From a virus: a DNA stretch of 64,000 nt. The stretch is taken from IMG/VR virus record IMGVR_UViG_3300044858_003284; one strand, given 5' to 3'. This document shows positions 1 to 64,000 of this stretch, one piece after another. A program made the translations under genes and the position numbers. Below the pieces are notes generated by a model. The model ran no database searches. It worked only from the letters and a program-made list of their open reading frames with translations, and was not told where the DNA came from. Position 1 is the first letter of the stretch; each line of letters starts with the position of its first letter.

Positions 1-9199: not shown

Positions 9200-9694
9200 A
9201 TGTGGTTTTTGTCATTCATACCTGACTGGATTTTACAATGGGCAATACATGGTCTGGTTATACTTGGACTTGTATTAACATTTATAGGATCACTTGTTAA
9301 ATTTATACCTGTGATTCAACCGTATGCTTTAGTTGGTAGACAGGTCGGTATCGTATTGTTATTGATTGGTGTTTATTTTGAAGGCGGTTATGGTGTAGAA
9401 ATGTCATATCGTGCTAGAATAGCCGAAATGCAAGCAAAGATAAAAGAAGCAGAAGTTAAATCTGCTAAGCTTAATGAAAAGTTGACTGTTGAAGTTAGTA
9501 AGAATAAAGAGTTGATTAAAGAGAAGGTGAATAGGAATGCTAAAGATATTGAAGCGAAAAGGGAAGCTATTAACGCTGAGTGTAAGTTGTCTGATGATGC
9601 TTGGGTGCTCTACAACCGTGCCGTTGAGCCAAAAGTTTCCAGAAGCTCCTCAAGTGCTAATGGAGCCCGCTCCGGTTCTAAAGCCTCTAAGTAA
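9200..9694 (+). CDS. Inner-membrane spanin (Rz-like)
   Basis: N-terminal TM helices, coiled coil, overlapped by a lipoprotein gene. Confidence 0.75.
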   Translation: MWFLSFIPDWILQWAIHGLVILGLVLTFIGSLVKFIPVIQPYALVGRQVGIVLLLIGVYFEGGYGVEMSYRARIAEMQAKIKEAEVKSAKLNEKLTVEVSKNKELIKEKVNRNAKDIEAKREAINAECKLSDDAWVLYNRAVEPKVSRSSSSANGARSGSKASK

Positions 9695-9830
9695 AGATAA
9701 AAAAACATTAGCTGATATGTTAGAGAATGCTAATGAGAATTACGGATTGTATTATGAATTACAAGATAGATACAATGCGTGGCAGTTATGGTATAAACAA
9801 CAGAAACAAATATTTGATAACGTAAAATGA
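9537..9830 (+). CDS. Outer-membrane spanin lipoprotein (Rz1-like)
   Basis: Lipobox MLGC, Pro-rich segment, +1 frame overlap with the i-spanin. Confidence 0.75.
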   Translation: MLKILKRKGKLLTLSVSCLMMLGCSTTVPLSQKFPEAPQVLMEPAPVLKPLSKDKKTLADMLENANENYGLYYELQDRYNAWQLWYKQQKQIFDNVK

Positions 9831-10261
9831 AAAAATTATTAACCGTTTTATTAATGTTACCTTTGGTGGCATTTGCACAGAAAACTCCGCAAGGTGTAAC
9901 CTATGATGCTCAGATTGTCCGTGTAAACGATGGCGATACTGTGGTCATAGCGGCTCCCTTTTTACCGGCACCACTTAAACCCGAACTTGCCGTTAGAATA
10001 TTCGGTGTTGATACTCCAGAAAAAGGATTCAGAGCCCAATGCCCATCAGAAGATGCCAGAGGACAAGCCGCTACAGAATTCACAAAGAAAGCTGTATCCG
10101 CTTCCACTCAGCGTCAAGTTGTGTTGTATGGCTGGGATAAATTTGGTGGCCGTGTCTTGGGTGATATCATACTAAATGGTCAATCACTACGCACCATGTT
10201 AATTAAAAATGGCTTTGCCCGTGAATATTTTGGTGAAGCAAAACAAAGTTGGTGTAACTAA
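9827..10261 (+). CDS. Thermonuclease (SNase family) with signal peptide
   Basis: VNDGDT, RIFGVDTPE, DKFGGRVLG; signal peptide ending AFA. Confidence 0.85.
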   Translation: MKKLLTVLLMLPLVAFAQKTPQGVTYDAQIVRVNDGDTVVIAAPFLPAPLKPELAVRIFGVDTPEKGFRAQCPSEDARGQAATEFTKKAVSASTQRQVVLYGWDKFGGRVLGDIILNGQSLRTMLIKNGFAREYFGEAKQSWCN

Positions 10262-10665
10262 TGAAAAGATTATTACCTTTATTGTTCGTTTTGTCATTAA
10301 GTGGTTGCACATTATTTGATGCCTATTTTATGGCCAAGTATGACACTAACGAATACTTCATCGTTAATGATATTAAAACGAAGGCACAGATTGCAGAAGA
10401 AAATTGTGGTAACCAATTGTTGGTTGTTACACAGGTAAATGATTTGTATATCAAAGCATTGGAGTTTAAAAACTTCACAAGTCATATACCAAGAAATAAA
10501 GATACAGATAATATGTCGACAAAATTATTGACATTAACAAAAGACACAAGAGATTATTTTAATAAAGCCGAAAAGATTTCACCAGTATTTTGTAAAGCAA
10601 AGTTGCAACAAGTTATTAAATCAGCAGATACCATTCAACATGTTTTAGGGAGTAAACCGAGATGA
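10261..10665 (+). CDS. Lipoprotein
   Basis: Lipobox LSGC. Confidence 0.7.
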   Translation: MKRLLPLLFVLSLSGCTLFDAYFMAKYDTNEYFIVNDIKTKAQIAEENCGNQLLVVTQVNDLYIKALEFKNFTSHIPRNKDTDNMSTKLLTLTKDTRDYFNKAEKISPVFCKAKLQQVIKSADTIQHVLGSKPR

Positions 10666-10868
10666 ATCCAGAACAATTAAATGCTTTGATTATAGAATAT
10701 AATAAAATGTGGGCCGAAGGTCAGATTAGCAAAGAAGAATACATTCAATTAATAGAAGGCATTAACATTATGGAAGGCATCAATGATGATGCTGAAGGCT
10801 TAGCACTTAAAGAACAATTGAACACAATGATAAACGCAGCAATCTCTGTTGCAAAAATGGCGGTATAA
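10662..10868 (+). CDS. Hypothetical protein
   Basis: Coupled ORF within the operon. Confidence 0.6.
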   Translation: MNPEQLNALIIEYNKMWAEGQISKEEYIQLIEGINIMEGINDDAEGLALKEQLNTMINAAISVAKMAV

Positions 10869-10869
10869 A

Positions 10870-11496
10870 ATGGAACTAACAAAAGACCAACTCAAACAAT
10901 TACTGCCAAAGAATCCATACATTGACCAATGGCATAATGCTCTAGCACAACTTTTGCCTGAGTATGAGATTAATACTCCTCAACGCATTGCAGCTTTCAT
11001 AGCACAATGCGCTCACGAATCGGGTAATTTTATGTTTCTCAAAGAAAATCTAAATTATCGTGCTGCAACATTACGTAAATTATTTGGTAAGTATTTTCCT
11101 ACAGATGCACTAGCAGAAGAATATGCTAACAAACCAAATAAACAAGAAGCTATCGCAAATCGTATCTATGCTAATCGTATGGGAAATGGACCAGAAGAAT
11201 CTGGTGACGGATTTAGATATTGTGGCCGTGGACTCATTCAATTGACAGGCAAAGAAAACTATTCTTGGTTCGCTGCCTCACTTGGTATTACCGTTGAAGA
11301 GGCATCTGAATATTTACAAACATTTGAAGGTGCAGCTCAATCTGCTTGTTGGTTTTGGGAAACAAACAATCTCAATCAATGGGCCGACAAAGGTGACATT
11401 CTCACATTAACAAAGCGTATCAATGGTGGCACCATTGGTCTTGAAGATAGAGTTAAACATTATGAACACGCACTTCATGTATTAGGAGTTCATTAA
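10870..11496 (+). CDS. Glycoside hydrolase family 19 endolysin
   Basis: AAFIAQCAHES, ENLNY, GRGLIQLTGKENY, RINGG. Confidence 0.9.
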   Translation: MELTKDQLKQLLPKNPYIDQWHNALAQLLPEYEINTPQRIAAFIAQCAHESGNFMFLKENLNYRAATLRKLFGKYFPTDALAEEYANKPNKQEAIANRIYANRMGNGPEESGDGFRYCGRGLIQLTGKENYSWFAASLGITVEEASEYLQTFEGAAQSACWFWETNNLNQWADKGDILTLTKRINGGTIGLEDRVKHYEHALHVLGVH

Positions 11497-11768
11497 TGAA
11501 CGATAAAAAGTTAATGAAATGGATATTGTTCATTTTGTTATTACCTTTAACATTGGCGTATTTTAGTGGTGACCGATTCCGTTATCCATGCCAAGATCCA
11601 AATAATTGGGATAAACCAATGTGCAAGTTACCATACTGTGATGTAACAAGAACTTGTCCGGAACATATTTTCAAAGGCCAAAATGATCCACGAATTGGTC
11701 CAGATGGTAATCAACCTATGTCACAAAAAACACCAGTCACGCCAGTAACAGGAGCAAATTGCAAATGA
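11496..11768 (+). CDS. Small membrane-anchored Cys-rich protein
   Basis: TM helix followed by YPCQDP..C...C....TCP. Confidence 0.6.
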   Translation: MNDKKLMKWILFILLLPLTLAYFSGDRFRYPCQDPNNWDKPMCKLPYCDVTRTCPEHIFKGQNDPRIGPDGNQPMSQKTPVTPVTGANCK

Positions 11769-12283
11769 ACTTAAATATTTTTAATAAAGAAGAAAAACAA
11801 CCAGAGCAAAACTTCATGTATACCGAAGATCAGCTTATGGCTCGGTTACGGTTCTTCATTGGTATTTGTTTAGCACTTACATTGTTTGGTATTGTGTTTG
11901 TTGTATTATATTCGTTGATATTTGTAACACAACCACTCAATGCTATTTCACCGATTGACCAGAAGTTTTTTGAGTTAATTGTGCCTATCGCCACATTTCT
12001 AACCGGCACATTATCAGGTATCATGTTGGCTGGTGGTGATAAAGAGTCACAAAAGATTGCACTACAAGCAGCAACAGCGAAAACAACAGTATCGCCTGCA
12101 CCAACAACTCCATCTGCACCTTCAACAAGTTTTGGTGGTAACACATCACAATTTACAAGTTCATTTGGCGGAAATACCAATCAATTTACCGCAACACCAA
12201 CAGCTGCACCGTTTACACCATCTGTTACAACAGGATTTGGTGGTAAACCTGCACCTGTTCAACCACCACAACCGGAGTTATAA
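11765..12283 (+). CDS. Two-TM membrane protein (holin-like) with Pro/Thr tail
   Basis: Two hydrophobic helices; SFGGNTxQFT tandem repeat. Confidence 0.55.
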   Translation: MNLNIFNKEEKQPEQNFMYTEDQLMARLRFFIGICLALTLFGIVFVVLYSLIFVTQPLNAISPIDQKFFELIVPIATFLTGTLSGIMLAGGDKESQKIALQAATAKTTVSPAPTTPSAPSTSFGGNTSQFTSSFGGNTNQFTATPTAAPFTPSVTTGFGGKPAPVQPPQPEL

Positions 12284-12286
12284 TAA

Positions 12287-12511
12287 ATGAATTGGTTAAA
12301 TAGTATGTTGTCAGATGGAACAAATGGTTCTATTAGTAGTAAAAGATTTGTGACGGTAACGGCTTTTGTCGTATGCACGTTTGCTCTTATTGCTGATATT
12401 TTTGGTTATAAAGTAACACCATCATTATTTGATTCAATGATATATTTGGTAATCGCAGGATTAGGTTTTACTGCCTCAGAAAAATTTGCTAAAAAGGAAG
12501 AACAAAAATGA
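12287..12511 (+). CDS. Small two-TM holin-like protein
   Basis: SSKR followed by two TM segments and a charged C-terminus. Confidence 0.55.
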   Translation: MNWLNSMLSDGTNGSISSKRFVTVTAFVVCTFALIADIFGYKVTPSLFDSMIYLVIAGLGFTASEKFAKKEEQK

Positions 12512-12699
12512 AAAAGCTTTTAATTGCACTTAATATTGTCGCTTGGTCTTTAGTTGGTTATCAAGTTGCTCAAGCAGCTGAAACCAAAAAAGCCTGTGTG
12601 ATGCAAAAAGATCCAAAGACTGGTAAAGAAAAAGAAGTTTGCAAAGAAATTAAAGTGCATAAGAAATTAGATGGCACTAAAGTACCAGAAAAGAAATAA
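12508..12699 (+). CDS. Small secreted basic protein
   Basis: Signal peptide, two Cys. Confidence 0.55.
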   Translation: MKKLLIALNIVAWSLVGYQVAQAAETKKACVMQKDPKTGKEKEVCKEIKVHKKLDGTKVPEKK

Positions 12700-13122
12700 A
12701 TGTCAGAGTTTGACGATACCGACATTAAAGTTGATATTGGTGTTTTAAAGACACAGGTATTGACTTTATCTGCACTTTGTAATAAAATGGACCAGGTTAT
12801 AGAGAAACTGGTAGATCAACACGACCGGCATATTGCAAAGGTATATACAGACATGGATAATCGTAGACTCGAAACGGAGGCTGATATCAAAGAAATACAT
12901 CAACGAATAGATACCGTTTTGGATAAAATGGAAAGTTCTAATAAAGAGATTATGGAAGAATTCAAATCTCTCCGTAAAGATATGAGTGACCACAACAAAA
13001 ACGAAAAAGAATCTCTCGATAAAATACTACAATGGAAATGGATGGTTGCCGGTGGTATTATTGCTGTTTCATGGTTGATTTCTAATGTAAATTTAGATAC
13101 AATAAGTAAGTTAATTAAATAA
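12700..13122 (+). CDS. Coiled-coil protein with C-terminal TM helix
   Basis: Heptad pattern; KWMVAGGIIAVSWL. Confidence 0.6.
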   Translation: MSEFDDTDIKVDIGVLKTQVLTLSALCNKMDQVIEKLVDQHDRHIAKVYTDMDNRRLETEADIKEIHQRIDTVLDKMESSNKEIMEEFKSLRKDMSDHNKNEKESLDKILQWKWMVAGGIIAVSWLISNVNLDTISKLIK

Positions 13123-13144
13123 GAATTTTTTGAAATAATATATT

Positions 13145-14155
13145 ATGAGTGTTTTCATCGACAGGACTTTCCTGTTACAACTTTCGCCAAAATTACAAAG
13201 GTTTACCAAGAAGAAGGATGACCTTTATAATTTTAGGTGTCCTCTATGTGGTGATTCTCAAAAGAATAAGCTAAAATCTCGTGGTTATGTTTATCGCAAA
13301 AAGAATGATTATTTCTTCATGTGTCATAACTGTGGAGTTAGCACCACATTCTATAACTTCCTAAAACAAGTAGACCCGAACTTACTTAAAGAGTATGCTC
13401 TTGAACGATATAAGAATGGTGAAACAGGAAATAACAATTATGAGAAACCAAAATTCGAAGAGGCAAAAACAACCAAGCCAATATTTAAAAAATCGTTGGA
13501 CCTTCCATCTATCGACTCTTTACCAGAGGCACATTTTGCTAAAGTCTATGTTCAGTCAAGACGGATTCCGGAGGCCTTTCTCTCGCAACTATACTATGCG
13601 GAAGATTTCGCAGCCTTCATACAAAGTCTTGGGATTGAGAAGGAACTCACTAAAAACGATAAGCGTCTTGTCATACCGTTCTATGATGCGGAAAAGAATC
13701 TAGTAGCCATACAAGGCAGAGCATTAGGTGAATCAAAGTTAAGATATATTACTATTAAGACACACGAAGATAACCATAAGATATTTGGACTTGATAGGAT
13801 TGACGAGGAGAAGATGATCTATGTGGTCGAAGGTCCGATTGACTCAATGTTCATTGATAATGCTGTGGCCACGGCAGATAGTAACCTAGAATCCATCACA
13901 TCTATATACGATAAGTCCAAAGTAACATTGATATTTGATAATGAACCACGTAATAAAGAAATTATTAAAAAAATTGATGATGCAATAGAAAAACATTATA
14001 ATGTAGTAATTTGGCCAGATATGATTGATTCTAAAGATATTAACGATATGGTCAAAGATGGTTTCTCACCAGACGAAATCCAAGATATCATAAGTAAAAA
14101 TACATTCGTAAATTTGAGAGCAAAAGCTGAATTTATTCGGTGGAAAAAGATTTAA
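13145..14155 (+). CDS. 61: DNA primase (T4 gp61-like)
   Basis: Zn finger CPLCGD..CHNC; TOPRIM VEGPIDS, FDNE, KDINDM. Confidence 0.95.
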   Translation: MSVFIDRTFLLQLSPKLQRFTKKKDDLYNFRCPLCGDSQKNKLKSRGYVYRKKNDYFFMCHNCGVSTTFYNFLKQVDPNLLKEYALERYKNGETGNNNYEKPKFEEAKTTKPIFKKSLDLPSIDSLPEAHFAKVYVQSRRIPEAFLSQLYYAEDFAAFIQSLGIEKELTKNDKRLVIPFYDAEKNLVAIQGRALGESKLRYITIKTHEDNHKIFGLDRIDEEKMIYVVEGPIDSMFIDNAVATADSNLESITSIYDKSKVTLIFDNEPRNKEIIKKIDDAIEKHYNVVIWPDMIDSKDINDMVKDGFSPDEIQDIISKNTFVNLRAKAEFIRWKKI

Positions 14156-14191
14156 GTAATTGTAGTAATAATAATAAGAGGCGAAATAAGC

Positions 14192-15979
14192 ATGACTGAA
14201 TACCTAGGCATTAAAATAGATTTACAAAGAGATAAATTGTTTGATGAACTTGGCATTAAAAGACTTAAAGAAAGTTACATGAAGGAAGATGAAGAATCAC
14301 CACAACACAGATTCGCATTTGTATCGAAATCGTTTAGTTCCAATCCGGAACACGCACAGAGATTATACGACTACGCTAGCAAACATTGGCTGTCTTATTC
14401 TACTCCCATTCTTTCTTTTGGTCGTTCTAAGCGTGGTATGCCTATATCATGCTTTCTTAATTACATTGAAGATACTGCGGAGGGACTAGTTGATAACCTA
14501 TCAGAAACTAATTGGCTTTCTATGCTCGGGGGTGGTGTTGGCATTGGCTTTGGTATTCGTTCAGCAGACGATAAATCTACTGGTGTCATGCCTCACCTCA
14601 AAATCTATGACGCCAGTTCTTTGGCATACCGGCAAGGTCGCACTCGCAGGGGCAGTTATGCTGCTTACCTCAGCATTTCTCATCCAGATATTATCCCTTT
14701 CTTAGAGATGCGGAAGCCGACAGGCGACCCTAATGTTCGTTGTTTGAATCTACACCATGGTATTAATATCACTGATGATTTTATGAACATCATTGAAAAG
14801 TGTATGTTGGATCCTGAAGCAAAAGATGATTGGGAATTAAAAGACCCACACTCAGGTGAAGTCCGTGAAGTTGTATCAGCAAAAGAACTTTGGCAAAAAA
14901 TTCTAGAGCTTCGTATGATGACCGGTGAACCATACATTCATTACATCGATACAAGTAACCGTGAACTACCAGAATTTCTCAAAGATAAAGGTTTGAAGAT
15001 TCACCAATCAAATCTTTGTTCAGAGATTATTCTACCTACAAACGAAGAGCGCACAGCAGTATGTTGCCTATCTTCATTGAACTTGGAGAACTATGATGAA
15101 TGGAAGTCTGAACCATTATTTCTCAAAGACGTTGCCGAAATGCTTGATAACGTCCTTAATTACTTCATCGCTAATGCTCCTGATGCTATCGCTCGTGCAA
15201 GATATAGTGCCGAAAGAGAACGTTCTATCGGTATCGGTGCTCTTGGGTTCCATGCTTATCTACAGCGTAATGGCATTGCTTTTGAAGGAGTAATGGCCAA
15301 AGTTGCAAACAACAGAATGTTCAAACACATTAAAGAAGGATTAGATGTTGCAAATATTGAATTGGGTAAAGAACGTGGTGAAGCACCAGATGCAGTCGGC
15401 ACCGGCCGCAGGTTTAGTCATGTTATGGCTATCGCTCCTAATGCTAGTAGCTCTATCATTATGGGTAATACATCACCTAGTGTTGAGCCATACCGTGCTA
15501 ATGCTTATCGGCAAGATACACTATCTGGTGCTTACTTAAACAAGAATCGTTGGTTGGATGTTATCATCAAAGAGAAAGCAAAAGACGAAGAAGAATATAA
15601 TGAAATTTGGTCGTCTATCATTGCGAATGATGGTTCAGTTCAGCATTTAGATATACTCGATGAAGCAGTTAAAGATGTATTCAAAACATCTATGGAAATT
15701 GATCAACGATGGGTGATTGATTTGGCTGCTGATCGTCAAGCATATATCGACCAAGCACAATCACTCAATCTGTTCTTTAGACCAGATGCACACATCAAAT
15801 ATATTCATGCTATTCATTTCATGGCATGGAAAAAAGGATTGAAAACTTTGTATTATTGCCGTTCAGAGAAGATTGGTAAAGCTGATAAAGTATCCAAAAA
15901 GATTGAACGACAAGTAATTAAAGAATTGGACATGGAACAAATAGCACAAGGTAATGACTGTATTGCTTGCGAAGGTTAA
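14192..15979 (+). CDS. nrdA: Ribonucleotide reductase class I alpha subunit, no ATP cone
   Basis: SNLCSEI, IAPNASSS, KTLYY, C-terminal CIACEG. Confidence 0.95.
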   Translation: MTEYLGIKIDLQRDKLFDELGIKRLKESYMKEDEESPQHRFAFVSKSFSSNPEHAQRLYDYASKHWLSYSTPILSFGRSKRGMPISCFLNYIEDTAEGLVDNLSETNWLSMLGGGVGIGFGIRSADDKSTGVMPHLKIYDASSLAYRQGRTRRGSYAAYLSISHPDIIPFLEMRKPTGDPNVRCLNLHHGINITDDFMNIIEKCMLDPEAKDDWELKDPHSGEVREVVSAKELWQKILELRMMTGEPYIHYIDTSNRELPEFLKDKGLKIHQSNLCSEIILPTNEERTAVCCLSSLNLENYDEWKSEPLFLKDVAEMLDNVLNYFIANAPDAIARARYSAERERSIGIGALGFHAYLQRNGIAFEGVMAKVANNRMFKHIKEGLDVANIELGKERGEAPDAVGTGRRFSHVMAIAPNASSSIIMGNTSPSVEPYRANAYRQDTLSGAYLNKNRWLDVIIKEKAKDEEEYNEIWSSIIANDGSVQHLDILDEAVKDVFKTSMEIDQRWVIDLAADRQAYIDQAQSLNLFFRPDAHIKYIHAIHFMAWKKGLKTLYYCRSEKIGKADKVSKKIERQVIKELDMEQIAQGNDCIACEG

Positions 15980-15996
15980 TTTAAGGAAAAACAATA

Positions 15997-16983
15997 ATGA
16001 TAAAAAAAATAGAATCAAATCTTTCGGAAGAACGCAATTATTTCAAACCTTTTAATTATCCATGGGCATATGAAGCTTGGTTGAAACATGAGCAATCTCA
16101 TTGGTTACACACCGAAGTTCCTATGGCTGAAGATGTAAAAGATTGGAAGAAAAAATTAAGTAAAGAAGAAAAAACATTTTTAACTCAAATATTCCGTTTC
16201 TTTACACAAGGTGATATTGATGTGGCTGGTGGATATGTTAAGAATTATCTGCCATACTTTCCACAACCAGAAATTCGTATGATGCTAACAGGATTCGCTG
16301 CCAGAGAGGCGTTACACATTGCAGCTTACTCACACCTCATTGAAACACTAGGTCTACCTGAAACCACATACAATGAGTTCCTAGAGTATGAAGCGATGCG
16401 TGAGAAACATGATTACATTATGGACATCTCTAGTAAGAATACCACAAGAGAGAATACTGCCACACATATTGCTGTGTTCTCCGCCTTTACTGAAGGTATG
16501 CAATTGTTTAGTTCGTTCATCATGTTATTAAACTTTGCTCGTCATGGTAAAATGAAAGGTATGGGACAAATTATTACTTGGTCGATTGTTGATGAAACTC
16601 AACACGCAGAATCCATGATTAAATTATTCAGAACATACATAGAAGAAAATCGTGAGATTTGGAATGATGAACTCAAAGGAAAAATCTACACGGTTGCTGA
16701 GAGAATGGTTCAACTAGAAGATAAGTTTATTGACCTAGCATTTGGTGTAAATCAAATGGAAGGACTCTCAGCAGAAGATGTTAAGAAGTATATTCGTTAT
16801 ATTGCAGACCGCCGATTGATTTCATTAGGACTCAAAGGTGTGTTTAAAGTGAAAAAGAATCCTCTACCATGGGTAGAAGAAATGATTAACGCACCAACAC
16901 ATACTAATTTCTTTGAAAATCGTGCTACTGACTATGCAAAAGGAGCTTTGTCTGGAAATTGGGGAGATGTTTGGGCTCATTAA
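15997..16983 (+). CDS. nrdB: Ribonucleotide reductase class I beta subunit
   Basis: REALHIAAYS, VDETQH, NFFE..ATDY. Confidence 0.95.
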   Translation: MIKKIESNLSEERNYFKPFNYPWAYEAWLKHEQSHWLHTEVPMAEDVKDWKKKLSKEEKTFLTQIFRFFTQGDIDVAGGYVKNYLPYFPQPEIRMMLTGFAAREALHIAAYSHLIETLGLPETTYNEFLEYEAMREKHDYIMDISSKNTTRENTATHIAVFSAFTEGMQLFSSFIMLLNFARHGKMKGMGQIITWSIVDETQHAESMIKLFRTYIEENREIWNDELKGKIYTVAERMVQLEDKFIDLAFGVNQMEGLSAEDVKKYIRYIADRRLISLGLKGVFKVKKNPLPWVEEMINAPTHTNFFENRATDYAKGALSGNWGDVWAH

Positions 16984-16992
16984 GGAATTTAA

Positions 16993-17181
16993 ATGACAAA
17001 CAAATCATTATCAGGTGAATGCCTGAGTTGTGAATCAACTTATAACGTATCGTATATGGAAGAAATGGTATCTCAAGACTTACCAGAACATTGTCCATTC
17101 TGTGGTGAACAAATCGAAGAATTATCCGAGGACTATATAGAGGATGATGACGATGATTTGGACACTAAGGAATGGGACTAA
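16993..17181 (+). CDS. Small zinc-ribbon protein
   Basis: CLSC..CPFCG; acidic tail. Confidence 0.7.
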   Translation: MTNKSLSGECLSCESTYNVSYMEEMVSQDLPEHCPFCGEQIEELSEDYIEDDDDDLDTKEWD

Positions 17182-17585
17182 ACTGGCAATATGATGGTAA
17201 AGATTTTACGGAAGACTTGATTGGTGATAATTACGGGTTCGTGTATCAGATTACTAATCTGACGAATGGTAAAAAATACATAGGCAAGAAATTTTTTTAT
17301 TCTACCAAAACCAAACAAGTCAAAGGTAAAAAGAAAAAACTCAAAGTCCAATCTAATTGGCAAACTTACTATGGAAGTAGTGACATCTTACAGAAAGATG
17401 TGTTACAATTAGGACATGAAAAATTTGTCCGTGAAATACTTCATTTATGTAAATCAAAAGGTGAATGTGGTTATCTCGAAGCAAAAGAGCAATTTGTTCG
17501 TGGTGTAATGGAAAGCGATGACTATTACAATACATGGATAATGGTACGAGTTAGAAAATCACATATAAAAGGATTACAATGTTAG
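17172..17585 (+). CDS. denA: GIY-YIG endonuclease II-like
   Basis: GFVY..KYIGKK, YYGSS; short, downstream of nrdB as in T4. Confidence 0.75.
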   Translation: MGLNWQYDGKDFTEDLIGDNYGFVYQITNLTNGKKYIGKKFFYSTKTKQVKGKKKKLKVQSNWQTYYGSSDILQKDVLQLGHEKFVREILHLCKSKGECGYLEAKEQFVRGVMESDDYYNTWIMVRVRKSHIKGLQC

Positions 17586-17926
17586 AAATGTTAAAGCCTC
17601 TGAAAGATGAAAAATTAGATTTTCTTTATTTTTTGGCAGGTGAAACAGAAGATCAAATTCACATCATGAGTTCACAGTATGCAAATCCTGGTGAAAAGAT
17701 TGGTGGAAATTCATTAGGTGATTTATATCACATTGTATTGTTCCGTGAGAGTAAAGAGAATTCGGAAGAATATGATGATGTTGATGAATTTGAAGCAATT
17801 CTTGCCTGTCCGTTAGAATACGCTTCTGGTTTAATACCAGGTGGATTTTTTGGTATAATTGCCAGAAAGACTACCACATCAGACAAACTCGTAAACAAAA
17901 TTCTTGCCTTAATGAAAAAGAAGTGA
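17579..17926 (+). CDS. Hypothetical protein
   Basis: Coupled ORF. Confidence 0.6.
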   Translation: MLEMLKPLKDEKLDFLYFLAGETEDQIHIMSSQYANPGEKIGGNSLGDLYHIVLFRESKENSEEYDDVDEFEAILACPLEYASGLIPGGFFGIIARKTTTSDKLVNKILALMKKK

Positions 17927-17932
17927 TATAAT
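17904..17932 (+). promoter_or_regulatory. Sigma70-type promoter for rnh
   Basis: TTGCCT-17-TATAAT with extended TG. Confidence 0.65.
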
Positions 17933-17959
17933 ATAATTTTGAAACTGTGAAAGTTTGTT

Positions 17960-18805
17960 ATGATTCTCGTTGACTTAAATCAAGTATTACTGGCCGGTCT
18001 TATGGCTCAAATTGCCAACCATAAAGGCAAATTAGATGAAAACCTAATTCGTCATATGGTGTTAAACATCATTCGTAATCACCTGAAGAACTTTAGAGGT
18101 GAATATGGTGAAGTTGTTCTTTGTTGTGATAACCGTAAATACTGGCGCAAAGAATTCTTTCCATTCTACAAAGCATCTCGCAAAAAGAATCGTGAAAAGT
18201 CGGATTTAGATTGGCATCTGATTTTCGACATTCTTGCTAAACTAAAGCAAGAACTCAAAGAAAATTTCCCATATAAAGTAATTGATGTAGAAGGTGCCGA
18301 AGCGGATGATATCATTGGCACCCTGGTACCAATTTATTCACCACACCAAAAGGTTTTGATTCTTTCAAGTGATGGTGACTTTCTACAATTACAAATGTAT
18401 GGTGAGAATGTCAAACAATACAACCCATCTCAAAAGAAATTCATAAAGTCTATAGACCCACTCTCAGAACTAAAAGAGAAAATCATTCGTGGCGACAAAG
18501 GTGATGGCATACCAAACATTTTCTCTCCAGCTGATTGTTTTGTCCGTGATTTAAGACAGAAACCTATTACTCAAAAGGTCATTGAGAAATACATGGCCGA
18601 ACATTATGGTGAATGGCAAGATGAATCAGCGAGAACTGGTTTCTCTCGTAACCAGACACTAATCGATCTTAGAAACATTCCCGGCGACATCAAACAGAAA
18701 ATTATAAATAGTTATGAGGAGACAAAACCTGCCAGAGGTAAGTTACTCAATTATTTTATTGAACATAAACTGAAAAATCTGATGGAAGTGATCGAGGAAT
18801 TTTAA
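17960..18805 (+). CDS. rnh: RNase H / 5'-3' exonuclease
   Basis: ILVDLNQ, YKASRKK, EADDIIG, SSDGDF, GDKGDGIPN. Confidence 0.95.
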   Translation: MILVDLNQVLLAGLMAQIANHKGKLDENLIRHMVLNIIRNHLKNFRGEYGEVVLCCDNRKYWRKEFFPFYKASRKKNREKSDLDWHLIFDILAKLKQELKENFPYKVIDVEGAEADDIIGTLVPIYSPHQKVLILSSDGDFLQLQMYGENVKQYNPSQKKFIKSIDPLSELKEKIIRGDKGDGIPNIFSPADCFVRDLRQKPITQKVIEKYMAEHYGEWQDESARTGFSRNQTLIDLRNIPGDIKQKIINSYEETKPARGKLLNYFIEHKLKNLMEVIEEF

Positions 18806-19227
18806 TGAAGAACATTTATGAAATATTTGATGAATTTGAAGAAGCTACATCTAAAAAAGACAGAATGGCGGTAATTGAAAAGAATTTATCAAAAACATTG
18901 GTACAAGTTTTAGAATTGGCATTTCATCCAGCATATGAATGGTTAATAACCGAAATGCCGGTTGAATATAAGATACCTGATACATTACCTGGAGTTTCAA
19001 GGTGTCAGTTATCAACAGAAATTCGAAAATTGTATTTGTTTAGAAAAGGTGATGCATCTGCTGAAAAATTGTCGGATGAAAAGAGAAAACAATTACTATT
19101 ACAGTTAATTGAATCTATTGAACCGAGAGAAGCAGAAGTTGTTATTGGTATATTGAGTAAAGACTTAGGTGTTAAAGGTTTAAACTATAAGTTTGTCAAA
19201 GAGGCTTTTCCACAACTTTTACCATAA
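18805..19227 (+). CDS. Conserved hypothetical protein following rnh (DUF6433-like)
   Basis: Gene position; LLQLIESI..EAEV..KEAFPQLL. Confidence 0.6.
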   Translation: MKNIYEIFDEFEEATSKKDRMAVIEKNLSKTLVQVLELAFHPAYEWLITEMPVEYKIPDTLPGVSRCQLSTEIRKLYLFRKGDASAEKLSDEKRKQLLLQLIESIEPREAEVVIGILSKDLGVKGLNYKFVKEAFPQLLP

Positions 19228-19598
19228 TGTATCCGAAAGACAGAATAATAGTAGTAACAGGAAAATTTGATCCACTAACAAATCACGAATTAAGTTATCT
19301 ACAGAAGTGTAGGAGAAAAGGTGATTGGCTTGTTGTCGGTGTTCATTCAGATTGGTACTTAGCCTGGTGTGATGGTGGCTTTATGCAAAACTACGAATCA
19401 CGCAGAAATATCATAAAAGCTCTAAAATGCGTAGATGAAGTCTTTTCATTTAACGATTCTGATGGCACCGTCTGCCAACTTCTCAAAATTATAAAAGCTT
19501 GTTATCCTGATGCAAATATAACTTATATTTCTGAAGATGACATGTTTAATATGCCAGAAACAAAAATAAAAGGCATCAATTTTGAAACCATGAGATAG
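19227..19598 (+). CDS. Cytidylyltransferase-like (TagD/RfaE type), degenerate HxGH
   Basis: VVTGKFDPL, LVVGVHSD, LKCVDEV. Confidence 0.75.
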   Translation: MYPKDRIIVVTGKFDPLTNHELSYLQKCRRKGDWLVVGVHSDWYLAWCDGGFMQNYESRRNIIKALKCVDEVFSFNDSDGTVCQLLKIIKACYPDANITYISEDDMFNMPETKIKGINFETMR

Positions 19599-19607
19599 GA
19601 GAACTAA

Positions 19608-19790
19608 GTGACAAAATTTGTAGGCAAGTTTCGTAAAAATAAAGACTACAATGATGATTATAACTACGCCAAAACAGCATTACACACAAAAAGACGTAGA
19701 GGCGAACATCCAGAAGTAAAAAAGCAGTTAAAGCATTGGCAAGACGAAGAATACGAAGAATTAGAAATTTCACATAGTAAGAATTTGTAA
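19608..19790 (+). CDS. Hypothetical protein
   Basis: GTG start with AGGAG RBS. Confidence 0.55.
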   Translation: MTKFVGKFRKNKDYNDDYNYAKTALHTKRRRGEHPEVKKQLKHWQDEEYEELEISHSKNL

Positions 19791-19864
19791 GTTTACCACT
19801 ATTTTTTCGATTTTTGAGCATAAGTAAGTATGCTGCCGTTTCAAATAAAAGGTATTGGTATTAA

Positions 19865-19917
19865 TGTTGTTCCAATACAACACATCTATTGACTTATTCT
19901 CTTTTCCGTGATACAAT
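19865..19917 (+). promoter_or_regulatory. Early promoter with upstream palindromic box
   Basis: TGTTG-N8-CAACA, 6 nt, TTGACT-17-TACAAT. Confidence 0.75.
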
Positions 19918-19943
19918 GGTTCTTCTACAATGGAGAATTGTTT

Positions 19944-20288
19944 ATGATGATCTACGGATATATTCCAAAATCCAAAAAACGTAAAGTTTCAAAGTTAGTT
20001 CAACAGCGTAATGCAGAATGGTTGGCTTCTATCGAAGCAATATCACCAAAACGTAATATTACCACTTCCATCAAAAAATCAATCACAGATTATTCTCCAA
20101 AGATTCCTCCTGGCCGTGAAACTCCCCGTTATGCGTCCTCAGATACAGGTTTTGTGCCTTGCACGAAAAAACTTCCATTTTCTTATACAGGTGACAAAAT
20201 GAAAGGTGTGGCAACAATGCACAAGTCAAATGCCGTGCCGGTTTTCACGGATATAGAAGCAAAAGAAATTTCTAGCATGCGGAGATAG
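19944..20288 (+). CDS. Conserved basic hypothetical protein
   Basis: YTGDKMKGVATMHKSNAVPVF; GGAGA RBS. Confidence 0.65.
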   Translation: MMIYGYIPKSKKRKVSKLVQQRNAEWLASIEAISPKRNITTSIKKSITDYSPKIPPGRETPRYASSDTGFVPCTKKLPFSYTGDKMKGVATMHKSNAVPVFTDIEAKEISSMRR

Positions 20289-20777
20289 TCAAAAATGAAT
20301 CCAAAAGGTTGGAATAATGAAGATTGGGACGATTATGAGGAATATTTGCAAAATTTGTCTGCCAAGGAGCTAGAAATTGAGTTAAAATTGCTTAAATCGC
20401 TCGGAGAAGCGAAAAAAGAAGGCAAAATTATCGTTCCGAATGAAACTTTTTATAAAATGTGAGGTAAATATGTTAACACAATGGGAAGAAACGCAAATTT
20501 ATCGTGGAATTGACGAAATTATGCATAATCTGCGTCATATACCAGCTGATGATGTCGCTCATTTTCTGGTAAAATTCAATCCGAAGCTTGCCGAAGAGCT
20601 GGCAACTGCAATTGAGCAACGAATTTTCGATAAAATAGAAGGAAAAAGACATGAATGAGATTCCTCAAAATATTTGGATGTCAGCGATTGCAGAAGATGA
20701 AGAAATTCCTGCGTGGAAACGCTTGGATATCGTAACTCGCAAGTGGGCTGTTTTGTCTGGAATGGAAAAAGACTTAA

Positions 20778-20984
20778 ATGACTATCAAAAACGCAAAGAA
20801 TATTACCAATAAGAGATATTCAACAAAAATTGTTGATGCAAACGATGGTACGGGTGATGGTATTCTAATTCTTCCTGAAGAAATTGTGAAATACAATCAT
20901 TGGAAAGAAGGACAGGCCATTGAAATGGAATATAGAGAAGGAAAACTCTACCTAAAAGCCTTACCGGAACAGAGTGTTGCTTAA
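20778..20984 (+). CDS. AbrB/MazE-like DNA-binding protein
   Basis: GDGILILPEEI..WKEGQAIEM..GKLYL. Confidence 0.6.
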   Translation: MTIKNAKNITNKRYSTKIVDANDGTGDGILILPEEIVKYNHWKEGQAIEMEYREGKLYLKALPEQSVA

Positions 20985-21037
20985 AAACAACAGTATGAAA
21001 GTTACCGCTTGACGGTAGATGATTTTTATGAGATAAT
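20975..21037 (+). promoter_or_regulatory. Early promoter with upstream palindromic box
   Basis: TGTTG-N8-CAACA, 16 nt, TTGACG-17-GATAAT. Confidence 0.75.
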
Positions 21038-21060
21038 ACTATTATTAACTCGGAGAATCT

Positions 21061-23169
21061 ATGGAACTAATTCAATCTAAATCACTACTTGCCAAACTAA
21101 TGGCAAATGAAAATCTTACTATCGAACAGCGTAACACTAACACTGCTGCATTTGATGTAAAGAATCGTATTCTTACGGTTCCTGTCCTTGACAAAAATAT
21201 CTCAGGTTATCTCTATGACCTTTTTCTAGGTCATGAAGTTGGTCATGCACTCTATACTCCGTTAGATGGTATGATGAAAGCACACGAAGAAAAAATACCA
21301 ATGGGTATTATGAATGTGTTAGAAGATTCTCGTATTGAACGTAAAATCAAAAACAAATATCCTGGCATTCGTACCTCTTTTGTTCGTGGTTATCGTGAGT
21401 TGATTGAAAAAGATTTCTTTGGTACCAACGGTGTCGATTTGAATGATATGAATTTTATTGACCGTGTAAATCTCTACACCAAAGGCGGTGCAGCACAAGG
21501 TATTAAATTCAATGATGAAGAACGTGGTTTAGTTAATGAGATTGAATCTACTGAAACATATGATGATGTAATCCAGTTAGCATACAAAATAATGGCGTAT
21601 ATGAAAAAAGAAAAAGAAGAACGCCAAGTAACTATTCCTGAATTCGAAGAAGATCCAGATGGTGATTTTTCGGCCGATGGTTATGAAGATTCGGATGAGT
21701 TTGATGATGAAACAATTGAAAAGTTTGGTCAACCAAATTCAAACACCGATGAATCGATGGAAGAAATTGATGATGGTCGTAAACAAGATTTACGTGGCCA
21801 CGAAGGTGGTGATGAATCTGGTTTAGATTCTCAAACAGATAAATCGTATCGTCAGAATGAAAGCAAACTATTTGAATCAAGTAACAGGCATTTCTATTAT
21901 GGTAATATCAACGATATCGATTTGAAGAAAGCCGTTGTACCATACAAACAATTGTGGACTGAATACAAAAACGATTTGGCCAAATACAGTATTTCTGGTA
22001 TCGATACAAATGAATTCTTAAAAATTCGTAATGATGCTAAAAAAGTTGTAAGTTATTTGGCTAAAGAATTCGAGTTGCGTAAGAATGCCGACCAACAAAA
22101 ACGTGCATCGATTGCCAAAACTGGTGAACTGAATCTCAACAAAGTTTATGCTTATAAATTCACCGAAGATATTTTCAAACGCATGACTGTGTTACCAGAA
22201 GGCAAATCACATGGTCTCGTAATGTTCCTTGATTGGTCTGGTTCTATGTCTGACCACATGGAAAACACCATGAAGCAATTAATCAATCTGGTCATGTTCT
22301 GTAAGAAAGTAAATATTCCTTACGAAGTATATGCTTTTACTTCTGAACATTCTGATAAGTATAATGTTGAATTCAAAGAAGGTGATTTAGATTTACATGG
22401 TTTCAAACTAATGAATTTGTTATCAAGTAAAATGTCCGCTTCTGAATTCACATACGCTTGTTCTGCTTTGGTGTGTTCTGCTAAACCTAGAGCAATGCGA
22501 CCACACTGGATGCAACTCGGTGGTACTCCATTGTATGAGAGTGTAATTGCTGCCATGAAGATTATTCCAGAATTTCAGAAGAATTACAAATTACAAATTG
22601 TAAACACCGTGTTTCTTACCGATGGCGAAGGCAATCCTGTAAGAAATATTATGTTCTCACATACAAATAGTGATGGCAAAGAACAACGTTTATCTGGTTA
22701 CAACAATGCAGATTTGGATTTCGGTAATTCATATGGTAGAGATAAAGTTTTCGTGATTCGTGATCCAATTACTAAACACGAAGAAAAAGTTTACAATGGT
22801 TATGGTAATGAGTTGATGAGTGCTTATATCAAAATGTTGAAAGTAAGAACACAATGTAATATCATTGGTTTCTATGTGTTATCTGGCCGTGAGTTTGGTC
22901 GTGTTGCACATAACTTTTATCCAAGATCATCAGATCATGCCAAACTAAAAGCAGAGTTTCGTAAAGAGAAATATAAGATTGTGACCAATGCTGGTTTCGA
23001 TGAATATTATCTCTTACGATCAGAAGGCCTAGATACGGATGATGATACTGAATTCGTTGTAAAAGAAAATGCAACCACTCGTGGTCTTGTATCCGCTTTT
23101 ACAAAGTATGCAGGTAATCGTTTATCAAACCGTGTTGTATTAAATCGATTTATTGGACTTATTGCATGA
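21061..23169 (+). CDS. Metallopeptidase-like plus VWA domain protein (CobT-like)
   Basis: HEVGH, NVLEDSRIE, MIDAS DWSGSM, GGTPL, FLTDGE. Confidence 0.85.
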   Translation: MELIQSKSLLAKLMANENLTIEQRNTNTAAFDVKNRILTVPVLDKNISGYLYDLFLGHEVGHALYTPLDGMMKAHEEKIPMGIMNVLEDSRIERKIKNKYPGIRTSFVRGYRELIEKDFFGTNGVDLNDMNFIDRVNLYTKGGAAQGIKFNDEERGLVNEIESTETYDDVIQLAYKIMAYMKKEKEERQVTIPEFEEDPDGDFSADGYEDSDEFDDETIEKFGQPNSNTDESMEEIDDGRKQDLRGHEGGDESGLDSQTDKSYRQNESKLFESSNRHFYYGNINDIDLKKAVVPYKQLWTEYKNDLAKYSISGIDTNEFLKIRNDAKKVVSYLAKEFELRKNADQQKRASIAKTGELNLNKVYAYKFTEDIFKRMTVLPEGKSHGLVMFLDWSGSMSDHMENTMKQLINLVMFCKKVNIPYEVYAFTSEHSDKYNVEFKEGDLDLHGFKLMNLLSSKMSASEFTYACSALVCSAKPRAMRPHWMQLGGTPLYESVIAAMKIIPEFQKNYKLQIVNTVFLTDGEGNPVRNIMFSHTNSDGKEQRLSGYNNADLDFGNSYGRDKVFVIRDPITKHEEKVYNGYGNELMSAYIKMLKVRTQCNIIGFYVLSGREFGRVAHNFYPRSSDHAKLKAEFRKEKYKIVTNAGFDEYYLLRSEGLDTDDDTEFVVKENATTRGLVSAFTKYAGNRLSNRVVLNRFIGLIA

Positions 23170-23811
23170 GCAGAGAGATTGCATCATTCTTGGGTGAAGA
23201 AGGTAACCTAAAAGCTACCGTATATCACGATGAACGCTACGATAAACCTTATGTTGTTGAATACAACATTTGTGATGAATATCATGCAAAACTACATTAT
23301 GAAAATGAGAATGATGCAATCGAAGCTGCCAAGCAATTCACTTTATAAGGATTAAAATGAAACTTTCCACTTTTATGAATGGTGATAAGAAAGCAATTGT
23401 TGAACGTGCTGAATACACTTATTCAATCGTATATTATCTTAATGACAAAGTAATTAAAAAAGAAACAACGAATGATTATCAGCGAGCCGAAGATTTGGCT
23501 GAAGATTATGTTTTGGCTGAAGAAAAGAAAGGTCCTGATTTTTTAGTTGAAAGGTGGAACAATGTCTAATATGATTGCTGAAGATGGATTTGATCCTAAG
23601 AAGATTGCTGATGAAATGATCAAACGGTGCCTTGATGCCAGAGAATGGCACATCCAATGTTATGTGCAAGAAGAATGGTTTATTAATGGCGTTGTTCCGT
23701 TTACGATTTCTATGAAAGATGGTTTATATACGTGCAAAGTGATTGCACCAACCAGACAAGATGCAATTCGTAAAGTAGAAGAATATATGCCTGTAATTAA
23801 AATTGTAGAGA

Positions 23812-24099
23812 ATGATGGAAAATAAAACAAGAGAAACACTTATTATATTACAAGAAGAATGTGCCGAAGTAATTCAAGCCTCATCTAAGATATTTCGTTT
23901 TGGTTTTGATTCATGTTATCCAACCGAAGATTCACCAACAACAAGAGAATGTCTAACGATGGAACTAGGTCAATTACTTTGTATGGTTGCTTTATTGGTT
24001 GACCAGAAGGTAGTTGATGAAAATGAATTAATGAATTACATGGAACTCAAAAAGAAGAAGTTAGAAAAATGGTCGAGTATTTTCAAAGATGCATCCTGA
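23812..24099 (+). CDS. MazG-like NTP pyrophosphohydrolase
   Basis: ILQEECAEVIQA.SK..RFG; ELGQL. Confidence 0.7.
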   Translation: MMENKTRETLIILQEECAEVIQASSKIFRFGFDSCYPTEDSPTTRECLTMELGQLLCMVALLVDQKVVDENELMNYMELKKKKLEKWSSIFKDAS

Positions 24100-24408
24100 C
24101 GAACTATTGAAATTTCTGAAGCATCTTTTGCCTTGGGCACCTCACGGTTCATATATCAGAAATCAGATACAAAATATGATTAATCAGATAAAGGCAAGCA
24201 GGCAATAACATATATAGAGGTATGTTAGAATATCTCCGTTTATCTCTCTTTATTATTGCCATTACGATGGCCTATGCCTATACGTCTAATGATGATTACC
24301 ACAAAAGATTTGACAAAATGATTGAAATACAGTATAATTGTAGTAAGTTGAGCTATGATGCTCCAATAGATGTGGTAACTATGTGTAACGATGGAAGGAG
24401 ATTTGTAA

Positions 24409-24669
24409 TTGTTAAAGCCTATCAAGAATAATGTAATTGTTGAGTTGATCGAAAAAGAAAAGGTTACCAGCTCTGGTATTGTCCTTTCATCGGCCGATCC
24501 AGCAGAAGCCAATCGTGCTAAAGTAGTTTTCCTTGGACCTGATGTAGAAACTGTTCAGAAAGGTGACTTTGTATTACCTAACTGGAATTCAGCCCGCAAG
24601 ACAAAATATGATGGTACAGACTATTATATTGTAAGTGAAGAAGAAATTGTTTTAATTTTTGGAGATTAA
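24409..24669 (+). CDS. groES: Co-chaperonin GroES-like
   Basis: LKPIKNNVIV, TSSGIVL, VVFLGP, EEEIVLI. Confidence 0.85.
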   Translation: MLKPIKNNVIVELIEKEKVTSSGIVLSSADPAEANRAKVVFLGPDVETVQKGDFVLPNWNSARKTKYDGTDYYIVSEEEIVLIFGD

Positions 24670-25116
24670 TATGCCATTTGATATTACTAATGAAGAATAT
24701 ATTGCCGTTTTAGAAACTGAAAAAGAAACACTTCTACGACACTATTACAAACCTCAATCTGAAGGTACAGGACATTTTAATACGGCTGCTTCCGTATTAC
24801 AACACCGTATTGATGAGATTCGTAAAGAAATGGGTTCAACACTACAATAGGAGAATGGTATGACCACGTTTACAACTGACGATAGAAAATCAGCCTATGA
24901 TCCAGGTTTAGGTTGTGTAACACCATCTTCTGCCAATGGCATGGAAGAACCAGACCTTGTTGCAGAAGCACCTTATCATCCAGGTTATGAAGATGCGGTC
25001 ATTGAAAGTAAACGATTAACTATTCTATCAAAAGAATTTGATGAGTTACTTAAAGTGAAAGATCGTCATGTTACCACCTCGGCTAAGATTATTGAGTTTC
25101 TGAAAGGTGGTCAGAA

Positions 25117-25293
25117 ATGGGATCGTTAGTCCAACTTGATTTATTTCCAGACAATGAACAACTCTCTTTTAACTTTGAACAAACCATGCAAAAATTAGGA
25201 CCGTCTTTTACAGTTACCACAAATAATCTTACCGCTGCCACCGAAGAAGAGGCAATAACCATTTCTAATGAATATGTGAAAGAAACAACATGA
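25117..25293 (+). CDS. 58-aa protein with QLDLF motif (not in ORF track)
   Basis: MGSLVQLDLFPDNEQLSFNF..; AAAGGTGG RBS. Confidence 0.6.
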   Translation: MGSLVQLDLFPDNEQLSFNFEQTMQKLGPSFTVTTNNLTAATEEEAITISNEYVKETT

Positions 25294-27094
25294 TTACATT
25301 TTTAGGCATTATTGGCTTTATCATCACCGTGTTAGTGGCCATACCAGCAACACTCATCGCTTTCGCAACACTCATTGAGCATCCGATCCGTACCGTGATT
25401 ACTCTCTGGATGACTCTCATCGAGACCTACAAGGACCTCTGGCGTAACCTCACTCAATAACGAAACGCAGCTGCGAAACGTAACATTATATCATGGCAAA
25501 ACTCCTAATACCATCTCTCTTAATCCTCTGCGTTTCCGCCGCCTCCGGCCAAGAAGCGCCTTCCGCATCCGAGATCGCAAAAGATTCTAAAGGTAAAGAA
25601 ATTCTTCTCCAATGTCGGCCTCAGAAGCCGCTGAGCCATACTTGGATTTGCACCGACCAGAATGGTAAAATAATTTCCAATTTACTCATTAAAGAGAGGG
25701 ACGCTAAATGAGGCTTCTACACATCTTCCAGTTCTGGACTTATCCGTCCCTCTGGCTCACTACTCGATTCTGGTATTGGAAAGAAACCACACCTAAAGGT
25801 TATCTTCTTCTGACTATCTGTGGTATCGCAATGGTCTTTGACCGAGCAGATAGGTTTATATGAACGGCCGCCAATGGAAAGACGGAGAGACCGCTGCTCA
25901 CTTTCTCTATTACGATGAAACTGGCCGAATCGTTGGTGAAGTGAACCGTGCTGGACATCAGATTAATACGAAACATACCACCACCGTTTATCCTAATGCC
26001 AGTCAAACACTTTCATTAGGCATGTATATTAATTCTGATACCGCTAAGGCAGCCGTAGAGAAATTCTGGTTAATACAAGAAAGGACTTTAATTGAACATG
26101 AATAACGAAATGAAAGAATTATTAAAGAAACACAATATTGGATATAACCAACAAACCATTCATATTTCAGGTACCAGAATGGTTGAATTCTGTACCGATA
26201 TCTCAGGTAAATGGGTACCAATCCAGGATGTGATGCAGCTGGTAGAGAGAATCAATGAACTAGAGAAACAACTCCATGGGAGTAGATAATGAAAGTAATA
26301 CTACAAGAAGTACCAGAAATATCAGGATCCACCTATCGGTTAATTGCTGAGACCGAACCTGGTCTTGGTGGCTATACCACTCTGACCTTCTCTAGTATAT
26401 GGACTGGTGCCAAGAAACCAGACGAACCACACATTAAGTACCGAGTCCACCTCACAGATGAAGCAAAGAAACACCTTAAAGAAATACTATGAAAATTCTA
26501 TTATTATGCCTCTCTGTGATCCTTACTGGATGCTCTACGATTGCACAATATCCAGTCACAGCGGCTTCAATGACTATATGGGGAACCACAGGTAAGACTA
26601 CAGGTGACCATGTGCTTTCTTTTGTAACTGGTAAAGACTGCGTAACTCTCCGTATTTTTTCACAATATGAAAACGAGTATATCTGCGAAGAAGTGGTAGA
26701 AGAAAAAATCTATGAGATACGAGGACTGGATAAAGTCTTGGCAAAAAAGTAGGATCCTCTGGGGCCACCTGGAAAAAAATTTAGGAATTCGAAAATCCTG
26801 AAAAAATAGCCGAGAAAAAAAGTTACTGAATATCCAATCCGACCACCAGCAAAACTTTTTTAGCACTGCTATTCTGCGCTGAATAGCCTGTATTACTCCC
26901 CGAGCCGTGCCCCGTATACGATTCGGAGCAGCCTCTCAGAGCACCGCACCGTTCCGACTCAATCCCCACACGGACTCCACAGGGGCTCCCGTACCAAAAT
27001 CCACGAAAAATCTCGGTGGCCACCAATACCTGACCAATCCGGTCAAGAATTATCCTCAATGGCCTCAATGGCTTACGGCATGCAAAAATACCAT

Positions 27095-27122
27095 TTGACA
27101 AGCCCGCCAATACCTGTATAAT
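27095..27122 (+). promoter_or_regulatory. Strong sigma70 promoter
   Basis: TTGACA-16-TATAAT. Confidence 0.8.
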
Positions 27123-27155
27123 AATCTCATTAACTCAGAAAAGAAAGGTATTAAA

Positions 27156-27431
27156 ATGTTTTCATATATTGACACCATCCAGAATTTAACCGTTGCAGAA
27201 AAACGCAATTTGGTCAAATCCATTAAGCTCATGATTAAAGAGCATATTGCTGCTAACCGTGATGCAAATTTCCAGCGTAAGCAGAATTCCGCTTTATTGC
27301 GTGCTCAGAAAAAAGCTGACCGCATCGCCGCTCTTGAAGCAAAGCTCGAAGCGCTTCGCAATCCAGTCGGTGCCAAAGCTATCAAGGCTAACAAAAAGCC
27401 TTCCAAAGTGGTAGTTACCAAAACGGCGTAA
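27156..27431 (+). CDS. Basic coiled-coil early protein
   Basis: AAAGGT RBS after a strong promoter; hairpin at about 27456-27479 follows. Confidence 0.7.
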   Translation: MFSYIDTIQNLTVAEKRNLVKSIKLMIKEHIAANRDANFQRKQNSALLRAQKKADRIAALEAKLEALRNPVGAKAIKANKKPSKVVVTKTA

Positions 27432-27855
27432 GCTGCTGTTTTTAGTGATTTTATAGTGGCGCTTCTCAGTAGGCGCCATTAGTAAGATTATTAGGATATT
27501 ATGTTAGAGCAAATTAAATTATTACCACTTAACGATAAAAAAACACTATTGGCCATGCTTCAATCGGACATAGGGTTGACCGTCAAGGTGGATATAGTAG
27601 TAGAAAAACCAAGTATTTTTACATTGGAGTCCAGGCGCTGTAATGATATAGCCTTAGTAAAGCGCCATGGCCGCTCAGTAATTTACACGGAATTAAATGA
27701 GATACTCTGAAATGCTTAGGAGCTTTTCTCTAGGATACTCAGGAAGTGGTAGGAAATGTGCGGAGAATCGTGGAAACAAACTAAGAGCCGCAAAGAGCAC
27801 CTATATGGCGACTGGTATAGCGACTATATTACGGAAAGTAATAAAGAGGCCTCTA

Positions 27856-27916
27856 TGTTGTTTTTATACAACGGATGTTCGATTTTTATTGACATCCACC
27901 GCCATTCTGGTATAAT
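27856..27916 (+). promoter_or_regulatory. Early promoter with upstream palindromic box
   Basis: TGTTG-N8-CAACG, 15 nt, TTGACA-16-TATAAT. Confidence 0.8.
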
Positions 27917-27946
27917 GGTATTTTGAATTGATTGGAAATTTTTATT

Positions 27947-28720
27947 ATGAAATTATTATCTACTGGTAATCCTAAGGTTTTGAAAGGATTGGCACAAGGT
28001 TACAATACTTACATATTGCACCTTGCTCCCTCTACCTTATCTGGCCATAATACCTGTCCTAAGGCTACTGCAGGTTGCATTGCTTCTTGCCTTAATACGG
28101 CAGGTCGTGGTGGTATGTTTAAGCGTGGTGAGACCACTAATACTATTCAGCAGGCTCGTATCCGTAAAACCAAATTATTCTATGAGTTCCGTTCGGAGTT
28201 TATGTCTATGTTGGTTGCTGATATTGAGCTCGGTATTAAACAATCGAAGCGGTTAGGTTTAATTCCCGTATTCAGATTAAATGGTACCTCGGATCTCTCA
28301 TGGGAAAAATATGAGGTTGTGCGTAATGGTGAAGTTTTCACTAACATATTTGCAGCATTTCCTGATATCCAATTCTATGACTATACCAAGGTTATTGGTC
28401 GTAAGGTATCAGGTATCAAAAATTACCATTTAACCTTTTCTATGGCGGATGGTAATTATATGGATTGCAAGCGTGCCGTGGTTGAAGGTTTGAATATTGC
28501 TGTGGTATTCGGTATCAAGAAAGGTACTGCAATGCCTAAGAAATTCTTCAACCATAATCTATCCGTATTTAATGGTGATGATAGCGATTTACGCTTTCTT
28601 GATCCAAAAGGTTGTGTGGTTGGTCTATATGCCAAAGGCAAGGCCAAAAAGGACACCAGCGGTTTCGTAAAATATCCTGTTGGTGATTATAAGTTTACTA
28701 TGAAATTGGAGGCAGCATGA
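27947..28720 (+). CDS. Gp88-like protein with Cys cluster
   Basis: CPKATAGCIASCL, RLNGTSD, FYDYTK, GDDSDLRFLD. Confidence 0.7.
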   Translation: MKLLSTGNPKVLKGLAQGYNTYILHLAPSTLSGHNTCPKATAGCIASCLNTAGRGGMFKRGETTNTIQQARIRKTKLFYEFRSEFMSMLVADIELGIKQSKRLGLIPVFRLNGTSDLSWEKYEVVRNGEVFTNIFAAFPDIQFYDYTKVIGRKVSGIKNYHLTFSMADGNYMDCKRAVVEGLNIAVVFGIKKGTAMPKKFFNHNLSVFNGDDSDLRFLDPKGCVVGLYAKGKAKKDTSGFVKYPVGDYKFTMKLEAA

Positions 28721-29607
28721 GCGGTATGAAAGCATTTCTGGATGAAGTCCAGGTATTATTGGAGTGTGGTTACAATGCCGACCAAATCTCCCAAGCATTA
28801 GGTTGTTCCTTGGAAATGGCAGAGCAGGCAGTAGAGTATTGGACGGACTTTGCGGAGTAATTATGTTATTATCGTATAAGTTGGATTTATATGTGTTTTT
28901 ATTTGGTTTATTATTAATGGTGGTGGTACTATGAATGTGTATATTGTAAAATCTGGCCAGTTGGTTGATTTTGCTGGTTGGGAATGGTTGAACCTACGAG
29001 CTTTTGCTGACTATGACAAAGCCGTGGCATTTATGCAATTGGTTCAAAATCAGATACCACGAAAGAACCTTGGGAATACCGAGGATGTAGAAATTGAAGA
29101 ATTAACGCTGGAGTAAAATTATGACTGAAAAACAATTGGTATTGGCAGCGATCCGTGAGTTCCACTTCAAAGGTCGTACCAATGAGCAGATAGCCAAGGT
29201 ATTGCATATGCCATTGGATCAAGTAATTGAAGAGGTTAAATTTATTGTATTTTCACCTGGTTATATTGGGAGGTAATATGTTTGGTGGTAAATTGTTAGT
29301 AGGTACTCGTAAAATGATTCAAGGCACCCATCGGATGCATGCGTATCAGGATACATGGGAAGATTCTGTGGATATTCAATTCGATGGTGAATTGACACCA
29401 GCCGTATGCTTGGCCATCTGTGAGGCATGGAAGAATTCTGGTCGCCTTGGTGAGAACCAAAGTGGTTATGGCAAACTCCGATGGGGTAATGCTGATACCA
29501 TACTTGGTGTGGATGTGGCAAAGCGCCAATTACGCCTTGGTTGCTCGGTTAATCTGTGTGATTAATCCACAATAGTTGACCGATTTGGTCGACTATTATA
29601 CAGGGTA

Positions 29608-29636
29608 TTGACATTTATACCAGTTTCCTGTATAAT
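29608..29636 (+). promoter_or_regulatory. Consensus sigma70 promoter
   Basis: TTGACA-17-TATAAT. Confidence 0.85.
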
Positions 29637-29863
29637 GGTTTTTTAATGTGGAGAAATGTATGACATTTTATGTATGTGATGGTTTACTTTTTGATTCGTA
29701 TCAAATGGCGGTGAATTATGCCAATGAGCAATTTCGTAAGTTTGATATTGCTTTGAATATTGAGCGGGTAATCAAGGTATGATGCTCGCAATCAATGTAG
29801 GTATTTTGTTGTATATGGTAGCAGCAGGTTATTTAATTTATTATGTGATTAAGGAGTATTGAT

Positions 29864-30397
29864 ATGCCAAACTGGTGTAATAATAATATAGAATTGTCCC
29901 ATCCTGATAAGGCGATGGTAGAGCGTGCCGCTAAAGCGTTTGCTGACGGTACATTATTGAATGAGTTTATTCCATTACCAAAAGAATTGGAAGACACCAC
30001 GGCACCTGCTCGGCAGTCCGATGAAGCCTTGGTCGCCAAATACGGCCATTCTGATTGGTATTCGTGGTGCATCGCTAATTGGGGTACCAAGTGGGATATC
30101 TCGCCATATGGTGTAGAAATCAATGAGTTTGGTACTTTGGTCGGTGCCTTTGATTCACCATGGGGTCCTCCAATCGAAGCATATTCAAAGCTTGAGGAGT
30201 TAGGTTTTGAGGTTCGTGCATATTACTGTGAACCAGGCATGGGTTTTGCTGGAATGTATGAAGGATTTGATGAGTGCTATGATTATTCTGGCATGAATGC
30301 TGATGAAGCGGAAGAATACATTCCTGAGACCTTAAACGAAATGTATGGCATCACCGAATCAATGCGTGAATGGGAAGAGGAGAATTCTGATGAGTAA
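29864..30397 (+). CDS. Api92/YubB ferredoxin-like (DUF1281-related) protein
   Basis: MPNWCNN, WCIANWGTKWD, FDSPWGPP, YCEPG. Confidence 0.75.
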   Translation: MPNWCNNNIELSHPDKAMVERAAKAFADGTLLNEFIPLPKELEDTTAPARQSDEALVAKYGHSDWYSWCIANWGTKWDISPYGVEINEFGTLVGAFDSPWGPPIEAYSKLEELGFEVRAYYCEPGMGFAGMYEGFDECYDYSGMNADEAEEYIPETLNEMYGITESMREWEEENSDE

Positions 30398-30885
30398 AGA
30401 ATTTGAAAGCAAAGTCACTCTTGTGTTTGAAGGTAACAGTATTGAAGCCGATTCTAAAGAAGAATACCTTGAAAAGCTCAAGGAACTATTCTACGATGAA
30501 TTTAACATTGAATTGAGAGATTCTGAAATTACTGAAATTATGGAGGTTGTATGAGTAGAAAATTTGAAATGATTGAGGTATTGATTGATAATGATATCGA
30601 TACCATTGTGGCCGATGCAGTTTGTAATGATATGTCATTATTGGCACAAATGCTACACTCTGGCTTCAAAGGTTATGAAAACTACACCGAAGAAGAATTG
30701 GTTCAAGAAATGAACGAGCGTGGCCTTTGGAATGAATGGTTTAAGGAAACTGTATGAGTAGATGGGAATTCACAATCAAAGAATTAAAGGCACTACAGCA
30801 GGAAACGCCAGATACACCATTAATCGTTGAGGCGTATGTAGAATGGGTTCTATTAAAAGGTTATTCCATCAAGAAAACCAAATAG

Positions 30886-30936
30886 TGTTGTATTTTTACG
30901 ACAGGGGCTTGAAAATCCCTGTGGTAAGAGTATAAT
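30886..30936 (+). promoter_or_regulatory. Early promoter with upstream palindromic box
   Basis: TGTTG-N8-CGACA, 5 nt, TTGAAA-16-TATAAT. Confidence 0.75.
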
Positions 30937-31861
30937 GGTACAATTAATTGAGTGAAGGATATATTATGTTGAAATTTGAAGGTATTGCAAAAGTTGGTGA
31001 TGTGATTCGTGCATACGATTTTGCACCATGTGCTGGTCGTGATGATGCATTTATTGAAGGTGTGGTAGAGCAGGCTAATTGTAATGAACCTGGTTTTAAT
31101 TGCTATAAGGTTACGGTGACTGCTGACAAATTTGTTAAGTTTGAAACCAAACCTAATAAAAAGAATCGTGTTGGTAAAATTATGTTTGTGCCACACCAGA
31201 CCAGTTTTATGGAATTTGATTTTCGTGTGATTAATTTGAGTAGAGGTTAATATGGATTTATACGAAGGCATTGATGCATATATTAAACACTTGGCGGATG
31301 ATTACGGCACCAACGTTTACAATAATAAGAAGTTTTATGCTGCTGTTGGTCGTAAGTATGTGCATATCATCATGGAAGATAACCAACGCAGTTCACATTC
31401 GTGGGTGATGTTGGCAGATGATAAGAAGTTTAAGCAAGGTGACATTCTTAAATCAGCATCATGGAATGCACCAGCAAGAAACTTTGCTCGTGGTAATGTA
31501 TTGTGTGGTGGTTTTAAACATATTAGATGGTGTGGAGCGTAATTATGAAATTAAATTATAATGAAAAAGAAGCGGTGATGCAGGCAATATTTGGCAATCA
31601 CAAATCACCTGCTGGCTTTCGGTCAACCTACAAAGGTGTGCCAATTGGTAACTATGAAATGGTAAAACAATTTATTGATTTTACCAAATATTTTGTAATG
31701 TTCCGTGGTCCTCGTAGGCGTGGTGCCAGTTCCACTCGGAAATGTGATGCTCATTCATTTGATGTGTATCAGCGTGATATGACATCGGTTCGTGAGATTC
31801 GTATTGAGCATGAAGCATTTCAGCGTGGCGTTAGGTGGGCTAATAATCGTAGCCATTAATT

Positions 31862-32030
31862 GGAAATCGCATAAGGTGTAACTAGTTTAAGCCGATATGC
31901 GTGGTGATGTGTGGGAAAATCACATTGCTTGGTCTTACTGGAGGAATATCCGTGGCAGACCTTAAAGAGCCAAAACAGCGGCTGATAGTTTGTTGGTTTC
32001 AACTGAGATAATGTAAACCAAACCCTATTT
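31862..32030 (+). ncRNA. Candidate structured RNA of unknown class
   Basis: Intergenic gap of about 195 nt tiled by five stem-loops. Confidence 0.5.
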
Positions 32031-33497
32031 TGTTATTTTATTGATTGGAGTTTGTATGGGTACCAGAAGTTTAACATTCGTTTATAATGAATCGAAGAGC
32101 GGTGAGGCCGCAGAGCGTATTATCAATATGTACCGCCAATACGATGGTTATCCAACAGGCCATGGTGCCGAGTTGGCAGAGTTTCTATCGAGTGGCAGTA
32201 TGACCAATGGACTACGCCTTGGTACAAATGAAAGATTCTTCAACGGTATGGGTTGTTTGGCTGCACAGATGGTAGCAAACTTCAAAGATGGTGCAGGTCA
32301 ATTCTATTTGCATCCTGTTGTTCAGCAATCATGTGGCCAAGATTATGAGTATCACATTTTCAATATTGATGGCGTGATGTTAATTGATGTATATTATTGT
32401 GGTTGCAATCTGTTTGGTATGAGCAGTGATTATGAGAGTGAAGTTATATTTTCAGGTTCATTACCTGAATTTGTGGAATTCTGTAAAGAAAAGGAAACAG
32501 CATGAAGAAGAAAACGATTCAAGAATTATTTCCTGGTATCATGGTACTAGATAAAGAGCCAGTTGAGGTGCAAAACCCTTTTAGTGGTGAAAGCACAGTT
32601 CTAACACCTGATGAGGTTGCGGTTTATGATTACCTCAAAGGTTGTGAATTGATGGGTGATTACAAAGGCGTGCGTAAAGGCCTTGATTGGTTTCGTAGCA
32701 ACAATGCTTCGGCATATATGGTTTTGTTAGATTAACATTATGGAGTTATAATGAGTTTCGAATATCAAGTATACATGGTTGAAACAGTTGAAGGTAACCA
32801 ATATCACATTGGCGCTGAAGATTTGGAAGATTGTAAGCAACAATTTTTTAAATATCATGGTGATGAAAATATTTACATCATCTATCAAAATGTATATGAA
32901 GCTTTGGCTCAGGAGGAAGAATGAGAAAAGTTAGTCCCGCCTTTGGTACGAAAGGCTTTATAATTCGTGTTGGTGATTGCCATATGTTTCGTGTATATGA
33001 TGAAAACCACGAATTCATAGACTATGATATTACTCACCATGATTTGCAAGTTCAAATAATTGAAGAAGATTCATGTTTTTATTCTAGTGAATTTGGCAAT
33101 TATTTGGATTATAAACCAATTGATGAAAGTAAATAATGCCAGTAAGATATAGTACCAATTGGATGGGCGTGGCCAATCTACAATGGTATAGAGACCGTGG
33201 ACTCACCGAAAGAGTGAGCAGAACATTAACCGAAGATTCGGAATTAACTAACCGAAAAGCTGGTGATGTATTTGAATATGATAATATTACACAAGAATAT
33301 TCCTGTGGCCGTATTGACTGCCGTGGTGAAGATTTAGGTCCGTTTGGTGATGAAATTGGTGTACCGCCAATGAAGGCAGAAGATTGGCACCGATTTGGTA
33401 AATGGTTGAGTACCTTTGAAACTGATTTTATGTGGTCATTGGAAGAATTGGTTGAATTGTATGAAAGAAATAATCCTAAAATTGAATGGTGGGTAGA

Positions 33498-33902
33498 ATG
33501 AGTATCTCAGCATATAAAGAAGTTACCGAATGGAATGAATCGGAGTTTATTGTGCCGAATCATACTTATCTTTTTGATGGTAAGTCCAACATATTGGCCT
33601 ATGCTCGTGAGAGTGATGGCGAGGTAATGGTATTCAAGAAACCATTACCAATGGATACTCGTAGGCGTAAGTTCATCAAGGTCAAACATAAAGAATTGGA
33701 CGCTATAGGTGCAACGGTGGTGGTTCAGCAACCAGAGGCTCTGAATGTGCCTCATTGGCAGGTTAAGAGTGATTCTGGCAAGACCTATACAGTCACCTTA
33801 GAATCTGGTAAGTACCAATGTAATTGTGTTGGGTATTCTTATCGTGGTAAATGTAAGCATTCCGAAAGTGTTGCTAAAAAACAACAGTCGATTGACATTT
33901 GA
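33498..33902 (+). CDS. SWIM zinc-finger protein
   Basis: GKTYTV..CNC....RGKCKH. Confidence 0.75.
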   Translation: MSISAYKEVTEWNESEFIVPNHTYLFDGKSNILAYARESDGEVMVFKKPLPMDTRRRKFIKVKHKELDAIGATVVVQQPEALNVPHWQVKSDSGKTYTVTLESGKYQCNCVGYSYRGKCKHSESVAKKQQSIDI

Positions 33903-33919
33903 TGTGGTTTTGTTATAAT
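33869..33919 (+). promoter_or_regulatory. Promoter with upstream palindromic box, driving tRNA-Tyr and the AAA gene
   Basis: TGTTG-N8-CAACA, 5 nt, TTGACA-16-TATAAT. Confidence 0.8.
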
Positions 33920-33932
33920 GGTAGATTAAATT

Positions 33933-34018
33933 GGGTAAGCCGTAGAGTTGGAGAGCTACAGCGGACTGTAAATCCGTTGCCTCAGGCTGAGTTGGTTCGA
34001 ATCCATCCTTACCCACCA
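33933..34018 (+). tRNA. tRNA-Tyr(GUA)
   Basis: Acceptor GGGTAAG/CTTACCC, anticodon arm GCGGA-CTGTAAA-TCCGT, long variable arm, GGTTCGAATCC, encoded CCA. Confidence 0.95.
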
Positions 34019-34047
34019 GTATTTTATTATGTTTAATTGGAGAATGT

Positions 34048-35196
34048 ATGAATAAAAATGCAAAAGCTTTTGTAACAGCAGCAGAATCGATTTTTGGTGT
34101 TGAACCAATTATCAATCGTGATGACATTACAAGAGTATGTAATGAATCAGGTGCACCATATCCGTATTGGTTGGTGACCAAGGCACAATATCGCCATGAC
34201 CGAGGCCAATACAAAGTACCTGCATCAGGTGAAGCTGTTGTAAAACAAACACAGCAAGAACCTGAAGCCGAAATGGCTTATGCACAAGTTTTAGAGTTCC
34301 GCCAACCAAAACTGGTTGATGAGAATGAACCATCGGTGCCACAAAAATGGCCTGACTATGTGCCATTTGGTTTCTATAAAGATTTACGAAACATTGTATC
34401 AAGCAAAGCATTCTATCCAATTTTCGTTACTGGTTTATCTGGCAACGGCAAGACCTTGATGGTTGAGCAAGTGTGTGCCGAATTACAGCGTGAATGTATT
34501 CGTGTAAACATTTCAGTAGAAACAGATGAAACTGATTTGCTTGGTGGTCCTACATTGGTCAATGGTAATGTGGTCAATCGTGATGGTCCTGTTATCACCG
34601 CTATGAAGCGTGGCGCAGTATTGTTGATTGACGAAGTTGACCGTGGTTCAAACAAACTAATGTGCTTGCAAGGCATTATGGAAGGCAAACCACATTACAA
34701 TAAAAAATCAGGTGAGATGGTGTATCCAAAATCTGGATTTACTATCATCGCTACTGCCAATACCAAAGGTCGTGGTTCAGATGAAGGCAAGTATCTATCA
34801 CAAATTCTTGATGATGCTTTCTTAGAACGATTCCCTATTACGGTAGAACAGGAATATCCTGATGCCAAAACTGAGAAGAAAATTCTATCACCATTGATTG
34901 ATGATAAAGAATTTGTGGATCATTTGGTACAATGGGCGGATGTGGTACGCAAATCGTATGACGAAGGTGCTACTGATGAGATTATTTCCACTCGCCGATT
35001 GGTACATATTGCAAAAGCTTTTACCATTTTCAAAGACCGCATGAAAGCCATTACCTTGTGTGTGAATCGCTTTGATGAAGAAACGAAAATGGCATTTCTA
35101 GATTTGTATTCGAAGGTTGATAGTTCGGTAGAATCGCCTGCCAATACAAGTACCATTTCTACCACATCTGAGGTTGCCAACCAACCACAGGTATGA
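34048..35196 (+). CDS. MoxR/CobS-like AAA+ ATPase
   Basis: GLSGNGKT, LLIDEVD, ATANT.G, AFLERF, STRRL. Confidence 0.9.
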   Translation: MNKNAKAFVTAAESIFGVEPIINRDDITRVCNESGAPYPYWLVTKAQYRHDRGQYKVPASGEAVVKQTQQEPEAEMAYAQVLEFRQPKLVDENEPSVPQKWPDYVPFGFYKDLRNIVSSKAFYPIFVTGLSGNGKTLMVEQVCAELQRECIRVNISVETDETDLLGGPTLVNGNVVNRDGPVITAMKRGAVLLIDEVDRGSNKLMCLQGIMEGKPHYNKKSGEMVYPKSGFTIIATANTKGRGSDEGKYLSQILDDAFLERFPITVEQEYPDAKTEKKILSPLIDDKEFVDHLVQWADVVRKSYDEGATDEIISTRRLVHIAKAFTIFKDRMKAITLCVNRFDEETKMAFLDLYSKVDSSVESPANTSTISTTSEVANQPQV

Positions 35197-35296
35197 TAAA
35201 ATGGTGTTGATTGTATCGTATTGTTCACATGAACCTAGGTTATTGTGTATAATATGATACATTATTTTATTATGTTTAATTTGAAGGAGTATCACA

Positions 35297-35623
35297 ATGG
35301 CATTAACAGTTCGCAAAGGTAAGGTAAACCGTCATGAGAAAATTACCCAAGTATTATTGTCTGGCAAACCTGTAAGTCCTGCTGAAATCGAGGCAGTATT
35401 CAAAGGCACCACGCAAGAAAAAGTATTGTATCGCCTCTCTACCAACATCTATAACATTCGTAAAGATGGTGGTATTGTTAAGGTAATCAAAGATGGCCGT
35501 AAAGTAAAGGCATATCAATTGGTTAACTTTGATCAGTTCGATGCAAATGGTCGTTTCAAAGGTGCTGTTGCTAAGGCACAACCTAAAGTAGCTGCGGTTC
35601 AATCAGAATCAGTTGCTGCTTAA
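35297..35623 (+). CDS. Probable winged-helix DNA-binding protein
   Basis: LLSGKPVSPAEI..RLSTNIYNIRKDG..YQL pattern; own promoter (TATAAT near 35248). Confidence 0.55.
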   Translation: MALTVRKGKVNRHEKITQVLLSGKPVSPAEIEAVFKGTTQEKVLYRLSTNIYNIRKDGGIVKVIKDGRKVKAYQLVNFDQFDANGRFKGAVAKAQPKVAAVQSESVAA

Positions 35624-35697
35624 TATCTCTGCCATCATATAGTTTTTTAGACTCGTTGTGAAACGCTCGGGCTATATGATTGGCACCCTTTTATATT

Positions 35698-37524
35698 ATG
35701 GAGAATACTATGACACTTGATAAAGAAGAAATGTTTGAGTATCTTGATGTGTTGCGTGAAACTGGCGTAACCAATATGTTTGGTGCTGCACCATACTTAC
35801 AACAAGCTTTTGGTATCAATAAGAATGAAGCAAAAACAATTTTACTTGATTGGATGAAAAACTATGCCGTCAGATAGGTTTGATTTTGAACAACAAATAC
35901 TAAAATGTTGGAATGTCATTGAAGATTTGAAAGAAATCAATGAAGAATTGAATTCTGAACAAATTGGGGCCATTACAATATTGTATGAAATCAAATTTCA
36001 AAAGCTTTGGGAACAATTTGAAAATGTGATGATGCATCTTGTTCGTGAAAACAAAATGTTAAACGAAGAATGTGCCGCAATGCGTGGCCAATTGGCAAAA
36101 AAAGAAAAAGGTAAGAAATGAAATATATTGCAAAACCAAATTTATGTAATAATGTAGGTAAAAAAGAGTTCAACAATCCTGTTGATGCTTTGACCTATTT
36201 AAACGGCGTCCTTGCGCCTAAGGACGGTGACCATCAGGACTATGTGTTCGTGGCACCATCGACCTCCAAGCGCAACCTAAAGAAGTCCATTGAAGAATAT
36301 GTGGGTATTGGTAAGTTGGAGTTGGTACCAGAATAGTGTTGTGTCCATACAACAGTCGCTTGTGTTATTCTGTGGTTGTGATATAATGGTACCTATAAAG
36401 TGAGAGAGGAATTATATGATTAACTTTGTATTAGGTTGTATTTTGGGCTTTGTTGTTGCTACTGTAGGCTTTACAGGTATTGCTCAGGCATTAGATACTG
36501 GCATCGATAAAGTAAAATCAATCAATGTTGAGGTGGCCAAATGAAGTATAAACGATATCCATCACAAACACCATTGAATGTAAACAATTTAAAAACTGTG
36601 GTGGTTGCCATGCACTTAAATTATTTACATACTATTCAATTGGACATGATTGATGAAGCTGTTGAGAAGTCCGATTTGAGTGAAGCGAAAGATGTTATTA
36701 GTTATATTATGGAGAAATCTAAATGAAAAAAGTTGTATTGGTAGTTATTGCTAGTGTTGGTATTGTTGGTTGTTCTTCAACACCATCATACAAACTAAAA
36801 GGTTATTCTGGTCCAGAAGCCATGGAACGCAACGAGGTTGTGCAGGCATCTAAACAATGTATCTACGCTAAACTGCGTCCTAATGTCGAATTCGTGACCG
36901 CCAAAACTAACAGCGGTAAAGTTATGGTGCCAGTTAATGTTCATTGTCAGCCTTACTAATTGATTGATATATTATGACTATATTTGAAACTCTTAATTCA
37001 TTTGGTATTACACCAATTCACCTACAGTTAGGCCTCTTGGCTCTTGCTGCAGTGTTTTTGGTTGCAGTATATTGGAAATTAATTGTGATTGGTGTAGGCA
37101 TGATTTTTTGTGTGGTTGTATTTGCTATGCCACATAAACTTGATTTGAGTAACCAATCAAATGAACCAATACTTAACAAAGTACCACCACCGCCTGCTGA
37201 ATACATAAAAGATTGTATTCGTTACACTGGCCATACCGCAGATGATTGCAGAAAGTTATGGTATGCAGAGCGTGGTGAAGGTGAAGAATTGAAGGAACTA
37301 TAATGAATGATTCTGAATTAGAATTATTATCAAAAGATATTGATGAATCACTGGTGAGGTGGGTTGCTACATACAAAACCTCACCATTGAATATTTGTGG
37401 TGTAATGTTGGCAAGATTATTGTGGTTATCTAAACTATCAGATAGCCAAGAAGATTTTATTAAATTATTGGAAGCTCCAAAAGAAGTGTTTGAGAAAGAA
37501 AAAGAAAATAGACAGGTACATTAA
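35698..37524 (+). other. Small hypothetical genes, including a lipoprotein (36723..36959) and a membrane protein (36974..37303)
   Basis: Coupled ORFs; lipobox IVGC; TM segments. Confidence 0.6.
36337..36387 (+). promoter_or_regulatory. Early promoter with upstream palindromic box
   Basis: TGTTG-N8-CAACA, 5 nt, TTGTGT-16-TATAAT with extended TG. Confidence 0.75.
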
Positions 37525-38328
37525 ATGAAATTAGCATTAGCATCAGACCTCCATCTAGAATTTGGTCCTATCGTATTGGAAAATACGGAAGGTGCTGATG
37601 TATTGCTCCTTTCTGGTGATATCTGTGTTGCTAAAGATTGCCTTGAACATGATAGTCCTATGCCTACAAAAAGGTCACAGGATATCCATGATTTCTTTTA
37701 TGATTGCTGCAATAAGTTTCCTCATGTTGTGTATATCATGGGTAATCACGAACATTATCATTATGATTACCAATATACAGTTAAAGATTTCAAAAAGAAT
37801 TTGAAGTATTTACCTAATCTACAAATTCTGGACAAAGAAACATGGACTTTATTTGATGAGGTTACATTCATTGGTGGTACATTGTGGACGGATATGAACA
37901 ATGAAGATCCAATTACTATGTGGCATGTTGGTAAGTCAATGAATGATTTTCGTTGTGTGAAGAATGGTGAAAGTGCCAGATTCTTGACCGATGATGCGGT
38001 GAAAGAACACCGTGCAATGGTTGAATTCATTTCTAAAACTGTTGAAGGCAAATTTGACCAAAAGTTTGTAGTGGTTGGACATCATGCACCAAGCCGTTTA
38101 TCTACTCATCCTCGCTATAAAGAGGAGGCCTTGATGAATGGTGGTTACAGTTCAGATTTGAATGACTTCATTTTAGAACGACCACAAATTAAATTGTGGA
38201 CTCATGGTCACACACACGAAGATTTCGATTACATGATTGGCACAACCAGAGTGGTTTGTAATCCTCGTGGTTACATTGGTTATGAGAATCGTGCCGATAA
38301 TTTTGCATTGAAATATTTGGAAGTATAA
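37525..38328 (+). CDS. Calcineurin-like metallophosphoesterase
   Basis: SDLH, GD, GNHE, HHAP, HGHTH, NPRGY. Confidence 0.9.
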   Translation: MKLALASDLHLEFGPIVLENTEGADVLLLSGDICVAKDCLEHDSPMPTKRSQDIHDFFYDCCNKFPHVVYIMGNHEHYHYDYQYTVKDFKKNLKYLPNLQILDKETWTLFDEVTFIGGTLWTDMNNEDPITMWHVGKSMNDFRCVKNGESARFLTDDAVKEHRAMVEFISKTVEGKFDQKFVVVGHHAPSRLSTHPRYKEEALMNGGYSSDLNDFILERPQIKLWTHGHTHEDFDYMIGTTRVVCNPRGYIGYENRADNFALKYLEV

Positions 38329-39019
38329 TGAAAGTTGCAATTAATAAACAACATGGTGGTTTTGGCCTCTCCGACAAAGCCTTTGAAAAGCTTTTGCAGT
38401 TGAGAGGCATTGAATTTGAAAGTGTTGAAAGTAAATATGGTGGCATAGATTACTATGTTAAAGGTTATGTTGGTGATGATAATTATTTCATTTCACAATA
38501 TGAACATTACTCACCACGAAATGATGAGAATTTAATTTCTGTCATTGAGGAATTTGGTGTCGAAGCCAATGGCTTTGCCGCTTCACTAAAAATTGTGGAA
38601 ATTCCAGATGACGTGGAATGGCAAATTGATGAGTATGATGGTTGGGAATGGATTGCCGAAAAACATAGAATTTGGGAATAATTATGGGAATGTTTGATTA
38701 TATTACTTACGAAGGACATGAATATCAAACCAAAGATACTCCTGCTCAGGCGTGTGATAATTATAAGATTGAGAATAATATTCTTTGGTATGAAAACTAT
38801 GATGCCGAATGGATAGATGATAATGATGGTCTTTTGGGTGGTTACTTAAAGAAGTTTAATGAACGCTGGGATATGTGTGATAAGTTTGATGGACTGGTCC
38901 GATTCTATCGTGAAGATGAAGATAATGGTGGTTATAAGGCCGATAAGTGGATAGAATACAAAGCTCTATTCATGGATGGTAAAATATTAAAGATTGAGAA
39001 AATCGATAACCAGAATTGA
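38328..39019 (+). other. Two conserved hypothetical genes (38328..38681 and about 38683..39019)
   Basis: GGFGLS..EYDGWE; MGMFDY..YQTKD. Confidence 0.6.
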
Positions 39020-39103
39020 AAAATATCATTAGACAAAACCACATTATAGTGATAAACTATGTATACATATTATTGTTAGTTTTTAACTATTAAAGGAGAT
39101 AAT

Positions 39104-39250
39104 ATGGAATTGCAGTATATTTGTACCGTATGTGGCCATGTCCACGATGATGAAAAAGAAGGCAAGTTTGAGGAGTTGTCTGACCTCTTTACTTGTCCAG
39201 AATGTGGTTGTTTTAAAGATGAATATTATTCAATAGTAAAGGAGAAATAG
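39104..39250 (+). CDS. Rubredoxin, 48 aa (not in ORF track)
   Basis: MELQYICTVCGHVHD..FTCPECG; AAGGAG RBS. Confidence 0.85.
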   Translation: MELQYICTVCGHVHDDEKEGKFEELSDLFTCPECGCFKDEYYSIVKEK

Positions 39251-39251
39251 T

Positions 39252-39692
39252 ATGGCAAAATCAGTAAAAGGTACTCGTACCGAAGCAGCATTGAAAGAGG
39301 CATTTGCAGGTGAATCACAGGCCAATCGCCGTTATTTGTATTTCGCAAACATGGCCGATGTGGCAGGTTCACCAGATGTAGCCGCTGTGTTCCGTTCTAC
39401 CGCTGAAGGTGAAACAGGTCATGCACATGGCCACATGGAATATCTATTGACTGGTGGTGCTGGTGATCCAGGTACTGGTCTATCGACTGCAACTGTAGCA
39501 GAAGCATTAGAATCGGCCATTCACGGCGAAACCCATGAATACAGCGATATGTATCCTGGTATGGCCAAGACCGCTCGTGATGAAGGCTTTGATGAGATTG
39601 CTGATTGGTTCGAAACATTGGCTAAAGCAGAGCGTAGTCATGCCAATAAATTCCGTAAAACTTTAGAAGCACATAAAGCAGAACAAGCTTAA
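39252..39692 (+). CDS. Rubrerythrin (short erythrin type)
   Basis: [34 protein letters not shown]. Confidence 0.9.
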
Positions 39693-40528
39693 TGAAAAAA
39701 GTATTGATAACCGGCAGTTCTGGTTACATTGGCCAACACCTCGTAAAACTCCTCAAAAAGGATGACTACGAGGTTTTTGGTCTTGATAAGAACACCAGAT
39801 TTAATGATTACTTGTCACCAAATCATTTTATCAAATTAGATATTGCTGAGAACTTTGTAAAGTGGCCAACCACAGTATTTGATACTGTTGTGCATCTTGC
39901 AGCTCTTGTAAAAGTAGGTGAATCGGTAACGAGACCGATATCATACTACGATACCAATATCAATGGTACTGTAAATGTATTACAAGAAACATTTTTTAAG
40001 AATTTTGTGTTTGCATCGACAGGCACAGCCGCTAATCCCATCAACCCATACGCTTTGAGTAAAAGATGTGCTGAAGATGTGGTCGAAAGATATTGTATTG
40101 AAAATTCAAAAACTTTCACCTCTTTCAGATTTTATAATGTGATTGGGTCTGATGGGATTGCACCAACGAATCCAGATGGTTTAATGGCCAATTTAATCAA
40201 AGCCAAAGAAACTGGCGTATTCAGCCTGTATGGTGGTGATTACAATACAGAAGATGGTACACCAATTCGTGATTATGTTCATGTGAATGAGATATGTGAG
40301 TCTATTAAAATGGCAATCGAAACACCAGCAAACAAATTAGAGAATCTAGGTCATGGTAAAGGTCATTCGGTATTACAAATGGCTACCACATTTAGATTGG
40401 TAAATGAATGTAATTTCCAAATCAACTATTGCCAAAGGCGTGAAGGTGATTTAGAATATAGTGTGTTAGATAATCCATCGTCTTACCTAAAACCTGTTTA
40501 TACATTACCACAATTATTGAAAATATAA
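39692..40528 (+). CDS. galE: NAD-dependent epimerase (UDP-glucose 4-epimerase-like)
   Basis: TGSSGYIG, HLAA, YALSK, RDYVHV. Confidence 0.8.
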   Translation: MKKVLITGSSGYIGQHLVKLLKKDDYEVFGLDKNTRFNDYLSPNHFIKLDIAENFVKWPTTVFDTVVHLAALVKVGESVTRPISYYDTNINGTVNVLQETFFKNFVFASTGTAANPINPYALSKRCAEDVVERYCIENSKTFTSFRFYNVIGSDGIAPTNPDGLMANLIKAKETGVFSLYGGDYNTEDGTPIRDYVHVNEICESIKMAIETPANKLENLGHGKGHSVLQMATTFRLVNECNFQINYCQRREGDLEYSVLDNPSSYLKPVYTLPQLLKI

Positions 40529-40529
40529 A

Positions 40530-42625
40530 ATGAAAGTTTATTTGTCATGTTACCGTAGTCATTGGATTTCTCCATATAAAATTATGGAGAAAATTATCTT
40601 TTGGCGTGAGATTGATTATGAAGAGCCTTTCATTGAGAAATGCAATACCATTCTCTCACCTATTTGCACCGCCATTCACAAGGTGCTTGACTTCATTCAT
40701 CCACAAATTAACTATGTGAAGATTGACCGATGGGATACATGGTCAATGGATCATACATTGGCTGAAATCATTCTACCAATGCTTAAGCAACTCAAAGCAG
40801 AATCACATGGTTCACCTTTTGTTGATGAAGAAGATGTACCAAAAGAAATGCGTAGTGGCAAAAAGAAAAGTAAAAAGATGGTTGATCCATCTATACAAGC
40901 ATTAGAATCAAGTGAAGATGATATGATTCATGAGCGCTGGCAATATGTCCTTGGTGAAATGATTTGGGCATTTGAACAGAAAGTAATTGATGATGCAGAA
41001 AGCAAGTTCTTTGATTACTCAGAAAGTAAAGGCAAGTTGCCATGGCATGAAGATTATGTTGGACCTAAAGTAGATTGGGACGGCTTGAACGCACACAATG
41101 AAAGAAAGCGTAACGCATTTAGACTATTTGGAAAATATTACGAAAACCTTTGGGATTGATATGATATCATACTATCGTTATTGGCAGGCAGTGAATCGTT
41201 TAGAATCATCACAAAAGACCATCGATATGATGGAACCAGATGTACCAAACATGGTACAGGCACAGCATGAAATGATTCAAAGAGAAGTGGAATATTACCA
41301 GGAAGAATCACAGAAGTTTACCTTAATTCTATTGACATTGGCTGCTTTTGTTGGTATAATGTTAATATTATATACTCAAGGAATGATTCATGTTTAAGAA
41401 AATTAATGAATGGTTACAAACAAATAAAACTTTGTTTTTTGTTGCCGTTGTTGTGTTTGGTCTAACTTTCTATTACACGCCATACTTTATGAATTTGCCG
41501 GTCAATGGTAACTTTGACGGTGGTATTCAAAACAAATTAGTTTGGTCGGTGAAAGGTGAATGTTTTTTTGTTCGACCATTGAACCAAACTGATACATTGT
41601 TAGTTCGTGTTAAAGATTGTGATAAAGTTGAAGTAATTCAAAAGGTAGGTAAATGAAAACCAATAAAGATTTTAGATTAAGTAAGTCAACAAAGCGTATA
41701 CTCGCTCTAATGCCACAGGATAAACGTGGTCATTGGAAGAATATGATGATCGAAGCAGAAGTAATGGAAAAACGTGCCAAGATGGCCAAATTAACTATGA
41801 AAGAAAAGGGAGATGAGTGATGTCATTATTCGTTGAAGTAGATTCTATTGAAAAAGATTGTAAAGTAATTATAAACCTAGATGGTATTGGTGAAATTGCA
41901 CCGTTATCTGCTGGTGGTTGTGCCTTGTTCTTATTACAAGGTGGCGTAATCAAGGTCAAAAATTCGTATGACGATTTCAAACAATTTGCCATGCAAACTG
42001 TATCATCAGCCGATATTGCTAAACAAGTTAAGGCATTGAAAGGTTCTACCAAAAATTTGGAGATTCCAACACTATGAGCAAGTTTACATTTATTTGTGAA
42101 GATGAACCAATGCCATTTGCGGATTCTGTAATCACCAAAAGAACATTTGAATTCAATGCTGATTGTTTAGATTCTGTCATTGGTGAATTCGAATCGTTTC
42201 TACGTGGTTGTGGTTTTAGTTTAGATGGTTACTTAGAAGTTGTGAGACCTGATCAAAAAATTGTTGAAGATGATGACGATATGGATGATTTAGATTCAAT
42301 TTTTGGTGGCAAAAGCCTCATCAAATCGAATGAGTGTTAATTGAACGATTTATTCTACAATTTATTTGATTGGATCCGTGATGATTGGAAATCTGGTAAA
42401 ATCCGTTTTATTGTGGAGTTATTGGCGTGGGCGATATCTATTGGATGTTCTATTGTTATGGCTCTTACGGTACCAACACCACCCCTCCTCATTTTATATC
42501 CTATTTGGATTCTTGGTTGTGCTATGTATGCTTGGGCTGCCTATACTCGCAAATCATTTGGTATGTTGGCTAACTACATTTTGTTAACCACTATTGATAC
42601 AATCGGTTTAATTAGAATGCTATGA
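40530..42625 (+). other. Hypothetical genes, several encoding membrane proteins; internal promoter TTGACA-17-TATAAT at 41332-41360
   Basis: Coupled ORFs 40530..41159, 41161..41397, 41390..41656, 41817..42077, 42074..42340, 42341..42625. Confidence 0.6.
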
Positions 42626-43224
42626 ATATTTTTTATCTTGATCATTGTCCTGTAAAATGTGCTGAGTATCATGTTGATAAACATTGTGTCAAAATGATCC
42701 TTGAATATTGCCAATTACTCTCAACGGCACACCGTATTCTTGATGGCCAAGAAGTGATTGCAGAATCTAAAACTGGTCGTAAAGTTAAACGCTGGATTTT
42801 ACCTGACGAAAGAGAAACGATTCTCTATTCAGCCACACACATCAACCATCCATCGGCTGTGTGGTGTCGCCAATCGGATTCAAATTACATTTGGCTGAGT
42901 AAGCTACTGAAGGAATTGTGTAAAGAATATACCTATCGCTATGGCAAGGTACACAAATGTGAAGCTGATGGTTTGGTCAAAGCATTATTTTGGAATCTAC
43001 CAAAGAACTTACCAAAGGCGGTAAGTTTTACTGGTCCCACACCTGCTATGCCTGATGCCTGTAAGGTACCAGGTGATTCATTAAAATCTTATCGTAATTA
43101 CTATATCATGGAAAAACAAAGAATGTGGTCATGGAAAGGAAAGATAAATAAGAGAGAGGTGCCACCTTTTATGAAGGATTGGTTCCGACAAATGAATGAA
43201 TCACTTGCACATGAGTATAGTTAA
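42622..43224 (+). CDS. Pyrimidine-dimer DNA glycosylase-like protein
   Basis: MNIFYLD, DKHCVKMILEYCQLLST, THINHPS..W, EYTYRYGKVH. Confidence 0.8.
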   Translation: MNIFYLDHCPVKCAEYHVDKHCVKMILEYCQLLSTAHRILDGQEVIAESKTGRKVKRWILPDERETILYSATHINHPSAVWCRQSDSNYIWLSKLLKELCKEYTYRYGKVHKCEADGLVKALFWNLPKNLPKAVSFTGPTPAMPDACKVPGDSLKSYRNYYIMEKQRMWSWKGKINKREVPPFMKDWFRQMNESLAHEYS

Positions 43225-43505
43225 TGCCAACCTATGATTTTTTGAATAAACAAACAAATACAATCGAAGAACACCGTATGTCCTACACGGTGTTAGAAGA
43301 ATTCAAACAAAATAATCCACACCTAGAATTACACATTTCTGCTGGCAATCTACCAGTATTCTCTGACGCTGGTCGTATGAATGTGCCTGGCACAAAGACT
43401 GCGGATGCTGCCTTTGAACGTGGTGTGATTCAGCGTATCAAAGATACGGTGCCTGGAAATACTCTACACAAATCACACAAAACAAAGATGCCTAGAGAAT
43501 GGTAA
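43224..43505 (+). CDS. FmdB-like small protein lacking the Zn-binding cysteines
   Basis: MPTYDF start; gene position. Confidence 0.5.
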   Translation: MPTYDFLNKQTNTIEEHRMSYTVLEEFKQNNPHLELHISAGNLPVFSDAGRMNVPGTKTADAAFERGVIQRIKDTVPGNTLHKSHKTKMPREW

Positions 43506-43789
43506 TAGTGAATAACCAACTCCCTTATCTACTTAATATTAGGAGGTCAGACAATGGCAAAGTTAATCCTGTAGAAAAAACTCATAAAATTCCCAAGTAT
43601 AATAAAAATAACACAAGGAGTTTGGATGAGCAAAAAGAGAATGATGTCAAAGCAGCAGCGGTTATATTACGAACAAAACAGGAAAGAAAGAGTTAGAGAA
43701 GAACTTGTCGAATATATAAAAGACAAACACTCATTAGAAAAAATAAGACCTGATGGATTAGCAAAAAATATATTATATTGAGGATTTAA

Positions 43790-44389
43790 ATGAATAAAAA
43801 TGTGCAGTTTGATAATTTTGTTGGCATATATGATGGATTTTATTCCAGTGAGTATTGCAAAGCGATGATTGATTATTTGGAATTTATGGATTCCATGGGT
43901 AAAACATGGCAAAGAGATTACACAACCGAGATAAAAAAATCAGACACCTCCCTTAATCTTCTAGAACCAACTTCAATATCATTTTCTAGGGACAATTTAG
44001 GTCCTTATTTCGATACTTTCACCAATACATTATGGCAGGAATGTTATCCACAGTATTCTAAAGAATATTCTGTATTACAAACTTTGCCTCAGCAAATGAT
44101 CTACACCATAAAAATACAAAGAACAAAACCAACTGAAGGTTATCATATTTGGCATTGTGAATCTAGTGGCCGTGATATGACATCTAGAATGTCGGTGTTC
44201 TTATTGTATTTGAATACGATTCGAAGTGGTGGTGAAACAGAATTCTTATACACAGGACAGAGAATTGAACCAGTAGAAGGACGATTATTGATATGGCCAG
44301 CATCATACACACATACACATCGTGGAAATCCACCACTAGGCGGACAAACGAAGTATGTTATTACTGGCTGGATTGAGTATGTGAACTAA
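43790..44389 (+). CDS. 2OG-Fe(II) oxygenase
   Basis: YHIWHCE, LYLN..GGET.F, HTHRG, KYVITGW. Confidence 0.85.
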   Translation: MNKNVQFDNFVGIYDGFYSSEYCKAMIDYLEFMDSMGKTWQRDYTTEIKKSDTSLNLLEPTSISFSRDNLGPYFDTFTNTLWQECYPQYSKEYSVLQTLPQQMIYTIKIQRTKPTEGYHIWHCESSGRDMTSRMSVFLLYLNTIRSGGETEFLYTGQRIEPVEGRLLIWPASYTHTHRGNPPLGGQTKYVITGWIEYVN

Positions 44390-44390
44390 A

Positions 44391-45050
44391 ATGTTTAAAT
44401 ATTGTCCACCAAAAAATCTAGATGATTTAGAAGCAGAAACTTTTCCTGATGGCAGGAGATTTTATGTATTGCCAGACGGCACAAAACTACCATCAGTAAC
44501 AACAGTTCTTGGTGCTCAAAAGAAACAGGCCATCATGGAATGGCGCAAGCGTGTTGGTGAAGATGTTGCAAATCAAATAACGAAGAAAGCGACCTCTCGT
44601 GGTACGGCAGTGCATTCGTTATGTGAAGATTATCTAAACAATAAAACAATTACACCTGGTATTAAATTAGATGCTTATGAAATGTTTTTATCGATTAAAC
44701 CATTTCTTAATCGTATTAATAACATACATTATCAAGAACAGGCATTATGGTCTAAACAATTAGGCATGGCAGGTCGTGTAGATTGTATTGGTGAATATGA
44801 TGGTGTATTATCGGTGATTGATTTCAAAACTTCTAAGGCACCAAAAGATAGAAGCAGCATACAAGAATATTTCTGGCAAACTGCCGCATATGCTTTGATG
44901 TATGAGGATATGATTGGTAAACCCATAGACAATACGGTAATCATTATGGCGGTAGAGAATGAAAAACCATTGGTCTTCCAACAGAAAACGGCAGAGTATA
45001 TCGATGGATTAGTGGAAGCTATCGTTTATTACAATAAAAATAAGAAATAA
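44391..45050 (+). CDS. PD-(D/E)XK exonuclease
   Basis: PSVTTVL, RGTAVH, AGRVDC, IDFKTS, QTAAYA. Confidence 0.85.
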   Translation: MFKYCPPKNLDDLEAETFPDGRRFYVLPDGTKLPSVTTVLGAQKKQAIMEWRKRVGEDVANQITKKATSRGTAVHSLCEDYLNNKTITPGIKLDAYEMFLSIKPFLNRINNIHYQEQALWSKQLGMAGRVDCIGEYDGVLSVIDFKTSKAPKDRSSIQEYFWQTAAYALMYEDMIGKPIDNTVIIMAVENEKPLVFQQKTAEYIDGLVEAIVYYNKNKK

Positions 45051-45354
45051 AGTGGTAAACTTGTAGCTTTCTGGTTGCCTATATAAGTATAAACACTTAT
45101 AATAGGAACACTATGCAAAACAAATATTGGAAAAAACTCTGCACTCCCGAGCAGAATCGGCAACAAATGGGAGCTCTCAAAGTATTGGCTGGGGGTTTAA
45201 GTTTTCTTTTTATTATTTGGTTGTTAGAAAGGATTCTGTAATGCCTAGCAAAGATTGTGTTAAAGAATATAAAGTAAGAAGTTTTGCTTTCTACATGGGT
45301 GCTTGTGCATTTGCTGTAGGTGTATTGGCAATACTTTTTGCATTAACTTAATTC

Positions 45355-45660
45355 GTAGAAGTTGTTTGAAAGTTGTTGTGGACGGCAGTTCAATTCTGCT
45401 CACCTCCACCAAAAGTATATTGACAAACCAGGTTCTTGGTAGCAAACTCGTAAGAGGCAATATACTTCTGATGGGGGTGCAAGGTTTCGACATAGCGATT
45501 AGTATAACAATGGAGAATCGTCAAAGCTAAAGACGTTAGGGTTGAGGATACTCGGCCGAAGAAGCAAAAACTATAAATGCAAATGACGAAAGTTATGCAC
45601 TTGCTGCCTGATAGGTAAGCGGAGTTTCGCCAGGTGAACTTAGCAACAGAATCACCTGGA
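45355..45660 (+). ncRNA. ssrA: Circularly permuted (two-piece) tmRNA, tag ANDESYALAA
   Basis: T arm and CACCTCCACCA (to 45411) precede the 5' end GGGGGTG (45473); G3-U wobble; tag 45579-45611. Confidence 0.9.
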
Positions 45661-45729
45661 TAAATAATATATCAGCAACACACAAACCGCTGATACATTA
45701 CACACATTAACACACACAAGGAGAAGTAA

Positions 45730-46008
45730 ATGAGTATGACACCCTATGAGATACGGCTAGAACTCTTAAAAATGGCCAAAGATATGCTTTCTGATGAGTA
45801 TTACAGTAAGAAAGAGATTATATCAAACCAGTGGTCAACCAAGGTAGAAGAATCCAAAATTAACGGAACAACTTCACCAGAACATCCAGGTTTTCCACCA
45901 TTTCCCACAGAAGATGAAATTGTAAAGAAAGCGGAAGCTCTCAATCAATTTGTTTCTCAAACCCCTCCACAACCTGAAGTTAAAGTAAAGACGAAAACGA
46001 ATTCGTAA
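45730..46008 (+). CDS. Conserved T4-like phage hypothetical protein
   Basis: PYEIRLELLKMAKDML..FPTEDEI..A..LNQFV; late promoter at 45659. Confidence 0.7.
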   Translation: MSMTPYEIRLELLKMAKDMLSDEYYSKKEIISNQWSTKVEESKINGTTSPEHPGFPPFPTEDEIVKKAEALNQFVSQTPPQPEVKVKTKTNS

Positions 46009-46062
46009 TTGGAGACCAAGGCGGTCAGAAGATTTGGCCGCCGTAATCAATAAGGAAGAAAG

Positions 46063-46605
46063 ATGTTTAAATTTAACACACAGAAGTTTAACACATTAGC
46101 AGTAATATTAGCAGTATTAACGATTGTATATACAGCACCAACTCTTTCGAGAGAGTTTGTTACTAGTGCAACACAGAAACAAGTATCTGCAGATTATCAA
46201 AAGCAAGTAGAATGCCTTGCTAAAAACATTTATTATGAATCTGCCGGTGAAACATATGAAGGAAAACTAGCCGTAGCACAGGTCACATTGAATCGTGTAA
46301 ATAGTGGCATTTTCCCTAAAGATATATGCTCGGTTGTTTATCAAAAAACAACTGATCAAAATTTAAGAACAGTTTGCCAATTTTCTTGGACTTGTATGGT
46401 TAAAGAAATGGTACACATTCATGATCGGTATAGATGGGAAGAATCTCATTTAATTGCAAAAAGAGCATTGACAGTTCCAGTCCTACATGATAAGATAGCA
46501 GAAACAAATGCGTTGTATTACCACGCCACTTATGTAAATCCTGGTTGGAATAAAAATAAGGTCGTAACAAAAATAGGTAATCATATATTTTACAGTAGAA
46601 TTTAA
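46063..46605 (+). CDS. SleB-like cell wall hydrolase with N-terminal anchor
   Basis: CLAKNIYYES, AVAQVTLNRV, QFSW, IGNHIFY. Confidence 0.9.
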   Translation: MFKFNTQKFNTLAVILAVLTIVYTAPTLSREFVTSATQKQVSADYQKQVECLAKNIYYESAGETYEGKLAVAQVTLNRVNSGIFPKDICSVVYQKTTDQNLRTVCQFSWTCMVKEMVHIHDRYRWEESHLIAKRALTVPVLHDKIAETNALYYHATYVNPGWNKNKVVTKIGNHIFYSRI

Positions 46606-46606
46606 T

Positions 46607-46828
46607 ATGCCCACCCGTGATGAAATTAAGAAGTTTAGTATGATGATTGAAGAAATGACGGCAGATAAAAAGATAGGTTATATGGATGCTATCTGCCATC
46701 ATTGTAAAGAAACTGGACTAGAAATAGAAGTAGCAGCAACTTTAATATCTTCTGCTTTGAAAGCAAAAATTAAAGAAGAAGCACAAGAAAATAATTTATT
46801 GAAAAAGAGTTCGAAACTGCCTATATGA
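46607..46828 (+). CDS. 33: Late transcription coactivator gp33
   Basis: FS..IE..YMDAI..LKAKIKEEA..NLL. Confidence 0.85.
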   Translation: MPTRDEIKKFSMMIEEMTADKKIGYMDAICHHCKETGLEIEVAATLISSALKAKIKEEAQENNLLKKSSKLPI

Positions 46829-47424
46829 AAAAAATGTTGTGTAAGATACCACACATTATTCATATAGAAAACTTTTTAACAAATGAAGAATGTGATGATA
46901 TTATTAAACATGGTGATCCATTATTAACAGATTCAAATGTTGTAAATGTTGATACTGGCTTCAACGAAAAGATGGATAGTTTTAGAATCAGTAAAGACTG
47001 CTGGTTTGACCACAACAATCCATTGGTAGTAAATCTCCACGATAAAATAGAAAAAGAAATAGGCATCAGTAAAAAGAGATTTGAAGCACTTACAATGCTT
47101 CGATATGATATTGGTGGTCGATATGTGCCACATTGGGATTATTTTGAAGATGTGATACCAACATACCATGACATCGTTAAAGATATTGGTAATCGAGTTG
47201 GTACGGTCATAGTGTATCTCAATGATGTGGAAGAAGGTGGCCACACCACTTTTAATAAACTAAATCTATCGGTTGAACCACAAAAAGGAAGTATGTTATA
47301 CTTTCGTTATGATTACAAAAATAAATCAGACAATGCAAACACAATGCACGCTGGTGAACCTGTAATCAAAGGACACAAATACATTGTAACCACCTGGATT
47401 AGGGAGTTTCCGTTTTCGTTATGA
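46825..47424 (+). CDS. Prolyl 4-hydroxylase-like 2OG-Fe(II) oxygenase
   Basis: YVPHWD, VYLNDVEEGG.T.F, HAGEPV..G.KY..TTWIR. Confidence 0.9.
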   Translation: MKKMLCKIPHIIHIENFLTNEECDDIIKHGDPLLTDSNVVNVDTGFNEKMDSFRISKDCWFDHNNPLVVNLHDKIEKEIGISKKRFEALTMLRYDIGGRYVPHWDYFEDVIPTYHDIVKDIGNRVGTVIVYLNDVEEGGHTTFNKLNLSVEPQKGSMLYFRYDYKNKSDNANTMHAGEPVIKGHKYIVTTWIREFPFSL

Positions 47425-48029
47425 TTGAGAATTCTGGCTTTGCTGCATTTGCAATGTTTCATGCTTTGAAACTGCATTTCACTTCTGATAGTTATGATTA
47501 TGTCAAATATAATGGCAAGACAAATGTTACCAAGACAACATTCTCTACCAGAAAAGACAAGTATTCATTCTATCGACTATCACGTAAATTTGGATTGACA
47601 GAATTACGAGATTACTATATTGCCAATTTTATGGTAGAAGATATTCAATGGGTTGGTGATATTCTAGGACCAGAATCCGAGGACAACTACAAAAAGTGGC
47701 AGAAAAGAACTCAAAGCTTGACTTATACCTTTGAAAATGATATAATTAAACTGTTAGATAGAGTTGATAATCCAAATGATTTATTGATTGTGAGAAACAA
47801 TGAGTTTCCACTTCTAATGCAGTGTGTTCAACAAAAAGATATTGCACTAGAAACATTAATAATTCTAAATGATTTGATGAACTTCTTTCCCATGTGGGAA
47901 AAAGAAATATATGATGATCTTGTTTGGCCTAACTTTAAAAGAAAGTGTGAGAAATACAAACCATTTCTTTCTTATGATAAAGTAAAGTTCAAACAAATTT
48001 TGAAAGAAAAGATAAAAGAATATGCATAA
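47421..48029 (+). CDS. 59: Helicase loader gp59
   Basis: ALKLHFT..YDY.KYNGK, KYKPFL; lies between 33 and 32. Confidence 0.85.
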   Translation: MIENSGFAAFAMFHALKLHFTSDSYDYVKYNGKTNVTKTTFSTRKDKYSFYRLSRKFGLTELRDYYIANFMVEDIQWVGDILGPESEDNYKKWQKRTQSLTYTFENDIIKLLDRVDNPNDLLIVRNNEFPLLMQCVQQKDIALETLIILNDLMNFFPMWEKEIYDDLVWPNFKRKCEKYKPFLSYDKVKFKQILKEKIKEYA

Positions 48030-48513
48030 AGTAAAAATCACAAAAATCTATCTCGACATGGATGGTGTGATTGCTGACTTCAATAAACGATACAAAGAAT
48101 TGTATAAGATTGAACCAAAAGAGGCAGACACATATAAAACTTTTGATAAGTTTTTCACCATGTTTATTGCTGACAGGCAATTTGCAACACTAGACTTGAT
48201 GCCTGATGCCATGATCTTAATTAACTATTTGAGGTCGTTGCCTATTCCTACAGAGATTCTATCTTCAACATCATCTGAAAAACGTGATGCTGATATTAGA
48301 GAACAGAAAATTGAATGGCTGAAAAAGCATAACATTGAGTTTCCTGTTAATCTGGTGCCAGGTAAAAGATTGAAGAAAGCTTTTTCAAACCAAAATTCAC
48401 TATTGATTGATGATACTTCACAAAATATTGATCAATGGCGAGTAGAAGGTGGTGTTGGTATACTTCACACAGATACCATAACCACACTCGGTATTTTGAA
48501 AATGTATGTTTGA
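48022..48513 (+). CDS. HAD 5'(3')-deoxyribonucleotidase
   Basis: YLDMDGVIADF, LIDD, GGVGILH. Confidence 0.85.
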   Translation: MHKVKITKIYLDMDGVIADFNKRYKELYKIEPKEADTYKTFDKFFTMFIADRQFATLDLMPDAMILINYLRSLPIPTEILSSTSSEKRDADIREQKIEWLKKHNIEFPVNLVPGKRLKKAFSNQNSLLIDDTSQNIDQWRVEGGVGILHTDTITTLGILKMYV

Positions 48514-48538
48514 CATTGGATAAATACTATTATATAAT
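48510..48538 (+). promoter_or_regulatory. Sigma70 promoter with embedded late promoter for gene 32
   Basis: TTGACA-17-TATAAT containing GATAAATA. Confidence 0.8.
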
Positions 48539-48601
48539 GAATAATGTGGATAAGTCGTTTTTATATACCGTTAATACTCCGTTTATACGAAAGGAAATAC
48601 T

Positions 48602-49480
48602 ATGAGTTTTGCTAATCTCAAACGCCAATCTGGCAACCTCGACAAACTATCTAAAGCAATCGAGGCACTCAATACCACAGCAGAAGGTTCCGATAAACCC
48701 GATAATTTTTGGAAATGTGAAGTAGACAAAGCTGGTAACGGCATGGCTACAATTCGTTTTCTTCCCGCATCTGAAAAAGATGGTGAAGATGGTTTGCCAT
48801 GGGTTAAGATGTTCTCACACGGATTCCAAGGTCCTGGTGGTTGGTTAATTGACAACTGCTTGACAACCAAGGAACAAAAATGTCCAGTATGTGAACACAA
48901 TACTGCATTGTGGAATTCTGGCATCGAAGCGAATAAAGAAATTGTTCGTAAACAAAAGCGTAAACTAAATTACATCGCTAACATTTATGTTGTTTCTGAT
49001 CCGAAACATCCTGAAAATGAAGGTAAAGTATTCTTGTTTAAGTTTGGTAAGAAAATCTTTGATAAGATTTCTGAAGCCATGAATCCACAGTTTGCTGATG
49101 AAGAAGCAATCAATCCATTTGATTTGTGGAAAGGTGCCAACTTCAAGTTAAAGATTCGTAAAGTTGAAGGCTATCAGAATTATGATAAGTCTGAGTTCGA
49201 ATCACCATCGGCTTTGTTGAATGATGATGAAGAACTAGAGAAGGTTTGGAAATCACAATACTCTCTAACTGAGATGATTGGTGATAAAGAATTCAAATCA
49301 TATGATGTTTTGAAACAACGCCTTGATAAGGTTCTCGGTTTAAATGGTGAAGTACCTGCCGCTAAAACAACCGTTGAACAAATCAAAGAAGCACCTAAGA
49401 AAGTTCAGCGTGAAGTTGAACCTGATTTAGAAGAAGATGATGATATGGCTTATTTCAGTAAGCTAGCTGAAGAAAATTAA
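48602..49480 (+). CDS. 32: Single-stranded DNA-binding protein gp32
   Basis: IRFLPA, HGFQGPGGW, CLTT..CPVCE, NYDKSEF, acidic tail. Confidence 0.95.
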   Translation: MSFANLKRQSGNLDKLSKAIEALNTTAEGSDKPDNFWKCEVDKAGNGMATIRFLPASEKDGEDGLPWVKMFSHGFQGPGGWLIDNCLTTKEQKCPVCEHNTALWNSGIEANKEIVRKQKRKLNYIANIYVVSDPKHPENEGKVFLFKFGKKIFDKISEAMNPQFADEEAINPFDLWKGANFKLKIRKVEGYQNYDKSEFESPSALLNDDEELEKVWKSQYSLTEMIGDKEFKSYDVLKQRLDKVLGLNGEVPAAKTTVEQIKEAPKKVQREVEPDLEEDDDMAYFSKLAEEN

Positions 49481-49510
49481 ACCAAAACTCCTTTCCTCAG
49501 AAGTTGGTTT

Positions 49511-49540
49511 AGACCCCGCTACGGCGGGGTTTTTTATTTT
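49511..49540. terminator. Rho-independent terminator between convergent genes
   Basis: ACCCCGC-TACG-GCGGGGT followed by a T run. Confidence 0.9.
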
Positions 49541-51509
49541 ATACTGGCCGCATGTTCTGCCGTTGAATTCTGAGTAGTGTTGGATCATCTATTCGAGTAG
49601 AAACTGTGGTCTCTACAGAAATATTACCACCGCCACCAGAACCGTTACCAATAGTTTGAGAGTTATCGATAACTGTTGTGCTCATAGAAGGTTTGGCTGC
49701 CATCTTAATTTCAGCATTCTTACTCATTGTAGATTCTAATCGTGTATCAGTACCACCACTAGAAGATACTGGTGTGACCATTGGTGCAGGTGCCGAAACT
49801 TTTGGTGTTGCTGATGTTGTTGGTGCGGCTGCAGGTGCCGTTTGATTTACTTTTGGAGTTTCTGTTGAAACGGGCTCTACAGGTTTATTATTTTCTTCTG
49901 GTGTGGCAGTAACCATAGGTTCCACATCAGCACTAGAATTTGCAATATGTTCAAATAGTTTTTCACTAATTGCTTTACCTGCCTTCTTACCACCAACATA
50001 ACCCAATGCTGCGCCAGTTGCACCACCTAAGAAAGCACCTATTGGGCCACCAACCGATCCAATCGTTGCGCCTATCGTTGCACCCATAGAAGTACCAGCA
50101 CCAGCGGCAATTATCTGTGCTGCACTTGATACCATAATCTCTCGTAATTGTTTATCATCTATCTTACCTTCTTCACGGTCAGCAATCGCCTGTTTCATTG
50201 TATCCATGAGTTCAAAAGCACCAGCAATACCACCAATGAAAGGTAGCTTAGCAAAATACTTTAATACACCTTTAGCACCTTTTAATATTTTCGATATCTT
50301 TGTTGCTTTTGGTTTTTCTTCAACCTTTTCTACCTTTGTGGTTTTCTTTTCTTCTTCGTATTTCTCTTTGCCTTTTTTGGTGGCCTTTTCTGCCGTCTTT
50401 TTAGTTTTTTCTTCGGTCTTTTTCTGTTCTTCTGGTTTCGGTTCAGCAGGTTTTTGTTCTGCTGGTTTAGGTTCAGCTGGCTTAGGCTCTGCTGGTTTTG
50501 GTTCAGCAGGCTTAGGTTCAGCTGGCTTTGGCTCAGCAGGTTTAGGCTCTGCTGGTGCAGTTGGAGTTCTAATGCCTCTTATTTTATCAAAAGCCTTTTT
50601 TAATCCTATTGCAGCTGCTATTTCACCTACAAACGTAAATAGTGGCCCAAGCAAAGACCATAATCCATTCCATATACTCGTTACAACTCCCAATAACATA
50701 TTTTTTGCTGATTCGATTAGACCTTTGATAAAGTCAATAATACCACCACCTTCTTGTTTTTTCTCTACAGCTTTTACAGTTACAAAAGATCCTAAAGATT
50801 TAATTGCTTCAATCAATTCTTTATTACGTTTTTCTTTTTCTTTCTCACGAATCTTTTTAAAACTCTTTTCTATTTGATATCTCTTTAAAGAATTAATCTG
50901 TTCAGCTTTTATCATGTTATACATGCGAGCCAATATGGTAGCAATACCATCACCTTTTTTCATAGACTGTGTATTACCTTCTGCAATAGAAGAATATAAA
51001 CCCACATCAGATTTGTTTAATTTTTCGTTAATGTATGCTGGTTTTTGTTTAGTTTCTTTTACTTTTTTACCAGAAAAATAACTAATATCTTCTTTACTTC
51101 TTCCTGTCATACCACCAAGTAAAGCAGAACCAAAACCACCAGTTAACATTCTGGCAATATTTAAAGGATCGAATTTTTCTTTTAATCCTAATGATCGTGC
51201 TTGAGATTTTTCTGATATACTGGAACGAATAGAAGAAAACACACCTTCTTGGCCTTCTATTATTTTTTCAGTAATTAAGTCTTTGAGAGATTTCTTTCTA
51301 ATCTTAGATGCCTGCTGATATGACATCTTTTTATCGGTCGATTCGATAGTGTCCTGCTGTTTTGGTTTACCTAGTTGGGACATCTCTTTCTTTGTAGCTG
51401 GTCGAATATAACTGCCAGTTTCAGCCAAAAGAAACCAATGGCCTTTCTTATTAAAGGCATTTGGATTCCACGAAAAAGTATCTTGACCTATTGTTTTTAT
51501 TGTAACCAT
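49539..51509 (-). CDS. Tape-measure/baseplate-hub-like tail protein with PAEPK repeats
   Basis: Downstream of gp26/51; Gly/Ala-rich hydrophobic segments. Confidence 0.6.
   Translation of the reverse strand: MVTIKTIGQDTFSWNPNAFNKKGHWFLLAETGSYIRPATKKEMSQLGKPKQQDTIESTDKKMSYQQASKIRKKSLKDLITEKIIEGQEGVFSSIRSSISEKSQARSLGLKEKFDPLNIARMLTGGFGSALLGGMTGRSKEDISYFSGKKVKETKQKPAYINEKLNKSDVGLYSSIAEGNTQSMKKGDGIATILARMYNMIKAEQINSLKRYQIEKSFKKIREKEKEKRNKELIEAIKSLGSFVTVKAVEKKQEGGGIIDFIKGLIESAKNMLLGVVTSIWNGLWSLLGPLFTFVGEIAAAIGLKKAFDKIRGIRTPTAPAEPKPAEPKPAEPKPAEPKPAEPKPAEPKPAEQKPAEPKPEEQKKTEEKTKKTAEKATKKGKEKYEEEKKTTKVEKVEEKPKATKISKILKGAKGVLKYFAKLPFIGGIAGAFELMDTMKQAIADREEGKIDDKQLREIMVSSAAQIIAAGAGTSMGATIGATIGSVGGPIGAFLGGATGAALGYVGGKKAGKAISEKLFEHIANSSADVEPMVTATPEENNKPVEPVSTETPKVNQTAPAAAPTTSATPKVSAPAPMVTPVSSSGGTDTRLESTMSKNAEIKMAAKPSMSTTVIDNSQTIGNGSGGGGNISVETTVSTRIDDPTLLRIQRQNMRPV
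50436..50555 (-). repeat. Eight 15-bp tandem coding repeats (PAEPK)
   Basis: Synonymously diverged repeat units. Confidence 0.9.
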
Positions 51510-51510
51510 T

Positions 51511-53193
51511 TTACATTGTAGCTAACATTGGAGAATCATCCATTACTGTGGTACTTATAATTTGTGGTTGTTGACCACCACCGGAATTAATGAATGTTTT
51601 TGTATTATTTACTGCAACATTTGTTACAGGCACCTGTTCTTTTAAATCTTTATTTTGTGTAGACATGGCATACACTGCGTCACCTGATGGTGCATTTGTA
51701 TACGCTTCAACTTTGGCCATCTGTTCAGCACCAAAACCCTTTGTCAAATCAACACTAGCACCAACCACGGCCTTAGTGACTTCTTTATTGGCCTCAGACT
51801 GACTCTTAAATGAGTTTACTTTATCACCTAATTTGTTCTTAACAAAGGCAGCAACAACTTTTGGTCCTATTTTTGAATCAAACACTAAGTCTGGATTGGA
51901 AACTAAATCAACACCAATTTGTTTACCAATTCTTTTGTAATTATCTTTACCTGTCAACATAATTAAACCACGGCCACGATATTTGAATCCGTCACCAGGT
52001 TCTTTATTACCTAATTCTTGGCCTTTTTCAGTTTGATAACCATAAACTGTTTCAAAGAATTTAGAATCATCTTTTTTGATTTCATTTAACTGTTCATCAG
52101 ATAGGTTTGCAACTCTACTGCCAAATATTTTACGAATTCTATCGTTTGAAGTTTTACCGTAACCAGTTTCATACTTTGCACCGAAACCAGATTCTTTACT
52201 GACGTTGCCTAAAATGGCTTTCTGTGCATATTCATTGGTTATACCAACTTCAGCCAATGCTGTTCCGATACCGGCGATCACTGCAGCTGTACCACCAATT
52301 GCTGCAGCACCTCCTGCGGAAGGTGTTGGAACTTTTGTTGCTACTGGTGCTTGTGGTTTAATTTCTGTTGGTATAGATGGTGTTTCTTTTGTTACTTTGG
52401 GTGTAACTGTTGTAGGTTTAACAATTTCTTTGGCTTTACTAATGGCAGATGATACAGCTGGAATTTCTTTAGCTTTAGTGATAACACGAGCTGCAACTGG
52501 TGCAGCTACAACTGCGGCAGTAACAACAGCGGCTTCTGTTTTAGGTTCTGCTGGCTTTGGTGTTGGTGGTGTGGTTACAGTAGGTTGTTCAATATTTAAA
52601 TCTTTTTTAGTTTTATCGATATCAATCTTTGTGGGCTTTTTATCTTTTAATTTTTTAATTTCAGCAATTAAATTATCGTGGCGTCTTTGATCTTCGGATT
52701 CTATTTCTTCTTCAAAGTTGTGTTCTAATTCTCTATTGAGATTTTCTTTCTCATAAAAGAATTTTATTGTATTGGCCAATTTGGCTGCCACGGTTGCAAC
52801 ATTGTCGCCTTTTTGTAGAGAACTTCTTTGACCTTCTCTGATATTGGTATAGAAAGCAGTTTCAACATTACCGACCTTTGTTTCTTGTGGCCGAGTAATA
52901 GAATATTCTTTATCACCTTTTTTTCGTCCTTTGTTTGCAAAGTATTGCATATCTTCAGGACTTCTACCAGTAATTTTACCCAATAGACCAACACCAAGAT
53001 TACCCGTAAACATTTTTGCTATGTTTAACGGGTCAAATTTCTCTTTTAGACCAGTTGTTCTGGCTTTAAAAGATTCTGATATACCACCACCAATCGATTG
53101 ACCAACACCTTGGCCTGAGGTTAGTCTATTGGTAATTGTACCTAAGACACCTCGTTTTCTTGTGGCAGCTGCTCTTTCGTAATTGCTTATCAT
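51511..53193 (-). CDS. Tape-measure-like tail protein with a GH19/lysozyme-like domain
   Basis: KESGF, DGFKYRGRGLIMLTGKDNY, DLVSNPDL. Confidence 0.7.
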   Translation of the reverse strand: MISNYERAAATRKRGVLGTITNRLTSGQGVGQSIGGGISESFKARTTGLKEKFDPLNIAKMFTGNLGVGLLGKITGRSPEDMQYFANKGRKKGDKEYSITRPQETKVGNVETAFYTNIREGQRSSLQKGDNVATVAAKLANTIKFFYEKENLNRELEHNFEEEIESEDQRRHDNLIAEIKKLKDKKPTKIDIDKTKKDLNIEQPTVTTPPTPKPAEPKTEAAVVTAAVVAAPVAARVITKAKEIPAVSSAISKAKEIVKPTTVTPKVTKETPSIPTEIKPQAPVATKVPTPSAGGAAAIGGTAAVIAGIGTALAEVGITNEYAQKAILGNVSKESGFGAKYETGYGKTSNDRIRKIFGSRVANLSDEQLNEIKKDDSKFFETVYGYQTEKGQELGNKEPGDGFKYRGRGLIMLTGKDNYKRIGKQIGVDLVSNPDLVFDSKIGPKVVAAFVKNKLGDKVNSFKSQSEANKEVTKAVVGASVDLTKGFGAEQMAKVEAYTNAPSGDAVYAMSTQNKDLKEQVPVTNVAVNNTKTFINSGGGQQPQIISTTVMDDSPMLATM

Positions 53194-53384
53194 TTACCTT
53201 GTCTTTGTTTTATCTTTTCGTTTTCTTCTTCAATAAATTGTATAAGCATATTAACGTAGATATCACGTTCCCAAGGTATCATATTTTCAAGTTCAGTTAA
53301 ACTATACTTGTGATGTTGCATCAAAGAAAAGTTTGTTTTATAATAATTTCTTAAATTGTCATGACGAAATGTTAACCGAAAAAA
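53190..53384 (-). CDS. 51: gp51-like baseplate hub assembly protein (not in ORF track); probably reached by -1 frameshift
   Basis: HDNLRNYYKTNFSLMQHHKYSLTELENMIPWERDIY; first ATG only at 53321. Confidence 0.8.
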   Translation of the reverse strand, partial: FFRLTFRHDNLRNYYKTNFSLMQHHKYSLTELENMIPWERDIYVNMLIQFIEEENEKIKQRQGK

Positions 53385-54097
53385 TTGTCTAACCCTTCCA
53401 CCTCTATCGTGTGGTTATAACCACACTTACTACAAGTAGTTTTAATAACTTTATTCATTGTTGGTAAGTTATTAAAAAAGTTTTCTATTTTTGCAAACTG
53501 ATCTTGATTCAGAGATTCGACAAACTCAATCATTTCTGTTGGATCGGTCTCTTTGGCATAGTAATATTGTTCACCGTCAAAGATATATTCGATACTCTCA
53601 ACAATCATTTGAAATGCCATATCGGTGGCACTATTAAATTTTGTTGCTCTTTCTAACAAAGAAAATTCTGGATATTTCAACTTGATTGCAATCGCATCAG
53701 TTAATTGAATAATATCTTTGGCATCTTCTTTGTATTCAACCTTAATATCTAAAAGATTAATAGATGTATCCATTAAATTACCACAAGGTTTTTCATTAAC
53801 TTCATTCTCACAACGATATTTGGTTTCAATTACTTCACCAACTGATCGTGCTCTGAGATTAATAAAATAAAACTCAACGTCAATAATTGGTAATGAATCA
53901 ATATCAACGTTTGGTGTCAATGTGCAATTATGTAAAACTTGCCGAATATTCTTTTCAATTGTTTCTTTATCATCCGACTCCATCGCCATCATTAGGTTTC
54001 TTTGTTCTTTTACAAGAAACGGTCTGAATCGAATGTGTTTCTTTGATAACGGTAAATCTACTTCATATACAGGCGAATCAATTTTTGGTAAAGCCAT
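53372..54097 (-). CDS. 26: Baseplate hub assembly chaperone gp26
   Basis: MALPKI..FRPFLVKE, LRARSVGE, C..CG, EGLDNFF. Confidence 0.9.
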   Translation of the reverse strand: MALPKIDSPVYEVDLPLSKKHIRFRPFLVKEQRNLMMAMESDDKETIEKNIRQVLHNCTLTPNVDIDSLPIIDVEFYFINLRARSVGEVIETKYRCENEVNEKPCGNLMDTSINLLDIKVEYKEDAKDIIQLTDAIAIKLKYPEFSLLERATKFNSATDMAFQMIVESIEYIFDGEQYYYAKETDPTEMIEFVESLNQDQFAKIENFFNNLPTMNKVIKTTCSKCGYNHTIEVEGLDNFFG

Positions 54098-54121
54098 TTT
54101 ATTATCACTCCTTAAAAATTA

Positions 54122-55000
54122 TTAATAACCGTCCCATTCTGAATATTGAAACGGACCACTTTCTTCATAATAATCTTGGCCTGATTCATACTCTAAAGGA
54201 AAAGGTTCTTCCACTAAATCATCTGAACCACCAAACCATGAGGATCCAGAATCATCGTAACCATCATAACCACTTCTACCTGTGTTGTCATTTCCAATTG
54301 TTGTAAAAGGATTATCTAAATCTGCTTCATCACCAAAAGTGCCTAATGAACCAATGCCACCTAAAGCAGCAGTGATTCTAGATATAACACTTAACAATAA
54401 TGATGTGCCTAATGCTTGAACAGAGTTATTCATCCAATACGAATAGGCAAACACAACGGTTAGTTTGTGGTGTCCATCAGCCGACCAATCTAAATCTAAT
54501 TGATTGACTGAAACTGGATAAGCATCTATCAATGTTACAGAATAACTTTTATCATTCTCTACATCATACTGATTAATTGTGATGTTTGAAACATAATCAG
54601 TTTTATATGTAAAGTTAAACGAATAGGTTGGGTTTATAAATTCTTGCCATGTGTCAAAGAATATTCTTTCATTCATATCATCACCAACAATGAATGTTAA
54701 CGCTACATCATTGTATGTTGGTTGATACGGAAACTTTTCAACGGGATTAGAACCTATTTTTCTATCTGCTGTAGCAAATGTTCTACTTGGCAATTCTGCG
54801 TTCTCACAGCGCATCTTTAATATTCTTGACATACCTCTAAAAGGTATCAATGTGATAGGTACAGGTATCTCCACATCAAATTTGTTTGGTCTTGCAACGT
54901 CAGTAACAAAACTTGATTTGAAATCGTTAATACTACCACTAGTGCCTGGTTCGTTACCAAAAAGGCCAATATTGCCAAATAGGTTATCGAAAATTGCCAT
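54122..55000 (-). CDS. Tail tube-like protein (gp54/gp19 family) with acidic tail
   Basis: ARPNKFDV, CENAELP, AYPVSV..LDW, VFAYSYW. Confidence 0.7.
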   Translation of the reverse strand: MAIFDNLFGNIGLFGNEPGTSGSINDFKSSFVTDVARPNKFDVEIPVPITLIPFRGMSRILKMRCENAELPSRTFATADRKIGSNPVEKFPYQPTYNDVALTFIVGDDMNERIFFDTWQEFINPTYSFNFTYKTDYVSNITINQYDVENDKSYSVTLIDAYPVSVNQLDLDWSADGHHKLTVVFAYSYWMNNSVQALGTSLLLSVISRITAALGGIGSLGTFGDEADLDNPFTTIGNDNTGRSGYDGYDDSGSSWFGGSDDLVEEPFPLEYESGQDYYEESGPFQYSEWDGY

Positions 55001-55011
55001 TTAAACTTTCC

Positions 55012-55605
55012 TTATTTCCTTATTTCGTCCAGTGATTCTTGCCAGACTGTGGCTGGCTGTGCTTTGGCAAACATATGAATAGGCAAATATGCCGCAACGT
55101 CCCATTCATTTGGCTGTATGGCAAGTAATTTTGACTGGATTTGACCATACAAATACTTTTTAAGACATGGCCGAAACTCTTTAAACCGCTTGGAGGCGCC
55201 AAGAATCTCATAGGTGACTCTCATCTTCTTAATATCGTCTTTCCTATCAAGGACAGCGAAATCCATCAGTTTTCCCAAAAATGCCAGTCTATACTGTAAT
55301 GGTAGGTAATGTAGGTTTAATCCTAAAATACCATCTGAATACTTCTCTAATACCAATACCAAAGGGAATTTATCATAATAAGGCAAATCTTTTTTACCGA
55401 TTGGACTATAATAAAAAAAGTATAGTCCACCTAGACCAAAGTTATTCTTTTGTCTAAAATCTTCACGGTTGATGGTTGATCGTATGGTTGCTGGATTTCC
55501 TAAATCAGAAATTTTAGATTTTAACCATTTTAACGAGTCTTTCGACATCGTTTGAATTTCATCAGCCGATTTTTGTTTTGCGAGTGTTGTAAGTTTAGAC
55601 GCCAT
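55012..55605 (-). CDS. 2: DNA end protector gp2
   Basis: LPYYDKFPLV, GLNLHYLP, CLKKYL. Confidence 0.9.
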   Translation of the reverse strand: MASKLTTLAKQKSADEIQTMSKDSLKWLKSKISDLGNPATIRSTINREDFRQKNNFGLGGLYFFYYSPIGKKDLPYYDKFPLVLVLEKYSDGILGLNLHYLPLQYRLAFLGKLMDFAVLDRKDDIKKMRVTYEILGASKRFKEFRPCLKKYLYGQIQSKLLAIQPNEWDVAAYLPIHMFAKAQPATVWQESLDEIRK

Positions 55606-55613
55606 TTGATTAT

Positions 55614-56051
55614 TTAGTTGATTCCCAGATGATCTTCAGTTAGAATCTTGAACTCCCAACCACGATCCAGGCAGAACTCAGTTGCGGCCTTCCATTTGGC
55701 TTGGTTAACTCCCCAAGTGGCTACCTCATTAATGTATTGTTTGGTGATTCTTTTTCTTTGTTCTGGTTTCTCAGTTTGCTTCTTTGGCTTCACTTCTAAT
55801 ATCATAGTTTTTACTAAACCATCACGGGTTTTAACTTTGACCAGAAAATCAGGAAAGTAACGGTGCCTTCTACCGTCTACGGGAGATATATAAGGAATAA
55901 TAAGTTCTTCAGAAGCCCAAGAAACAATGTTATCGTTTCTATCAAGCCAAGACATTACCTTACATTCCCATGAGGACCTGTAAATGATGTTATTTGCATC
56001 CCCAACATACTTTTGGGGGTTTTTAGGTGTAAATCGTCCAGAATATGCCAT
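55614..56051 (-). CDS. 4: Head completion nuclease gp4
   Basis: PKNPQKY.GD, YRSSWE, HRYFPDF, EVKP, NQAKW. Confidence 0.9.
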   Translation of the reverse strand: MAYSGRFTPKNPQKYVGDANNIIYRSSWECKVMSWLDRNDNIVSWASEELIIPYISPVDGRRHRYFPDFLVKVKTRDGLVKTMILEVKPKKQTEKPEQRKRITKQYINEVATWGVNQAKWKAATEFCLDRGWEFKILTEDHLGIN

Positions 56052-56084
56052 AAATAATATGTATAACTTTTTTTAGAGGAATCA

Positions 56085-57284
56085 ATGGCTATCTTATCCA
56101 TTCCAACATCTATAGCTGGTGTATCGATACCATCAGGTCTATTTAACCCAAATAGTCCACTAGCTTTGCTGTATGGAGGTCTTGGAGTTCAAACATATAA
56201 GTATCCTTCAGATTTAGCAACAAGTCCATCAAAATCTCATTACGTTCAGTTTTCTATATCAGAAATCATACCAGCACATTACGCTGGTGGTGGCCAAGTT
56301 CCTTTGAATGAAGAATTGATTGAAGGTGAATCTGTTGGTTTACCTGGATTTGGTGGCCTAGTGGGTGAAATAGAATCAATGAGTGGTGAACAAAGCACAT
56401 GGACAGAATCTAGCACAGGTCTTTATGAATTGACCGAGGAATCTGGTGGCGGTGGATTTTTCTCAGAAGTTATAACAAAAGGATTAAAAGTAACTCCTAC
56501 ACGGACTAAACCTAAAGCATTTGTATCTTTGTATATGCCAGATACAGTCAATGCACAATATAATTCAACATACGATGAATTAAGATTAACAGATTTAGGT
56601 TCTTCAATCAACACACTCAGAACACTTGACCAATTAGCTCAAAGACGGTCTCAAATTGGTGGTTCAGTTATGGATGCATACAATAGTGCTGGTGGCGGTG
56701 TATCTGGCATTATGAGTGGCCTAAAACAAGTAGGTAACATTGTATCTACTGATCCTGCTGCCATATCTTTAATCACTAAAGGTGTTCTTGGTCGTATTCC
56801 TGGTGTTAATGGTGGTGCTTTAGAAGATGTTATGTTAAAGGGCCAAGGATATGCAATCAATCCACAGTTACAAATGATCTATCGTGGTATTGGTCTAAGA
56901 AGTTTTCAATTGTCATTTGTGTTCACACCAAATTCACAAGGTGAAGCAAATGAAGTAAACTATATTGTTAATCTATTCAAGTATCACTTTGCACCAACAT
57001 TAATCTCCGCAAAAGAAGTTTCTTCAGATTCAATGTATTTGGTGCCGCCATCAATCTTTAATGTTGAGTTTATGATTGATGGTAAAGAAAATCCATTTCT
57101 ACCAAAATATGGAAATTGTGTATTAACAGACATTGATATTAATTTTGCACCAAATGGTTGGGCAGCTTACGATGACGGTGCGCCAATACAAACCACACTA
57201 ACCATGACATTTAAAGAAACAGAGATACTCGACAAACTCAAGATACAAAAGGGTTATTACGGTGTCGAAGGAGGTTTACGTTAA
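56085..57284 (+). CDS. 48: Baseplate tail-tube cap gp48
   Basis: SLYMP, NPQLQMIY.G..LRSFQ..F.F.P, TFKETE; CATAAATA at 56049. Confidence 0.8.
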   Translation: MAILSIPTSIAGVSIPSGLFNPNSPLALLYGGLGVQTYKYPSDLATSPSKSHYVQFSISEIIPAHYAGGGQVPLNEELIEGESVGLPGFGGLVGEIESMSGEQSTWTESSTGLYELTEESGGGGFFSEVITKGLKVTPTRTKPKAFVSLYMPDTVNAQYNSTYDELRLTDLGSSINTLRTLDQLAQRRSQIGGSVMDAYNSAGGGVSGIMSGLKQVGNIVSTDPAAISLITKGVLGRIPGVNGGALEDVMLKGQGYAINPQLQMIYRGIGLRSFQLSFVFTPNSQGEANEVNYIVNLFKYHFAPTLISAKEVSSDSMYLVPPSIFNVEFMIDGKENPFLPKYGNCVLTDIDINFAPNGWAAYDDGAPIQTTLTMTFKETEILDKLKIQKGYYGVEGGLR

Positions 57285-57916
57285 TGTTATATTTTGAAAA
57301 TTTTCCAAAAGTAGCATCGAGTGACTACAAGAACAATGCGGTATTGGCCACAAATTTAATGGCCAGAACAACGTTCATTCCGTCACTTTTAACCAATCCT
57401 TTATTATTTTATTCTTATGATATACAAGAAGGTGATACACCAGAGATTGTGGCCAGTAAATATTACGGAGATGTGAATAGGCATTGGTTAGTATTGTATG
57501 CCAATCAAATTATTGATCCACAATGGCAATGGCCTCTTACATCACAACAGTTAAAAATATATATTGAAGATAAGTATGCTGCCGAAGCAGAAGAAGCCGA
57601 AGTACCAAGCGTTATATCATATGCTCAACAAACAGTAAAGCATTATCAAAAAATATTTGGCACAAACAATAGTGAAGGTGGTAGGACTTCTAGAACAATG
57701 ATTATCGATAAAGAAGAATATGATTCATTGACACCAGAAACAATAACACAAAATTTTGCAAACGGTACTGTTGTTCAAAGAATTATATCGATAAAAGCTT
57801 TGAGTATCTATGATTATGAGGTTGAACTAAATGAAAGAAAAAGAAAAATATATTTGGTCAACAATATCTATGCCTCACAAATAGAAAACCAATTTAAAGA
57901 GTTGATGAGTCAATAA
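57284..57916 (+). CDS. 53: Baseplate wedge gp53
   Basis: YFENFP, LysM-like GDTPEIVA.KYYG, WPL, YDYE..LNE.KR. Confidence 0.85.
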   Translation: MLYFENFPKVASSDYKNNAVLATNLMARTTFIPSLLTNPLLFYSYDIQEGDTPEIVASKYYGDVNRHWLVLYANQIIDPQWQWPLTSQQLKIYIEDKYAAEAEEAEVPSVISYAQQTVKHYQKIFGTNNSEGGRTSRTMIIDKEEYDSLTPETITQNFANGTVVQRIISIKALSIYDYEVELNERKRKIYLVNNIYASQIENQFKELMSQ

Positions 57917-57919
57917 ACC

Positions 57920-59263
57920 ATGGCAGGTATTCTATATCCTAAGGACTATGCTCTAGTCAATTTGATGTTGGTCAATTCCGTGCAAAACATGGACTTGAAG
58001 AATATCATGGTTGAACTATCGTATCACGAAGATATATTCAACAATACTGCTTCAGGATATGTGATGGTTGCAGATTCTATGGGTTATATTGAGTTGTTGA
58101 GTATGAATGGTACAGAATTTCTGAGAATGACTTTTGCTAAAGTAAATGGTGTGGCGGAAGTTGATAAAACATTCCGTGTATACAAAGTTGATAAAAGAAA
58201 ACTTGAAAACAATATGTATACTGAATCGTATTGTTTATATTTTTGTTCAGAAGAAATGTTATTGTCTGAACAATATAAGATTTGTAAATCATATCCACAA
58301 TCTACCATATCTGAAAATGTATATGACATATTGAGTAATGAATTGGGTATACCTGATGATAAAATGGAAATAGATGAAACATATGGTGTATATGATTTCA
58401 ATATACCAACAATCAAACCATTTGATGCAATCAATTGGATGTCAAACTATGCTCGACCATCTTCAGGTGTACCTGGTGCTGACATGGTGTTTTTTGAAAA
58501 CAAATATGGTTTCAATTTTAAGTCGTTACAAAAGTTGATGACACAACCACCATATTATAATTACAGTTATAATCCAAAAAATACCGATGAGAAGAATATG
58601 CACAGTAATGTATATAATGTTACCACATACGAGATATTGAATTCATTCGATACATTACACGGAATTAATTCGGGAATATTTGCAAATCATTTGTTGTCGA
58701 TTGATGTATTAACACGAAGATTAAAAACAACAGAGTTTGATTATAAATCATATGACAAAAAATCAAAATCTTTGAACAGAGCACCTATTGTCAATGATTA
58801 TTCGAATCGATATGGTGACAGTTTAACAGATACATCGAGAGCTGTTTATAAATTAACATTCTCAAATTTTAATCAAAAAATTGTAGAATACATAGAAAAT
58901 AATGGTCGTGATCCTGAAGATGAAGAGGTTGAAGGTGGTACGGTAGAAGGATCAGCAACAGCTGCCGATATATTTGCTGAAACTTATATACCCCATAGAA
59001 CGGCACAATTGTCGTTGACCAATTATATTAGAATAAAGATATCGGTGCCTGGAGATCCAGCTTTGACAGTTGGCCAAACTTTAAACTTTTCTTTATTGTC
59101 TTTGACACCAGAATCTAAGAAAGCGGATTCTTACTACTCAGGCAAATATTTGATTACAGCAGTGCGTCATATGATTACTATGAATGAATATAAAACAGTA
59201 TTGGAACTGGCCAAAGATAGTGTACCTACAAAGTATGCTGCTTCGGCTGGATTTACAGGATAA
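57920..59263 (+). CDS. Baseplate hub protein (gp27-like)
   Basis: Lies between 53 and 5; PFDAINW, FFEN..GF.F.S, SGKYLITAVRH. Confidence 0.65.
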   Translation: MAGILYPKDYALVNLMLVNSVQNMDLKNIMVELSYHEDIFNNTASGYVMVADSMGYIELLSMNGTEFLRMTFAKVNGVAEVDKTFRVYKVDKRKLENNMYTESYCLYFCSEEMLLSEQYKICKSYPQSTISENVYDILSNELGIPDDKMEIDETYGVYDFNIPTIKPFDAINWMSNYARPSSGVPGADMVFFENKYGFNFKSLQKLMTQPPYYNYSYNPKNTDEKNMHSNVYNVTTYEILNSFDTLHGINSGIFANHLLSIDVLTRRLKTTEFDYKSYDKKSKSLNRAPIVNDYSNRYGDSLTDTSRAVYKLTFSNFNQKIVEYIENNGRDPEDEEVEGGTVEGSATAADIFAETYIPHRTAQLSLTNYIRIKISVPGDPALTVGQTLNFSLLSLTPESKKADSYYSGKYLITAVRHMITMNEYKTVLELAKDSVPTKYAASAGFTG

Positions 59264-59269
59264 AATGAG

Positions 59270-59728
59270 ATGTCAAAAACAGTTAATAATTTTGCTGGAT
59301 TAAATGGTTTTATTTGGTGGGTTGGTGCTGTAGAGAACCGAGTTGATCCTTTGGGACTAGGTCGTTGCCAAGTGAGGATATTTGGTTGGTATGGTAAAGA
59401 AATACCGACAAAGAATTTGCCTTGGGCTCAAGCAGTATATCCAATCAATCACTCAAAACATTTTTCAGCACCGATGTTAGGTGATTGGGTTCTAGGATTC
59501 TTTTTAGATGGTGAAAGTGGTCAAGCACCTTGTATGTTAGGTGTTATGCCGGGTATTTGGCAAGATCCAGATAGTTATAAGTTTGAACAATCTGAAGAAC
59601 CAGATATGACAGATACACAAAAAGAAGAATTTGCTGATCCAGAAGAATTAGAAGGAACAGATCCAAACAATAACGTAGATGCTTATAATGCAGAACCAAC
59701 AGATACACCTGAAGAACCAGAGGAATAA
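59270..59728 (+). CDS. 5: gp5 N-terminal OB-fold domain as a separate gene
   Basis: WWVGAVENRVDPLGLGRCQVRIFG, LPWA, GFFLDGE. Confidence 0.85.
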   Translation: MSKTVNNFAGLNGFIWWVGAVENRVDPLGLGRCQVRIFGWYGKEIPTKNLPWAQAVYPINHSKHFSAPMLGDWVLGFFLDGESGQAPCMLGVMPGIWQDPDSYKFEQSEEPDMTDTQKEEFADPEELEGTDPNNNVDAYNAEPTDTPEEPEE

Positions 59729-59739
59729 GAGGAGATAAA

Positions 59740-60483
59740 ATGCCAGTATTAGCGGAAATCGAATACGATGAAAGTAAATATAATAGTGTCGTAGAAACTA
59801 ATCCACCACGACCATTGGTGGTTGGTGATCGTATGAATGTTCCTGGTCGTCCAACAACACCAGAATTAGCCAGAGGTCATAGAAATGGCACAATTGTTTC
59901 TTTTACAAATTATCATACAGTAGCAATTAGTGATCCTAAAGTTACATTACCTTATTATGTAAAAAATCAACACACTGCAATCAGAAATTCAAATCGAACA
60001 AAAAGAGATTCGACAGAGAGTGCACAGTTAAATGAATCGAAAAGTGGCGCTATTAAAACTCAATTGAGTGAAGCAATCAAATGGGTGAAGGCTAAATTGA
60101 AGTTAATAAATAGATTGTTAAAAACGATTGATAACTTTTTCAAAATGTTGGCAACTGTTGTTATGAAAATTAATCAGTTGATAGCATGGATAAAAGCACT
60201 GCCTGTTATGATTGTTCTTTTAATGGCCAAAGTTTTAGCTAGGTTGATTGCAGCTGGTAAATCTGCAGCAGCTGCCGCAATTGGTAAAGTTGGTGGTAGT
60301 GGTTCAAACAAAAGCTCTGGTTCTGAATTTGGTGGCCTATTGAGAGAAACAAAAAGAACTTTGACAGGTGCTGCTTCGGTCGCTAAGAGTGCTCTATTAT
60401 TAGGCACCAGTGTTGCATTATTAGCTTCAACATTTTCTGGTTCAGCACCATCAAGCAAAAAGAAAGCTAAAAAAATACTATAA
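59740..60483 (+). CDS. Helical protein, probable middle part of gp5
   Basis: PTTPELARG motif; own RBS; amphipathic helices. Confidence 0.55.
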   Translation: MPVLAEIEYDESKYNSVVETNPPRPLVVGDRMNVPGRPTTPELARGHRNGTIVSFTNYHTVAISDPKVTLPYYVKNQHTAIRNSNRTKRDSTESAQLNESKSGAIKTQLSEAIKWVKAKLKLINRLLKTIDNFFKMLATVVMKINQLIAWIKALPVMIVLLMAKVLARLIAAGKSAAAAAIGKVGGSGSNKSSGSEFGGLLRETKRTLTGAASVAKSALLLGTSVALLASTFSGSAPSSKKKAKKIL

Positions 60484-60491
60484 GGTAAATT

Positions 60492-61304
60492 ATGGCAGAA
60501 CAAGCGAATAATAGTAGTATTTGGTACACACAGTATGATGTGAGACCAGGAAAATATCCGTATGTGAACATGACACAAACGGAATCTGGCCACATACAAA
60601 TGATGGATGATACACCAGAGAACGAAAGAATTCGAACTCAACATAGAACCGGAACATTTTATGAAATGTTACCTGATGGTTCTACTGAACACATTGTTTT
60701 AGGTGATGGTTTCTCTGTTTACATGAGAGATAGAAACATTGTTATCAAAGGTACCTGTAATATAGAGATTCATGGTGATTCCAAACTTCACGTAATTGGT
60801 GATTGTTACTCGCAAGTTGATGGTAAGTTATACTCACAAGTTGGTGGTGATGTTAAAATTAACTCAGACGGAAACATTGATATTGTTGCTGCAAAAGAAA
60901 TTACAATTGATGCTGGCGGTGAAGGCGGAGATATTACATTCTCTTGTGAAAATGCTTTGACAATCAAAGGTGACTTGGCCGTATCAGGTAGTATAACAAG
61001 TGGTGGTTCTGTTAATGCAACAACAAACTTAACTTGTGGTTATAAAGTATTCTCACAAGGCGGTATAGATTCGATTGGTGGTGTAAACGTAGGATTTACT
61101 GTAGGCGGTTATGAAAATCCAGCCGGTAAAGTAGTCGCAAACGATTCAGTATTATCACCTCAGGTTACAGGAACAAATACTGTTCAAGGTGGCGTAGTAA
61201 AAGATTCGATGGGTTCAATGCAATCAACACGAGCAAAATTTAACGGACACAACCATAGTTCTCCAAAAGGTGCAACGTCTGGCCCACTACAACGGATGCC
61301 ATAA
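60492..61304 (+). CDS. 5: gp5 C-terminal beta-helix spike domain as a separate gene
   Basis: KYPY..TESGH..DDTP..ERI..HRTGT; VxG repeats; C-terminal HNH. Confidence 0.85.
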   Translation: MAEQANNSSIWYTQYDVRPGKYPYVNMTQTESGHIQMMDDTPENERIRTQHRTGTFYEMLPDGSTEHIVLGDGFSVYMRDRNIVIKGTCNIEIHGDSKLHVIGDCYSQVDGKLYSQVGGDVKINSDGNIDIVAAKEITIDAGGEGGDITFSCENALTIKGDLAVSGSITSGGSVNATTNLTCGYKVFSQGGIDSIGGVNVGFTVGGYENPAGKVVANDSVLSPQVTGTNTVQGGVVKDSMGSMQSTRAKFNGHNHSSPKGATSGPLQRMP

Positions 61305-61307
61305 CAC

Positions 61308-62255
61308 ATGACATCTTTATTCGATAGATTACAATTTAATTTTGATCAAACTAAGTTTGGCACTAATCTTGATTTATCTGAAGAATCATTAAATACGTTA
61401 GAGTCCATGGCCACCGACATCGAATTGTCTGATTGGCAATTAAATGACATGGCTAACAATAATGTTGTTACTACAAATTATTTTGTTAATCCTATAGCAA
61501 ACGTATGTAATAGTATTTCTGCAAATGTTTCAAATTTAATCTCAACAATATATACAATTCCTGATCCTAATCAAAATGTATTGAGTTTATTAACGACATC
61601 TCTGAATTGTATTATTCAATTAGATAGATTTAAATCGCACACAGATAATATATCTGGCATTTCAGAAACCACTGGATCACAAACAATACCAACATATTCT
61701 ACAGCAATTGATACAGGACAAGTATTACTGACAATATTAAACAAAACCGATGGATTTGCAAACAGTTTACCTGCTATGGGATCATTTACTAGTTTGTTTA
61801 TTCTCGATGAATTATTATCTAATAACATAACGATTGGAGCAAATTGTAATTATTTTATTGCTGCAGCAGGTGGATTTATTGCTTCAACGTCATTAACAGC
61901 AGATTTAACATCAGTAACATCAGATACAATAACAATAACGGCTGATTCGGGAGGTTTGTCGATTTCAGAAATAAATACAATTAAAAATGAAATAGACAAT
62001 TTCAATGCCTTTCTTTACAATAGGTGGACTCACGATTGGACATTTTACGAAAACTCCAATAAACTAATTGATGATTACACAAAGGTAACAAATTTAAGTA
62101 ATATCGGAACAACACAAAAGTTTTTAATTAATAATCACATTGGTACTGAAAAAATTAAAACCGATATTGCCAATAATATTGTGGTCATACCTGTCACGGA
62201 GCCTCCGGTGGTCGTTCCGCCACCATCTTATTATGATTATTTTAATCAATTTTAA
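61308..62255 (+). CDS. Hypothetical baseplate-region protein
   Basis: Long ORF between gp5 and gp25. Confidence 0.6.
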   Translation: MTSLFDRLQFNFDQTKFGTNLDLSEESLNTLESMATDIELSDWQLNDMANNNVVTTNYFVNPIANVCNSISANVSNLISTIYTIPDPNQNVLSLLTTSLNCIIQLDRFKSHTDNISGISETTGSQTIPTYSTAIDTGQVLLTILNKTDGFANSLPAMGSFTSLFILDELLSNNITIGANCNYFIAAAGGFIASTSLTADLTSVTSDTITITADSGGLSISEINTIKNEIDNFNAFLYNRWTHDWTFYENSNKLIDDYTKVTNLSNIGTTQKFLINNHIGTEKIKTDIANNIVVIPVTEPPVVVPPPSYYDYFNQF

Positions 62256-62270
62256 CGACATAAATATTAA

Positions 62271-62663
62271 ATGGCAACAATTAAGAAACTATACTCCGAT
62301 TTGGATTTGACCTTCAGAAGGTTACCTGTGTCAAATGACGTAGCTTTAAGTTACGATGAACAGGCGGTCATTCGTTCAGTCAGAAATCTATTGTTAACCA
62401 ATTTTTATGAAAGATTGTTTCAACCAACTCTAGGGTCAAATATTGACACACTTTTGTTTGAACCAATTACAGTCTTAACTGCTGGTCTGATTAAAGCAGA
62501 AATTCGAAATGTTATTAACAATTTCGAACCAAGAGTTAATATACAGGATATTGTTGTAGATCCAGCACCAGATAAGAATGCTTTTAAAGTTACTTTATCT
62601 TTTTTTATAGGAAACAATACTTTGCCAACAGCATTTAATTTACTTCTTGAAAGGTCAAGATAA
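62271..62663 (+). CDS. 25: Baseplate wedge gp25
   Basis: YSDLDL, SVRNLLLT..YER.F.P.LGS, FEPRV. Confidence 0.92.
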   Translation: MATIKKLYSDLDLTFRRLPVSNDVALSYDEQAVIRSVRNLLLTNFYERLFQPTLGSNIDTLLFEPITVLTAGLIKAEIRNVINNFEPRVNIQDIVVDPAPDKNAFKVTLSFFIGNNTLPTAFNLLLERSR

Positions 62664-64000
62664 TGGCAACAGCCAATTCTAACATAAAAGTTGCTGATTT
62701 AGATTTCAGCACTATCAAAAGAAACTTTATACAGTTTCTTCAATCACAAGACACACTCAAAGACTATAACTTTGAGGGTTCAACGATGTCTGTTCTTTTA
62801 GATGTTCTGGCATACAATACACATTACAATTCTTTCTATTTGAATATGGTTGCCAATGAGATGTTCTTGGATAGTGCTTTACAAAGAGGTTCTGTAGTTT
62901 CTCATGCCAAACTATTAAACTATGTACCAAGGTCATCGGTCGCACCAACAGCCACCGTCAATATAACTTTTAGTGGTGTTGCCAATAGTTCGTTTACTTT
63001 ACCAAAATTTACTAATTTCTTATCCGAAGCCATTAACGGAGTAAACTATAATTTTGTTACAACAGATGCTTCTACTGTGGCTGTGTCAAGTAATACTGCA
63101 ACATTTACAAATGTTCAATTGAAACAAGGTGTGCCCATCACAAGACGTTATACTGTAAACAGCACGACTAATCCTAAGAAAAAATTTGAAATCACAAATA
63201 CTTTAATTGACACGACAACATTAAAGGTGTTGGTTCAAGAGAATAGTGGCAATACTGCTTATGACGTATATCAGTCAGCTACAAACTATCTAACACTCGA
63301 TAAAGAATCAAAGGTATATTTTCTACAAGAATTAAACAACGGAAACTATGAAATATCTTTTGGTGATGATATACTAGGAAAAGAATTGAGTGACGGTAAT
63401 ATTATTACTGTATCATATATTGTAACAGATGGCAGTAAAGCTTCTGGTGCAAATAACTTCTTATTGATGGATCGTGTGCCTGGTTACACATCTCTATCGA
63501 TACAACCAAGAGTTAGAGCTTCTCAAGGATCGCCAAAAGAAACCATAGAGTCAATTAAATATCAGGCAGTCAAGTCATATTCAGCACAAAATCGTGCGGT
63601 ATCTAAAAATGATTATATTTCTGCCATTCAACAGAATGATTTAGGTTTTTCTTTTGATGCTGTTAACGTATGGGGCGGAGAAGAAAATGAACCGCCAGTC
63701 TATGGTCAAGTGTTTATCTCATTGAAACCAACAGGTGGTTACAGTTTAACACAGGTACAAAAGCAAAGAATTGCTGATGATGTTATCAAACCAATTAGTG
63801 TTCTAACTGTTACACCAACGATTGTTGATCCGGATTACACATATATCAAACTGGATGTCAATGTGTATTATGATCCAACAAAAACATCTCTATCTGCTTC
63901 CGAAATGCAAGTGGGTATTAAAAATGCCATAGCAGCTTTTGGTAGAAGGACTTTGAATACATTCAATTCAACATTTAGTAGTTATGATTTGTTGAACACA
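62663..64000 (+). CDS. 6: Baseplate wedge gp6, runs off the window end
   Basis: LDFSTIK..DYNFEGS..LLDVLAYNTHY..NEMFLDSA; QNRAV; WGGEE. Confidence 0.92.
   Translation, partial: MATANSNIKVADLDFSTIKRNFIQFLQSQDTLKDYNFEGSTMSVLLDVLAYNTHYNSFYLNMVANEMFLDSALQRGSVVSHAKLLNYVPRSSVAPTATVNITFSGVANSSFTLPKFTNFLSEAINGVNYNFVTTDASTVAVSSNTATFTNVQLKQGVPITRRYTVNSTTNPKKKFEITNTLIDTTTLKVLVQENSGNTAYDVYQSATNYLTLDKESKVYFLQELNNGNYEISFGDDILGKELSDGNIITVSYIVTDGSKASGANNFLLMDRVPGYTSLSIQPRVRASQGSPKETIESIKYQAVKSYSAQNRAVSKNDYISAIQQNDLGFSFDAVNVWGGEENEPPVYGQVFISLKPTGGYSLTQVQKQRIADDVIKPISVLTVTPTIVDPDYTYIKLDVNVYYDPTKTSLSASEMQVGIKNAIAAFGRRTLNTFNSTFSSYDLLNT

Follow-up and report, generated by a model that had tools for sequence, protein, structure and literature searches.

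Why should six early promoters of one phage each be preceded by the same short palindrome? The question is raised by the 64-kb stretch of DNA from an uncultured T4-like phage analysed here (the window), in which TGTTG-N8-CAACA, an 18-bp palindromic box, recurs upstream of σ70-type promoters. A sequence-only reading had proposed that a dimeric factor binds the box and thereby defines a regulon of the phage. On the basis of the data below, we lean towards the view that the box is double-stranded DNA recognised by a sequence-specific protein of symmetric (dimeric) form, which would most probably be encoded by the host and might activate rather than repress, and that the box marks a class of early promoters. 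The notion of a regulon special to the phage is not sustained, because the box is widespread, belongs to a cassette of the PeSL type, and also occurs in chromosomes of Betaproteobacteria before outer-membrane protein genes.

The boxes and their promoters

All six boxes were recovered, four as exact copies and two with one mismatch each. Box 1 (19865-19882), exact and of the form TGTTGT-N6-ACAACA, precedes promoter 1 (19889-19917; TTGACT-17-TACAAT), behind which lie a 113-aa gene of phrog_27048, whose true start is close to 19944, together with four small ORFs; its orthologue is retained before the same gene in three relatives, G003, G004, and G005. Box 2 (20975-20992) is exact and includes the stop codon of the ORF at 20778-20984. 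Its promoter (21009-21037; TTGACG-17-GATAAT) precedes a 702-aa gene (21061-23169), whose cyanophage homologues carry the annotation 'peptidase' and which, from its gene context, may be CobT-like. Box 3 (27856-27873), ending in CAACG, stands before promoter 3 (27889-27916; TTGACA-16-TATAAT) and a GP88-family gene (27932-28720). Box 4 (30886-30903), ending in CGACA, stands before promoter 4 (30909-30936; TTGAAA-16-TATAAT) and small ORFs from 30948, and its equivalent is exact in the relatives L001 and L040. Box 5 (33869-33886) is exact and falls within the final codons of the ORF at 33486-33902, and junctions of homology with relatives are found at 33860-33869; promoter 5 (33892-33919; TTGACA-16-TATAAT) precedes a tRNA-Tyr (33933-34018) and a CobS-type AAA ATPase gene (34048-35196). 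Box 6 (36337-36354), also exact, precedes promoter 6 (36360-36387; TTGTGT-16-TATAAT) and small ORFs from 36416. All six promoters lie on the plus strand, those of boxes 3 to 6 continue with GGTA after TATAAT, and all are near consensus, with the weak TTGTGT as the -35 hexamer of promoter 6. The distances from box to -35 (6, 16, 15, 5, 5, and 5 nt for boxes 1 to 6) and the promoter spacers (17, 17, 16, 16, 16, and 16 bp, four of them thus 16 bp) agree with the sequence-only reading, as does the persistence of the motif where boxes 2 and 5 overlap coding ends. Against the idea of an activator, promoters so near to consensus might need none.

The window holds five exact copies of TGTTG-N8-CAACA, compared to 0.15 expected from shuffles, and none of 100 shuffles reached five. 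The fifth copy (16587-16604), which the sequence-only reading had missed, lies inside a ribonucleotide-reductase small-subunit ORF (Pfam) without a promoter. It is of the TGTTGA...TCAACA type, in which A/T flank the half-sites instead of the Y/R of the fuller box form, TGTTGY-N6-RCAACA, and it recurs as coding sequence in G003 and G004. It was therefore rejected as a seventh functional box and is a coding coincidence.

Spacing and conservation among relatives

In 80 loci of relatives (500 kb), 120 exact boxes were found, almost all preceding a promoter, and the complete relatives carry 13 (G004), 7 (G010), 6 (G003), and 2 (G005). In the window, G003, G004, and G010, the boxes are concentrated in the early regions, and many of the ORFs between boxes are missing from relatives. 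The spacing of eight is strongly preferred: 1.1 Mb of relatives contain 115 distinct N8 copies, compared to 2-18 for the other spacings from N2 to N15, and everted and direct-repeat control patterns reach 1-49 copies. Thus, the fixed length of what had been described as an 8-nt AT-rich spacer stands, whereas its composition does not hold as a rule. The boxes of the window have A or T at 5-8 of the 8 spacer positions, but spacers that include G+C, such as CTTCGGCA and TATGGACA, are found in relatives as well, so that A/T richness is a tendency.

The coupling to promoters is equally tight. Among 225 orientation-counted box contexts in the relatives, 88 have a downstream promoter at no more than two mismatches, and in 83 of these 88 the gap is 5-7 or 15-16 nt, compared to 3.4% at random positions; the positional scan thus supports the association claimed for the window. 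A box accompanied by both a 16-bp spacer and GG following the -10 element was counted 62 times, compared to 12 times for promoters of this make-up that lack a box. These boxes appear to mark a distinct class of phage σ70-type early promoters, characterized by a 16-bp spacer, TGn before the -10 element, and GGTA after TATAAT. The long-gap class retains an AAATAAT stretch, resembling an UP element, between the box and the -35 hexamer. Two gap classes one helical turn apart had been taken to indicate a fixed face of the DNA. The two classes are real in this lineage, where gaps of 5-7 and 15-16 nt, about 10 bp apart, occur and none of 8-14 nt, but in other T4-like lineages the box lies 8-11 nt from the -35 hexamer, with a peak at 9-10 nt. 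Across T4-like lineages overall, the gap spans 5-17 nt with three peaks, which argues against a single obligatory helical face, and the distances between neighbouring boxes showed no significant 10.5-bp period.

The half-sites contain as much information as the -35 and -10 elements, and the spacer and gap contain nearly none. Mismatches in the arms are uncompensated, mid-arm ones included (CGTTGT..ACAACA, TGATGT..ACAACA, and ..CAACG), and some persist in several loci. As RNA, the box would form a weak hairpin of 5-7 pairs (-2.4 to -5.6 kcal/mol) without a T tail, a terminator scan called none of the boxes, and none has a G+C-rich stem with a T run; a strong hairpin elsewhere in the window, before the promoter at 29608, reaches -16 kcal/mol. 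It could be deduced from the fixed N8, the informative half-sites, the uncompensated mismatches, and the weak hairpin lacking a T tail that a dimeric DNA-binding protein fits better than a terminator. The free spacer is likewise consistent with a symmetric, sequence-specific binder, as the dimeric factor had been imagined.

Occurrence in other phages and in host chromosomes

The box is present in hundreds of related environmental phages. In T4, pelagiphage HTVC008M, and cyanophage S-SSM4 it is no commoner than chance predicts, so that its distribution does not track T4-like ancestry; it seems rather to track the host group. The cultured Burkholderia phage BCSR5, an unrelated jumbo phage, carries 14 exact boxes, compared to none for a control pattern. 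These flank promoters, a layout like that of repressor sites, and some lie 22-30 nt 3′ of the -10 element and are transcribed in 5′ leaders, which is more typical of repression or of a role at the RNA level. The only proteins that BCSR5 and G004 have in common are sheath, tube, clamp-loader, helicase, dCMP-deaminase, and lysozyme homologues, and searches with BLASTP, phmmer, and a winged-helix HMM found no early, regulatory, or DNA-binding protein common to BCSR5 and the T4-like lineage.

In 41 Methylophilaceae genomes, 154 boxes were counted, compared to 19 for the control (about 8-fold enrichment), and the strict form with an all-A/T spacer gave 34 compared to 1 in 121 genomes of the order containing this family. 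The chromosomal boxes are intergenic, are kept at orthologous loci, and adjoin genes for PorB-like porins, OmpA-like proteins, phosphate porins, TonB receptors, MlaA, and a porin family without a Pfam match. Several results speak against the reading favoured here. Before host porin genes, some 32-37 nt separate the box from the putative -35 element. Burkholderia chromosomes show no enrichment of the box, suggesting either that the genus has few exact sites for the host factor or that BCSR5 brings its own binder. The permuted tmRNA type of the window phage gave no match above cut-off in the 41 Methylophilaceae genomes. Because the box is common to the unrelated BCSR5 and is enriched in Methylophilaceae chromosomes, the binder is more probably host-encoded than phage-encoded.

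Alternative readings

A phage-encoded binder of the same DNA site, namely an early protein that switches the promoter class on, in a delayed-early or middle mode, or off, is unlikely in our estimate, although several observations speak for it. Five relatives, including three complete genomes, gave no match to Ogr_Delta (PF04606) at E ≤ 1, and searches of five relatives for MotA and AsiA (PF09114 and PF09010) found neither, so that these phages need other means of making promoter classes. The lack of enrichment in Burkholderia chromosomes points the same way. Three phage proteins could be considered. The box before the gene of the 113-aa phrog_27048 protein is kept in all four genomes compared, even in G005 with its two boxes, as might be seen in autoregulation. 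A 108-aa protein with a basic tail (35297-35623, plus strand) is confidently predicted to adopt a winged-helix fold (AF2 pLDDT 88); its best Foldseek matches are the winged helices of Fur, SmtB, and PadR and histone H1 (E 0.04-0.2), and its Lys/Ala/Pro-rich tail resembles that of a linker histone. It is an improbable binder, since it retains 67-91% identity and an unchanged recognition helix in relatives without an exact box in the loci searched, is conserved in relatives with few or no boxes, and is absent from BCSR5. A 68-aa AbrB/MazE-like protein (20778-20984, plus strand; Pfam MazE_antitoxin, E 0.0016, short of the curated cut-off) is also an improbable binder, having no homologue in the box-carrying G003. 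Against any phage-encoded binder stand the absence of a detectable early or DNA-binding protein common to BCSR5 and the T4-like lineage and the chromosomal sites before host porin genes, which it leaves unexplained.

At the RNA level, the box could be a PeSL stem-loop that acts as a terminator, attenuator, or 3′-end stabiliser, or as a 5′ hairpin where it lies 3′ of a promoter, its likeness being kept by recombination between cassettes; a related proposal makes it mainly a signal for recombination or mobility, that is, a conserved patch or a nuclease or recombinase site that moves promoter-gene cassettes, with transcription secondary. We rate the former as quite improbable and the latter as very improbable. 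PeSL stems have a lineage-specific consensus, act as terminators, are stable and often polyG/polyC, and occupy any of five places with respect to the promoter (Arbiol et al. 2010, PMC2839356; Comeau et al. 2014, PMC4122927), and PeSLs have been shown to recombine, forming mini-circles (PMC2839356). A stem-loop just before a σ70 early promoter in a hyperplastic T4-like early region is their published layout (PMC2839356, PMC4122927), and the phage boxes resemble it in several ways: an inverted repeat with a lineage-typical stem consensus accompanies a strong σ70-type early promoter, in many copies between small ORFs of an early region marked by variable ORFs and indels, at gene ends and gene-swap junctions where homology with relatives breaks. 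The arrangement matches the published PeSL cassette type, with a differing palindrome. The boxes transcribed in BCSR5 leaders and the different hairpins at the same place in the distant relatives L076 and L064 also favour a role in RNA. Further signs of mobility are the extra gene inserted in L002, L006, and L009, with its junction at 33860-33865, the insertion in L004 with a box on either side, and the tandem duplicated boxes 21-22 bp apart in some loci. However, a stable stem-loop is absent, the stems being far weaker than the hairpin at 29608 and never showing compensatory change, and some mid-stem breaks persist. The loop has a fixed length but a free sequence, the reverse of what is seen in most RNA hairpins recognised by proteins. 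Unlike PeSLs, the box combines weak 5-bp arms with a strict 8-bp spacer and an invariant sequence, lies always 5′ of the -35 hexamer in this lineage, and is common to unrelated phages and host porin promoters. Since the identical stem is found in phages with 75%-identical or unrelated proteins and in host chromosomes, recombination between cassettes cannot be the cause. Homology ends inside cassettes only 1.8-fold over expectation (35 compared to 19.7), and the chromosomal copies, which stand before outer-membrane genes with housekeeping roles and have trpC, dgt, and photolyase genes on their flanks, are not mobile cassettes. That the distance to the -35 hexamer is tight while the sequence in between is free points to selection acting on promoter geometry.

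The reading favoured here

Since the box in this lineage ends 5-6 or 15-16 nt before the -35 hexamer, its centre lies near -49 or -59, a zone in which the α C-terminal domains of RNA polymerase and upstream activators act. The presence of the same box before major porin and outer-membrane genes suggests that the phage promoters imitate an upstream element found at highly expressed host genes, and that they might in this way enlist a host factor, or respond to one, from the first minute of infection. Box and promoter would move as a unit placed at the junctions of swapped early genes, as in PeSL cassettes. A more specific form of this reading, offered tentatively and with less than even confidence, is that an unnamed protein of Betaproteobacteria controls major porin and outer-membrane genes via TGTTGY-N6-RCAACA, that hundreds of environmental T4-like phages lacking MotA and AsiA, together with BCSR5, have copied its site onto special early promoters, and that the cassettes double as joints for gene shuffling. 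If so, these phages would gain a promoter class that depends on the state of the host and is immediately active.

Comparison with known regulator sites

The box has two properties of an operator for a dimeric protein, namely inverted half-sites at a fixed distance with a free spacer, and arms whose sequence is conserved while their pairing is not. The TGT-N12-ACA sites of P2 Ogr, P4 Delta, 186 B, TyrR, and PpsR/CrtJ are likewise 18-bp dyads with outer TGT and ACA. Those of Ogr/Delta, at about -55 in P2, P4, and 186 late promoters, lie just 5′ of the -35 region and act through the α subunit of RNA polymerase, as the box might. However, the inner bases differ, being TG and CA in the box, and only 6 of the 10 specified bases are alike; the TyrR box, for example, is TGTAAA-N6-TTTACA. 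A good -35 element is missing from P2 late promoters, whereas the box promoters are near consensus, and neither the TyrR nor the PpsR regulon has a connection with porins, unlike the box sites.

CRP and FNR act at class I promoters from sites centred at -61.5, -71.5, and so on, and the FNR core is TTG-N8-CAA. The box includes this core and also lies, as a putative dimer site, 5′ of the -35 hexamer, and its long class, centred near -59, resembles class I promoters in the A/T stretch between site and -35 hexamer. In contrast, the positions flanking TTG are A/T in FNR sites and Y/R in the box, and CRP is not known to activate from near -49, the centre of the short class. The T4 MotA box is similar as an extra upstream element that marks a phage-specific promoter class, but it is asymmetric and replaces the -35 element, whereas here the box is palindromic and the -35 hexamer intact, in agreement with the earlier judgement that the two are distinct. 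HexR operators (TTGT-N7-8-ACAA; PMC5489143) are dimer sites with the same TTGT and ACAA arms, which the box shows only when Y is T, and then spaced as TTGT-N6-ACAA. HexR targets are genes of glucose catabolism, not porins.

Box-associated promoters in the window and its relatives

The sequence-only reading placed six palindromes of the form TGTTG-N8-CAACA upstream of early promoters. All six were located (19865, 20975, 27856, 30886, 33869, and 36337), although the copies at 27856 and 30886 carry one mismatch each and are not exact. Five exact copies occur in the window, compared to 0.15 expected. One of these, at 16587, is treated as a coincidence: it falls within the ribonucleotide-reductase small-subunit gene, no promoter accompanies it, and relatives have the same match, again in coding sequence. 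The distances from the six boxes to the −35 element (6, 16, 15, 5, 5, and 5 nt) and the promoter spacers (17, 17, 16, 16, 16, and 16 bp, four of six at 16 bp) were reproduced as originally described. Comparably strong promoters without a box are found at 24310, 27095, 29608, 41332, and 48510, so the box marks a subset of the promoters.

The arrangement was examined in 80 IMG/VR loci around the CobS gene, which comprise 500 kb and show 73–98% protein identity. They contain 120 exact boxes, nearly all followed by a promoter. Among complete relatives, the number of boxes is 13 in G004, 7 in G010, 6 in G003, and 2 in G005, and the boxes are grouped in the early region. When box contexts were counted by orientation, a promoter with at most two mismatches was present downstream in 88 of 225, compared to 3.4% of random positions. 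Almost all of the promoter-linked contexts (83 of 88) have gaps of 5–7 or 15–16 nt, and none has a gap of 8–14 nt. A distinct promoter type, having a 16-bp spacer and GG(TA) after TATAAT, is observed 62 times with the box and 12 times without it. In the long-gap class, in which the box ends 15–16 nt before the −35 element, a GCAAATAAT stretch is kept between the two. Tandem duplicated boxes, 21–22 bp or two helical turns apart, precede a single promoter in two loci from relatives (L046:1937-1976 and L189:12441-12479).

A wider scan of IMG/VR for a box, a 4–17 nt gap, TTGAC, 17–19 nt, and TATAAT matched at least 120 contigs. Among the matches listed, every contig tested carries a gp23 gene, including contigs of 280 kb and 345 kb, and the gap to the −35 element peaks three times, at 5–7, 8–11, and 13–17 nt; the middle peak consists mostly of gaps of 9–10 nt paired with 17-bp promoter spacers. 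The two distance classes one helical turn apart are a property of the window's lineage but are not universal.

Boxes in a Burkholderia phage

A search by short-query BLAST identified the cultured Burkholderia phage BCSR5 (MW460245; 227 kb; 54.7% G+C), which has 14 exact boxes, compared to none for a reversed control pattern. Examples (loci L232-L243) are found at positions 35157/35253, 64722/64797, 80347, 84188, and 92420 of the record. Several BCSR5 promoters lie between two boxes, one upstream and the other 22–30 nt past the −10 element in the 5′ leader, and the paired boxes are 75–96 bp apart. The window has no such two-box arrangement, which resembles that of a repressor or a leader hairpin. 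Looping of the DNA from one box of a pair to the other was also considered; the four BCSR5 pairs are near whole helical turns, but the reading was rejected, as the periodicity over 24 pairs is not significant (R 0.27–0.31).

BCSR5 and G004 share only sheath, tube, clamp-loader, helicase, dCMP-deaminase, and lysozyme homologues, and no early or regulatory protein common to the two was found. Among control phages, T4 and cyanophage S-SSM4 have one copy each, of an atypical kind, and pelagiphage HTVC008M has none. Together with the boxes of BCSR5, these counts indicate that the distribution of the box does not follow T4-like ancestry.

DNA site, RNA hairpin, or cassette

Five results favour recognition of the box as double-stranded DNA by a symmetric protein. 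The spacer is fixed at N8, with 115 distinct copies, compared to 2–18 for other spacings and 1–49 for everted or direct arrangements. The information at the ten half-site positions equals that of the −35 and −10 elements, and almost none is held by the spacer or by the bases between box and −35 element. Variant boxes have single, uncompensated changes, some of which are mid-arm and persist in several loci (TGATGT...ACAACA). Boxes of the short-gap class, which end 5–6 nt before the −35 element, have the promoter-proximal half-site better conserved than the other. RNA folds of the boxes reach only −2.4 to −5.6 kcal/mol and are not followed by a T run, which argues against a terminator or hairpin; a real hairpin upstream of the 29608 promoter has −16 kcal/mol. 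The gap and spacer differ in sequence between copies while their lengths are kept, which argues for selection on geometry over simple descent of a shared cassette.

In T4-like phages, promoter-early stem-loop (PeSL) cassettes consist of a stem-loop directly upstream of a sigma70-type early promoter and are repeated through hyperplastic early regions, at gene-swap junctions (PMC2839356, PMC4122927). The box-promoter elements have the same layout and genomic context. Three relatives' loci (L002, L006, and L009) contain an additional gene whose insertion junction falls at window position 33860-33865, and in a fourth (L004) two boxes flank an insertion; overall, homology ends fall in the cassettes at only 1.8 times expectation. 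The elements depart from published PeSLs in that the stem is weak, that its sequence does not vary and its loop has one fixed length, and that it keeps a fixed place upstream of the −35 element. On account of these three differences, we call them a PeSL variant whose "stem-loop" behaves as a protein site. A classical PeSL-type stem-loop is present in the same genome: an 11-bp hairpin of −16 kcal/mol at 29570-29600 (+ strand), directly upstream of the 29608 promoter, which is a perfect consensus and has no box. The finding refines the PeSL concept, in that the stem-loop part acts like a protein site, not a terminator, in the window's lineage.

Boxes on host chromosomes

Ten betaproteobacterial genomes were reached by a 16S probe. 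Among them, phage-type boxes are present in small A+T-rich Methylophilaceae and Nitrosomonadaceae genomes, and the counts in Burkholderia, Ralstonia, and Cupriavidus genomes are near the control level. The form TGTTGY-N6-RCAACA occurs 154 times in 41 Methylophilaceae genomes, compared to 19 for the control, and the strict form with an all-A/T spacer occurs 34 times versus once in a sample of 121 genomes from across the order. The chromosomal sites lie between genes, and in two OM43 genomes they are conserved at orthologous loci. Their flanking genes, such as trpC, a dGTPase-like gene, photolyase, and carbonic anhydrase, are ordinary chromosomal genes, indicating that the box loci are not prophages.

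With striking regularity, the chromosomal boxes adjoin outer-membrane genes. PorB-like trimeric porins are found in six loci, and further adjoining genes encode OmpA-like proteins, phosphate-selective porins, TonB-dependent receptors, MlaA, a PorV-like protein, and a Methylophilaceae porin family of signal-peptide proteins that has no Pfam match and shows weak similarity to PorB. The sequence TGTTGY-(A/T)6-RCAACA precedes the major porin genes of diverse Betaproteobacteria (chromosomal loci L392-L396, L398, L400, and L364/L367/L376/L378/L384), with an identical 18-mer in several genomes. At porin genes the box lies ~32–37 nt upstream of the likely −35 element, and some have a second, degenerate copy upstream. 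The regions upstream of the rRNA operons in two OM43 genomes (L290 and L267) have only a variant, ~30 nt before the −35 element. In L290 it reads TGTTA-N8-TAACA, symmetric and with both inner bases changed, and may be a related site, recognised by the same factor or a different one. On a small replicon of Burkholderia lata, three TGTTGATRCGYATCAACA copies lie within 300 bp (G016:C4:22159-22460); they resemble plasmid partition or iteron sites and differ from the phage-type box.

Candidate binding proteins

The claim that the motif is not a T4 MotA box is supported, since the −35 hexamer is intact and MotA and AsiA homologues were not found in five relatives. The box also reads TGT-N12-ACA, and an Ogr/Delta-type activator was rejected because no Ogr_Delta domain was found in five relatives. 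None of the known motifs compared (HexR, TyrR, PpsR, FNR, LexA, ParB/parS, Fis, and integron attC) fits in both sequence and spacing, and a literature search for the motif and six exact 18-mers found no paper naming it.

Three proteins encoded in the window were considered as binders. A 108-aa protein encoded after cobS (35297-35623, + strand) has a confidently predicted winged-helix fold (pLDDT 88), and its best Foldseek matches are the winged helices of Fur, SmtB, and PadR and histone H1 (E 0.04–0.2). Its architecture, with a Lys/Ala/Pro-rich tail, resembles that of linker histone H1. The family to which it belongs is unnamed, comprises 111 clusters at 50% identity, and has no counterpart in Pfam; neither BCSR5 nor the cultured-phage collection searched yielded a homologue. 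The protein is equally conserved in boxless relatives and does not co-vary with the box, so that, given also its histone-like tail and absence from BCSR5, it was rejected as the binder and is regarded as a general DNA-binding protein, perhaps a nucleoid or DNA-coating protein of the phage. An AbrB/MazE-like 68-aa ORF was rejected as well, because its match to Pfam does not reach the threshold and G003 lacks the gene. The 113-aa phrog_27048 protein (19944-20288, + strand) has orthologues in G003, G004, and G005 and a conserved motif near its C terminus, YTGDK.KG..TMHKSNAVPVF. No recognisable DNA-binding fold was found in the protein. Among the promoters, only that of the phrog_27048 gene keeps its box in all four genomes compared. 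The site is common to two unrelated phage groups and to host chromosomes, which have no candidate phage protein in common, so a host-encoded binder is the most economical reading.

Proposed mechanism and implications

Collectively, these data suggest a dimeric protein, probably encoded by the host, that would bind the box beside RNA polymerase in one class of early promoters; this class would copy the upstream element of highly expressed host envelope genes. For this reason, activation is more likely than repression. In the short class, the box would occupy the position of the proximal UP element, where ordinary promoters of these phages have an A-tract, and the long class is reminiscent of class I activation in keeping an A/T stretch between box and −35 element. 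Four observations speak against activation or against binding by a host protein: the core promoters come close to consensus, the spacing is variable across lineages, boxes flank promoters in BCSR5, and Burkholderia chromosomes show no enrichment. The 14 copies in BCSR5 make the hypothesis testable in a cultured phage-host pair.

A conserved, sequence-specific upstream box marking one promoter class provides a concrete handle on how T4-like phages without MotA and AsiA, which include cyanophage-like and many environmental ones, sort host-type promoters into classes. Furthermore, the boxes at host porin and outer-membrane protein promoters predict that Betaproteobacteria have an undescribed regulator with its own regulon, and this association may restrict the range of hosts considered for a large set of uncultured freshwater phages.

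Gene content of the region

The window has a G+C content of 36%, and its early-region genes lie nearly all on one strand. A megablast search against cultured phages found no cultured relative of the region. The closest cultured homologues of the CobS gene are from pelagiphage HTVC008M and T4-like cyanophages (~50% identity), and a gp23 capsid gene is present in the complete relative G004. At 45351-45611 (+ strand) the window encodes a permuted, two-piece tmRNA whose tag is ANDESYALAA (Rfam tmRNA_permuted, 106 bits, cut-off 47). It does not point to Methylophilaceae as the host, because no permuted tmRNA above the cut-off was found in the 41 Methylophilaceae genomes scanned. In addition to the tmRNA, tRNA-Tyr, the CobS-type AAA ATPase, and a GP88-family protein, the window encodes gp33 (Pfam Trans_coact match) and, as judged by reading of the sequences, putative gp59-like and gp32-like proteins. 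A large protein whose cyanophage homologues carry the annotation "peptidase" is read, from its gene context, as a candidate CobT-like protein.

What the first reader, a model, noticed from the sequence alone, without database searches (positions are those of the whole stretch)
45355..45660. Phage-encoded circularly permuted, minimal two-piece tmRNA
Seen: the acceptor piece (helix-2 strand AGTTGTTGTG, T arm, CACCTCC-A-CCA) comes first, then a 61-nt intervening segment closed by AAGTATATTG/CAATATACTT, then GGGGGTG with the G3-U Ala determinant, TTCGAC, the complementary CATAGCGATT and tag ANDESYALAA-stop. There is little room for pseudoknots 2-4. Known: permuted ssrA occurs in alphaproteobacteria, some cyanobacteria and some betaproteobacteria. 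Inference: a compact phage version, perhaps independently permuted, sustaining ribosome rescue during infection; no smpB in this window.
Basis: partly seen in the sequence, partly recalled or inferred. Interest (0 to 1): 0.8.

Follow-up and report, generated by a model that had tools for sequence, protein, structure and literature searches.

The report
Phage two-piece tmRNA, betaproteobacterial type
This uncultured T4-like phage really does carry its own split ("two-piece") ribosome-rescue RNA, but such genes are already described in related marine phages, and this one is an ordinary member of the betaproteobacterial type rather than a new, independently rearranged or specially shrunken form.

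Summary
ARAGORN calls a permuted tmRNA (tag ANDESYALAA, two stops). Rfam RF04321 scores 106 bits against a cut-off of 47.

The window is a T4-like myophage. 61 of 80 IMG/VR relatives carry a permuted tmRNA in the same slot (exonuclease, small ORF, ssrA, gp33, gp59, gp32). Across 36 distinct copies, 93% of cells pair in my 67-pair structure, 45 pairs show compensatory changes, and G3·U is invariant. The tag codons vary mostly synonymously.

No SmpB was found in the window or in three related phage records, so the RNA must use host SmpB, AlaRS and RNase P.

It is not new in kind. Buchholz et al. 2022 described two-piece ssrA in phage Melnitz and pelagimyophages, in this same slot. This scan has noted phage two-piece tmRNAs many times on other DNA.

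It is not independently permuted. It groups with bacterial beta-type two-piece tmRNAs (98/97 support), and Advenella and Oligella have the identical tag.

It is not specially minimal. The mature parts are about as long as in bacteria, and the intervening segment is longer (61 nt against 23-44).

One lead remains open: beta-type permuted ssrA looks mobile, and phages may spread it.

The parts
45075..45103 (+). Sigma-70-like promoter candidate (TTGCCT, 17 nt spacer, TATAAT) that would drive the small ORF and the tmRNA precursor
   Evidence: Consensus scan gives 10 of 12 matches. The same TTGCCT/TTGACT/TTGCCA-17-TATAAT lies 187-273 nt upstream of the tmRNA in relatives. Use as a promoter is inferred.
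45241..45351 (+). Small ORF (36 aa, one hydrophobic helix, MPSKDCVKEYKV...). The last base of its TAA stop is the first base of the tmRNA 5' helix strand.
   Evidence: ORF list (in frame with 45127-45351). The peptide is conserved in many relatives, and others have a 43-aa Lys-rich ORF at the same place.
45351..45411 (+). Acceptor piece: helix-2 5' strands (45351-54, 45361-66, 45371-80), T arm (45384-45400), acceptor 3' strand (45401-07), discriminator A (45408), encoded CCA (45409-11)
   Evidence: Rfam alignment. Covariation: T arm and acceptor stem are 100% paired, with 4 of 5 and 4 of 7 pairs showing compensatory change. CCA is encoded in 38 of 38 phage copies.
45412..45472 (+). Intervening segment (61 nt), removed on maturation. 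It has a closing helix 45413-22/45458-67, an inner hairpin ACCA...TGGT, and the conserved single-stranded leader CTGAT before G1.
   Evidence: All 8 pairs of the main closing helix covary, 95.8% paired. The MFE fold recovers both stems. The leader TCTGAT occurs in 24 of 38 copies. Removal is inferred by analogy with bacterial two-piece tmRNA.
45473..45659 (+). Coding piece: acceptor 5' strand GGGGGTG (G3.U), TTCGAC, helix-2 3' strands (45491-500, 45506-11, 45515-18), hairpin at the PK1 position (45519-35), inserted hairpin (45540-57), tag ORF 45579-45608 with stops at 45609-14, 3' hairpin 45630-59 with a conserved loop
   Evidence: Tag codons 1-3 and 7-10 show 594 synonymous against 134 non-synonymous codon differences among copies. 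The 3' hairpin motif occurs exactly in 72 IMG/VR contigs. The 3' end of the mature piece is not known.
45671..45694 (+). Distal hairpin (ATCAGC ... GCTGAT) between the tmRNA and the next gene. It is not followed by a T run.
   Evidence: Five of 6 pairs show compensatory change but only 75.8% of cells pair. It aligns to the terminal hairpin of the beta_tmRNA model. No intrinsic terminator was found.

Best explanation
Positions 45351-45660 hold a functional ssrA gene for a two-piece (circularly permuted) tmRNA of the betaproteobacterial type. It is carried as a conserved accessory gene by a large clade of uncultured T4-like myophages.

Most likely mechanism:
1. The gene is transcribed early, from the sigma-70-like promoter at 45075-45103, together with a small upstream ORF.
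2. The precursor folds so that the acceptor stem forms across the 61-nt intervening segment, whose own helix stacks on it.
3. Host RNase P cuts before G45473 and host nucleases trim to the encoded CCA at 45411. This releases an acceptor piece of about 61 nt and a coding piece of about 190 nt, held together by helix 2 and the acceptor stem.
4. Host AlaRS charges it through the invariant G3.U pair, and host SmpB delivers it to stalled ribosomes.
5. Translation resumes at GCA 45579, adds ANDESYALAA and stops at TGA TAG. The ribosome is freed and the product is handed to host ClpXP-type proteases.

The benefit to the phage would be continued ribosome rescue once host transcription and the host ssrA supply collapse.

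Shown here: the gene, its conserved structure, selection on the tag peptide, absence of a detectable phage SmpB, and affiliation with the beta type. Inferred: transcription, processing, charging, tagging and the benefit to the phage.
For: - Detection: ARAGORN permuted tmRNA with the tag and Rfam RF04321 at 106.2 bits.
- Phage context: T4-like phage genes throughout the window, including gp32, gp59, a gp33-like gene, RNR, CobS and a tail protein.
- Conservation: 57 of 80 relatives by ARAGORN plus 4 more by Rfam carry a permuted tmRNA in the same slot.
- Structure: 93.1% of cells paired, 45 of 67 pairs compensatory, G3.U in 36 of 36 copies.
- Tag: codons 1-3 and 8-10 never change at positions 1 and 2, apart from two first-position alleles at codon 8 (Leu, once Ile); the rest of their variation is at third positions. 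The window and L011 encode the same peptide with 6 synonymous differences.
- CCA is encoded in all 38 phage copies.
- No SmpB in three related phage records of 98%, 82% and 68% estimated completeness, nor in the window.
- Beta affiliation: relatives score 158 and 99.4 bits on RF01850. In the tree, 36 phage copies plus 39 bacterial beta copies form a clade at 98/97, apart from the bacterial alpha copies. Nine bacterial beta-type sequences in the sample, all Alcaligenaceae (Advenella, Oligella and two MAGs; one Advenella genome was fetched twice, L115 and L233), have the identical tag.
- Published precedent in the same gene slot: Melnitz ssrA (PMC9004378) and an unannotated copy in HTVC008M.
Against: - There are no expression, processing or tagging data, and the host is unknown.
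- The window's own copy scores only 63.7 bits on RF01850, below its cut-off of 84. A real beta tmRNA scores 68.5 on the alpha model, so that number alone lies in the cross-talk range. The beta assignment rests on the tree and on relatives.
- I found no covariation for a second stem of pseudoknot 1. Only a hairpin sits at that position.
- No terminator was found, and the ends of the mature pieces are undefined.
- About a quarter of relatives lack the gene, so it is dispensable.
Confidence: 0.82

Rival explanations
1. The phage tmRNA arose by its own, independent circular permutation of a one-piece ssrA.
For: The window copy fails the cut-off of the lineage-specific beta model (63.7 against 84), and all other tmRNA-clan models score lower. 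Its intervening segment is longer and more structured than bacterial ones.
Against: - Relatives in the same phage clade and gene slot match the beta model over its full length at 158 and 99 bits. The match includes lineage-specific parts: the PK1-position hairpin, the spacer, the tag and the loop of the 3' hairpin.
- The tree joins the phage clade with bacterial beta-type genes at 98/97.
- The tag is identical to that of Alcaligenaceae.
Confidence: 0.05
2. The RNA mainly acts as a hijacker or competitor of host trans-translation rather than as a plain back-up. It would take over SmpB and redirect tagging to the phage's advantage, for instance to degrade host proteins for amino acids (suggested for Melnitz) or to out-compete the host tmRNA.
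For: - The phage brings no SmpB, so it must compete for the host's.
- Early-type promoter upstream.
- Buchholz et al. raise selective tagging as an option (PMC9004378).
- A tag-less phage tmRNA-like RNA (DS6A) is reported to inhibit host tmRNA (PMC11915505).
Against: The tag is an ordinary ANDxxYALAA degron, identical or near-identical to bacterial ones. Nothing in the sequence suggests altered specificity. This reading overlaps with the main explanation and cannot be separated from it by sequence.
Confidence: 0.12
3. It is a dead remnant of a host ssrA, picked up by imprecise excision or kept as an attachment-site fragment.
For: ssrA is a common prophage integration site, and fragments of it occur in phages (discussed in PMC9004378).
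Against: - The gene is complete.
- It is conserved with compensatory changes in more than 60 related contigs.
- The tag peptide is under purifying selection.
- The phage is T4-like and shows no sign of integration in the region examined.
Confidence: 0.01

Closest known systems
Two-piece ssrA of Methylophilales (OM43) phage Melnitz and of pelagimyophages such as HTVC008M (Buchholz et al. 2022, PMC9004378)
   Same: - T4-like (Kyanoviridae-type) myophages.
- The permuted tmRNA sits in the same module: PhoH/exonuclease, small ORFs, ssrA, gp33 coactivator, gp59, gp32.
- Early promoter upstream, and no phage SmpB reported.
- The gene is common but not universal in the group.
   Different: - Melnitz and HTVC008M score as alpha-type (106.7 and 83.8 bits on RF01849, 25 and 56 on RF01850). 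The window's clade leans to the beta type.
- No glutamine riboswitch is present here.
- Tags differ: ANDNYVPVDYALAA in Melnitz and ANFNEYALAA in HTVC008M.
- There is no blastn similarity at E 1e-5 to any record of the phage collection.
- The exonuclease is only 46-47% identical.
Betaproteobacterial two-piece tmRNA (Rfam RF01850; described by Sharkady and Williams 2004, cited from PMC9004378 and PMC11915505, paper not held)
   Same: - Gene order and tRNA-like domain.
- A hairpin at the PK1 position.
- A 10-residue tag of the form ANDE-x-[FY]-A-[LIV]-AA. ANDESYALAA is identical in Advenella and Oligella.
- A single 3' hairpin with a similar loop, and nothing matching pseudoknots 2-4.
- Tree support 98/97.
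   Different: - Phage-borne and AT-rich (42% GC).
- CCA is always encoded: 38 of 38 phage copies against 20 of 109 bacterial ones.
- The intervening segment is 40-142 nt against 23-44 nt.
- The window copy is below the family's gathering score.
- An extra 7-bp hairpin is inserted at 45540-57 in 21 of 36 copies.
Caulobacter two-piece tmRNA (Keiler, Shapiro and Williams 2000; alpha-type, RF01849)
   Same: One precursor, an excised intervening segment, and two RNAs held together by base pairing. This is the working model for maturation, taken from the literature as cited in PMC9004378.
   Different: - A different lineage, with 12-13-residue tags of the ANDN-x-A... type.
- Real alpha genes score 200-316 bits on RF01849. 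The window's nearest copy scored on that model (L014) scores 36.7.
One-piece tmRNAs of cultured phages (for example cluster C mycobacteriophages; PMC13097058 lists one)
   Same: A lytic myophage that carries its own ssrA next to tRNA genes and has no SmpB of its own.
   Different: Those have the standard, unpermuted gene order and pseudoknot-rich structures.

Membership tests
Permuted (two-piece) tmRNA, Rfam RF04321 | Score at or above the curated gathering threshold over the full model | tested here: met
   106.2 bits against 47, model positions 1-213.
Permuted (two-piece) tmRNA, Rfam RF04321 | Permuted order: the T arm and 3' acceptor strand with CCA lie upstream of the 5' acceptor strand, and the two are joined across an intervening segment | tested here: met
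   Read directly from the sequence. ARAGORN flags it as tmRNA*. The acceptor stem is 100% paired across the segment in 36 copies.
Permuted (two-piece) tmRNA, Rfam RF04321 | G3.U70 alanine identity pair | tested here: met
   G45475 lies opposite T45405. The pair is U.G in 36 of 36 aligned copies.
Permuted (two-piece) tmRNA, Rfam RF04321 | Tag reading frame that starts with an Ala resume codon, ends in a hydrophobic degron and a stop, and is kept by selection | tested here: met
   ANDESYALAA followed by two stops. In codons 1-3 and 7-10 there are 594 synonymous against 134 non-synonymous codon differences.
Permuted (two-piece) tmRNA, Rfam RF04321 | Maturation into two base-paired RNAs, alanylation, and tagging together with SmpB | not testable with these tools
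   This needs RNA end mapping and functional assays. The host is uncultured and unknown.
Beta-type two-piece tmRNA, Rfam RF01850 | Score at or above the gathering threshold (84 bits) | tested here: not met
   The window scores 63.7 bits. Relatives in the same slot score 158 (G002) and 99.4 (G001), and L014 scores 72.5.
Beta-type two-piece tmRNA, Rfam RF01850 | Phylogenetic grouping with bacterial beta-type genes, apart from alpha-type genes | tested here: met
   IQ-TREE on 107 rows with the intervening segment removed. The clade of 36 phage plus 39 bacterial beta rows has support 98/97. The bacterial sample was biased by the strict search pattern.
Beta-type two-piece tmRNA, Rfam RF01850 | Ten-residue tag of the form ANDE-x-[FY]-A-[LIV]-AA | tested here: met
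   The identical tag ANDESYALAA occurs in nine bacterial beta-type sequences, and ANDEKFALAA occurs in Cupriavidus and in phage relatives.
Alpha-type two-piece tmRNA, Rfam RF01849 | Score well above the cross-talk level. Real members score 200-316 bits, and a real beta gene scores 68.5. | tested here: not met
   The window's alpha score is below 63.7, because it was left out as a lower-scoring clan member. L014 scores 36.7 and L002 scores 67.8.
Melnitz-type phage ssrA with a glutamine riboswitch in its 3' domain | A glnA or glutamine riboswitch motif next to the tmRNA | tested here: not met
   No such Rfam match appears in 44800-46300 even at E up to 10.

The most novel reading that the evidence does not exclude
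Permuted ssrA may be a mobile, largely phage-borne gene. In that reading, the T4-like phages that hold it in one conserved slot form a lineage spanning 'alpha-like' forms (HTVC008M, Melnitz) and 'beta-like' forms (this clade). The betaproteobacterial 'third lineage' of two-piece tmRNA would then have been seeded or spread by such elements, instead of arising by a separate permutation in bacteria.

Pointers:
- When the tree is rooted on bacterial alpha genes, the bacterial beta clade nests among phage lineages, with HTVC008M and Melnitz in between.
- Monophyly of all phage copies is not rejected (AU p = 0.22).
- Four of five bacteria checked carry the beta-type permuted gene as a second copy beside a full standard tmRNA. 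In the two whose neighbourhoods I examined, the neighbouring genes look like those of mobile elements.
- The distribution in Burkholderiales is patchy: 4 strong matches in 151 genomes.
Probability: 0.2. Interest if true: 0.65.

Novelty: new member of a known kind. Interest (0 to 1): 0.3.

Why it matters
For annotation, this is a real and widespread RNA gene that should be labelled ssrA in this phage clade. It is unannotated in the HTVC008M record, and ARAGORN missed it in four relatives.

Biologically, it adds a large clade, described as freshwater in an earlier scan note that I did not check, to the marine phages already known to carry two-piece tmRNA. It also shows that one conserved slot in T4-like genomes holds different tmRNA types. 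This fits the view that large lytic phages top up the host's ribosome-rescue capacity.

The wider question it opens is whether permuted ssrA travels between bacterial classes on phages and other mobile elements. If so, the accepted picture of three independent permutation events would need revising. My data raise that question but do not settle it.

Tried and rejected
- blastn (near and distant modes) of the tmRNA and of 20 kb around it against 50,697 phage records: no match. An exact 24-mer from the T arm and acceptor in IMG/VR: no match.
- Whole-genome search: not possible, because no genome is held for this window.
- Glutamine riboswitch as in Melnitz: not present.
- My first regular expressions for tmRNA landmarks were wrong or too strict. 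I replaced them with ARAGORN coordinates.
- Second stem for pseudoknot 1, and a pseudoknot between the region upstream of the 3' hairpin and its loop: only 3-bp candidates, not convincing.
- Promoter inside the intervening segment (TTGACA at 45420 and TATACT at 45462): read by eye only. The spacing is 36 nt, and the -10-like hexamer is part of a covarying helix and is not conserved as sequence in divergent copies. Rejected in favour of an RNA processing stem.
- Naming the host: the genome search gives no taxon names for genomes reached through loci, so I could not target Methylophilaceae or SAR11.
- Sharkady and Williams 2004 is not held.
- My first SmpB HMM was contaminated by two antisense translations. 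I rebuilt it.
- The first tree, without bacterial alpha genes, was dominated by long branches. It was superseded.
- Nothing in this report rests on the unpublished genome G035, which appeared only as a weak 47.7-bit hit.

Full report

Yes. The sequence holds, in this order:
- a helix-2 strand AGTTGTTGTG (45371-80)
- a T arm GGCAG/CTGCT (45384-45400)
- the 3' acceptor strand CACCTCC, discriminator A and an encoded CCA (45401-11)
- a 61-nt intervening segment (45412-72) closed by AAGTATATTG/CAATATACTT
- the 5' acceptor strand GGGGGTG (45473-79), with G3 opposite a T
- TTCGAC (45486-91)
- the complementary helix-2 strand CATAGCGATT (45491-500)
- the reading frame GCA...GCC for ANDESYALAA (45579-45608), followed by TGA TAG

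ARAGORN calls a permuted tmRNA with exactly this tag. Rfam's tmRNA_permuted model RF04321 matches 45351-45611 at 106.2 bits against a gathering score of 47. The minimum-energy fold of 45351-45700 recovers the acceptor stem, the closing helix of the intervening segment and the 3' hairpin, with z = -3.95 against shuffles.

**2. What is the window?**

It is a T4-like myophage. It has gp32 (48602-49480), gp59 (47421-48029), a gp33-like late-transcription factor (46607-46828), ribonucleotide reductase, CobS, a PD-(D/E)XK exonuclease (44391-45050) and a tail protein. GC content is about 36%.

gp32 is 57-59% identical to that of cyanomyophages and Pelagibacter phage HTVC008M. No cultured phage is close at the DNA level. 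Earlier notes of this scan on the same genome call it a freshwater T4-like phage. I did not check that label.

**3. Relatives and conservation**

- The exonuclease has 429 confirmed relatives in IMG/VR. I fetched the best 80, at 68-91% identity.
- ARAGORN finds a permuted tmRNA just downstream of the exonuclease gene in 57 of them. Rfam finds four more that ARAGORN missed. That is 61 of 80.
- The exact 22-nt motif of the 3' hairpin occurs in 72 IMG/VR contigs.
- With the window's copy there are 36 distinct sequences (alignment A1).

I tested my own 11-helix, 67-pair structure on A1:
- 93.1% of cells form standard pairs, against 37-52% when the partners are slid.
- 45 pairs show changes on both sides.
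- No shuffle out of 500 reaches the observed values.
- The acceptor stem changes on both sides at four positions, while G3.U is kept in 36 of 36 copies.
- All eight pairs of the main helix that closes the intervening segment covary.

The tag is under selection as a peptide. Codons 1-3 and 8-10 never change at positions 1 and 2, apart from two first-position alleles at codon 8 (Leu, once Ile); their other variation is at third positions. Codons 1-3 and 7-10 show 594 synonymous against 134 non-synonymous codon differences. The window and L011 encode the same ten residues with six synonymous differences.

This is a working gene, not a relic.

**4. Local anatomy and likely expression**

A sigma-70-like promoter (TTGCCT, 17 nt, TATAAT; 45075-45103) follows the exonuclease gene. 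It recurs 187-273 nt upstream of the tmRNA in relatives.

Between the promoter and the tmRNA lies a 36-codon membrane-peptide ORF (45241-45351). The last base of its stop codon is the first base of the tmRNA helix. Other relatives carry a 43-codon Lys-rich ORF there instead.

No intrinsic terminator follows. After the tag there is one well-supported hairpin (45630-59) and a weaker distal one (45671-94). The ribosome-binding site of the next gene (ATG at 45730) comes next. The tmRNA is therefore probably cut out of a longer early transcript, as T4 tRNAs are. That step is inferred.

No SmpB gene is detectable in three related phage records of 98%, 82% and 68% estimated completeness (Pfam PF01668). 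None is detectable in the window either (HMM of four bacterial SmpB sequences against all six-frame ORFs, best E = 2). The RNA must therefore depend on host SmpB, AlaRS, RNase P and proteases.

**5. Which kind of two-piece tmRNA?**

Lineage-specific Rfam models give the following scores in bits. Gathering scores are 84 for beta, 50 for alpha and 70 for cyano.

| Copy | Beta (RF01850) | Alpha (RF01849) | Cyano (RF01851) |
|---|---|---|---|
| Relative G002 (L057) | 158 | 55.5 | 51.1 |
| Relative G001 (L002) | 99.4 | 67.8 | 39.6 |
| L014 | 72.5 | 36.7 | 43.9 |
| Window | 63.7 | lower | lower |
| HTVC008M | 56 | 83.8 | 20.5 |
| Melnitz | 25 | 106.7 | none |

Calibration matters here. Real alpha genes score 200-316 bits on the alpha model, and a real beta gene (Azonexus) scores 68.5 on it. 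Real beta genes score 103-299 on the beta model. The window's 63.7 bits is therefore not decisive on its own.

Three further lines place it with the beta type:
- L057 aligns to the beta model over its full length. The match includes the hairpin at the PK1 position, the spacer, the tag and the loop of the 3' hairpin.
- A pattern scan of the genome collection returned 120 bacterial beta-type genes: Rhodocyclaceae, Azonexaceae, Zoogloeaceae, Advenella, Oligella, Cupriavidus and Herbaspirillum. Their tags are ANDERFALAA, ANDEQFAIAA and similar. Nine sequences, all Alcaligenaceae (one Advenella genome was fetched twice), have ANDESYALAA, the window's exact tag. Alpha tags are 12-13 residues of the ANDN-x-A type.
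- In an IQ-TREE tree of 107 genes with the intervening segment removed, the 36 phage copies and 39 bacterial beta genes form one clade at 98/97. Thirty bacterial alpha genes, HTVC008M and Melnitz fall outside it.

An independent permutation in this phage is therefore unlikely.

**6. Is it 'minimal'?**

Not in any special way. Without the intervening segment the window's gene is about as long as bacterial beta-type genes: roughly 298 against 276 nt of ARAGORN span. The lack of pseudoknots 2-4 is shared with the beta model, which has only a hairpin and a terminal hairpin after the tag.

What differs from the bacterial genes:
- The intervening segment is longer and structured: 40-142 nt in phages (61 nt here) against 23-44 nt in beta bacteria and mostly 22-57 nt in alpha bacteria.
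- CCA is encoded in 38 of 38 phage copies against 20 of 109 bacterial beta genes. This would spare the phage RNA a dependence on CCA addition.
- A 7-bp hairpin (45540-57) is inserted in 21 of 36 copies.

I found no covariation for a second stem of pseudoknot 1.

**7. What is already known**

Buchholz et al. 2022 (PMC9004378) described a two-piece ssrA in the OM43 phage Melnitz, directly upstream of the late-transcription coactivator. They counted 53 two-piece tmRNAs among 18,146 phage genomes, 50 of them aquatic, and found permuted tmRNAs in 17 of 47 Melnitz-like contigs.

I confirmed the shared synteny. In Melnitz the order is PhoH, PD-(D/E)XK nuclease, two small ORFs, SsrA, coactivator, gp59, thyX, gp32. 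In HTVC008M an unannotated permuted tmRNA (tag ANFNEYALAA) lies between the exonuclease and the late-promoter factor.

The tmRNA database paper lists 79 phage tmRNAs and built RF04321 (PMC11915505). This scan has noted phage two-piece tmRNAs on other DNA many times (757 findings hold the search words 'tmRNA permuted piece phage ssrA'; the eight shown were seven phage cases and one marine bacterium).

The kind is known. This copy is a new member, differing in lineage type and habitat.

**8. What remains open**

Exonuclease identity and tmRNA identity correlate across the clade (Spearman rho 0.65), but with clear discordances. The phages closest to the window by exonuclease (89-91%) have tmRNAs only 81-82% identical to the window's. 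The closest tmRNAs (90-91%) sit in phages with 72-73% exonuclease identity. Cassettes are evidently exchanged at this slot.

When the tree is rooted on bacterial alpha genes, the bacterial beta clade nests among phage lineages. The AU test cannot reject monophyly of the 36 phage copies (p = 0.19) or of all 38 (p = 0.22).

Cupriavidus, Herbaspirillum, Pseudomonas indica and Methyloprofundus each carry a full standard tmRNA besides the beta-type permuted one. Advenella carries only the permuted one. The neighbours of the permuted copy look like mobile-element genes: ParB-N and DNA methylases plus an AAA_25 protein in P. indica, and a PRPP-synthetase-like gene plus NAPRTase in Cupriavidus. Only 4 of 151 evenly sampled genomes of the order have a strong permuted match.

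Together this suggests that permuted ssrA moves horizontally and that phages may be a vehicle. However, my bacterial sample was biased by a strict search pattern and lacks SAR11 and streamlined freshwater Burkholderiales, and long AT-rich phage branches are involved. I rate this reading at about 0.2.

**9. Verdict**

It is a phage two-piece tmRNA that relies on host SmpB. It is neither independently permuted nor specially minimal.
- Novelty: a new member of a known kind.
- Interest is modest. The main value is correct annotation and the lead on the mobility of permuted ssrA.

Noticed in passing
L081:7040-7381 (KC465899.1, about 145120-145461): The GenBank record of Pelagibacter phage HTVC008M has no feature for its permuted tmRNA (tag ANFNEYALAA; RF04321 90.6 bits, RF01849 83.8 bits). 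The gene lies between two hypothetical genes in the same slot as in the window.
   Followed up: partly
G007:C10:65682-66041, G008:C5:36484-36846, G306:C14:72437-72815, G307:C71:5909-6286; permuted copies at L179, L169, L184, L199: Cupriavidus, Herbaspirillum, Pseudomonas indica and Methyloprofundus hold both a full standard tmRNA and a beta-type permuted tmRNA. Next to the permuted copy are mobile-element-like genes: ParB-N/DNA methylases and an AAA_25 protein in P. indica, and a PRPP-synthetase-like gene plus NAPRTase in Cupriavidus. Advenella has only the permuted gene.
   Followed up: partly
window 45241-45351, and the equivalent place in relatives: One of two unrelated small ORFs sits directly before the tmRNA. 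One is a 36-aa membrane peptide (MPSKDCVKEYKV...) and the other a 43-aa Lys-rich peptide (MKVKELIKKLYEAE...). Each ends in TAA whose last A is the first base of the tmRNA 5' helix. Function unknown.
   Followed up: partly
window 45638-45651 against 45361-45366 and 45372-45377: The nearly invariant loop of the 3' hairpin contains AGCAAC, complementary to the GUUGUU repeat in the acceptor piece. Six alignment columns pair in 86% of cells, competing with helix H2b. This may be a tertiary or alternative pairing.
   Followed up: partly
L082 (Melnitz MZ577097), intervening segment of its tmRNA: The Melnitz intervening segment is 142 nt. It opens with a GAGAAG...ATG reading frame that has no stop inside the segment. 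Other agents of this scan have reported genes nested in such spacers.
   Followed up: no
L039:1773-2017, L045:1644-1898, L060:7636-7891, L066:5388-5632: Four relatives have permuted tmRNAs that Rfam RF04321 finds (82-103 bits) but ARAGORN misses. In three of them (L039, L060, L066) the best lineage model was alpha_tmRNA at 61-66 bits, which is in the cross-talk range; L045 passed no lineage model.
   Followed up: no
L045:4884-4920: An abiF RNA motif (RF03085, 53 bits against a gathering score of 37) lies about 3 kb downstream of the tmRNA in one related phage contig.
   Followed up: no
L061:4884-5289: ARAGORN also calls an overlapping standard tmRNA with an implausible 29-residue tag next to the real permuted one. 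This is probably a false positive.
   Followed up: no
window 33933-34018: A tRNA-Tyr (GTA) gene with a long variable arm is the only tRNA in the window. It lies just upstream of the CobS-like gene.
   Followed up: no
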